From the IMG/VR virus record IMGVR_UViG_3300048762_000095, positions 1 to 42,451 of that record: DNA of 42,451 nt, one strand, 5' to 3'. Position numbers and translations under genes: made by a program. Positions within the stretch are counted from its first letter, which is position 1, and every line of letters begins with the position of its first letter. The notes beneath the pieces are model-generated. The model made no database searches. It had not been told where the DNA came from and was given only the letters and a program-made list of their open reading frames with translations. This document shows positions 1 to 42,451 of the stretch, in pieces. Source of the DNA: a virus (taxonomy: Duplodnaviria > Caudoviricetes).

Positions 1-122
1 ATTTTCTTAATTTTATCTAAAAAATATTCGTAAGTATTATTTCTTTTGGAAAAATTACAAAAACTACAACAAAGCAGACAATTCTCTGTGAATTGTGAGA
101 TGTATAATACTTTATGGTTCAT
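1..122 (-). pseudogene. Decayed HNH endonuclease C-terminal fragment (runs off window edge)
   Basis: Minus-strand reading MNHKVLYISQFTENCLLCCSFCNFSKRK*, continuing after a frameshift as TYEYFLDKIKK. This resembles the ENCxxCCxxCNxxK tail of phage HNH nucleases. Confidence 0.45.
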
Positions 123-457
123 TTTAACAACTCTGGGTTTTCAAAGATATTTCCAATAATTTCTTTATTTTTCCAACCATCCATAGAACATAATTGATAA
201 TTATTAGTCCATACTTCAAACGCCGCATTAAACTCATTATATTTTATTTGACACACCTCCGAAAAATGTGGATTTTTCATCAAATCACCCTCATAAATAT
301 CTTTTCCATTTTTGTCATTTAATCCAGTAAATTGTTGAATAACATAATTTTTATTATCCACATAACCTATTGGAAGGGAATAGAATAATTCTTCCCAAGA
401 CAAGAAGACCTTATCAATTCTATCCCAAATTCTAAATTTAATCACCCTATTTGGCAT
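119..457 (-). CDS. YopX family protein
   Basis: IKFRIWD ... QQFTGLNDKNGKDIYEGD ... IIGNIFENPELL signature blocks. Confidence 0.9.
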   Translation of the reverse strand: MPNRVIKFRIWDRIDKVFLSWEELFYSLPIGYVDNKNYVIQQFTGLNDKNGKDIYEGDLMKNPHFSEVCQIKYNEFNAAFEVWTNNYQLCSMDGWKNKEIIGNIFENPELLK

Positions 458-514
458 ATTTAGTTTATATTGTTCAACAACTCTGGGTTTTCAAAGATAT
501 TACCAATAATTTCT
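126..514. repeat. 39-bp direct repeat (126-164 and 476-514, one mismatch) at the 3' ends of tandem yopX genes
   Basis: aacaactctgggttttcaaagatatt(t/a)ccaataatttct present twice, 350 bp apart. Confidence 0.9.
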
Positions 515-996
515 ACTGCTGGCACGCGCATTATCTTTTCAATAATAACATATTGGGAAAGAGTATTTCCAGAAAAGTAAAACGATCCGTGATCAAAAAC
601 TACCCTATTACAAATTTTTTTTGGTTCTCTGTAGCCAGATTCCAAAATATCTCCTTCATAAATCTCTTTCCCATTCTTGTCTTTAAGACCAGTAAATTGT
701 TGGGGGATTAATTCAAAAGGGAAACAATTTCCTTCTAATTGCTGTCCCATTTCTTCCAAAAGGCTTTCCAAACTAATATAAATAAACTTTTCTCCGTCCC
801 AAAATCTAAACTTTAATTCTCTATGATTCGTTTTTTGTGGATGGTTTACCGAGGATAAAACATGATTTAAAGATTTATTTGCATTGTCTGATGAGACTCC
901 TACTCGTTTTAATGACTCAGATAAGTCAGTGGCAGATACAACGAATTTCGCATCGACAATGGCCATTTTATTGATAATTTTTTGGGATTTTTTCAT
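460..996 (-). CDS. YopX family protein with N-terminal extension
   Basis: LKFRFWD, QQFTGLKDKNGKEIYEGD and IIGNIFENPELL blocks, after ~55 extra N-terminal residues. Confidence 0.88.
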   Translation of the reverse strand: MKKSQKIINKMAIVDAKFVVSATDLSESLKRVGVSSDNANKSLNHVLSSVNHPQKTNHRELKFRFWDGEKFIYISLESLLEEMGQQLEGNCFPFELIPQQFTGLKDKNGKEIYEGDILESGYREPKKICNRVVFDHGSFYFSGNTLSQYVIIEKIMRVPAVEIIGNIFENPELLNNIN

Positions 997-999
997 ATA

Positions 1000-1569
1000 T
1001 TAAAATATTTCTTTGTCTTCCGTTTCTTGGGGGACAATAGGTTTGACATTTAAAGCTTTTTTAGTCATTGCGCTGTTTTGGGCCTCTTGACGGGCAATAT
1101 TAAAATGGGAATGGAGAGTGTTGATTAAGAATTCGCGAATTAAACGTGCTTCGGCATACGAAAAACCTATGTAAAAGGCATTTTTATAGGCAGAATCCGT
1201 TTTGCTGCCAATTGTAATAGAAAAAGAAAACCCACGTTGTTCGGGTTTTTGCCCTTCTTCTGGTGGTGTTTTAGAAATCCATGGCACAAAACTGACGCTT
1301 TTTGGAGAATCGGAGTCATGGAAGGTCGTGAAGGGACGATTTCTTTCAATCACATCAAGGAGTGCCGCTGCTTCAAGGTCGTTAATTTTAATCGTAGTAT
1401 TAGCTGTAATATCGGTGCGCGAAGTAGCAAAAGAACCAATGTGTTTGGTGTCATCCCACCCAGATTGTTTGATGATCTGTACGAAAACACAGTCATTTTG
1501 ATGAGAGTCTTGAAAAGATGCAGCGAAACCTTTATTGCTTTTGTTGGGCTTATAGAATTGAATTGACAT
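1000..1569 (-). CDS. Putative Whirly-like ssDNA-binding protein
   Basis: Collinear motifs FYK..KGFAASF / VFVQII / IKINDLEAAALL / FTTFHD / KSVSFVP / GFSFSITI / FYIGFSYAEARLI mirror the plant Whirly motifs as I recall them. Acidic C-tail TEDKEIF. Has its own promoter. Confidence 0.6.
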   Translation of the reverse strand: MSIQFYKPNKSNKGFAASFQDSHQNDCVFVQIIKQSGWDDTKHIGSFATSRTDITANTTIKINDLEAAALLDVIERNRPFTTFHDSDSPKSVSFVPWISKTPPEEGQKPEQRGFSFSITIGSKTDSAYKNAFYIGFSYAEARLIREFLINTLHSHFNIARQEAQNSAMTKKALNVKPIVPQETEDKEIF

Positions 1570-1575
1570 AATAAT

Positions 1576-1604
1576 ATATTACTTGGTTTTTAGAGTTTTG
1601 TCAA
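1576..1604 (-). promoter_or_regulatory. sigma70-type promoter TTGACA-17-TAATAT, 6 nt upstream of ATG 1569
   Basis: -35 at 1599-1604, -10 at 1576-1581. Confidence 0.8.
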
Positions 1605-1759
1605 GAATATTTGTTCCAATATTGGGATTATTAAAAATCCCCTGCATCACAGATTCAAGCATATTTTGAGCTTCTTCTTTAGTGGAATTGATTACTTTAG
1701 ACAAAATAAATCATCTGGTAACTTCAGATGGGAATACTCCTAATATTAGATTATTTATT

Positions 1760-1766
1760 AGTGTAA
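1760..1766 (+). promoter_or_regulatory. AGTGTAA motif (candidate phage late promoter) upstream of giant gene
   Basis: The same motif recurs just upstream of starts at 22941-22947(-), 28351-28357(-), 38189-38195(+) and 41813-41819(+). Confidence 0.5.
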
Positions 1767-1789
1767 TTTACCTAATATAAGGTATAAGT

Positions 1790-4700
1790 GTGACTTTTTC
1801 TGGACAACCAAATAATATTATCGTGGGAAACGTTTTTTCGGGGTGGTATGGAGTCTCCGTGGAGGGTGGAAGTCCATCTCTTTTTGATTTTTCAAGTCCA
1901 AAATATCCCACCACAAACTTTTCCGCGCCCTATGACGCAAAATTAATTGGAGATTCTGGGGACGGCACAAATTCTCTTATTGCTGCCGCTAGAAAAATCC
2001 AAAGTTCTCTAAATCCAAGTTTTTCTTCTAACGTAACTGGAAAACTTTATTTTGAGGATGGAGCAGAGTTGATGGGCGTCTGTCATGGGTTTGGAAGGGA
2101 TTCTACAACATATTATAACGGATTTTCTTTTTATAATGCTCCTTATTCTCCAGGTTATTTTACCCCTCCGTTTGGAGAAGAAATTTCCATAAATCAGTAT
2201 AACCAAGATGGAATCGGGGCTTTGTCAGAGGGGTATTGCAATTCCGTTTCGTTGACAGAATACAATGAGCTCTACGGAATAAATTCCATTGTTTCTAAAG
2301 AAGCTAATCTCACCGCAAACGATTTGGTTGCTGGTTCTTTTTCGTTGTTGGCTACAAGTAAGGCAGCGTGTCCTGAAGATGCTGTATCCACCTTTTTTGA
2401 GGAAGTTCAATTCCATCCAATCAAAGGAACTACGACACAATTAGGGGCATCTAATGTATTAAATTCAAATAGCGTTCCAACAAGTTTAGATAATTATGAG
2501 ATACGTCTTGCTAGTAGATATTCTATTTTTTCTTCAGGGACTCCTCCGCAAAATTATTTAAATTACGTCAATGGTAAACCAGTGGCATCATACAACGCAG
2601 ACAGCCAACAAAATAAGCTCAACAATACTTTGTGCATGGCCTCTCTTTTGGAAACACAAACAAATATGGGGATAGGAACCAATGGAATACAGTTATTGGT
2701 TGTTCCTGACGCTGAATATGGTGCGGTTGGAAGTCAAGCAAGTTTTATCGGAGCTGATCCTTTTAATCTTTGGCACTTTAATTTTAAAGAAAATAGTGAA
2801 TCATTTCCCTTTTCCGATGGTTTTTCTACTTCTGTTGGAGTGGTTCATATCATGGGCAGTCAAGAAGGAACATCATTATTTGATTCTACTTTAGCAATCG
2901 AAGATAATTATTGGGTGAATAGGCAGTGTCCAGCAACGGTTGACTATTTACCTTGGACATTTGGCGCAAGTATTTATGCTTGTCCGTCTCAACATTTTGA
3001 CGTTCCATTTTATGCGGCAACTAATAAATTTGGGTTCTATGGAATAAGATTTCTAAATAATTGCGCGAGCTTAAATCTTGACTATGATTGGAATGGCGTA
3101 AAAAATTCCAGCGAGATTCAGTCAAGTCTAAATCCATATGAACCATTAGATATGGGTTTAACAGAACCAGAAGATGTTGATTCGTATAGTGGCGGAAGTT
3201 CTGCTGAATATGACACTTTGTTGGCGATAGCTAAACAAGAATCGGCGTTTTCAGATATTTACGCTTTAAATAAGGCATATTTTATTTGGAGTAATAATTG
3301 TTTTATTACTGGAATGTCAGAATATCAAATTCTAAGTGGTAACTACGATCGATTTCCTTACCTATATAATAGTTTAATTACTCCTTATAATGAGTTGTTT
3401 GGAAACGATATTTCGGGAGTATTCAAATATCAACCAAATCTAGTCCAAACAAATAGTGGGGTGTTAGTTGCGACAAATTGGACAAACGATATTCTATTAA
3501 CAAACGATTTGTATTCCGACTTTCAACACAAACTAAACAAAATACTAACTGGACAAGATATTTCTCTATGGTCGTCTATTGAAAACCAATATTCCTTTTA
3601 TGTTTCTAATGGTCAAGGAGGAGTAAATGAAAATTTTTATACCGAAATGGCGACAGGAAGAGACGCGAGATTGTTAACTCGATATTTAAATAATACTGTT
3701 CATGGTAATCCAATTGATCTATTTCCGTTAAATAAAATAATGTTCTCTTTTGATAAGGCGTCAGACTACCTAACTCATACTGGGTGGGGGCGTTCTGTTT
3801 CGTCGTTTGGCTTAAAATCATCCGTTCCAGATATTGAAAGAAGATATTTCCAAGGTGCATATAGTAACGGAGCTAATATTACTGGATTAACGACCGTATT
3901 AAATAGTTTATCTTCAATAAATAACTCTTCGTTTTATCCAGGGTTTTTTAATGACATATCTATCAACAAAGATTTACCAAACCCAACTTATGTACCAGTT
4001 GAATCTGGAACTATTTTAGATGAAAATAATAGAAGTTACTCACCTAATGGATGGTTAGCGTTAGGATATAATGGTATTGGAAAATTAGACGCGGGATTCT
4101 CTTGTTTTACTCCAATATTTGTCCAACAACCATTAGATGAAGTTTATTGCAAAATAGGGCAGGCTCCGACACTAAGAACATACGCGGTAGATTATCATAC
4201 AATTCCAGATGATAAATTATCAGCACGTTATATGGAAATCTTTTATTGGGCACAAAAATTAAAATTATTAGATTCTAAAGGTAAAAGTCTGTATCCGATG
4301 GGATATAAATGGTATAGGGTTCCCACGTCTCAAACAGGTCAATTTTTATTACATGGAGATTTCTCGGTAGCATCGCCAAGTTCGGAGACTGGATCATGGG
4401 GATGTATAGAGGGTGATACTAAAAATTGTACAATATGTCATCCTTTAGACAGCTTCCCACAAGGTCTATTGGGTAGTTCAGAGGCATACACCTTTATTAA
4501 AGGGGCAATAGGTGGGGTAGACGACAAATATAGTTATTATTGTTTGGCATCTGGAAGATTCGGTATCAGAATTAGCGAACCATCTCAATTGTATATTGAA
4601 AATTGGGTAAAATTTGATGTATCGCTAAAAAATGGTATTAACGTTCCAGCGAACTTAGGCATTCGGTTTCAGGTCAACGACTATCTTGGAAAAACAGGGC

Positions 4701-6442
4701 AAGTAGTTTTTTCTTCGGTAGCCGCTCCAGCATATAATGGTTATCAACGAGACCCTTACGCTCTTGTAGAAAGTCAGGTAATGCAACAAATTCCTCCTCC
4801 TAACGCTGGTTATGGAGACGTATCATCAATTGCTCCTATTGGTCCGATTGGATACATTGGTTCGTTAAGAAGTTATGTGCCATCATATTTGAACGATACA
4901 AGGGGCTTGTATGAAGTTTGGGGAAAATTTTTAGACTATGGGACTCTTGTTACAATATCTAAAACACTATCTCAAAAAGAGGGCGATCTACTTTATGGAT
5001 ATAGTCATTTGCCGATTTGTTCTAATTATGAAATGGCTAATGGACAAGCGGGAGTTCAAATTATTCCCACTTTAAATGGAAATAAAATTTTACATTGGAG
5101 TTTAAACCAAAAAGCTGTGGCATCATACCAACAAACTTATATTGGTGTTCCGTGGCAACAATTAAATACTTTTGGTGCGTTATATCCACCGATTAACAAC
5201 GACAACGGATGGACGCCCTGGAATAATGGTAGTTATAGTTCTTTTGGTATTGGGCAATGGCAATGGTATAATAATTTAGGGGCAATTAAAAGATTTGGAT
5301 ATAAATCAGACTATTCGACAAATGATATTCAATTAGTTGGCAACGGTTCACCTTCGTCAAATGATGCTGGAGGCTACAATACACAAATTGCTTTAATTAA
5401 AAAACAACTTATAACTCCGTCTGTCTTAGCAGGTGTGAACTGTGGGTATACTCCTTATGGATTTGGTCATAATATGATATTTTATATAGAGGCATTTGAT
5501 AGGTTTTACTTGTATTGTGATCCTATGAAAAAGAAAAATGTTCAAAATTTGAACTATATGAACCCAGGAATTAGAATGGGAAATTCCGCAATTCAATATT
5601 CTTGGTTAGGACAGCCTAGTAATACTTATTTGGAACGTCGCCCTATGTATGGACCATATGCTTATCAATGGATGACCAGAAGACATAATAGAGATAGAAA
5701 TGGTAATGGTATTTCTCAAGGATTTTATTCAATGGGATGGGAATCCAAATATACTGAGATGTATGATGCTCCAGCAATTTATGGATTATATCCAAAAACA
5801 ATGGATAGTCCAACCTCTATTCAAAGGGCAATGAATTTGCTAACTTTGAGAAAAAATGCTGGATTTGGCGCAGATATAACGATAAGAAATGTTCGTTTTG
5901 GAACGACAAATGGAGAGGGAACGTCGAGACCCTATGGAAACCTTATGGTAAATTGTGATACAACAAATGCCATGTGTGATTATTATTCGGCTTTATCGTC
6001 ATATGCAGCCACACATGATTGGGAAAACTACTCTTGTTCGCAAGCTAATTTAGCAAAGGGGAACTGCTTCGATCCTTGTGTCAGCATTAGATATGCTCAA
6101 GGGTTTTTTCCTGGAGGAAAATCTCAAAATATGTTTGGTAATGGAGGAAATAATAAAAATGTTAGATTGGTGGCTATGGCGAATGGATTAAATCCATCAT
6201 TAAGTGATGAGGTTTCAGAAGTGGACAAGACTATAACTTTTAGGTCGCCTTTGAATACACCTCACTCCGTAATGAGTAGAAAAAATGGCAAAAAACCAAT
6301 TGGAATATCGAGTTGTAAAGACGGAGGATCAGATCATTGTTCTTATACTGTTCCCACAGTTCATCTCGGCACTTCATCGTGGCTAGAAGGGGCAACAACC
6401 TCCTTTTATAGTTTAATAAATTTAATGGAAAGCGCAGTTTAA
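1790..6442 (+). CDS. Giant hypothetical protein (1550 aa), likely virion-associated, with an Ig-like domain
   Basis: Long ORF with GTG start, rich in S/G/N/Y. PIFVQQP..G..PTL..YKWYR..D..SYYCLASGRFG..SEPSQLYI pattern at ~4110-4600. Cys-rich C-terminus. Confidence 0.75.
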   Translation: MTFSGQPNNIIVGNVFSGWYGVSVEGGSPSLFDFSSPKYPTTNFSAPYDAKLIGDSGDGTNSLIAAARKIQSSLNPSFSSNVTGKLYFEDGAELMGVCHGFGRDSTTYYNGFSFYNAPYSPGYFTPPFGEEISINQYNQDGIGALSEGYCNSVSLTEYNELYGINSIVSKEANLTANDLVAGSFSLLATSKAACPEDAVSTFFEEVQFHPIKGTTTQLGASNVLNSNSVPTSLDNYEIRLASRYSIFSSGTPPQNYLNYVNGKPVASYNADSQQNKLNNTLCMASLLETQTNMGIGTNGIQLLVVPDAEYGAVGSQASFIGADPFNLWHFNFKENSESFPFSDGFSTSVGVVHIMGSQEGTSLFDSTLAIEDNYWVNRQCPATVDYLPWTFGASIYACPSQHFDVPFYAATNKFGFYGIRFLNNCASLNLDYDWNGVKNSSEIQSSLNPYEPLDMGLTEPEDVDSYSGGSSAEYDTLLAIAKQESAFSDIYALNKAYFIWSNNCFITGMSEYQILSGNYDRFPYLYNSLITPYNELFGNDISGVFKYQPNLVQTNSGVLVATNWTNDILLTNDLYSDFQHKLNKILTGQDISLWSSIENQYSFYVSNGQGGVNENFYTEMATGRDARLLTRYLNNTVHGNPIDLFPLNKIMFSFDKASDYLTHTGWGRSVSSFGLKSSVPDIERRYFQGAYSNGANITGLTTVLNSLSSINNSSFYPGFFNDISINKDLPNPTYVPVESGTILDENNRSYSPNGWLALGYNGIGKLDAGFSCFTPIFVQQPLDEVYCKIGQAPTLRTYAVDYHTIPDDKLSARYMEIFYWAQKLKLLDSKGKSLYPMGYKWYRVPTSQTGQFLLHGDFSVASPSSETGSWGCIEGDTKNCTICHPLDSFPQGLLGSSEAYTFIKGAIGGVDDKYSYYCLASGRFGIRISEPSQLYIENWVKFDVSLKNGINVPANLGIRFQVNDYLGKTGQVVFSSVAAPAYNGYQRDPYALVESQVMQQIPPPNAGYGDVSSIAPIGPIGYIGSLRSYVPSYLNDTRGLYEVWGKFLDYGTLVTISKTLSQKEGDLLYGYSHLPICSNYEMANGQAGVQIIPTLNGNKILHWSLNQKAVASYQQTYIGVPWQQLNTFGALYPPINNDNGWTPWNNGSYSSFGIGQWQWYNNLGAIKRFGYKSDYSTNDIQLVGNGSPSSNDAGGYNTQIALIKKQLITPSVLAGVNCGYTPYGFGHNMIFYIEAFDRFYLYCDPMKKKNVQNLNYMNPGIRMGNSAIQYSWLGQPSNTYLERRPMYGPYAYQWMTRRHNRDRNGNGISQGFYSMGWESKYTEMYDAPAIYGLYPKTMDSPTSIQRAMNLLTLRKNAGFGADITIRNVRFGTTNGEGTSRPYGNLMVNCDTTNAMCDYYSALSSYAATHDWENYSCSQANLAKGNCFDPCVSIRYAQGFFPGGKSQNMFGNGGNNKNVRLVAMANGLNPSLSDEVSEVDKTITFRSPLNTPHSVMSRKNGKKPIGISSCKDGGSDHCSYTVPTVHLGTSSWLEGATTSFYSLINLMESAV

Positions 6443-6469
6443 AACACTATAATAAATAATATTTTATAA

Positions 6470-9400
6470 ATGATTTCTTCAACCTCCAATTTGTTTGGGT
6501 TTTCTATGGTTTCTGCACAAAGTAGAGCCTCATCTATAGGATTATCGTCTTCGCAAGAGAAAATCTGTTTGGCGTTTACGGTCGCTTTTGGGCAAGCAGA
6601 GTCAACATCTAAGTCTTTATATCAACAAATTAAAAACGCTAATGTTAATTCGATAGGGGGATTTGGGATCGGAAGTCCATATGCTATTATAGAAAAAAAA
6701 ATTTATGATATTTTTGATATTGCTTATCCTTCTGAGACAGTTGTAAATAAACAAATTTTAGCGTTATCCGCCAATGCACTAATTTTCGCTTATTATGTTT
6801 ATAGTGATATGAACATATCTGACGTCACAGATTTAATGGGGACACTTTTACAAAATATTTGCTATTACGTTACTCAAAATCAATTATTTAGTGTTTCGAC
6901 AATAAATGGAAATAGCCATGTAAATACACCGATGACGAGTCAGATTATTCAGTCTTTTTTAACTGAAGGCTATTACGAGACAATTCAATCTCTGTCTTCG
7001 TCTCAGAAAAGTTCTCCTATTAATGTTGTAAATTATAATTGGATGAATACTGAAGATATATTTGCAAAGCCAAATCTTCAAATTATGAAGGATATAGAAA
7101 ATGCTTATTATTATATATCAGGTAATTTATCCTACAAAACAGACTCAACGGACGTAATAGATTGTGTATCTATTCCAGTTACAATATTGACTTCTACTGG
7201 ACAAATTTCATTTTCATATTATTTACAAGAACCATGTATCGAAAAAAATTCTTACATCGGGCCAGTAAGTGGTATATCATTTTATCGGGTATTTAATGAT
7301 GGACCATATACATCTGGAGACTTTAATGCTGCGGTTAAAGAAGCTTATTTACAATTTGACAAAAATGTTTTAAGCCCCACTGAATATGGTAGTAATAGTA
7401 AAATGTTATATTCATTTATAACGGGTAGCGATAGTGGTTATTTGCCTATATCATTGTCTAATGTCTTTATTGATGCGAATGGAAGATATGATTTAAATCA
7501 AGAATATACTCATGTACCAGAATCTTATGACTGTTCTAATTCCTATAGTGGAACCATGCATATTGGTGGGAATGCTCCGATAATAGCGTGCGAAAGAGAC
7601 GAACACAATCATTGTATAAATTGTATGATGGTTAACAATACTGGTTTTAAATTTGCTTCTTTAGAGTTGAATAAAGACGTGTGGCAAAATAATTTTGCAT
7701 ATATTAAAACTAATCCCGTTAGTAATGTTAATAATATTTTAAAAAGAGCTTTGAATATTTTACCATATTCATATATTTCTGATTTAGACGAAGACGCTTT
7801 TACTACTGTTGGAGATCCTAATACTCAATACTTGGGTTATCCTCAACTTACTGGACAAAATGCATTGCCTAATCTAGCTTTTTTTCAAGACTTTGATAGC
7901 CAGACCTTTAAGAAATCTGCATCTATTTGTATGTATCCATCCATAGGAACATCCTATAATGGTTCAGACAAAGACTCTGATAGACAATACCAGATAAGTC
8001 CTTTAAATCTTTTTTCTGGAGCATCGGCGACTCACGTTCCAATAGGAAAATCTGGCTATTCTTTAATTAAATTCGTAAAATCAATCCCTTCTTCTGGGTT
8101 GGTAAATGACGAAATTGCACAACAGTTTTTTGGCATGGGCAATAATTTTAATAATAAATTTCATACTGTAACGGTCTCGGAGTCGAATGCTGGGTTTTTG
8201 TATAGTGGAGTATATGTCGACAATAGTGGTATTTACTCAAACATCGTAAATGCTAATATTCCATTTGAAAATGCAACGTTAGGAAGCCCAGTTAATTCAA
8301 TTAATTTTGTTAAAGGCTATCGTTCTGACGCTGGAGAAGAATATTTAGTAAAAAAGATTTATGCACAAGACAATAGTGGAAATTTAATTCCTTATTACAA
8401 TCTTTTAAACTCTGATTTACCTAACAGTTTACAAATAGACGAAAATCAAACACAGACGTTTACTCCATTACCTAATATATTAGAATGGGAGTCCTCCTTG
8501 TCTCATATTAATGATTCTCAAACAGTAGAAAATTATTTACCAAGATTTGCATCTGGCGCTTTTGAAACAATAGGGCAAAAGTTTTTATATCCAAATGCAC
8601 AACAAGTTTCCAACACTTATGATAGTAAAGTTAATGGTTTCCCAATTAGAATAAATTTTACACTTAATATTAGGGAAGAGACGGTTAGAGAAATATACGC
8701 AAAGTTTATTATATCAAATAATGGTATAATTTCAACTTCGCCAAATTATGTTGGCGTAATTAGACCCAATGGAGATTTAACAACAGATTTAAGAAATCCA
8801 TCGCCAGTTATGAATCAGATTTTTGTGCCGAATAATACTTATTATTCCAGAAAATATGATTTTAATAATTTTGCAATGGGTACTAGTTTTCAATATCACT
8901 CACCATTAGACAATATGGTGGACAATAATTGGAGTCCATTTATTAATAGGAATTTTTATCAAGACGACAAAGGAAAACTTATTAAAGAATTTGAGCAATC
9001 AAACTCACAACCTTCCTATCCTGATGCACCTGTTTTTTCTACTCCATCTGGAAAAAATAGTTTATTTGCTACAGATCAAAATAATCCCTTTATATTATCA
9101 AACTATTCAAGTAATTCTACTGAATATATTGATCAAGGACAAGGAATAAGATTTACGGGTAATGGTGCGTTATCTCATCAATGGTTTACTGGAACTGGTA
9201 ATAATGATTTAAAAATTATTTATGACGAATCTCCTATTCTAAATGGTTTATATCATTATTTTGAACCATTACAAATTAGTGGATATTTGCTTTATACCCC
9301 CCCATATTTTGACTTATCTTCTGGGACGGGCTATATAAATGATGCAATAAAAGAAGCGTTTAAAGTAATGATTAGTGGAAATAACAACGCGGGTCCAATA

Positions 9401-11383
9401 AATTGTCAGAGTAATTATGACGTTAATTGTTCTTCCGCGTTCGGAAGTTATACTCAAAGTATTAGTGGAACTACTGGTTATTTGCCAGAGGGGGTCGATC
9501 CTATTTTCTTGGAATATATGGGTGGAAGAAGTGGTGGTTTAAATATATTAGAGGAAGGCGGTTATCACTCGAAAGAAATAATTGGAGATCTTTGGAATAA
9601 TTTTAGCTATCAAGCATATGGGATGTTGGGAAACCAAAATTGGGTTGGTGGAAATATACCGTGTAGTAATCCTACTAGATGGCCAGCTAATGATAGTAAA
9701 TTAGTTTTATTAAGTTCAACGCAAAATGAAATGAAAATTTTTACCAGAGCATTATCTTTTAGTCCTTTTGTTTTAAATAAATATCAGTTCCAACCATTTG
9801 GAACGACCCAAACATATCCATATAGTATCATGGGTCATTCATCTTCTTTTGGCTTAACTATGTCTGGAGATTTCGGTAGCGTTGATTTAGCCACTTTAAT
9901 GCCATTAAAAACTTTTACTACAAGTGGATGGTATGAGCCAACTGGTTTAGAGATAGGGCCATTCGATAGAGATATGGAATTAGGAGTATTAGGTGGAAAT
10001 ATGCTATATTCCACAAATGCAGATTTATTTTGTAATGGAAATAGAATTACAGACGTAAGTGGTGTCGGAGGTTACTGTGATGCAAATGCACAATATTATA
10101 ATAGGATGGGATTAAATTCAGGTATTATTCCAGACACATCTTATGGAAGAAATTTAAATTTCACAATATTTGCGGTTGTTGGAAAGGGACAAACTGTTAC
10201 ATTAAATCTTTCTGGAGTTAGTCCTAATAGTCAATTTGGTTTTCAGTATTTAAAAACCAGTGGCACCAGTGGAACAAGTTTAAATAATACCATTTTAACC
10301 ATGCGTCCAAGGAAAATAATTGGAGCTTCAAAATATGACACTGATATTCATTATGGAGAAGAATCGTGGACAAGTCCATTTTCGTTTTTAAATAATGGGC
10401 AGGAGCAACAATATGGTATAGGAATTTCTAAGTTTGAAGATTTGGCGAATAATACTTTAAATATAACGACATACTCTCAATCTGGGAAATTATATCCAGT
10501 TCCAGGTCTTGATTTTACTGGCTTAGCAAAAATAGATACTAATGGTAATTTTATATACCCTACAACGGCCACCGTTGAGAATTATTGGAAAACATATGCA
10601 GCCAAACATAATACGAAAGTAACAGTGTCTGGCTGGAGAGAGGGAAGTCGTATATCCTTCCAATTTACTGATATTTCTGTGCAATACGATAGTATTCCAT
10701 ATCAAACACAAAAAATTATTATTCCGTCGGGGGAATGCGTGATTTCGGGAGAAATGGGGTACTTGCGACAAGCTGATGCGGCGGTTTATTCTGCTGGGGT
10801 CATTTTAGAAGATCATACGACTTATCCAGATAATGAAATAAATACTTTTGCGCCAAGTTTTTGTTCAGATGTTTTGAATAGATTGCCGTGGATTACTGGA
10901 ATATCTGGGGAATATCCTAATCCAATTATGTCTGCTCCAAGCGTAATGATACAGAGAACAAATGTGGGTATTATTAGTGGAGTAGAAATCTATAATAAAT
11001 TAAATAATTTTCCACCTTACGACTATAACAAGTTGAATTGGGCGGCGGTTTCCGATCTCGAATTTAATAATGATGGCGAAACTTTGGAAGCCACATTACC
11101 GAACGATCCTGTGACGTTTAATCAATCGCAAGTATTGTTTAGTGCATCGCAGGGACAACCGCTTGCAAATGGAAAAAATAATCCGATTGTAGATCAAACT
11201 TATGATGTGGTCTACGCGGCTCAAACTTATGATTCAATTGCTACGGACGCACTAGTAAATAGTGGAATATGTCTGACTAATAATTATGGGACACAAAATA
11301 GGTTAACACAGTCTCAGGATTTGTCAGGAGTTATTGCACCTATTGGATCTACAATTTCGCTAATTCAAGCAGGAATAGTTTGA
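6470..11383 (+). CDS. Giant hypothetical protein (1637 aa), likely virion-associated
   Basis: Long ORF rich in S/G/N/Y/T with recurrent SG/TG dipeptides and few charged residues; no catalytic motif recognised. Confidence 0.72.
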   Translation: MISSTSNLFGFSMVSAQSRASSIGLSSSQEKICLAFTVAFGQAESTSKSLYQQIKNANVNSIGGFGIGSPYAIIEKKIYDIFDIAYPSETVVNKQILALSANALIFAYYVYSDMNISDVTDLMGTLLQNICYYVTQNQLFSVSTINGNSHVNTPMTSQIIQSFLTEGYYETIQSLSSSQKSSPINVVNYNWMNTEDIFAKPNLQIMKDIENAYYYISGNLSYKTDSTDVIDCVSIPVTILTSTGQISFSYYLQEPCIEKNSYIGPVSGISFYRVFNDGPYTSGDFNAAVKEAYLQFDKNVLSPTEYGSNSKMLYSFITGSDSGYLPISLSNVFIDANGRYDLNQEYTHVPESYDCSNSYSGTMHIGGNAPIIACERDEHNHCINCMMVNNTGFKFASLELNKDVWQNNFAYIKTNPVSNVNNILKRALNILPYSYISDLDEDAFTTVGDPNTQYLGYPQLTGQNALPNLAFFQDFDSQTFKKSASICMYPSIGTSYNGSDKDSDRQYQISPLNLFSGASATHVPIGKSGYSLIKFVKSIPSSGLVNDEIAQQFFGMGNNFNNKFHTVTVSESNAGFLYSGVYVDNSGIYSNIVNANIPFENATLGSPVNSINFVKGYRSDAGEEYLVKKIYAQDNSGNLIPYYNLLNSDLPNSLQIDENQTQTFTPLPNILEWESSLSHINDSQTVENYLPRFASGAFETIGQKFLYPNAQQVSNTYDSKVNGFPIRINFTLNIREETVREIYAKFIISNNGIISTSPNYVGVIRPNGDLTTDLRNPSPVMNQIFVPNNTYYSRKYDFNNFAMGTSFQYHSPLDNMVDNNWSPFINRNFYQDDKGKLIKEFEQSNSQPSYPDAPVFSTPSGKNSLFATDQNNPFILSNYSSNSTEYIDQGQGIRFTGNGALSHQWFTGTGNNDLKIIYDESPILNGLYHYFEPLQISGYLLYTPPYFDLSSGTGYINDAIKEAFKVMISGNNNAGPINCQSNYDVNCSSAFGSYTQSISGTTGYLPEGVDPIFLEYMGGRSGGLNILEEGGYHSKEIIGDLWNNFSYQAYGMLGNQNWVGGNIPCSNPTRWPANDSKLVLLSSTQNEMKIFTRALSFSPFVLNKYQFQPFGTTQTYPYSIMGHSSSFGLTMSGDFGSVDLATLMPLKTFTTSGWYEPTGLEIGPFDRDMELGVLGGNMLYSTNADLFCNGNRITDVSGVGGYCDANAQYYNRMGLNSGIIPDTSYGRNLNFTIFAVVGKGQTVTLNLSGVSPNSQFGFQYLKTSGTSGTSLNNTILTMRPRKIIGASKYDTDIHYGEESWTSPFSFLNNGQEQQYGIGISKFEDLANNTLNITTYSQSGKLYPVPGLDFTGLAKIDTNGNFIYPTTATVENYWKTYAAKHNTKVTVSGWREGSRISFQFTDISVQYDSIPYQTQKIIIPSGECVISGEMGYLRQADAAVYSAGVILEDHTTYPDNEINTFAPSFCSDVLNRLPWITGISGEYPNPIMSAPSVMIQRTNVGIISGVEIYNKLNNFPPYDYNKLNWAAVSDLEFNNDGETLEATLPNDPVTFNQSQVLFSASQGQPLANGKNNPIVDQTYDVVYAAQTYDSIATDALVNSGICLTNNYGTQNRLTQSQDLSGVIAPIGSTISLIQAGIV

Positions 11384-11388
11384 AGGTC

Positions 11389-14300
11389 TCATTCATTATC
11401 CTCTTTCCACTCACTGAATTTTAAATATGCTTTGTTCTGCTGGCAAGAAATAGAGTCAGCGAATATGGTATCATCACTAATTTTAGTCCCCTTGCATATT
11501 ACAACGTCATTTGCCATTGGCAATACACCATTGATACTCTTACACTGTTCCATTTTATCACTAAATATCATAACTTTAATGGTTTTTGTTTCATCTCCAA
11601 TAATGAACTTAGCATATTGGCTCCCCTTTTTAGACTTACCTAAAACTGGCGACTCCTCGATTTTTCCAACAAAACAAACGTGAGTTTTATCTAATTCGGT
11701 TGAAACCTCACTAATTTGTTGCAAGGAACTACAAAAAGGTTTGAAAATATTTATTAAGGAATTACTAAAAGAGTAGCCGATTAATTTGGTTTCCAGCGCC
11801 CAATTAACAAAATCAGCGCATTCCTTATTTTGCTCGTAAATTTGCTTGTATTTACTCATCTTGGTTTTAATTGTCTCAAAACGAGAGAGTTTGATTAAAG
11901 GGCAACTTTTCTCATCTTTTAATTCTTTAACCATTGCATTAACTAATACTGGAAGTTTAAACTCAAATTTTTCCCCATAGTTCATGGCAAGTTTCTTCTC
12001 CTTTTCTGTGAGGGTGTTCCACAATTGTCCCTCATAGCTCAATAATACGCGGTTTTTACCAAACTCTTCAAGTGCCCCCGCATGAACCAAAGATGTAAGT
12101 TGTCCAATGTTTAAACCAGACTCTTTCGAGCATTGAAACATTTGAAATTTATTAGCGTGTTTTCGTTGGAAATTATTTAATTTTTCCATTGTTTTGTCGC
12201 TGATTCCCTTAATTGAGGAAAGTCCGAATCTAATATTATTATTTTCAATCGAGAAATCCATTTCAGAAAGAGAAAGACTAGGGGGTAAAAGTTTAATTCC
12301 GAAATGAATCATTTCTTTGTGAATTTTTGAGATTTCACCGATGGGGTCTTGTTCATGCTTCGTCATTTTTAATAATGAAAGATAAAATTCTTGTGGATAA
12401 CGGAACTTGAGGAAGACGGAAATTGCCGAGAGCGCGGCGTACGAAAATGAATGCGATTTGTTGAATTGGTATCCTGAAGAGTCATTCAATATTTTCCAAA
12501 AGACTTCGCCAATTTTAGGATCAAGATTATTTTCTATAATTTTTTTATTAATTTTAGCTTCCCACAATTTAATTTCCTCAACCTTCTTCTTCCCAATGCA
12601 ATTGTGTATAACTATTCCATTTGCAATAATAAATGGGGCATTTTCGTTTTCCATCGTAAAATCAAATACTTCGATTTCTCTTGTATCTCTTTTTTGATTC
12701 GAGAATTTATTATAATAAAAATTAGTATTATTAGAATAATCTATCCAAAATTTATTTTTTGTTCCCTCACAAAGTTTCTGAAAAGAATTTCTATTGAGAG
12801 GTTTATTATAAACCCTTCCAGATGCTAGAAAACCATTTTCTTTATTAGATGTTGCAAAGGGATATTGATCTACAACTTTTTTAATGATCGTTTGGGGAAT
12901 TAGATCGAAAGAAAAATTAACAACCCTTTCTTTAACTAATAGGTTATCTAGTTGTTGTTTTTTTATAGACGGCCATAAAACAGTCAGTTCTTTATTTAGT
13001 TTTACTAGTTCACTATATTCTTTTATTAAAAGATGATAATAAAAAGATTTGTATTTTTTATTCCATTTTCCTCTTAGTTTTGAATAAATCCCAAATCTTG
13101 TTAAAAGCAATTGAACTTGAGAACAAAACTTCTTGTTTTTAGAAGAAAATTCAAACCATCTTGCCTCTTCCGTATTAGATTGAGAAATTCCTCCCTCGCA
13201 AGCTAGAATAAAAGATAAAAATTTTCTAGTGGTTTCTTTGGTCATACCCATCATTTTTTCTGGCAAACACTTTGAGGCAGAAAGACCATATGGTAAAATT
13301 TTATTTATTTCAACTGTTTGTTTTTTCTTGAGCGCAACAACATTTCCGCATTGACGATATGTTGGGAATAGACCAAAATAATTTTTAAAAGACACGCAGA
13401 ATATATCCATCATTTCCTTGTCAAATGCTGTAAAAGTAGTAGCATTGTAACCAGAAAAATACCCTTCTGTAACCAATCCCCCAATAACTATAGCTAAATC
13501 TGAATTTATAAAATCAATTCCATCATAGTCTACCTTTTGTGGAGAAAGAAAATAATCATTTTTTCGTAATCTCATTCTTGCTTTCCAACCCGAATCGGTT
13601 AAAAATTGATGATATAATGACGCACGAACTTCCATACCGTTATCAGCTTCTACAAATCTGGTTTGTTTTGTCCCATTTGACCAAATATTAGATATTTTTT
13701 GCCACGACTGATTTCCAATTTCATCCATAGTTAAAAAAACATCATCTTTATATCCGTCTTTCAATAATGAATTTATCGAAATATATCCCCTAGTTTTTGA
13801 AATAAACAACGTGTCACCAGTAATACATCTTCTAATTTGTTCTGCCTCATCAAGAGTAAAACCTACTTTATTTGCCATTTGCATCGCCTCTTCTTGGTAT
13901 AAACATAGACCACCAGTTTCTTTTAAAATATTATCAAAAAATGGATGAATAGATTGAAATGCTCCGCCATTTGTAAATTCAGCATATCTATCAATAAACT
14001 GACTAGCGCCAGGTCTTGCCAACGCCAGAATCGCACTTAATTCATTAAAATTATGCGGTTTAACTTTTTGGGTTGTCTTAAATCCCAAGTCTGCTTCAAT
14101 TTGAAATAATCCGTGTGGATTTTGTAAATTTTGTAGATTGGTATAAATAGAAGCATCGCTGACATCAATGTCTTCTACTTTAATTTTTAACATTTTACAT
14201 ACATCATCTATAACAGATACACCGCGTAATCCCAATACATCAACTTTTAGAGAAAACAATGATACTTGATTCATGTCATATGAAGTCACTATATCTTTAT

Positions 14301-15183
14301 CGGAAGAAAATTCTACGGGACAGTTTTCATCTAGGTTATAATAAGAAATCATAACTCCAGACGCATGAACACTTTTATTTTTAATTAAATCTTTTAGTTT
14401 AATAGCGATTGAATAAACTTCTTTATTTTCGTCGCACCACTTCTTAAATTCATCTACTTTTTCGTAAGCCTTATCTAAATCTTCAATCTGCCCGTGTATT
14501 TTAGGAATCATCCCCGTAACTTGGGTCATGTCTTCCTCTGGAATCATTCCGAATATCTTGCCCACTTCTTTGATAACTAATTTAGTAGATAGTGTGTTGA
14601 AAGTGAGAATTTTAGCGGTTTTACCTTGATATTTATCGTTAATGTATTTTAATAGTTCTTTACGACGATAGTAGCATATATCAAGATCAACGTCACACAT
14701 AAGAGAACCATCGAGATAAGTAATACCATCAACAATTGATTTTTTAGCGCGAATCTTTGAAATAAACCTCTCAAAATAAAGTCCGTATTTTAATGGATCA
14801 ATTTTAGTCACCCCGATTAAATACAAAACTAAACTTCCAGCAGCACTACCACGCCCAATACCAGTAGGAATATTTTTCTCTTTAGCGAAATTAATAATAT
14901 CCCAAATAATAAGCACATAATCTACGAATCCCAACTCATCAAAGAGTCCTAATTCATACTTAATTCTTTCCCCATATTCTTGATATAATTCGGATTTTTT
15001 GTCTAAATTCAGAGTTTTAAATCCAATCTTACATAATTCTCTCAAAAAGTCTTTGTTAGAGGTAGATAAATCTAAATTTAATTCTTTCTTATATTTATCC
15101 TCTACCTTAAACACAGGAAGGCGAACACCTAAAATGGGTATTTTAAGAGATTCAAATTGGTCTGTAAAATTTTGTAGTGTCAT
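11389..15183 (-). CDS. dnaE: DNA polymerase III alpha catalytic subunit (lacks PHP domain), with intein
   Basis: GRGSAAGSLV, YFERF, DVDLD, HASGV, KVDVLGL, LYQE, YQFNKSHS, IRFGLSSIKG motifs and a C-terminal OB fold. Confidence 0.95.
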   Translation of the reverse strand: MTLQNFTDQFESLKIPILGVRLPVFKVEDKYKKELNLDLSTSNKDFLRELCKIGFKTLNLDKKSELYQEYGERIKYELGLFDELGFVDYVLIIWDIINFAKEKNIPTGIGRGSAAGSLVLYLIGVTKIDPLKYGLYFERFISKIRAKKSIVDGITYLDGSLMCDVDLDICYYRRKELLKYINDKYQGKTAKILTFNTLSTKLVIKEVGKIFGMIPEEDMTQVTGMIPKIHGQIEDLDKAYEKVDEFKKWCDENKEVYSIAIKLKDLIKNKSVHASGVMISYYNLDENCPVEFSSDKDIVTSYDMNQVSLFSLKVDVLGLRGVSVIDDVCKMLKIKVEDIDVSDASIYTNLQNLQNPHGLFQIEADLGFKTTQKVKPHNFNELSAILALARPGASQFIDRYAEFTNGGAFQSIHPFFDNILKETGGLCLYQEEAMQMANKVGFTLDEAEQIRRCITGDTLFISKTRGYISINSLLKDGYKDDVFLTMDEIGNQSWQKISNIWSNGTKQTRFVEADNGMEVRASLYHQFLTDSGWKARMRLRKNDYFLSPQKVDYDGIDFINSDLAIVIGGLVTEGYFSGYNATTFTAFDKEMMDIFCVSFKNYFGLFPTYRQCGNVVALKKKQTVEINKILPYGLSASKCLPEKMMGMTKETTRKFLSFILACEGGISQSNTEEARWFEFSSKNKKFCSQVQLLLTRFGIYSKLRGKWNKKYKSFYYHLLIKEYSELVKLNKELTVLWPSIKKQQLDNLLVKERVVNFSFDLIPQTIIKKVVDQYPFATSNKENGFLASGRVYNKPLNRNSFQKLCEGTKNKFWIDYSNNTNFYYNKFSNQKRDTREIEVFDFTMENENAPFIIANGIVIHNCIGKKKVEEIKLWEAKINKKIIENNLDPKIGEVFWKILNDSSGYQFNKSHSFSYAALSAISVFLKFRYPQEFYLSLLKMTKHEQDPIGEISKIHKEMIHFGIKLLPPSLSLSEMDFSIENNNIRFGLSSIKGISDKTMEKLNNFQRKHANKFQMFQCSKESGLNIGQLTSLVHAGALEEFGKNRVLLSYEGQLWNTLTEKEKKLAMNYGEKFEFKLPVLVNAMVKELKDEKSCPLIKLSRFETIKTKMSKYKQIYEQNKECADFVNWALETKLIGYSFSNSLINIFKPFCSSLQQISEVSTELDKTHVCFVGKIEESPVLGKSKKGSQYAKFIIGDETKTIKVMIFSDKMEQCKSINGVLPMANDVVICKGTKISDDTIFADSISCQQNKAYLKFSEWKEDNE
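12601..13827 (-). mobile_element. Intein (409 aa) with LAGLIDADG homing endonuclease in DnaE
   Basis: Junctions EQIRR|CITGDT ... IVIHN|CIGKKK; block B SLYHQF; endonuclease blocks GGLVTEG and FILACEGG. Confidence 0.93.
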
Positions 15184-15184
15184 A

Positions 15185-15358
15185 TTATTTCCTTATTTTT
15201 TTTATACCTACTATATTAATATCTTTATGTGATAAAAATCTCTCTAAATCTTCCTGTGTCCCATAATTTTTTTTCATATCATCAAACCAAGGAAAATTCC
15301 AAGGTGTAAGAGTAGGTTTAGATACTAGAAAAAAAGAATAAAATGTATAATTACTCAT
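15185..15358 (-). CDS. Small hypothetical protein (57 aa; below ORF-track cutoff)
   Basis: MSNYTFYSFF...KKIRK*; ATGA overlap with the upstream stop and TAA-T-ATG coupling to dnaE. Confidence 0.6.
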   Translation of the reverse strand: MSNYTFYSFFLVSKPTLTPWNFPWFDDMKKNYGTQEDLERFLSHKDINIVGIKKIRK

Positions 15359-16005
15359 ATTTCTATTTGAAATTTTTGTTTATCCCAGACCGCCTTAGTG
15401 AGGACCAAATCATAATTTGCATTATGCTGTTTACTTTCATCCACCTCAACACCATACTCCTTTGCCAGCACTCCCAAACTAGTTTTAATACCTTTTTTGA
15501 AGTGGTTAACCCATCTGTACTGGTACTCGATAAAATCTCCTTGTAGGGGAGTATAGGGCACACCCATCTTAATCCCTTGTGCGATGGCTTTAGTGTCAAT
15601 AATCTTTTCGGTAATCCATTTCCAATCCACCCCCATATACTCAGCATAACCTTTTATTAGGTAAATGTCAAACCTTAAAATGTTCTGAGCGAGAATAAAT
15701 TCACAATCTTTCAAATCGTTCCAAAACATTCCAAATGCTTCCTCTGGTTGAAGCGCGACTTTTTTATGTTCAACTGGATTAAAATGAGTGATTCGAGCGG
15801 CGTCTTCTCCAATTTTAAGGTTCGGAGCAACTTTTGACCAATCAATTCTTATATCCTTTTCTTCAACTATTTTGTCGCCAACGACATTCATAATCGCTAT
15901 ACTCCATGGCCTATTAAATTTAAATGATAAGTTCAAATTGTAGGTCTCCACGTCGACCATTGTGTATCGAACATTTTTATTATATCTTAGTAAATTTTCG
16001 TCCAT
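15355..16005 (-). CDS. DEDDh 3'-5' exonuclease (DnaQ/epsilon-like)
   Basis: ExoI VDVET, ExoII QNILRFD, IDT, ExoIII HNANYD. Confidence 0.9.
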   Translation of the reverse strand: MDENLLRYNKNVRYTMVDVETYNLNLSFKFNRPWSIAIMNVVGDKIVEEKDIRIDWSKVAPNLKIGEDAARITHFNPVEHKKVALQPEEAFGMFWNDLKDCEFILAQNILRFDIYLIKGYAEYMGVDWKWITEKIIDTKAIAQGIKMGVPYTPLQGDFIEYQYRWVNHFKKGIKTSLGVLAKEYGVEVDESKQHNANYDLVLTKAVWDKQKFQIEI

Positions 16006-16006
16006 A

Positions 16007-16279
16007 TTATCCCTTTATTATATCTTTAAATTTTTCTTGTTTTCTTTGTAATGCGAAATCTATATTTTTGTATAAATATTCGTAAATTCTAATAACCTTC
16101 GCTTTTCCTACCTCTGAACCAAATCCTCCTCCAGTAGAGATATACCATACATTAAGTTTGCTTCTTTTTTCTTGATAAAAAGTTATTTTACTTTGACAAA
16201 TGGGTAATAGTAGGCTTCTTACTTTTGTTAAAAATTCTTTCGTTGATATTATTTGAAAACCCCATGCTTTATATTTAGG
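16007..16279 (-). pseudogene. 5'-truncated LAGLIDADG homing endonuclease remnant
   Basis: Start-less 90-codon frame PKYKAWGFQIISTKEFL...RIYEYLYKNIDFALQRKQEKF, resembling the C-half of ORF 27461-28342. Confidence 0.65.
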
Positions 16280-16297
16280 TTAAAAGTTTCAGTAATC

Positions 16298-16618
16298 TCA
16301 ATTCCTTGTAATAATCTGCTTTTTCTGCTCTGGGTTCTTTTCTGCACCCTTTAAAAGCACCTGTAAAGACGCTGTGGCTAGGTTCTTAATGATTTCCTCA
16401 ATCGATCCAGTGAATAGTGAGTGGCCAAGGGGAATAGACGTTCCTGGGGCATTTTCGGCGTTAATCGTGTAAAACGACGATTTTACTGCCACTTTGCCAA
16501 CTGGCGCGTTAATAATGCTGATAATAAGATTATTTGTGTCCTTAATGTCAAAAGTGCTGATTTTTTCCTCTGGAGGAATGGTGGGTGTTACTGGTGTTGT
16601 ATTATGTATTTGGTCCAT
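16298..16618 (-). CDS. Hypothetical protein
   Basis: 106-aa ORF tightly packed in the operon. Confidence 0.65.
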   Translation of the reverse strand: MDQIHNTTPVTPTIPPEEKISTFDIKDTNNLIISIINAPVGKVAVKSSFYTINAENAPGTSIPLGHSLFTGSIEEIIKNLATASLQVLLKGAEKNPEQKKQIITRN

Positions 16619-16619
16619 A

Positions 16620-16910
16620 TTATTTAAAATTATAAATTAAAGAAATATCATCTTTATCAATCTTATCCGATAAGTATCCCTTATTATATAGCGATTCTAA
16701 CATAATTCTTGTTTTAAGAATCCATCCGCACTCCAAAATTTCCCAATTTTCTTCTCTTAAACCAGTTCCGTCTAGTTTAGCCGCTATTAGCCCGTCTTGT
16801 ATAGACTTAAATTTGGTGCCACAAATTGAATTATCTCCGATAAAATAAAAATCAGATTTAGATTTTTTAGAATTATCTTTCCAAATGGGATTAAAAGTAT
16901 AATATCTCAT
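16620..16910 (-). CDS. Hypothetical protein
   Basis: 96-aa ORF with TAA-T-ATG coupling. Confidence 0.65.
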   Translation of the reverse strand: MRYYTFNPIWKDNSKKSKSDFYFIGDNSICGTKFKSIQDGLIAAKLDGTGLREENWEILECGWILKTRIMLESLYNKGYLSDKIDKDDISLIYNFK

Positions 16911-16913
16911 ATA

Positions 16914-17114
16914 TTAATAGTATTCTTCGTAAACGATAGTTTCTTTGTTATTCTTTATTAGTTTTAGGTCTCTATTTTTAATATTTTTAAGTTCTGCTAG
17001 TGCTTCGTCGTAGGTATTAAGGTAGTTGTCATGTGCCATACAAGTTAATCCCATGGCCCCAACGCGTTGGACAAAATATTGTCCATTACCCTTTTTTATA
17101 ATTTGATATTTCAT
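16914..17114 (-). CDS. Hypothetical protein
   Basis: 66-aa ORF tightly packed in the operon. Confidence 0.6.
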   Translation of the reverse strand: MKYQIIKKGNGQYFVQRVGAMGLTCMAHDNYLNTYDEALAELKNIKNRDLKLIKNNKETIVYEEYY

Positions 17115-17118
17115 ATTA

Positions 17119-17283
17119 TTAAATTATTTTCTCTTTTTGACACATGAATTCACCAGTTTCCTTATGGACAAATCCTCCATTTGCACCAAGACGAGGAACG
17201 TTAAAAATCATTTCTTTCCCACAATCACAACAAGTTCCAATTGGGTGTTTGGTGTTATATTTATATTGCTTCTTTTTTTTCAT
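17119..17283 (-). CDS. Small Cys/His protein (54 aa), possible zinc finger
   Basis: MKKKKQYKYNTKHPIGTCCDCGKEMIFNVPRLGANGGFVHKETGEFMCQKEKII*; ATGA overlap with the PHP stop. Confidence 0.6.
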   Translation of the reverse strand: MKKKKQYKYNTKHPIGTCCDCGKEMIFNVPRLGANGGFVHKETGEFMCQKEKII

Positions 17284-18041
17284 ATCGTTATTAAAAAATT
17301 GAATGTGTCAGAACACAGGTGATTTATATTGGGCGATTCGCACGTTGCCTTTTTAGAAAACCCCCTTGAACTAATAGTGCGGAAGGTCACATATGCCTTA
17401 TAGTCATCAGGAGAATAATAATAAATACTTTGTGCGTTCAAAGTCTCGAATCCATTTTTTTCGCAAAAGTTTAAAACCTTATTTTTAATCAAGTAGTCAA
17501 ATGGAAGGGAATTGTCTTCCAATAAAAAGACTGGTTTTGTAAAAGAAAAATTTGGAACATGGTTTCTTCCTTCAAGTGTATTAAGATGTAGAAAAGAATC
17601 ATAAAAAGGGACACAAAGTAGAAGGTTTTTTGTCCATAATCTCTTTAGATTTGTAAAATCAATTCTTGACTCATAATAGAAGCCATCTGTCGAGGCGAAG
17701 GATGAAATTTTTATCAAATCCTTATGTCCATCTGGATTTTTGCAGAAAATAATATACTTACTTTGCTTTAAGTGGCTATCGTCGTTTTTTACTGTAACGT
17801 CATCGGTTACAGACAGGCGAAGACCAAAAAGAAGTTTAATATTATTATCTTTTGCGTTCTTGCTTGCCTCCAAGAGGCCCGAAATACTATCCTCAATCAG
17901 ACAAATGGTATTTAATTTGTGAAATTTCGCAATAGAAAAGATAGATAATGGGTAAATATCTAAGTTGTCCTTTGGTTTATCAAGTGTTAAAATTGATTTT
18001 CCGAGGCTATAATGACTTTTAAAGCAGGGCAAAATTGACAT
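17280..18041 (-). CDS. Stand-alone PHP domain of DnaE (N-terminal part of split polymerase)
   Basis: KSHYSLGKSIL, IEDSISG, IKLLFG, KNPDGHKDLIKISS..GFYYESRID match the DnaE PHP domain. Confidence 0.88.
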   Translation of the reverse strand: MSILPCFKSHYSLGKSILTLDKPKDNLDIYPLSIFSIAKFHKLNTICLIEDSISGLLEASKNAKDNNIKLLFGLRLSVTDDVTVKNDDSHLKQSKYIIFCKNPDGHKDLIKISSFASTDGFYYESRIDFTNLKRLWTKNLLLCVPFYDSFLHLNTLEGRNHVPNFSFTKPVFLLEDNSLPFDYLIKNKVLNFCEKNGFETLNAQSIYYYSPDDYKAYVTFRTISSRGFSKKATCESPNINHLCSDTFNFLITI

Positions 18042-18062
18042 AAGATAAGAATACTATAAATT

Positions 18063-18455
18063 TTACTGTTTGTCAATTACTAATTCTGGATTGTCGAAAA
18101 TATTACCAATAATCTTTATATCCTTATAGTATGGGAATTCCCATAAATCATTCTCATTTTTTCCATAACAAATAAATCCATAACCATTATGATCTTGGTT
18201 TTCTTTAACTTTTAAAGTTGCTTGCATAGTTTTATTATCAAAATATAAAACATCTCCTGCATAGATTTCCTTGCCATCTTTGTCATTTAATCCTGTGAAT
18301 TGTTGAACAATATATTCATCTCCACCAGAACCATTTTGGAGATTATGAAACTGGCCATTTAAAGACATAATATAATGTCCTTGGTATCCCACATCTGGGA
18401 GAATATACACTTTTGCTAATTTATCCCACACACGAAACTTAATTGCTCTTAACAT
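18063..18455 (-). CDS. YopX family protein
   Basis: IKFRVWD, QQFTGLNDKDGKEIYAGD, IIGNIFDNPEL. Confidence 0.9.
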   Translation of the reverse strand: MLRAIKFRVWDKLAKVYILPDVGYQGHYIMSLNGQFHNLQNGSGGDEYIVQQFTGLNDKDGKEIYAGDVLYFDNKTMQATLKVKENQDHNGYGFICYGKNENDLWEFPYYKDIKIIGNIFDNPELVIDKQ

Positions 18456-18461
18456 AAGAGA

Positions 18462-18490
18462 ATATTAGGACAACTTTAACAAAATGTCAA
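18462..18490 (-). promoter_or_regulatory. sigma70-type promoter TTGACA-17-TAATAT, 6 nt upstream of ATG 18455
   Basis: -35 at 18485-18490, -10 at 18462-18467. Confidence 0.8.
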
Positions 18491-18498
18491 GAACAAAC

Positions 18499-19542
18499 TC
18501 AAAAATCAAACAAATCTCCATTATCTATTTTAACTGGTTTCGCCTCAAATCCTGATAGTGGGTTTCTCCAGCGGGGGCAGCCATCGAAGTGTTTAATTTC
18601 AATGGTTTCGCCGTCTTTAGCCACTAAATCTTCTTTATTTAATGAAGTTTTAATTACAATGCCATCCTTTACAATTACAAAATAGTCGTATGCCCAGCGA
18701 TAAGGACAGGCATACATTTTTGACCCGTCCTTTTTCAGTTGGTTTGGGTATTTCCCCATCCCACAAATCAGTTTTCCAGTAAAGGTATTTGTTCCGTAAC
18801 TTTTGTCGGCAGCCATATTTCCAGTTGCGTCCGCCTCACTAAAATTATTTATCTTTTCTTGGATATAAGCAAGATAAGCTTCAAAGCCTTTTAAAACATT
18901 TTCGTTAATCAGTGTTTCCACAATTGGGTCTTCGGGAAATTGAAGAAAGATAAACTTTACAATAGGTTTTAGTTTTGGCCAAAGTTTCGTGGCAATTAAA
19001 GCGTATGAGAACGCCTGAATATTCGCCGAGGCCTCCTCTCCCTCATACTTTTTTTTCGAGCTTTTGTAATCGTGAATGAGAATATTTTTGCCATTTTTAT
19101 GGATTTTATCAAGAAAGCCCTTGAGCCGAAATGGAGGGTCTTCGTTCACATAATCAAAAGCATATTCTATCCCAACCAATTTACTACCTTTAACAAAGAA
19201 GTCATGCTTTAAACCCGTTAGGATCATTTTTTCGATATGATTAAAAGAGTCTAATGGTAATTTAAGTTTCGCAATAGAATCCTGAACCTGTTTGAGGATA
19301 AATTCAGACGCAGAAATAGAATTAGCGGCAATGATTTTATCATATTCTGGTTTGTTTTTGTGTTCCAGCAAAAATTCAAAAGCCTCATGGCAAATCGACC
19401 CCTTACTTGCGCCATCATTAGAGGATTGAGGTGCTTTTAAAATATAGTTAGAATAATAGATGTAACTACAGTTTTCAAAAACACGAATACGCGATGCTGA
19501 AAGAGGAGTATGTTCTTTTTTTTGTTCTTCGTTTTGTTTCAT
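18499..19542 (-). CDS. PD-(D/E)XK nuclease (RecB/AddB/Cas4-like exonuclease)
   Basis: LSASRI..C, GSICH, E..LKGFLD..IHDYKS, Q..Y and C-terminal Cys residues; start placed at the ATGA overlap (19542). Confidence 0.85.
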   Translation of the reverse strand: MKQNEEQKKEHTPLSASRIRVFENCSYIYYSNYILKAPQSSNDGASKGSICHEAFEFLLEHKNKPEYDKIIAANSISASEFILKQVQDSIAKLKLPLDSFNHIEKMILTGLKHDFFVKGSKLVGIEYAFDYVNEDPPFRLKGFLDKIHKNGKNILIHDYKSSKKKYEGEEASANIQAFSYALIATKLWPKLKPIVKFIFLQFPEDPIVETLINENVLKGFEAYLAYIQEKINNFSEADATGNMAADKSYGTNTFTGKLICGMGKYPNQLKKDGSKMYACPYRWAYDYFVIVKDGIVIKTSLNKEDLVAKDGETIEIKHFDGCPRWRNPLSGFEAKPVKIDNGDLFDF

Positions 19543-20222
19543 AAATATTTCCATTGAAAATTACCACAAGATTTATTCTTCCCTTTTAAGACCATAACTA
19601 TTCCGCCGTTATCGAGATTTAAGGTTCTACACGCATCTATTATAGAGGGCCATGTTTTTATAATTTTTCCTGTATTTTTATTAATTTGTTGAACGGATTT
19701 TCTATTAGGGCTATTTTCACCATATTTTCCAAAATTTGGATTTTTATTTCCCATTGCGTGTCCAAATGGTTTTTTACTACCTAATAATTTTTCAGAAGTT
19801 TTCTTCTTAGATTCTTCGGAATGATGTTTTCCCAAAAACGGTCCAACTCTTCCCTTTCGTTTATCGGACATTTTTCTTTTGGTTTCTTCCGATACCTTCA
19901 CACCAGTTGTATCATTAGAAAATAAACATATATTGTATCCAACTTTAGGATTAGTGGAGTTAAAATATTCAATAAACGCGGTTTCTAAAGCTAATAGTTC
20001 TAAATTATTAACTTGTTCAAATTCTGCTAAAACCAAAAGGGTAAAATTTTCTGCCCCATATTTTTTTATAGCATTATCAATAATCTGCATTTTCCTACAG
20101 CGACATAAATGGGACTGAATTCTTCTTCTTAAATTATTTGCCTTTCCAATATAGATTTTACCATTAACTAAGTTAATGATCATGTAAATGGCAAAAAACC
20201 GATGACAATCTTTATAATTCAT
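19539..20222 (-). CDS. GIY-YIG homing endonuclease with NUMOD3/NUMOD1 DNA-binding repeats
   Basis: AIYMIINLVNGKIYIG..R..H, E..I, GYN; SEETKRKMS and HSEESKKK repeats; IKTWPSIIDA..GNFQW. Confidence 0.9.
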   Translation of the reverse strand: MNYKDCHRFFAIYMIINLVNGKIYIGKANNLRRRIQSHLCRCRKMQIIDNAIKKYGAENFTLLVLAEFEQVNNLELLALETAFIEYFNSTNPKVGYNICLFSNDTTGVKVSEETKRKMSDKRKGRVGPFLGKHHSEESKKKTSEKLLGSKKPFGHAMGNKNPNFGKYGENSPNRKSVQQINKNTGKIIKTWPSIIDACRTLNLDNGGIVMVLKGKNKSCGNFQWKYL

Positions 20223-21136
20223 AAATTTTCCTTACAAAACTTCTCTAATCCATCTTTATCGGCGAGAAGCCAGTCATTAATATCTTTATAGGGCAAATTA
20301 ATTATATTCAACTGACTTTCATCAAAATAAGATTGTAATTCTTTTTTTATATCTTTCGCGGCGTTATTTCCGACTGAATTCTTTTCTTCATCATTATTAA
20401 GACAGATATTAATTTTTGCAACATCATGTTTAAGTAAAAATGCAATCACGGCGGCACTCAAACTTACGCCAAATAATACCAAAACATTTTTAATGCCCAC
20501 TGTATAAAGCGCCAAAAAGTCACCAATTGATTCCACAAGCACAACCTGTTTTTTTTCTTTAATATATTGATAAGATTGCATGGGATATACCCATTCTTTC
20601 TTCTTTCCTATTAAAAGCCATTTAGGGTATTTTTCGTCATTGTTTAGTCTTCTTCCTGAGAACCCAACAAGTTCCCATTTTTCATTTATGATCGGAAATA
20701 CATATCGGCCAGTCATTCGTCCATTCCACGTTATTCCCCCTTGAAAAATGTCCAAGGTCTCATTTGAGATGCCTCTTTTGTTCCAATAAGAGTTATCATG
20801 GATTAACTTCAAAAGCATATCTTTTGAAAAAACTTTTTGCATTGTAATATGTTGTTCATAGTGATTGGATTTAATTTCGGAGTCTTCAAAGTTATTGTCT
20901 TTGAGAATCTTCTCTGCATCTTGATGTGTAAGAAGTTTTAGACTTCTTTGTACTAATTCAGTAAAAGAACCTCCTCTTCTTTCCACAAAGTCATAATAAA
21001 TTCCTGAGTCGCATTTTATTGATAAGGCAAAATCATTATTAGACTCACGGTACAACGGACGCGTGCTCCAATTATCACCCATTTGTTTAAGTGAAGTATA
21101 ACCAATTTTTTCTAATATGGTTTTGATGTCATTCAT
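20219..21136 (-). CDS. dnaG: DnaG-like primase (TOPRIM)
   Basis: RYVFPI..VGFSGR..PKW, LVESIGD, NND, KDIND; adjacent to helicase. Confidence 0.85.
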   Translation of the reverse strand: MNDIKTILEKIGYTSLKQMGDNWSTRPLYRESNNDFALSIKCDSGIYYDFVERRGGSFTELVQRSLKLLTHQDAEKILKDNNFEDSEIKSNHYEQHITMQKVFSKDMLLKLIHDNSYWNKRGISNETLDIFQGGITWNGRMTGRYVFPIINEKWELVGFSGRRLNNDEKYPKWLLIGKKKEWVYPMQSYQYIKEKKQVVLVESIGDFLALYTVGIKNVLVLFGVSLSAAVIAFLLKHDVAKINICLNNDEEKNSVGNNAAKDIKKELQSYFDESQLNIINLPYKDINDWLLADKDGLEKFCKENL

Positions 21137-22617
21137 TATTCTAAGATAATATCTCCTTTTTTCTCTTTATCAACGGCTTTAAAAGAAGAATTCTGGCGAA
21201 TAATACAGTCTTTCAACGAACCCCGCTCCTCTACAGAAAAATTACTAACATTAAAATTAAGAAAATTAGGTAAATATCTAGTTTTTCCATCGGGGAACGT
21301 CCGCTTAATAAAATCAATATGTCCCTGTGCATCACGCCCTTGGAAACGCGTAGCAATTTCTATTAATTTATGACTTCCACTTTCTAATGTATCTAACAAC
21401 ATTTCATCTTCTGTTCTTCTACGGAAGATGCCTAGGTAACTCGTGAACCATTGTAGGCGATCTGAAGTTGCGACAGCCGACCCATCATCAGTAATATCAC
21501 TTGATTGTTTGCCTCTATTTTCTCCCGACCTATTCAATTGTATTGCTGTCAAAAAAGGAAAATCTAATTCAACAGAAAGAGATCTAAATTTATCTACTTT
21601 TTCGCCAATAGCATGATGCTCTTGGTGAAATCCAGATAGTTTTTCGCCAGTTAGTTTTAGATAATCATAAACAACAATGCATTTTCCACCTCTTCCTACA
21701 TTAGATAAATGCCATCTTCTAATAATTGAGCATACTTCATCAACTGGTTTATTACCTACATAATAATGAAAAACTTTATTTTTGAAAAATTTAAGTGTTG
21801 TTCTTACCTTGTAAACATATTCTTCGTTCTTCCTCCAGTTTCCTGTCTCAAGAAACCAAGTAGGAACACCACTAACACTTGACGCCGTTCTGAATCTCTG
21901 TTCCTCAGAACTCATCTCTGTGTCTAAAAAAAGTATTGGTATATTATGTATCTCACCCATTTTAGAAGCCCAATAAGAAAGCATTGTTGTTTTACCTTGT
22001 TTAGGGCGTGAGGCTATAGCGTATATATTTCCGCCACGTAAACCACCATACAAACGATTATATTCCTTAAATGGAGTAATTAGTCCAATATCATCAATTG
22101 GATTATTACCTCTCTCCTCAATCATTTCTAATAAACCATCATAAAGATTTTCTGGTTTAGAAGAATTATCTAGTTGATTTATATTTTCGCCATACAAGGC
22201 ATCAACTTCAAGAATAGTTTTGGTCAAGTCTTGATTAGCAGATTTATTAACATGATTTTCTATTTTATGGCAAGTTTCTTCTAAGTCTCTAAGAACTTTT
22301 AATTTTATTAATTCCTTACTGGCTTCTATTGTCGCCTCTAGTGTGATAGGGGAAAAGCAAATTGACTCGACATACGAAAAAATGTCCAGATCTTCAGCAA
22401 AGCTAATTCCTAAATTTTTTATAGATTGGGCGATTAAAACCTTATCTAACTGTTTATTGTCAAGAAGAAGTGACTTTATACAAGAAAAAATAACAGAATG
22501 AACTTTACTGGTAAAACAGTTTTCACTTAAAAATCGTTCTACTTCTGGGAAAACACTAGGATTATTAATTATTCCATTGAGTGTATGACGTTCAAGCTGT
22601 AAAGAAACTAAAGACAT
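21136..22617 (-). CDS. dnaB: Replicative DNA helicase
   Basis: Walker A ASRPKQGKT, DTEMS, VYDYL, QLNR; N-terminal DnaB-like domain. Confidence 0.93.
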   Translation of the reverse strand: MSLVSLQLERHTLNGIINNPSVFPEVERFLSENCFTSKVHSVIFSCIKSLLLDNKQLDKVLIAQSIKNLGISFAEDLDIFSYVESICFSPITLEATIEASKELIKLKVLRDLEETCHKIENHVNKSANQDLTKTILEVDALYGENINQLDNSSKPENLYDGLLEMIEERGNNPIDDIGLITPFKEYNRLYGGLRGGNIYAIASRPKQGKTTMLSYWASKMGEIHNIPILFLDTEMSSEEQRFRTASSVSGVPTWFLETGNWRKNEEYVYKVRTTLKFFKNKVFHYYVGNKPVDEVCSIIRRWHLSNVGRGGKCIVVYDYLKLTGEKLSGFHQEHHAIGEKVDKFRSLSVELDFPFLTAIQLNRSGENRGKQSSDITDDGSAVATSDRLQWFTSYLGIFRRRTEDEMLLDTLESGSHKLIEIATRFQGRDAQGHIDFIKRTFPDGKTRYLPNFLNFNVSNFSVEERGSLKDCIIRQNSSFKAVDKEKKGDIILE

Positions 22618-22622
22618 ACCAT

Positions 22623-22651
22623 ATACTATATGGATTTTAGATAAAAGTCAA
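22623..22651 (-). promoter_or_regulatory. sigma70-type promoter TTGACT-17-TAGTAT, 5 nt upstream of the dnaB ATG
   Basis: -35 at 22646-22651, -10 at 22623-22628. Confidence 0.75.
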
Positions 22652-22655
22652 GGAT

Positions 22656-22937
22656 TTAATCTTCTTCTTCGTCATCATCTACATTGTTGGCAATTATTTG
22701 TTCTTTGGTAGACTCCAAGGTAATATCGTTTATAGCCTTACAGTAGTCAGACATAAATTTGGTTAATGCTATGGCGCAGACTGGACTATCAAAAGTACTT
22801 GCATACTCAGGTTGTCCCGTTTCATTATTAATAAAAAAAAGTACAAACCCCCCCGCGCAAAATTCATTCAGCCTATTTAATTCGCTGATTGGAATTCGCC
22901 CTTCGTTTATAGAATTATCTTTATCTTCCATATTCAT
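22656..22937 (-). CDS. Acidic hypothetical protein
   Basis: 93-aa ORF with acidic tail, preceded by an AGTGTAA motif. Confidence 0.7.
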   Translation of the reverse strand: MNMEDKDNSINEGRIPISELNRLNEFCAGGFVLFFINNETGQPEYASTFDSPVCAIALTKFMSDYCKAINDITLESTKEQIIANNVDDDEEED

Positions 22938-22970
22938 ATATTACACTCTTTATTATTGTTCAATAATTTA

Positions 22971-23387
22971 TTATAGTAATATATCAAATTTATTCTTAAA
23001 AAACTCTTTGGACAATAAATCTATTTCGTCTTCGTTAATTTCAATTAATTTAAAATCATTTTTTGCCAACCATTCAGATTTCTTTACATCATTTTTGTAA
23101 CCTTTTAAATATCTGTTTGGGTCGTTGTTATGGAAGAAGGGATTGAAGGCAGAGTGTTGTTTCCCGTTCGTTTCAATGGCGATTTTAAGAGTTAAATTTA
23201 CTAAATCTACATGTAAAAGAGTTCCAGCGCAAGGCATTTCCTCCATGATAATCATTCCGCTCCAATATGGTTTCAGAAATTGTTTAACTTTAAATTGAAT
23301 AATAGAACGACATTTCCCATCCCATTTTATAAGAAACTTATTTAAATTTTTATTAACAAGTTTTCCGCTTAGAGTATAAAATCTCAT
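22971..23387 (-). CDS. Vsr/DUF559-like endonuclease
   Basis: EE..C..HVD...IAIETNGKQH...D..K..W...LIEI. Confidence 0.75.
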   Translation of the reverse strand: MRFYTLSGKLVNKNLNKFLIKWDGKCRSIIQFKVKQFLKPYWSGMIIMEEMPCAGTLLHVDLVNLTLKIAIETNGKQHSAFNPFFHNNDPNRYLKGYKNDVKKSEWLAKNDFKLIEINEDEIDLLSKEFFKNKFDILL

Positions 23388-23392
23388 AAATA

Positions 23393-25582
23393 TTATCCAA
23401 TCGTATCTTTTAACTTATTTACAATCCACTTAGTAATTTCTGGATTTTGTTCAAAATAATCAGAGAATTGTCCGATACCTTGATGTTTAACCTTCAAGTC
23501 GATCTTATCCTCGGTTGCCATACTTTTAATAACGTCAGAAAATTCAATCCAAGCACCACTCTGCTTAATTAAACTATTCATAAAGCACACATCAAAGATT
23601 TCTTTTTCTGTCCATACGCAATTACCAGTCTTACCTTTTTTAATAGGGACTTCAACGGTCAAACCAGTGTCATCTGTAGCGGATTTCTTAATATCAACCG
23701 TGGCAATAACTCCAAGAATTTTATTCTTGATAGGATCGGGTTTTTTGTCGTTTGGATCTTCAAGAATAAGACTGCTACGAGAACGTTGTCTATAATAAAA
23801 ACCATAAGAAGCTAAATGATTAAGAGCATGAGTATTATTACCATCCATCATATGTGGAGCATCAGGAGAATATTGATCTAATTTAAAAACTGCTGCATAC
23901 TGCGTAATCATAATTAAAAACGCATTATATCCTTGAATTTCTTGTCCAAGTTGACGGAACATTTCTTTAGTGAGCCAATTAACGCCAGCGGGTCTCTTAT
24001 TTTCACCAATCTTTTTGTCGTCGGATTCGGACAGTTTCAACATATCAACGCTATCAATAATAATACATAGATGCTCACCTTGCTCGTGCATGGAAACAAG
24101 TAGAGACTTTAGTGTATTTGCAATAGTATTAAAATCATTAGTTTGGAAGATGAAGACAGAACCATAGTCCCAAGTGTCAGCGGACATTGTATATTTTAAA
24201 CCAGTTCTTTCTTGGATTTCTGAACCAAATTTAGCTTCAGCGTTTACATAAATCGTCTTACTTTTGGGAAAGGTAGCCATGTAGTTTTGGGCAAATAATA
24301 AAGACTGAGAACTATTATGTGTTAAATTGAATCCGTCAGTGATATACAAACTATCTTCATGTTGAACTTTAATACACACGCATTCTTCATAACCATAATC
24401 CTCAATAGAAATAATATATTTTTCGGTTTCGGTTTCTCGATTTTTATAAATATTAACTTTTCTACTTAATTTAAATGGACAAAAGTCTGTAAAACTAATA
24501 TGAACACGATAATTTCTATGTCCATCCTTTTTTACTCCCTTATATATAAAAGTAGGAATTCTTGACGAAATCGTGGCCCGCCCGCCAAGACTTCTAACGA
24601 GAAAAACCACATCATTTGCTAACTGTTCTGAAGATGAAGAGTATTCAATTATACCAGTATTTTTACGGGATAATCCCCCATCAGTATCTAATAGCCCCTG
24701 CAACAAACTTTTCCTATTTTCTATGCTATTAAAAAGATAGTTTTTGGGAACAAATTTATCATAAGAAAGTTTGCCATAAAGTCCCAGATTTTTAAGAATA
24801 TTTACTATGTTCATTCCATATAAATCATATTCATATTTTGTCGTTCTTTTCTTATTCACCTTTACATTTTCTGGTAGAATATGAGTAATTCTTTCTATTG
24901 TTTCTTCGTCTGCCGTCGTAAAGCCAATTCTATATTTATCTTTACGAAAACATCCGTCTCCCAATATCAAACCCAATAAATAACTATCCAAGGGTAAATC
25001 TTTTTGTTGTTTTTTAAAAACAACTGGTTTGACGTATGGAATAGAATGATTATATTTATAATAACTATTTTTATCCCCTATTAGGAGGGTCTTCTTTATT
25101 TGATTTGTAGTCTTGACGCATCCGCGCTTTTCGTTGTTTCTATCATTAGAGTCTTTAGTAAACCATAAATGTTCATCACAACAAAATACATTGGTTTTAT
25201 CGGAAAAGGTCACTTTATTAACTTTTAATTTACCTTGTGGAATAATATATAATATTTGTCTTGATTGACCGTCTGACCCGACAACTAAATCTCCTTGTTT
25301 GAGGGAACCTATTGGACTCCAACCAGTTGGGGTTAATACATTCGACCATAATGGTTGAGCCTTACCTACTTCTTGTGGCCCACCAATACGAATAGTTGTT
25401 CCAGATTTAACTTTCACAAACATATCTAACTTTAGAGAACCTGATGGGATAATTTTTTGTGGTTCTTGGTCGAAGTTGAAATGGGTTTCTTTATACCCCT
25501 TCAAAAGGGCGCCCAAAAGGTTTTTTGAGACTTCTTCATTTCCCGATACTTCTTTAATTGCTTCTTGTTTAATTTTTGCCAT
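23393..25582 (-). CDS. recA: RecA/UvsX-like recombinase with intein
   Basis: PSGSLKLD, P-loop GPQEVGK|S interrupted by the intein, YVNAE, IIDSV, C-terminal GAW..F..QG. Confidence 0.88.
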   Translation of the reverse strand: MAKIKQEAIKEVSGNEEVSKNLLGALLKGYKETHFNFDQEPQKIIPSGSLKLDMFVKVKSGTTIRIGGPQEVGKAQPLWSNVLTPTGWSPIGSLKQGDLVVGSDGQSRQILYIIPQGKLKVNKVTFSDKTNVFCCDEHLWFTKDSNDRNNEKRGCVKTTNQIKKTLLIGDKNSYYKYNHSIPYVKPVVFKKQQKDLPLDSYLLGLILGDGCFRKDKYRIGFTTADEETIERITHILPENVKVNKKRTTKYEYDLYGMNIVNILKNLGLYGKLSYDKFVPKNYLFNSIENRKSLLQGLLDTDGGLSRKNTGIIEYSSSSEQLANDVVFLVRSLGGRATISSRIPTFIYKGVKKDGHRNYRVHISFTDFCPFKLSRKVNIYKNRETETEKYIISIEDYGYEECVCIKVQHEDSLYITDGFNLTHNSSQSLLFAQNYMATFPKSKTIYVNAEAKFGSEIQERTGLKYTMSADTWDYGSVFIFQTNDFNTIANTLKSLLVSMHEQGEHLCIIIDSVDMLKLSESDDKKIGENKRPAGVNWLTKEMFRQLGQEIQGYNAFLIMITQYAAVFKLDQYSPDAPHMMDGNNTHALNHLASYGFYYRQRSRSSLILEDPNDKKPDPIKNKILGVIATVDIKKSATDDTGLTVEVPIKKGKTGNCVWTEKEIFDVCFMNSLIKQSGAWIEFSDVIKSMATEDKIDLKVKHQGIGQFSDYFEQNPEITKWIVNKLKDTIG
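24314..25360 (-). mobile_element. Ala-starting (class 3-type) intein (349 aa) with LAGLIDADG endonuclease in the RecA P-loop
   Basis: Junctions GK|AQPL ... LTHN|SSQ; HLW (block B Trp), CVCIKV (block F Cys), THN (block G Thr); LLGLILGDG and LQGLLDTDG. Confidence 0.9.
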
Positions 25583-25588
25583 AATAGT

Positions 25589-25960
25589 TTATTTGTATAG
25601 ATTTAAAAATTCTTTAAGTGTTTGAGGTTTTCTCTCTATTATAACGTCTTCGCCCACTTTTTCTTGTTCTAATTGGATGTTTTTTATTTGGGGGGATAAA
25701 TCAGTAGTGTTTAACTTATAATCCATAATATAAGCGTTTAAGTAGGAATAACCCTCCTTACAGGAGAGCCATAAAAGGGTATTAATTTTCTTATTATCTG
25801 GAAGGGGAACCCAAAGAAGAAACCCTAAGGAATATTTTTCAATGAGGTTTTTTGCAAATTTAGACTCTTTTCCATAGAAGGAAGGATGCGGCTTGCCGTT
25901 TACTGCGACAAACCGATAAACAACCTGTAAATTATCACTAATTTTACGAACCTTTACCAT
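25589..25960 (-). CDS. Hypothetical protein
   Basis: 123-aa ORF in the operon upstream of recA. Confidence 0.7.
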   Translation of the reverse strand: MVKVRKISDNLQVVYRFVAVNGKPHPSFYGKESKFAKNLIEKYSLGFLLWVPLPDNKKINTLLWLSCKEGYSYLNAYIMDYKLNTTDLSPQIKNIQLEQEKVGEDVIIERKPQTLKEFLNLYK

Positions 25961-25974
25961 TTAACAATGGTAAC

Positions 25975-27036
25975 TTAACTTTGTGATTTTGTCAACTCAA
26001 AAACATCGGGTCGAATAGGTGTTTGTCCAGATTCGAGTTGGTAGTCAAAACGACACATTAATTCAATATGTTTTTTAAATGAAATGCGTTCTGGAATCCA
26101 ACCCAATTCTTTTTGAGCTTTCGTAGAATCAGCAATAAGTCTTACTACTTCGTTAGGGCGTTTTAACGAGTCGTCAAATTTAACATACTTTTTCCAATCA
26201 AGGTTAAAATGTCCAAAGGCTTCTTGCACGAATTCTTCCCCCCAATGAGTAACGCCATTACCAACAACATAATTATCTGGTTTTTCCTTATTTAACATTT
26301 TCCACATGGCCTCGACTGCAAAATCACTATAATGCTCATCTCTAGCCCATTCTAAATGCCCTAATTTTAATTCAGTAGCTTTACCCAAGGCAATTTGGGC
26401 AGCGGTATTAGTAATCTTTCTTGATACGAAGTCTTTTGAGCGATAAGTATTAGAATGATTAAAAAGGATACCATAACAACAAAACATACCCGAATCTAAT
26501 GAATCACGATAAAAATTTATCCATCTTGCCCCTAATGCTTTCCCTATAGCATATGGAGAACGAGGATTCCATATACATTCTTCATTAAAAGTTCCACTAT
26601 CAATACCACCAACTAATTCGCTTGTAGCGGCAAAGTAAGTGCGGGTTTTAGGGCTTAAATTTTTTAAACATTCCAGAAAATAGTAAACGGATTGACCGTT
26701 TGTTTGAATGGCTAATTCTTTATTTCTAAATGATTCTCCAACATGAGAATTCGCGGCTAATAAATAAAGTTCATCAATTCTACTGTGACGTTTAATTACT
26801 GATTTAATACATTCATTAACGCTATTTTGACATGAAATATCGCATATTTCTAAATATAGTTCTGCATTTGGATTTTGTTCTAAATCAGATTTAAAAAGAG
26901 ATTTTATTTTAGATTCATCCCAAAAAGAATTACGCCGATAAGTTAGAATAACCTTATAGTTTTTGCTTAAAAGAAGATGGCAAAGTGTTTTTGCATCCAT
27001 TCCATTTGAACCAGTAATTAAAGCGATATTATTCAT
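25975..27036 (-). CDS. gmd: GDP-mannose 4,6-dehydratase-like SDR enzyme (divergent)
   Basis: LITGSNGMD, LAANSHVGESF, ATSEL, PRSPYAIGK, GILFNH, FVSRKI, LKLG.L...RD, RPNEV. Confidence 0.85.
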   Translation of the reverse strand: MNNIALITGSNGMDAKTLCHLLLSKNYKVILTYRRNSFWDESKIKSLFKSDLEQNPNAELYLEICDISCQNSVNECIKSVIKRHSRIDELYLLAANSHVGESFRNKELAIQTNGQSVYYFLECLKNLSPKTRTYFAATSELVGGIDSGTFNEECIWNPRSPYAIGKALGARWINFYRDSLDSGMFCCYGILFNHSNTYRSKDFVSRKITNTAAQIALGKATELKLGHLEWARDEHYSDFAVEAMWKMLNKEKPDNYVVGNGVTHWGEEFVQEAFGHFNLDWKKYVKFDDSLKRPNEVVRLIADSTKAQKELGWIPERISFKKHIELMCRFDYQLESGQTPIRPDVFELTKSQS

Positions 27037-27464
27037 GTTATGTATTTTAAGATAAAGTCACTACAAATTCCAATTGATTTAGATATATTAGTATTATATT
27101 TCTCTGGTAAAACAATTATACTATTGTTAATAGGAATTTCTGATGGAAACGACCAAATATATCCTCTGCTTGTTAAAGTCACTTTATCATTTTCGTGCCA
27201 AAAACAATGAATATACTTATTTTCTTTCATTTTTACTAGAGCTTCAATATTTTTGGCGTGACACCATAAAGCTGGATTTTCTAAAAACTCTTCGCCAACC
27301 TGATATTGTGGTCTATCATGTCCTAAAAAATATGCATTGTTTTTATACCATACGTCTATTTCGCATTCCATCTCCAATTCTAAAACCTTTATAATTTGTT
27401 GTGGGTTATTTTCTTTATTAATATCAATACCAGAAATATTTCCACGATGACTAATAAGTTTCAT
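27033..27464 (-). CDS. Small glycerophosphodiester phosphodiesterase/PLC-like protein
   Basis: LISHRGN..EN, EIDVW, LGHD, WCHAKN, GICSD. Confidence 0.75.
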   Translation of the reverse strand: MKLISHRGNISGIDINKENNPQQIIKVLELEMECEIDVWYKNNAYFLGHDRPQYQVGEEFLENPALWCHAKNIEALVKMKENKYIHCFWHENDKVTLTSRGYIWSFPSEIPINNSIIVLPEKYNTNISKSIGICSDFILKYIT

Positions 27465-28342
27465 ATTTTTTGATAACTTAACAAATTTTTTGTTTTTTCT
27501 AAATCTTCATATCCAAATGGAAGAATATAGTTATTTCTATGCTTGAAAGCTTCTTCTTCTGATTTAAACCAACCAACTTTTATAATAGGTTTATCTCTTT
27601 TATAAAAATATGCCATCCATTTTTTCATTGTTTTAGAATAACTAACCCCATTATATCGAGAAGATGTTTTCTTTTTTAATCTAAGTAAATCCATTAAAAG
27701 ATTTTGATAAATAGCATATTTTCTAGTTAAAAATAAATTAGCATTATTATATATGAAATCACAGAATAATTTAACTTGATTATTCCCAGAAATATGTAAT
27801 TTATATATTTTACCATTCTTCTTAATACTAAATCTAATATTAGATGGTAAAAATGATGATAGTGTTTTTAAAAACATTTCCGAAGATAATATTGATATTC
27901 TATATTTTGGAGTTTTTCTTCCTTTATAACAATATCCACCAATGCTTCCATCTCCATCAAAATAACCACGAATAAAATGGGAGATTAAATGATTCGGTAT
28001 GTTGTGTGGAAATTCTATTGTTAAAGATTTTCTTGGGGTTACTCCATGCGATAATAGGTCATTAGAAATCTTTTTGTTAAATACTTCAAATTTATATTGT
28101 GGCTTTGAATTACCGTAGGCTTTTCTATAAATTAATTTTCTATCCTTATTTGGAAATATTTCGGCATTAAGAACTTCTAAAATATATTTATCATCTTCTT
28201 GCAAAGAAATAAAACATCGTGTATGCGTTCTAGTAATAAAATTACAACCATCAGCACAAAATAACCCCAAAAAATAAGCTTTTTTTTCGTTATTTATATC
28301 CTCAAAAAAACTAGTTTCTATTTTGTATTGCGATTGTTTCAT
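27461..28342 (-). CDS. Free-standing LAGLIDADG homing endonuclease with C-terminal AP2-like domain
   Basis: AYFLGLFCADG and FIRGYFDGDGS; tail SSRYNGVSY..KKW.A..VGWFKSEEEA. Confidence 0.88.
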   Translation of the reverse strand: MKQSQYKIETSFFEDINNEKKAYFLGLFCADGCNFITRTHTRCFISLQEDDKYILEVLNAEIFPNKDRKLIYRKAYGNSKPQYKFEVFNKKISNDLLSHGVTPRKSLTIEFPHNIPNHLISHFIRGYFDGDGSIGGYCYKGRKTPKYRISILSSEMFLKTLSSFLPSNIRFSIKKNGKIYKLHISGNNQVKLFCDFIYNNANLFLTRKYAIYQNLLMDLLRLKKKTSSRYNGVSYSKTMKKWMAYFYKRDKPIIKVGWFKSEEEAFKHRNNYILPFGYEDLEKTKNLLSYQKI

Positions 28343-28375
28343 ATTAATATATACACTGGATAATACAGTAATTCA

Positions 28376-29731
28376 CTATTTATTATAATTATCCAAGAAA
28401 TATTTTAAGTCTTCGGGTGTTCCAAGTCCAAACATAGTTTCTATTTCAAATGTCCTTACTTGTTTTTGGTCTTGTATTGCCTCGTTAAAAACAGGTGCGA
28501 CATAAAATTCATTATTAACTCGAATATTCTTTTGGATCATTTGTTCGGCATATTTAACGAAATCAGAACCACGCTTCCAATAATAATATCCTACAGTAGC
28601 ATTATCTGAAATTGGATTTTTTTCAGCTACTTCAGTAACTAATCCATTTTCATTAATATTAACAAAAGACCATTTTGGATGCGTAGATTTAAAAGTTACA
28701 ATGCCAGCATCAGCGTTTGTTTCCTGCATTTTATACATAAAATCACTACTATTCCATTCTACAAATTGGTCTGAATTAGCAAAAAATAAAGGATTATCAT
28801 TATTAATAAATTCATTAGCTAAAAGAGCAGAACAAGCAGCTCCCTCTGTTAAACCATCCACCTCTACTATTTTAGCATTTGGAGTAATTAAATTTAATAA
28901 AATATCTAAATGGTATGTTTGTCTGTGACTTTTTTGAACAATATAAATAAAATTAGCTTCAATACCCAAATTCTCAATAACTACTTGAATCATTGGTTTG
29001 CCACCAACATCAATGAGTGGTTTGGGAAATGTGTATCCAGCTTTTTCAAATCGGCTACCAGCACCAGACATGGGAATTAAAACATTAAGTTTCTTATCAA
29101 CCCATTTGATCGGAGTATTTTTTGTCGTATTCATTGCGTTTTGAATATTATTATATGTTACGTTTTGTGGGCCAGAAACCCTAAAAATATGGGCAGAACT
29201 TCTTTGTGCAGATAGAATACCAGTTGGTGAGTCTTCAATAATTAAAGTCTCTTCTGGAAGACAGTTAAATATTGACATTGCTTTCCAATAGATTTCTGGA
29301 TGTGGTTTACCATTACCAACATCTTCATTAGAAAGAATTAAATCAAAATACTCTATAATGTGAAGTTTTGATAAAATTGCGAATACTGTTTTTCTGATAC
29401 TATTAGAACAGCAGGCTAATTTGTATCCTTCATAAGAAAGTTTTTTTAAACAAGTAATAATTTCTTGATTAGGTTTTAAATTATTCAGCATTTGAATAGT
29501 AAAATACTGTTTTTGTTTCCAAATGGACTTATATAAATTAGTAGGTAAGCCCTTAGCTTTAGTTAATAGCTCTAATTTTTGAAATGTTTTTAAACCATCA
29601 TATTTACTTAAATGTTCCGACATTGTAATGACATATTCTTCATCTAATGCCATATTTAAAGCAGAATAATGTATCTGTTTTGTCTCGCATAATACTCCGT
29701 CTAAATCAAATAAAATAGATTTCATTCTCAT
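28376..29731 (-). CDS. HAD phosphatase / sugar-phosphate nucleotidyltransferase fusion
   Basis: N-half FDLDGVL, CSN, KPHP, IEDS; C-half IPMSGAGSRF..PKPLI, EK, GLGTPED. Confidence 0.88.
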   Translation of the reverse strand: MRMKSILFDLDGVLCETKQIHYSALNMALDEEYVITMSEHLSKYDGLKTFQKLELLTKAKGLPTNLYKSIWKQKQYFTIQMLNNLKPNQEIITCLKKLSYEGYKLACCSNSIRKTVFAILSKLHIIEYFDLILSNEDVGNGKPHPEIYWKAMSIFNCLPEETLIIEDSPTGILSAQRSSAHIFRVSGPQNVTYNNIQNAMNTTKNTPIKWVDKKLNVLIPMSGAGSRFEKAGYTFPKPLIDVGGKPMIQVVIENLGIEANFIYIVQKSHRQTYHLDILLNLITPNAKIVEVDGLTEGAACSALLANEFINNDNPLFFANSDQFVEWNSSDFMYKMQETNADAGIVTFKSTHPKWSFVNINENGLVTEVAEKNPISDNATVGYYYWKRGSDFVKYAEQMIQKNIRVNNEFYVAPVFNEAIQDQKQVRTFEIETMFGLGTPEDLKYFLDNYNK

Positions 29732-29745
29732 TTTTTATCTTATTC

Positions 29746-30483
29746 CTAAACTTCACAATGTCTATTAACATTATTTAAACAGAATGAAGATATTGAATTT
29801 GGGGAAATTTCCTGACAATATTTTTTCATTAAAAATGCTGTTTTATATCCCTTTTCACAATATCTAACGGCATAATCCGTTTCAGTCGTTGGGACTGCAT
29901 TTGGTTCTTGCGAAAATCGCGGCCTACCACTAAAAAACCCGACTTCTTGAAAAACAGTATTATCTATTAACGATTGTCTAAATGTAAAAGACGGCCATTC
30001 TTTTCCAAGGTTTTTATTGGTATGAATAAAATATTGCTCTTTAGAAGACAAATCAAGAATATCTTCATCTAATTTATCAATATTTTTACCAGAAGAAGGT
30101 GCATCCACACAAACCCTTTTAACAAATGGATGTTTTTGTATAATTTCAAGTCCATCTCTAATAAAACTCCCGTTTTGTATAAACGCAAAATCGTCTTCAA
30201 TATGAAATGTATATTTAGTTGGAGTAAGCATCCCTAATATATTTAGACTTATTGCTTGCCCCTTAAATTGGTTTTTACATATTATTAAATTAGGTAAGGG
30301 TATTTTAAGTAGTAATTGCTGCATCTTTACTCTATCTTCTATAGATGAATTATCATCTACTATAATGATGTTTTTAATTAAATCCAAATCTTGACAATTA
30401 TCAAAAAACGAATTAAATGTTTTCTCAAAAAAAGAATACCGTTTACAAGACAGCATTGTTAAGGTTATCGGCTCGTTTAACAT
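29746..30483 (-). CDS. Glycosyltransferase, GT-A fold (GT2-like)
   Basis: IIIVDDNS, FHIEDDF. Confidence 0.75.
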   Translation of the reverse strand: MLNEPITLTMLSCKRYSFFEKTFNSFFDNCQDLDLIKNIIIVDDNSSIEDRVKMQQLLLKIPLPNLIICKNQFKGQAISLNILGMLTPTKYTFHIEDDFAFIQNGSFIRDGLEIIQKHPFVKRVCVDAPSSGKNIDKLDEDILDLSSKEQYFIHTNKNLGKEWPSFTFRQSLIDNTVFQEVGFFSGRPRFSQEPNAVPTTETDYAVRYCEKGYKTAFLMKKYCQEISPNSISSFCLNNVNRHCEV

Positions 30484-31160
30484 AGATTATTATATTTTTT
30501 GGGAAATGTTGGGACTCCAAATAAGTCGGAATTACACTGTTCCCCTAAACTAACGGAATATTTCAAAGAATAAATATCTAATTTATTTGGCTCCATAAAT
30601 ATATTACAAAAAGACATTTTTTTCACCATCTCATCATAATTAACGTCAAGTAGTCGCATTAAATGCGAGCATAATTGTTTTTCTGGAGAATTATAATCTG
30701 TATTGGTCTGTCTATAAGACCATAATTTTAATCCATTTTCATGGGAACTGAATGTTATAAAGTCGTGCATTTCTTGAATAGACGGCTTATAATTTAAAAA
30801 AGAGGCAAAAGATTGTGTTTCAATTATATCTCGAAATGTTTTTTTTATTAATTCTTTTTGATTAGTCCAAATCAAATCACTTCTAATTTTAATTATCCAA
30901 GGTTTTTGCAGCGTTCTAATACCTTCTTCTGAACTTTTACATTGTAAATTTATATTTCTTAAACCAGTAAAATTAGGCTTATTGCTTACAATTAATTTGA
31001 CCTTCTTCTTTATTTCCTCTAAATTTTCAATGGGTTCATCAGACCAAGTTGACCAAACGTATTGAAATTGATAATCAATATTTTCTAGTATCTGTTTATA
31101 GAAGAAGGTTGGCCCTTGTATCACAATGCCAACGTCATTTAATGAAAAACTATTATTCAT
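30477..31160 (-). CDS. WavE-like polysaccharide synthesis protein
   Basis: GIVIQGP, WSTW, N.NLQ..S..GI, KIRSD, D.....PE motifs. Confidence 0.65.
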   Translation of the reverse strand: MNNSFSLNDVGIVIQGPTFFYKQILENIDYQFQYVWSTWSDEPIENLEEIKKKVKLIVSNKPNFTGLRNINLQCKSSEEGIRTLQKPWIIKIRSDLIWTNQKELIKKTFRDIIETQSFASFLNYKPSIQEMHDFITFSSHENGLKLWSYRQTNTDYNSPEKQLCSHLMRLLDVNYDEMVKKMSFCNIFMEPNKLDIYSLKYSVSLGEQCNSDLFGVPTFPKKYNNLC

Positions 31161-31911
31161 ATTTTTTATTAGTAAAAATCATACAGTTATTGTCGAATGG
31201 TTCTTTTTCCGTTTTTTTATCTCCTTGTATCCCAATTAATTGACTACAAGATTCAGGGTCGCAAGTAGTAATAAAAGTATATTTTGATTGACTGATAATC
31301 TTATTTAAATATTCATTTTTAGTTTTGTTATCCATCTCATTCCAAGAATAATTACTAATAACCAAACTGTTCTTGGTAAGAATATTTTCTTGATTTAGAT
31401 TAATAATAGGTGAAATCCCAAAATTTTTTAAATATTTTTCTTGTAATAATAAAACATTTGGAAGATCAATAAGTCTAACTGAATTAAATTTAAATAGTTT
31501 AGATAAAATACTTACCAAACCACCATAACCAGCACCGATTTCAATTAAATCTACGCCGTTTAAATTTCCAAATCTTTCTTGAATATCTCCAGCAATCTTT
31601 ATATATCTTAATGTCGTTGGATTAATATTTCCAATCTCTTGATAATAAAACATTAAAGGAGAACCGATAGAGTCATTCTTTTTAAATTCATCTATTAATA
31701 AAAAGAGATGAGGATATTTCTTTTTAATTATGTTATAGTATATTATGCCATCGTAGTAAGATAAATGTTCAAGAATGGGGGTATATCCATCAATTCCAGA
31801 CCTAAATCTACTAAAAATATCGTTATCAGATAAGATTTTATTTACAGCATTAACGTAGTTTTCCGCCATATCTCTTTGAATATTCCATCCTTGGTATTCT
31901 TGATTTTTCAT
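31153..31911 (-). CDS. Putative sugar O-methyltransferase
   Basis: ND.IGSP, PTTLRY, IEIGAGYGG, IDLP, VISNYSWNE. Confidence 0.8.
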   Translation of the reverse strand: MKNQEYQGWNIQRDMAENYVNAVNKILSDNDIFSRFRSGIDGYTPILEHLSYYDGIIYYNIIKKKYPHLFLLIDEFKKNDSIGSPLMFYYQEIGNINPTTLRYIKIAGDIQERFGNLNGVDLIEIGAGYGGLVSILSKLFKFNSVRLIDLPNVLLLQEKYLKNFGISPIINLNQENILTKNSLVISNYSWNEMDNKTKNEYLNKIISQSKYTFITTCDPESCSQLIGIQGDKKTEKEPFDNNCMIFTNKKYE

Positions 31912-31989
31912 ATTTGTTTTTCTGCTAAAATATTCTCTGGACTAATTTGTATCAGTCTATAGTATTCCAATTATAATCAGTCATTATTA

Positions 31990-32745
31990 TCATAATTTAT
32001 CCATATTAACAATTGGAAGATTTTCTCTTATATTATCGTAATATTGCTTATTGAATTCTAAAGTTCGTTTTTCTTCATTCCATTTATAAGAACAACAACC
32101 ATAATGTTCTAATTGATATTGGACCTTTCTCTTTCCTTTATCATTCGTCCAACTCATATGTTTAACAAAAGCTATATTATTTGGGATTTTAAACTCTGAT
32201 AATTGTGTATATACTCTTCCGTCGTTATATTTTATATCATTATCGTTGTAAAAACAATGTAAGCCACCAGCGGAACTTGTTTTAAAAATTCTTGGAAAAT
32301 ATGTTTCGTTTATCCAGTGTTTGTCGTCAAAAATATAGTTTTTAAAGTTTATTTTAAAAAAATCAATAAAATTATTAAACTCTACAAAAGAGATAATTCT
32401 ATCAATTTCTTCTTGTGTGTATAATTCGTCTGCATCTACAATCCATACATAATCACACTTTAAGGCTAGTAAGTGGCTTAGACATAAATTCCTTGCTTGA
32501 TATTCATAAATATATTTAGGATCAAAATACGCAATATTTATTAAACCTTTACTTTTATACTCTTTTATAATATCAACCGTTCCATCTTCAAAATCTTTAA
32601 AGGAAGTTTTTTCGTATTCGGCAAATGGAATACTTGATACTGTGATAAAAATATCGTGTCTTTTTTGAGCTTCAATAAAAGCGTCTAAACTAGGTTTGAC
32701 GTAGTTCTTTTCGTTATAAGCACAAAAAATAATGCCGAATTTCAT
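31990..32745 (-). CDS. Glycosyltransferase, GT-A fold (GT2-like)
   Basis: IIFCAYNE, DGT, ARN, WIVDADE, H.SW. Confidence 0.78.
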   Translation of the reverse strand: MKFGIIFCAYNEKNYVKPSLDAFIEAQKRHDIFITVSSIPFAEYEKTSFKDFEDGTVDIIKEYKSKGLINIAYFDPKYIYEYQARNLCLSHLLALKCDYVWIVDADELYTQEEIDRIISFVEFNNFIDFFKINFKNYIFDDKHWINETYFPRIFKTSSAGGLHCFYNDNDIKYNDGRVYTQLSEFKIPNNIAFVKHMSWTNDKGKRKVQYQLEHYGCCSYKWNEEKRTLEFNKQYYDNIRENLPIVNMDKL

Positions 32746-32746
32746 T

Positions 32747-32950
32747 TTAATTTGAATATGAGAATCTAATGTTTTTTGCCTCGAAAGGAATTAGCTTGGC
32801 TCCTTTTTCGCTCCAAACCTGAACCAAAACACCATCTGGAAGTGGATTCCCCTCTTTCCAAGTAGGTGTAATGTTATTGGCTTTTAAATCATCCAAAAAG
32901 ATCTTCAAAAGTTCTTCTCCTGTCATTTCTGCTTGTACTTGTATTTTCAT
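32747..32950 (-). CDS. Hypothetical protein
   Basis: 67-aa ORF directly downstream of a sigma70-like promoter. Confidence 0.65.
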   Translation of the reverse strand: MKIQVQAEMTGEELLKIFLDDLKANNITPTWKEGNPLPDGVLVQVWSEKGAKLIPFEAKNIRFSYSN

Positions 32951-32957
32951 AATAGAT

Positions 32958-32986
32958 ATTATCTATGATTTTTATTTATTTGTCAA
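32958..32986 (-). promoter_or_regulatory. sigma70-type promoter TTGACA-17-GATAAT, 7 nt upstream of ATG 32950
   Basis: -35 at 32981-32986, -10 at 32958-32963. Confidence 0.7.
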
Positions 32987-32991
32987 GTATT

Positions 32992-33150
32992 TTAATATTT
33001 AGCAACTGCCAATAACATTTGGAAGAAATCTTTGAGGCTTATTTGTGCGGATTTATCTCCAAGGAGAGAAATTTCTGCGTCATTTTCTCCTAATGTCTTA
33101 GTAATCATTATAACTGTACGATTCTTCTTTAGTTTTTTGGTTTTTTTCAT
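32992..33150 (-). CDS. Small basic hypothetical protein (52 aa)
   Basis: Start re-assigned to ATG 33150 (TAA-T-ATG coupling after the stop at 33152). Confidence 0.5.
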   Translation of the reverse strand: MKKTKKLKKNRTVIMITKTLGENDAEISLLGDKSAQISLKDFFQMLLAVAKY

Positions 33151-33151
33151 A

Positions 33152-33502
33152 TTAAATTTCAAAAGTTCCAGTTTTTTTGAGACTTGGGTGATCTTTTTTG
33201 GTGGCATCTTTATATTTTTTTAATGCTTTTTGTTTAATTGGGTCGTTTTCTCCACCACGCTTTTCGTTTAATTCTGCACTTTTTGACCACAAATCTCCAA
33301 TTGTATAATTTTTGTTTTTAGTTATATTTATAAATGATGACGCTGAATCTGGATTAATTTGGGTATCAATAGATGAATTAGGTTTGGTAAAGACACGAGC
33401 CCATTGAATATTGTTTTCAGAATATGAATGCTCTTCATTCATAGACTGAACTATTTCTTTAGTTTCTCCAGTTTTAGGGTTTTGATAAATATACAGAGCC
33501 AT
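33152..33502 (-). CDS. FmdB-like regulatory protein lacking the zinc-ribbon cysteines
   Basis: MALYIYQNPKTGETKEIVQSM...W.RVF..P N-terminal pattern. Confidence 0.55.
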   Translation of the reverse strand: MALYIYQNPKTGETKEIVQSMNEEHSYSENNIQWARVFTKPNSSIDTQINPDSASSFINITKNKNYTIGDLWSKSAELNEKRGGENDPIKQKALKKYKDATKKDHPSLKKTGTFEI

Positions 33503-33505
33503 ACA

Positions 33506-33757
33506 TTAAAATTTTCCATTTAGACACTCGATAAGTGTAGGCGGAGAGTGCTTGTCTACTACAATGTCTATATCTAATCCATTTTGTTTTAAAGTTTTAA
33601 TTGCAATTTTAGGAAAATAATAAAAATATGTAAAATCATGCAACCACTCAGGTGATTGATCCTCGTTTTTTGACCACTCTTTTAACCATGAATTATATTC
33701 TTTAACCCTATTCTGTCGTGTATTCAACCATAAAATTAACTTATAAAATCTTTTCAT
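33506..33757 (-). CDS. Hypothetical protein
   Basis: 83-aa ORF with ATGA overlap. Confidence 0.6.
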   Translation of the reverse strand: MKRFYKLILWLNTRQNRVKEYNSWLKEWSKNEDQSPEWLHDFTYFYYFPKIAIKTLKQNGLDIDIVVDKHSPPTLIECLNGKF

Positions 33758-34440
33758 ATACTATAATACTTTTCTATATCTGTTTTACTAAAAATAAAGA
33801 ATATTTTATTTTCTTCTTCTTGGCTGGTAGTAATATTATTTTTAATAAATCCCAAAGCGGCCATTTCAGATTTAAAGGCTGGAACGTTCTCTGGTTCCAA
33901 GAAATTTTCACCGCAAATACTTTGGACACGACTTAAAGCGTCTGGCGAAGACTTTAGAATATCACGTTCCTGACCCCCTATATTGATTTTTAATACATCT
34001 ATTTGAGGGTCTGGAACAAAGTTGCTCATGTAGTAGTCAAGTGTCACCATGGGCGTTGTAGAGCATTGATCGGCCTCTTTATTGCATTCTTGAGGATACC
34101 CAAACGCCAAATGAGACTTTTGGGGCTTTGGATAGGCGAAACTCATACTGCCATTTTCGCGGCCAATAGCTAAATTATTAGGAATAACTGCATAATTATC
34201 ACCGACATTCTTTAATAGCATTTTAAAGTTTTCAATAAAAGGCTCGACCGAATAGACTTTTTTAGCCCCTAATGCGAGAGCAGTGAAGGTAAAATACCCA
34301 CAATGGGCTCCTAAATCCACCACTGTAGTAGCATCTTTTTGGTCTTTTATTCCCCTAAGATGATAAGAGTTAGAATAAAACACTTTATCAAGATAAAATT
34401 GGTCATCGGAAAAATTTCTGAGCATTGTAATAGGTAACAT
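33754..34440 (-). CDS. FkbM family methyltransferase
   Basis: VVDLGAHCG, VYSVEP, TLD, LKINIGGQE (variant of KIDxEGxE). Confidence 0.82.
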   Translation of the reverse strand: MLPITMLRNFSDDQFYLDKVFYSNSYHLRGIKDQKDATTVVDLGAHCGYFTFTALALGAKKVYSVEPFIENFKMLLKNVGDNYAVIPNNLAIGRENGSMSFAYPKPQKSHLAFGYPQECNKEADQCSTTPMVTLDYYMSNFVPDPQIDVLKINIGGQERDILKSSPDALSRVQSICGENFLEPENVPAFKSEMAALGFIKNNITTSQEEENKIFFIFSKTDIEKYYSI

Positions 34441-34441
34441 A

Positions 34442-35545
34442 TTAGTTTAGGGATAATTCTACAATACTATTTAGAAACTTTTCTTTGGTAAATTCTTGTT
34501 GTAATTTAAGTCCAGAATGGTTAATTCTATCCTTTTCAACACGTTTAATTGCTGTTTCGATTCCGTTAATGAATTCATCCTCATTCCATAGAAACCAATT
34601 CCCCTGATTAAACATCTGACCCTTTTGAAAGAAAACATTATCAATGGCCGATTCCTTACCAGAAGGGTTAATTAAAACTGAGTTTTCATCATTCGCCCAA
34701 CCCTTATAGCCATTAACATTTAAAATAACGGCATGTTTCCCCATTGCTACAGACTGAAACGCTGGCAAATCCCACCCCTCTCCTTTACCCATACCCAAAA
34801 CTATATCGCAACTATTAAGAAAATCATTATAGATACTATTTTCTTTCATCATTGGATAAAATCCTACATTAAATGGCTTTTCTCCTCCTAAAATTGCCCC
34901 AATAATTTGTTGATTTTGCTCTGGCGTCAGAAAAGGATTATAAATAGCGCACTGTAAGAAATATTTAGGATTATTCCCATACTTCTTAATCCAAGACTTA
35001 ATTATTTGAGGATGAGATTTCCTCAACTCACATTTCCCAAAAACGCCCGTGACTATTCTTCCATCAGTATGAAACTTCTTATCTAGCTTTTGAAAGTTAT
35101 AAGAATCAAATGCCAAAGGAACATAATGAGTATTCACACCAAACATTTTAAATACATCACAAGTATATTGGCTAGAAAAACAGAGTTTATGTTGATTTTT
35201 GGCAATATTAAGTTCAACCTTTGTTGGACTATCAAGCTCATAGAAGGAAAGTAGTGTTTGCTTGTCAGAAACCGACTCTAGCGACTGGTTGAGGTGCCAG
35301 CACTTAAATGTCGGAATGTCTCTTGAATGAGTTTCAAGCCCCTTAATAATTTTAGATTGAAGCCAAGACTGGAATGGTTGGTCAACTTTTTGCGCCGACA
35401 AATCAACGTTGGCCATGGGGGTTACTGTAATATCTAATTTTGGCGTGCCAGCTTGTTCTTGTTCGTAAATTGTTCTCAATAGCAGTGTTGAGACTTGGCC
35501 TATGGAGAGAGAGTTAATCGCTAAATGTAAATTAAGTTTTTGCAT
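34442..35545 (-). CDS. Glycosyltransferase, GT-B fold (GT4-like)
   Basis: GK.E.RK, GEGWDLPAFQSVAMGK. Confidence 0.82.
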   Translation of the reverse strand: MQKLNLHLAINSLSIGQVSTLLLRTIYEQEQAGTPKLDITVTPMANVDLSAQKVDQPFQSWLQSKIIKGLETHSRDIPTFKCWHLNQSLESVSDKQTLLSFYELDSPTKVELNIAKNQHKLCFSSQYTCDVFKMFGVNTHYVPLAFDSYNFQKLDKKFHTDGRIVTGVFGKCELRKSHPQIIKSWIKKYGNNPKYFLQCAIYNPFLTPEQNQQIIGAILGGEKPFNVGFYPMMKENSIYNDFLNSCDIVLGMGKGEGWDLPAFQSVAMGKHAVILNVNGYKGWANDENSVLINPSGKESAIDNVFFQKGQMFNQGNWFLWNEDEFINGIETAIKRVEKDRINHSGLKLQQEFTKEKFLNSIVELSLN

Positions 35546-35555
35546 TTTGAAATTG

Positions 35556-35588
35556 TTACCACAGGGGAATTTTCTTCCATTGTGGTAA
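35556..35588. terminator. Intergenic stem-loop (possible terminator or processing site)
   Basis: ttaccaca...tgtggtaa arms with inner pairing; weak U-tract. Confidence 0.45.
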
Positions 35589-35595
35589 TTTGTGA

Positions 35596-35925
35596 TTAGA
35601 AAAGTTCGGAACCATCATCCGAGGCTTGTGCAACGGGTGCAGTAGGATTTGCGACAGGAGCTACGGTTGGCTTGGCGGGTTTATTTCCATTCTTTTGTTC
35701 GCTAATATAGAAGTTAAAATCTGGTTGATTGTCGGCCTTTTTTTGGGAGTTCGAGTAACCCACAACTGCGATTTGTTGTCCAGCCTTCACGTCACTCTTA
35801 AAAACCAAAGTTCCACTCAGGTATTTCTTTCCAGAAGTCGCCGCTACGCGAGTCCACAACGCACCAATCTCGCGTTCTTTCCAATCATTTTGCTTGGATG
35901 TATTTGTATTATTTGTATTTGTCAT
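35596..35925 (-). CDS. DUF736-like putative ssDNA-binding protein
   Basis: EIGALW...GKKYLSG...N..K...QPDF, followed by a flexible Pro/Ala linker and acidic-aromatic tail DDGSELF. Confidence 0.65.
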   Translation of the reverse strand: MTNTNNTNTSKQNDWKEREIGALWTRVAATSGKKYLSGTLVFKSDVKAGQQIAVVGYSNSQKKADNQPDFNFYISEQKNGNKPAKPTVAPVANPTAPVAQASDDGSELF

Positions 35926-35934
35926 AGTTTAAAT

Positions 35935-35963
35935 ATTATATAGTTAGTTTTGTCGTTTGTCAA
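35935..35963 (-). promoter_or_regulatory. Consensus sigma70 promoter TTGACA-17-TATAAT
   Basis: -35 at 35958-35963, -10 at 35935-35940, 9 nt before ATG 35925. Confidence 0.85.
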
Positions 35964-35967
35964 GTAT

Positions 35968-36360
35968 TTATTCTAATCTTTTTTGAATAATTTTAAAATA
36001 TTCCTCATTATTTTCAAAACCTATAAAGTTTCGTTTGAGATTTTTAGCCGCCAATAACGTAGTTCCGCTTCCAGCACAATTATCTAAAACTATATTAGTT
36101 TCATTACTTCCTAATTGAATAATCCTTTCGATAAGTTTTAATGGTTTTTGTGTTGGATGATTTAATTTTTCTTTAGAATTATGAGATAGAGCTGGTATGT
36201 CATTCCAGACATCGCTTAAAGTTATACCATCTTTTAATATACCTGTTAAATATTCTTTTCTTTTATTTTCTGTTTGAATCTTTATATCAATAGATTCGTC
36301 GTCTATCTTACGCATACCAACTAAACAATCCTCAAAGTAAATTTTATTTAGTTCGAGCAT
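35968..36360 (-). pseudogene. Internally deleted N4/N6 DNA methyltransferase (beta class)
   Basis: N-terminal DC..GM..I.DESID and C-terminal DVW, HPTQKP, VLD..AGSGTT, FIGFE are present; the DPPY catalytic motif and the central part are missing. Confidence 0.75.
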
Positions 36361-36361
36361 A

Positions 36362-36976
36362 TTAGATTACGTCACTCACTTCTTTACTATTTAATTTGGA
36401 TTTCAGTAACTTAATTCCCTTGGAGTGCAGGTTAACTGCTGTCTGGACAGACATAGACAGTTTTTTAGCTACGGTCGCCCATATCATTTTTTTCCCTTCA
36501 GCATATCTATATTCAAAAATCTTTTTTACTCTAGGATCTTTTATTTTATTTAAAATATTGAACGCATACTTATACTGTTCAAGATAATTGTTTTTATGAC
36601 TAAACTCATTCTTAATTTGGTTTTCCTCAAGAAATTTTGTAACATCTTCGCTATCGGAGTTTATAATAAATTTTCGAGAATTCATTGCATTTAAACATGC
36701 ATATCTAGTGCAGTTTCCAATCCAACTAGAGAATTTTGCCCCTTTTTGTGGGTTAAAAGATAAGATACAATTATAGATAAGGCAGTTTTTCTCATCTAAA
36801 AAATCTTTCACACTAAGACCATTTGCTTCTAACGAGAAGGAATACTTATGAACAATTTTATAGAACAAATTTTCGCATCGAAAACAAATTTCATTAAAAG
36901 CCTCAGAATTGGCCTCTTTTTTGACCATATTAATTAACTCTAAATCAGTAAGTAAATTAAGTGGTTTATTTAACAT
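36362..36976 (-). CDS. Phage sigma70-family sigma factor
   Basis: Region 2 FNPQKGAKFSSW; region 4 HTH WATVAKKLSMSVQTAVNLH. Confidence 0.85.
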   Translation of the reverse strand: MLNKPLNLLTDLELINMVKKEANSEAFNEICFRCENLFYKIVHKYSFSLEANGLSVKDFLDEKNCLIYNCILSFNPQKGAKFSSWIGNCTRYACLNAMNSRKFIINSDSEDVTKFLEENQIKNEFSHKNNYLEQYKYAFNILNKIKDPRVKKIFEYRYAEGKKMIWATVAKKLSMSVQTAVNLHSKGIKLLKSKLNSKEVSDVI

Positions 36977-37349
36977 TGATGGTTTTCTCCTCTAGGTTTA
37001 TTCTTGGAAAGTCGTTTAGTTTTTCTGGAAGTTGTTTTAATTCAACCATTCTCCGAGTTTCCAGTAAACACATTAAATTCCAAATGGAAGCAATTAAATG
37101 ATTTTCATCATCAAATCCCATCGCAAATTTAGATAAATGTCTTTGTGCGCTGTCAAAATATCGAGAAAGGGGTTGACCCTTTCTCCAGTTTTCGGCAGAA
37201 TATTTGGCCGCACCTTTTTGAAAGTGTATAGCCAACTCACTAATAGAATAGTATGGAAGCAATGAAAAATCACCCTTGCCATCATTAGTATCCCTAACCG
37301 AACCAGTGCCAAATTCTTGACGTTTTCCAGAATCTAATATTACGCTCAT
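36966..37349 (-). CDS. dATP/dGTP diphosphohydrolase (DUF5664 family)
   Basis: TG.VRD...K..F.LLP, GAAKY..NWRKG, RHL, DE.HL...WN. Confidence 0.82.
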   Translation of the reverse strand: MSVILDSGKRQEFGTGSVRDTNDGKGDFSLLPYYSISELAIHFQKGAAKYSAENWRKGQPLSRYFDSAQRHLSKFAMGFDDENHLIASIWNLMCLLETRRMVELKQLPEKLNDFPRINLEEKTINVK

Positions 37350-37404
37350 ATACTATATATAACCTAGGTTTACTGTAAATATTCAAAGAATATATGTATT
37401 GTTT

Positions 37405-37850
37405 AATATTTGCGACAGCAAATAACCACTTCGGAAGTGGTTTAAAAAAGTGAAACTTGTGAATTCTTTAGTTATTTGTAGATAGGTTAATCTGACAAAT
37501 CAGTAAGTTTTTTAATTTGCTAACAGCAAATATCCCCTTTCAGGGGATTAAATACATGGAACATTTTTCTTCTCTAATTATTCATTTGAAACGAGGGTTT
37601 CCGAGAGAAGCTACAATTCTCCCTACTCAAAGGGAGAACAGTATAAAATTTAGTTATTTTTGGGGTTGCGGTTTCCTTATAAACCCCGTGTTTTATACTT
37701 TCGGCATAAATGCCTACGGTCGTGGCTTCAATTACGATATTCCTTCGCCACCCATCGCTGTGTTTTTGTTGAGTTCGGCACGTCCTTATTCAGGTTTATT
37801 ACGTCTTATCTGTCTTTTAAAGACAACTTTTTCTCCGTCTAACTCATATC
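37405..37850. ncRNA. Hairpin-dense non-coding tract: candidate structured RNA or replication origin
   Basis: Multiple perfect stems (37408-37423, 37424-37442, 37515-37531, 37532-37548, ~37616-37638, 37641-37699); no credible ORF. Confidence 0.45.
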
Positions 37851-37912
37851 CTTATCAATAACTTTAGGATACTTTACTTTTATTTATAAAAATTTTAAGA
37901 TACCTTATTTAT

Positions 37913-38030
37913 AAAAAAATACCGTCTCTTGTGGTGTAGAAGCTTAACATAAGAATGTTAGAAGTGAGTTTTTTAAACTCTCACAAAAGACGGCAAACTT
38001 TAATCTTCTTATTCTAAGATTCTACAACCA
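37913..38030 (-). promoter_or_regulatory. Terminator/antiterminator-like leader
   Basis: Stem 37982-37993/37922-37933 followed by a U7 tract; competing ~24-nt imperfect stem 38006-38030/37932-37955. Confidence 0.55.
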
Positions 38031-38078
38031 TAATTACAATAAATTTTTTAAATTGTGAAACTTTTTTAATTTTCTAAA

Positions 38079-38107
38079 AAGATACATGAACTTTGTGAGT
38101 TTGTCAA
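38079..38107 (-). promoter_or_regulatory. sigma70-type promoter TTGACA-17-TATCTT (TG before -10) driving the non-coding leader
   Basis: -35 at 38102-38107, -10 at 38079-38084. Confidence 0.65.
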
Positions 38108-38207
38108 GCAATTTTTCATCTTTTTGTTAAAAAACATGATAATCGAATAAAAATATCTATTTTGGGTTATACTATATATAATATGATGAGTGTAAATATC
38201 TAATTGT

Positions 38208-38546
38208 ATGATTTTTTTAATATTAAACATCGTGGTGGCATTATATTTAATGTATAATACCGACGCAATTCCAGAATATATTAAATTATTTAATATTAAA
38301 TCATTGAAGTATGAAGAGTATTTTAAGGCTAATGGGCCGATTAAATTAAATTATTTAGAGTTTTTATCGGTAAAAAAGCCATGTTTTATTTTAAATTTAT
38401 TATCTTGTCCAATTTGCTCGTCTGTTTGGCTTTGCGGCATAACGTGCCTATTTTTTAGTTCTCTTAAATATTTAGGCGGAGAAATCTCATGTGTTTGGTT
38501 ATTATATTTTGGACTAAAGAAAATTTTAAACAAATTCAATGAATAA
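38208..38546 (+). CDS. Small membrane protein with CPIC motif (DUF1360-like)
   Basis: Hydrophobic segments and LLSCPICSSVW; preceded by AGTGTAA. Confidence 0.65.
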   Translation: MIFLILNIVVALYLMYNTDAIPEYIKLFNIKSLKYEEYFKANGPIKLNYLEFLSVKKPCFILNLLSCPICSSVWLCGITCLFFSSLKYLGGEISCVWLLYFGLKKILNKFNE

Positions 38547-39012
38547 TATTATTTTTGACAGAATTAAAAAACAGACAGAAGATAATATTCGTTTAAATAA
38601 AGTGACAACCGCCATTGATAATATTGTGGCGCATCAAAAACAGACACCAATTCCACCCACCGAACTTCAAACCACATTAGAAAATTTGTTTTTAACAGAA
38701 AAAATAGAGGAAAGCAAGCCAATCGAATCACTAAATATCATTTTTCCAGATTTATTTCATTTTTGCGAATGGTATGGAAATAATAAAACAAAATTTACTG
38801 AAATTCAGCAAAAAGCACTTGGAACACTAGTAGAGGCTAGAGATTTAATTAATGTGGGTTGCGCGTGTAAACGACAACAAAGATTAAATGCGGCCAATAA
38901 TTACTTTAAAATATTCTGGGACAATAATCAGAAAAACGATTTGATCCCCACTGTACTAAAAATTTCTGGCACAAAAAGCGTAGAGTTTGGCGATTTTCTA
39001 AGATTCCCATAA
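38539..39012 (+). CDS. Hypothetical protein (GCACKR motif)
   Basis: 157-aa ORF overlapping the previous stop. Confidence 0.68.
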   Translation: MNNIIFDRIKKQTEDNIRLNKVTTAIDNIVAHQKQTPIPPTELQTTLENLFLTEKIEESKPIESLNIIFPDLFHFCEWYGNNKTKFTEIQQKALGTLVEARDLINVGCACKRQQRLNAANNYFKIFWDNNQKNDLIPTVLKISGTKSVEFGDFLRFP

Positions 39013-39029
39013 AAAATAGTATTTTATAC

Positions 39030-39058
39030 TTGATCTCTTCCTAAAATTACTGTAAGAT
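39030..39058 (+). promoter_or_regulatory. sigma70-type promoter TTGATC-17-TAAGAT upstream of nrdD
   Basis: -35 at 39030-39035, TG then -10 at 39053-39058. Confidence 0.55.
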
Positions 39059-39071
39059 AGTTCATACATAT

Positions 39072-41246
39072 ATGATAGTAAAAAAGACTAACGGAGAATT
39101 TGAGGATTACGACATTTTAAAGATTAAAAGAACGATAGAGTTTGCATATACATCGGTGAATGAAAAGCCAGAATTGGGAGTTATAAATAATATAATCTCC
39201 AATCTTTTTATTTACGAAAATATTGAAACTAAAGAAATACGCAAGCAAATAGAGGAAATGTTGATGTCGATCAATAAAAAGGTTGCAAAATCATATATTA
39301 GTTTGTATAGTAAAATTGCCGAGGGAAAGCGACAACTTGACAAAAAATCTAATTTTATTTACAATTACATAAAATCTTCTAATGCGGCAACTGGTTCTTC
39401 GTTTGATTCCAATGCCAACGTAAACAATAAAAACGTTGTTACAATGGGGCAGGAATTATACAAAGATAATAACATTAAACAAAATAGATGGATGTTACAT
39501 GATAAAATAAAATCTTTATTCTCACACAAATTAGCCGATAATTACATTTCTGATTTAGAGTCTCACCTTTTATATAAACATGACGAAACCGCTATTCCAG
39601 GAATTCCTTATTGTGTCTCTATTACAATGTATCCATTTTTAATGAATGGATTAAAGGGGTTGGGCGGTATATCTACTGCACCGACCGACTTAAAATCATT
39701 TTGTGGAGAATTCATTAATCTTGTTTATTCTATCTCTTCTCAATTTGCTGGCGCAGTTGCAACACCAGAATTTCTAATGTATATGGACTACTTTATTAGA
39801 AAAGACTATGGAGACAACTATTTATCAAAACTAAATACAGTTTTTGATAACAGCAAAAAACAAAGAACATTAGAAAAAATAATTGAGAACAGTTTTCAAC
39901 AAATTGTTCATTCTATGAATATGCCAGCGGGAAACCGTGGTTATCAATCAGTTTTCTGGAATATTGGCTATTTTGACTCAAATTATTTTAAAGGTATTTT
40001 TGGTGACTTTATCTTTCCAGATGGAAGTAAACCATCATGGGAGACTACTTCATGGTTGCAAATGAAATTTATGAAGTGGTTTAACAAAGAAAGAAATAAA
40101 TATGTATTAACTTTCCCTGTCGAAACCATGGCATTATTGAGCGACAAACATGATATTTTAGACAAAGAATATGCCGATTTTGCATCGGAAATGTGGGGAG
40201 AAGGACATTCGTTTTTTTGTTATATTTCTGATTCTCCAGATTCTTTAAGTTCTTGTTGCAGGTTACGAAGTTCATTGAAAGATACAGAAGACAAGGAACA
40301 CAACCACACAACTCATCAATTTTCAATGGGGACAGCCTCGGTCGCTACTGGATCAAAATCAGTAATGACTATTAATTTAAATCAACTAGTCCAAGATTCA
40401 ATACTCGGCTCTATTAAAACCTCTAAATTTGAAGGAAATATCAGGACATATTATACAAACAATAGAGATTTGTGTAACAAATCTATACGAGAAAGCCTTT
40501 CGTGTGTAGTTGATCGCGTCCAAAAATACCAAATTGCTTTTAACGATATTATTAAGGATTTTTTTGGGGCAAAGATGTTAGATGTTTATAGCGCTGGATT
40601 TATTAATCTAAAACAACAATATTTGACTATTGGAGTTAATGGTTTAACTGATGCCGCTGAGTTTTTGGGTATTGATGTCTCTGTAAATGATGAATATGAA
40701 TTTTTTGTCAACAATATTCTTGAGACAATAAATATTTGCAATAAAAAAGCCTATACAAAAGAGACAATGTTCAATACGGAATTTGTCCCAGGAGAAAATT
40801 TGTCTGCCAAAAACTATATTTGGAATAAAAAGGCAAATTATTTTGTTTCCGATAAGCACGATATGTATAGCTCTTACTTTTTTAATCCAGAGGACAAAAA
40901 AATAAGCGTCTTAGACAAGATGAAACTACATGGAGAAAAATATGTTAAATATCTGGACGGAGGATCTGCTTGTCACCTTAATTTAAATGAGCATTTGTCT
41001 CAAGAACAATACCGTAAGATGTTAAAGGTTGCGGTGGACTTTGGAACAAATTATTTTACTTTTAATATTAAGAATACCGTTTGTAATAATTGTGGATTTA
41101 TTAGCAAACACACATTAGAAATTTGTCCTAAATGTAAAAGTAAAGATTTAGATTATATGACTCGAATTATTGGATATTTAAAAAGAGTGTCGAGTTTTAG
41201 CGAAGTCCGTCAAAAGGAAGAATCGGTACGTGCATATAATGATTAA
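39072..41246 (+). CDS. nrdD: Anaerobic (class III) ribonucleoside-triphosphate reductase with ATP cone
   Basis: N-terminal ATP cone, YKHD..PYC, SSCCRL, PGEN, CNNC..CPKC, glycyl-radical motif TRIIGY. Confidence 0.95.
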   Translation: MIVKKTNGEFEDYDILKIKRTIEFAYTSVNEKPELGVINNIISNLFIYENIETKEIRKQIEEMLMSINKKVAKSYISLYSKIAEGKRQLDKKSNFIYNYIKSSNAATGSSFDSNANVNNKNVVTMGQELYKDNNIKQNRWMLHDKIKSLFSHKLADNYISDLESHLLYKHDETAIPGIPYCVSITMYPFLMNGLKGLGGISTAPTDLKSFCGEFINLVYSISSQFAGAVATPEFLMYMDYFIRKDYGDNYLSKLNTVFDNSKKQRTLEKIIENSFQQIVHSMNMPAGNRGYQSVFWNIGYFDSNYFKGIFGDFIFPDGSKPSWETTSWLQMKFMKWFNKERNKYVLTFPVETMALLSDKHDILDKEYADFASEMWGEGHSFFCYISDSPDSLSSCCRLRSSLKDTEDKEHNHTTHQFSMGTASVATGSKSVMTINLNQLVQDSILGSIKTSKFEGNIRTYYTNNRDLCNKSIRESLSCVVDRVQKYQIAFNDIIKDFFGAKMLDVYSAGFINLKQQYLTIGVNGLTDAAEFLGIDVSVNDEYEFFVNNILETINICNKKAYTKETMFNTEFVPGENLSAKNYIWNKKANYFVSDKHDMYSSYFFNPEDKKISVLDKMKLHGEKYVKYLDGGSACHLNLNEHLSQEQYRKMLKVAVDFGTNYFTFNIKNTVCNNCGFISKHTLEICPKCKSKDLDYMTRIIGYLKRVSSFSEVRQKEESVRAYND

Positions 41247-41697
41247 ATATTGTAATAGTAGTATTGTCTTTGGTGAGATTCCAGATGAAATTTCATTGTG
41301 TCTATTTATAAGCAATTGCCAAAACAATTGCCAAGGATGTCATAGTTCATTTCTTCAAAAAGATATTGGAGATATATTGGATAATAATGTTCTTGATGAA
41401 TTAATAAAGAAAAATAAAGGAATATCTTGTGTTCTTTTTATGGGCGAAGGGAATAACGTTAATAATTTGATTGGTTTGGCAAAATATGTAAAAGAAAGGT
41501 ATTTATTAAAAGTTGCATTGTATAGTGGAAGAGATACCGTAGAAGAATACTTTTATAGTTTTTGGGATTATCTTAAAATAGGGCATTATGATAAGTCTTT
41601 CGGCCCATTGAACTGTAGTTCAACTAATCAAAAAATGTTCCAAATAACCTATAAAAACATTACAGATATTACTAAAAGATTCTTGACTTCGCCCTAA
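41239..41697 (+). CDS. nrdG: NrdD activating radical-SAM enzyme
   Basis: EIPDEISL, CQNNCQGCH (CxxxCxxC), GEG, YSG, K.G.Y, TNQ; start re-assigned to ATG 41239. Confidence 0.92.
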   Translation: MIKYCNSSIVFGEIPDEISLCLFISNCQNNCQGCHSSFLQKDIGDILDNNVLDELIKKNKGISCVLFMGEGNNVNNLIGLAKYVKERYLLKVALYSGRDTVEEYFYSFWDYLKIGHYDKSFGPLNCSSTNQKMFQITYKNITDITKRFLTSP

Positions 41698-41711
41698 AAA
41701 AGATGTAATCT
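41683..41711 (+). promoter_or_regulatory. sigma70-type promoter TTGACT-17-TAATCT, 6 nt upstream of ATG 41718
   Basis: -35 at 41683-41688, -10 at 41706-41711. Confidence 0.7.
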
Positions 41712-41717
41712 CTTCCT

Positions 41718-41819
41718 ATGAATCCCTCCGAAATCACACTCGCCAACCTGACGCACACAGTCGGGGTTGGCTCCAGCGTCTTGTTAGGCATCACGGGCGT
41801 AGGCACAAATTTAGTGTAA
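41718..41819 (+). CDS. 33-aa peptide that reads through an attC half-site
   Basis: MNPSEITLANLTHTVGVGSSVLLGITGVGTNLV*, directly after the promoter. Confidence 0.4.
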   Translation: MNPSEITLANLTHTVGVGSSVLLGITGVGTNLV

Positions 41820-41828
41820 TAAAAACCA

Positions 41829-42008
41829 ATGAACGATAATATATTAAATCTCAAAAACTACAAAGAAACGCTTATCAATAATGACGAATTCCTTCTTCAT
41901 CATGTCACGTCTGAAAGTGATGAATCATATATTGAAGAATGTAACTTTATAAAAAAGATACCTACTCAAGAACCAGACGCTTCTCTGCCATTGCCGTCAA
42001 CGCGTTAA
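41829..42008 (+). CDS. Small acidic hypothetical protein (59 aa)
   Basis: MNDNILNLKNY...; preceded by AGTGTAA; overlaps the 3' end of the minus-strand ORF. Confidence 0.35.
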   Translation: MNDNILNLKNYKETLINNDEFLLHHVTSESDESYIEECNFIKKIPTQEPDASLPLPSTR

Positions 42009-42201
42009 TGATTTCGGTCTTTACCGCCCAAAACATAGACACTCTCTGTGAATCAGAAAGCGGAGATTCAAAATGCAGGGCGTCTTTATTGGCGAGGACA
42101 ATATTCAAATGAGCAATCTTATCTTGTCCAAACTCGAACTTTACATGGCGAACATCTGCCACTGAAAATTCTTTGTCTTCGATTTTGATTATGTATTTCA
42201 T
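41962..42201 (-). CDS. Cassette-borne hypothetical protein (79 aa)
   Basis: MKYIIKIEDKEF...LVLE; ATG lies just inside the GTTAGGCATCA box. Confidence 0.6.
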   Translation of the reverse strand: MKYIIKIEDKEFSVADVRHVKFEFGQDKIAHLNIVLANKDALHFESPLSDSQRVSMFWAVKTEIINALTAMAEKRLVLE

Positions 42202-42328
42202 AAATGGTGTGATGTAATGATGCCTAACGAAAAAAGCTGAGCCACCGCGCACCTAAATCTATGCAAACCCAAATCTCTTGCGAACCATTGGAGCCATATA
42301 CTAAACGCCGATAAGAAGGAATCTGAAA

Positions 42329-42451
42329 GTCAACAACATCTACCCTAAAGGGATAGATGCTTGTAAGCTACCGAAGCCTACGATTGGCGAGTTGACTTTC
42401 GCCTGCCATGCATAATAATTACTTATTGAGCATGGGAGTTTGGAACGTAGA
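42329..42451 (-). mobile_element. tnpB: Probable right end of an IS200/IS605 element: TnpB C-terminal tail plus right-end hairpin (partial)
   Basis: Open minus-strand frame ...RSKLPCSISNYYAWQAKVNSPIVGFGSLQASIPLG* ending at 42340; hairpin catcta-ccc-taaa-ggg-a-tagatg; terminal gttgac. Confidence 0.55.

Follow-up and report, generated by a model that had tools for sequence, protein, structure and literature searches.

A gene cassette between two attC half-sites, next to a predicted phage promoter and the end of a TnpB insertion sequence in a phage contig

We analysed a stretch of phage DNA of 42,451 nt (hereafter the window), which has a GC content of 32% and represents an incomplete phage genome ending 123 nt into an insertion sequence (IS). 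Near this end, behind nrdG, a predicted promoter is followed by a single gene cassette lying between parts of two attC sites. The features of the locus are the following:

41239-41697, plus strand: nrdG (anaerobic ribonucleotide reductase activase), assigned by a PHROG match and homologues; its last 15 nt contain the -35 box of the promoter
41683-41711, plus strand: predicted phage promoter, TTGACT-17-TAATCT, with an ATG 6 nt past the -10 box (leaderless type)
41716-41720, plus strand: CTATG pentamer, the likely fusion point of promoter and attC loop and also an IS target (ATGAA from 41718)
41716-41789, minus strand: left attC half with R'' (41789-41783), a 5-nt spacer, an 8-nt L'' carrying the extra base (41777-41770) and part of the loop, without L'-R'
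41718-41819, plus strand: predicted 33-aa leader frame read through the left half-site, with GSSVLLG encoded by 41769-41789 and the stop 9 nt ahead of the 59-aa ORF
41790-42221, no strand assigned: cassette interior, 432 nt, 36% GC, the ends of which extend the R-box complementarity to 11 bp
41829-42008, plus strand: 59-aa ORF, antisense to the attC polarity and sense to the phage promoter, overlapping the 79-aa ORF by 47 nt
41962-42201, minus strand: 79-aa ORF in the canonical cassette orientation, with a predicted small PH-like fold
42222-42290, minus strand: right attC half with L' (42242-42236), a 7-nt spacer, R' (42228-42222) and part of the loop, without R''-L''
42261-42314, plus strand: frame of 17 codons that begins with the ATG in the right half's loop, read from the sequence
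42329-42451, minus strand: IS200/IS605 (TnpB) element, right end only, containing the final 36 codons of tnpB (42340-42450) and truncated where the contig stops

A scan of the 44 ORFs of the window against PHROGs revealed a DnaE-type polymerase, the primase DnaG, DnaB, a sigma factor, homing endonucleases and nrdDG. In view of the DnaE, DnaG, DnaB, sigma factor and nrdDG content, a crAss-like identity was dropped. No structural genes were recognised within the window and no integrase was found among these ORFs, the latter as an earlier note on this DNA had stated. Since three IMG/VR contigs carry a 100% identical DnaB, the window likely comes from a large phage; all three contigs stop short of the cassette locus. 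Close relatives spanning the locus were found neither in viral contigs, searched via nrdG, a 26-mer of the IS end and the sequence that follows 42328 in run X6 (see below), nor in metagenome contigs searched via the promoter pattern. The insert and the 1637-aa protein of the window had no match among named phages, and attC sites of the window's family were absent from 80 loci around nrdD genes at 50-70% identity. Rfam gave no match in the window at the gathering threshold. At least half of the sampled words of the window were found in 12 of 20 listed runs, nine from peat and three from freshwater (the latter from one study), and none of the listed RNA datasets contained its sequence; the best-matching run may be the sample of origin.

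Several other traits of the window were noted. The N-terminal domain of DnaE is encoded by a separate gene (the two genes lie at 11389-15183 and 17280-18041, minus strand), the larger gene containing an intein and a LAGLIDADG domain, and LAGLIDADG/intein-type domains also occur at 23393-25582. Two very large plus-strand ORFs, 1790-6442 (1550 aa) and 6470-11383 (1637 aa), belong to no PHROG or Pfam family, and PHROG family 98 is represented by three paralogues (119-457, 460-996 and 18063-18455, minus strand).

Both attC sites of the window are halves, R''-L'' on the left and L'-R' on the right. The complementary R''/R' cores (RYYYAAC / GTTRRRY) flanking the cassette, which lie in a perfect 11-nt inverted repeat (41783-41793 / 42218-42228, 11/11 complementary), thus belong to two different sites. 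The boxes, the spacers, the 11-bp R complement and the extra base of L'' are all located where the earlier note had placed them, as are the 79-aa ORF and the 33-aa peptide with its box-encoded GSSVLLG. The same note had described the geometry of an integrated cassette, of which the attC-family boxes and the mobile cassette are real, but the right site, lacking R''-L'', is also only a half. The L' to R' spacer is indeed 7 nt long; this length, regarded in the note as a departure from the canonical 6, is the norm in this family, being found in 12 of 15 aligned complete sites. The layout of an 8-nt L'' with the extra base and a 7-nt L' likewise matches these 15 sites.

The L'-R' pattern has one match in the window against 0.01 expected (1 of 100 shuffles), and the R''-L'' pattern, allowing up to two mismatches, one match against 0.33 expected (28 of 100 shuffles). 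Because both patterns were drawn up post hoc, identity to complete sites elsewhere is the stronger evidence, and the left R''-L'' arm is identical over 26 nt to sites in two other loci, L081 and L082. A covariance model was also built from the alignment of the 15 complete sites at related loci. The two halves are its best matches in the window, at 13.8 bits each (E 0.17), and no complete attC site was detected there. Complete sites of the family score 39-122 bits, including ones not used for training (81 bits for L085:120-237 and 56 for L081), and the statement of the note that the left site has no second half holds. Compared with shuffles, neither half of the window folds any better (z -0.25 and +1.68), in contrast to two complete sites (-3.3 and -3.2); folding alone is a weak test, though, since a third complete site, from a phage, gave z of only -0.68.

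In neither half are all four boxes present in one hairpin-forming site, and the window, having no complete site, does not contain the two or more closely spaced attC sites of a CALIN. Neither half resembles, by eye, the attI-like site in L127, and the window has neither intI nor attI. The loop end of the right half is uncertain (about 42271-42290), and its loop likeness, to 42267-42271, was taken from loose contig ends. That a single cassette was circularly permuted, at the 8-nt repeat AATCTCTT or at CTATG, is not favoured, because the right loop remains attC-like beyond CTATG. At position 41726, in the left loop, a C>T variant is fixed in the phage contigs of runs X1 and X6 and occurs in X2 only in a minor contig.

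The segment between the halves contains an ORF bounded by R' and R'' and is present behind different attC sites, and we regard it as a genuine and mobile cassette. The 79-aa protein is identical, compared as protein, in three other contigs (P0001, P0006 and P0007), in which the frame extends back through a standard-type site unlike that of the window, the change falling at the R' crossover; a 96-aa read-through form was found on two contigs. A JGI contig with a three-site array (L083), which may be phage DNA itself, contains a copy of 41805-42254 at 87% identity over 450 nt, in a version of the cassette that is longer by 138 nt. The attC that belongs to the cassette is complete in L083; in the window it breaks off within the loop at about 41716, so that the cassette is not excisable there by a site of its own.

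Relative to L083, the 79-aa frame has a pN/pS of 0.16 and the 59-aa ORF, which is open in L083, one of 0.29 (44 codons); both values were computed on codons outside the overlap, from a single uncorrected pair. Judged by its ratio, the 79-aa protein is under purifying selection and, because values are low in both opposite frames, the cassette seems to carry one gene on each strand. The claim that the cassette is antisense to the usual integron orientation has to be divided accordingly between the two frames: the 79-aa ORF is canonical, and only the 59-aa frame, overlooked in the earlier note, is antisense. The 79-aa protein has three distant homologues; the 59-aa ORF has one (P0003) and belongs to no PHROG or Pfam family. 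A structure model of the 79-aa protein (pLDDT 91) gave PH-like matches with Z of 5-8 (best 8.1, rmsd 2.5, 75 aligned), and in this model a PH-domain likeness at such middling Z assigns no function. Foldseek found no match to this fold at E <= 0.001 in PDB or BFVD, and the leads from the Atlas were all under 0.9.

The promoter ahead of the left half appears to belong to a promoter class of this phage. The pattern TTGAC[AT]-17-TAnnnT-5 to 9-ATG, which was drawn after seeing these sites, has eight matches in the window against 0.14 expected. Six of the seven other matches end at ORF starts and one is internal; those on the minus strand lie at 1567-1604, 18039-18076, 18453-18490, 22615-22651, 25958-25995 and 35923-35963, with the ATG 5-9 nt after the -10 box. 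This class suggests leaderless mRNAs for the replication genes. In the eighth match (41683-41720) the ATG is the loop ATG of the left attC half, and the promoter said in the earlier note to read through this half thus fits the class, although a generic sigma70 scan did not list it. A second TTGACT 'promoter' at 42392 was ruled out, as it lies inside the IS. Among phage-locus sites, 4 of 17 have the pentamer CTATG in the loop, against none of 6 others, and a piece of an array was likely fused to the phage promoter at this pentamer; the position is one that we infer, because none of the alleles seen is free of both the cassette and the IS.

At its right end the window does not continue into further array, as had been supposed. 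Sequence comparison identifies 42329-42451 as an insertion-sequence end. A degenerate pattern retrieved 32 viral loci with this end (L091-L122), of which the closest four (L105, L116, L117 and L120) are 79-80% identical across the whole 42329-42451 stretch. A long ORF on the opposite strand runs into the end in 17 of the 32, and it is TnpB by Pfam in both of those tested (L116 and L105); 28 of 41 residues of the window's last frame are identical to the L116 TnpB tail. An IscB/ISC identity was ruled out because the closest copies code TnpB on the opposite strand, and an RRXRR-motif, IscB-like ORF was found behind the same end only in the more distant L097. A HEARO match from 42329 (16 bits, E 0.76) is far below the gathering score, and the hairpin of the IS end has z of -2.97. 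In contigs of the runs, the end shows multi-copy depth and varied flanks. The left-end motif of the element was matched in 15 of the 32 relatives (9 distinct), each time followed by ATGAA; the regular expression required ATGA, and pairwise alignments stop there independently. The window itself lacks the left end.

Single-strand circles are the form in which elements of the IS200/IS605 family integrate 3' of a short target (Lavatine et al., PMC5027513), and TTCAT is a target motif reported for an IscB element (Meers et al., 10.1101/2023.03.14.532601). The predicted element shares with IS200/IS605 members carrying TnpB, as these sources describe them, a putative right-end hairpin overlapping the tnpB tail and, judged from its relatives, a short target motif at the left end; it differs in that only 123 nt of it are in the window and that TTCAT accompanies TnpB copies here. 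TnpA-like ORFs were seen by eye in L104 and L118, and no tnpA is visible in the window. This TnpB IS family is multi-copy in large phages (five copies were retrieved from one 369-kb genome) and its insertions lie immediately ahead of ATGAA start codons; apparent short IS copies without tnpB are present in L099, L115 and L122. Neither an attC site of the window's family nor a DnaB match was present in five large phage records that carry this IS.

Sites of this attC family also occur in bacterial integrons. In G012, an IntI scoring above the TIGR02249 cut-off (407 bits) is accompanied by a site of the family behind the first cassette, with the genes in the normal orientation, and the dnaN close by is assigned to a cluster bearing the names Limisphaerales, Pedosphaera and Verrucomicrobiota, the last a phylum known to be among those with integrons (Cury et al., 10.1101/030866). 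As the window's attC family sits beside IntI in such a Verrucomicrobiota-like genome, the phage host is probably a member of Verrucomicrobiota. The record L082/G012 is titled Klebsiella (enterobacterial), which conflicts with its dnaN cluster, and is likely mislabelled or mixed; a second genome with the 26-nt identical R''-L'' arm is titled Planctomycetaceae. The window is similar to the Verrucomicrobiota-type chromosomal integrons (L127/G012) in the R boxes, the 26-nt R''-L'' arm and the orientation of the 79-aa ORF. It differs from them in the lack of intI and attI, in the CTATG loops (found in phage loci only) and in the expression from the opposite strand.

The family was further found on six viral loci in five contigs, and two complete phage genomes with such sites have no PF00589 or TIGR02249 match. 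The array of G001 comprises about eight sites and an orphan R''-L'' half at its expression-upstream end, while that of G002 starts with an orphan L'-R'. Integrase-free arrays with loop start codons are located at L085:120-3000 and L087:4397-5104 (G001), L090:303-1711 (G005), L086:4890-5332 (G002) and in L088. The window shares with the small phages G001, G002 and G005 the site family, the loop ATGs, orphan terminal halves and, among its 44 scanned ORFs, the lack of a tyrosine recombinase. With complete sites inside their arrays, those phages differ from the window, whose only cassette seems to bear a gene on each strand. The cassettes of the phage arrays look antisense by AT skew (negative on the top strand in 13 of 13, with one strong PHROG match also antisense), but not by the longest ORF (6 of 12 segments). 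Where phage arrays have their top-strand-upstream end, there are AT-rich boxes (L085 about 2983-3000, minus strand; L089 about 4610-4630; L090 about 60-80) that look attI-like and resemble, by eye, the site beside IntI in L127. A long run of 12-nt tandem repeats in coding frame was seen in G002 (L128:480-1080).

The locus was compared between strains in 4 of the 20 listed runs (X1, X2, X6 and X10), all as short contigs. All four agree in the phage flank to at least 99.9%, and three different alleles were shown among them. The locus is not invariant; invariance is what the earlier note had named as refuting its reading, and on this point the result is in the note's favour. The cassette is present in two runs, with a depth of 11.5 in X1 (phage 13.4) and 8.8 in X2 (phage 12.7), and the junction from promoter to half-site is bridged by single contigs in X1, X2 and X6, the left half being the same in all three. 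In X6 the cassette has no cover: a phage contig matches 40392-41791 and then turns into 21 letters of other sequence, i.e. the switch lies 2 nt beyond R'' and the left half is kept. A second X6 contig leaves 42328 into ATGAAC and represents an IS-free allele (30 letters seen, ATG-starting, no attC). In X10 a contig of 12.5 kb joins 41717 to 42329 without shared letters, and neither 41726 nor the cassette is covered. This joint was at first glance a clean empty site after cassette excision, a reading that was dropped because an ATGAA target meets the IS end there. In X2, a contig of depth 5.7, with 41 letters on its short side, connects 42258 to 41716, and both share the five letters CTATG, a joint that would make a complete 111-nt site of the usual length (the intervening letters are not known). 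A complete 110-nt site sharing both arms was found in X6 at depth 51 and in X10 at depth 9 (phage 18 and 12), with a matching loose end in X1, and it cannot be placed in the phage because its depth does not track that of the phage.

Based on these observations, we suggest, as a reading that we hold to be somewhat more probable than not, that the locus is a captured fragment of an array which is inert to IntI in the allele of the window and which has been reshaped by short-homology recombination at the attC arms and by the TnpB IS, and not by a phage integrase. Since the phage genome is incomplete, an integrase may still be encoded elsewhere in it. Part of a loop-ATG type array, such as those of small Verrucomicrobiota-type phages, would have recombined in at CTATG, whereby the loop start codon would have taken the position of a native gene start. 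The promoter would then drive the 33-aa leader and, by coupling, any plus-strand frame downstream, here the 59-aa ORF. An allele without a complete hairpin presumably cannot be excised by IntI, but its near-identical arms of 25-46 nt would enable homologous or microhomology recombination to remove a cassette or exchange it. The site of IS insertion would be 42328/42329, at an ATGAA start codon; the allele of X10 may stem from an IS-mediated deletion to the ATGAA at 41718 or from insertion of the IS into a cassette-free ancestor; no report of IS-adjacent deletions of this kind was found in the literature searches.

IntI cuts folded attC sites at R' on the bottom strand, and top-strand cutting at R'', which inverts cassettes, is several orders of magnitude weaker (PMC5027507). 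Normal IntI recombination could not replace a cassette beside a truncated left site, yet X6 differs there; the allele of the window has no foldable site, and exchange in the shared arms is favoured as the simplest account of X6. The proposal of the earlier note that IntI shuffles accessory genes at this locus is not supported as stated; the X6 swap, in one run, is at R'', which canonical IntI recombination does not cut. A switch 2 nt beyond R'' with the left half kept fits IntI acting at R'' equally well. It could be imagined, although we think it unlikely, that the locus is a mirror-image integron, in which the plus-strand promoter, the leader and the L''-5 nt-R'' half play the parts of Pc, leader and attI, with a host IntI inserting at G|TT of R'' (41783/41784) in reversed polarity. 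On this equally unlikely premise translation would start at the loop ATG behind the phage's leaderless promoter and pass through L''-R'', the first slot would be swappable between strains, and a cassette with a gene on each strand would be readable in either kind of array. In its favour are the X6 contig, with no cover of the cassette behind the unchanged left half, and the same orphan R''-L'' at the expression-upstream end of the G001 array, and top-strand recombination at R'' does exist. Against it, that recombination is weak, a new activity would be needed, and the half-site is unlike the site resembling attI that lies next to IntI in L127. The swap is documented by 21 letters in a single phage contig plus one other short contig, both from one run, and homologous exchange in the 25-27-nt shared arm yields the same picture.

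In the version given by the earlier note, the locus would be the edge of a live array shuffled normally by a host IntI; the right L'-R' half would then stand, on the minus strand, where attI is expected. This half does occupy the place of attI, the G002 array begins with the same kind of orphan, an identical cassette stands elsewhere behind different upstream sites with the change at the R' crossover, and a complete site is present in X6 and X10. As the window has no such site, X6 has undergone the very replacement that normal recombination could not bring about, and 42328 is followed by the IS or, in the IS-free X6 allele, by a sequence that is not attC, we consider this version quite improbable. 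The 611-nt piece 41718-42328 might instead have been brought, or be moved, by an IS200/IS605 transposase as a single-stranded circle cut at ATGAA: both of its ends are ATGAA positions, X10 joins the IS exactly at 41717, and the family is described as inserting in this manner (PMC5027513). But ATGAA is merely the start codon at both places, X6 retains both ends without the IS at 42328, the literature searched reports no adjacent deletions and the window shows no tnpA, which makes this very improbable. We give very little credence to an assembly chimera, i.e. a phage flank joined via the repeated attC boxes to a cassette of another replicon. It is true that no contig spans either cassette joint with 31 letters on each side (25-26 in X1), that one side of the IS joint is covered by 14 letters and that the same cassette exists in other contigs. 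Against this, in three runs the promoter and the start of the half-site lie together on phage contigs, the X1 cassette contig carries the rarer L''-R'' variant without differences in a 30-nt overlap with the phage contig, the depth of the cassette is near that of the phage in X1 and X2, and the read-through form of 96 aa is found on two contigs.

Phage CALINs with attC sites active with IntI1 have been published by Qi et al. (2023, PMC9892861), who propose off-target homologous or illegitimate recombination for the capture of attC arrays by phages. The locus reported here resembles theirs in having attC-family sites and a cassette in phage DNA without an integrase among the ORFs scanned, with the same capture routes proposed. 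It differs in that their CALINs need at least two predicted attC sites and the window has no complete one; half-sites at both ends, the fusion of a loop ATG to a promoter and strain-level swaps are not described in the text consulted. Theirs was the sole directly relevant paper found in the literature searches (which did not cover the supplement listing other phage CALINs), and none was found on antisense or half-site phage arrays. What the present case adds is the state of one cassette between two half-sites, the promoter fusion and the IS hotspot.

The captured fragment, as we read it, would mean that the cassettes of a Verrucomicrobiota-type attC family serve as a pool for a large phage, and this is a hint to the phage's host as well. 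It would also indicate a route by which a cassette may be wired in, with the start codon of an attC loop landing at the start position of a phage promoter. As ATGAA start codons are targets of the TnpB IS, two mobile systems would be tied to one hotspot. Should the half-site, 74 nt of DNA, not be a substrate of IntI, the locus would be a decaying capture of modest interest; if it proves to be one, this would explain how antisense phage arrays are loaded.
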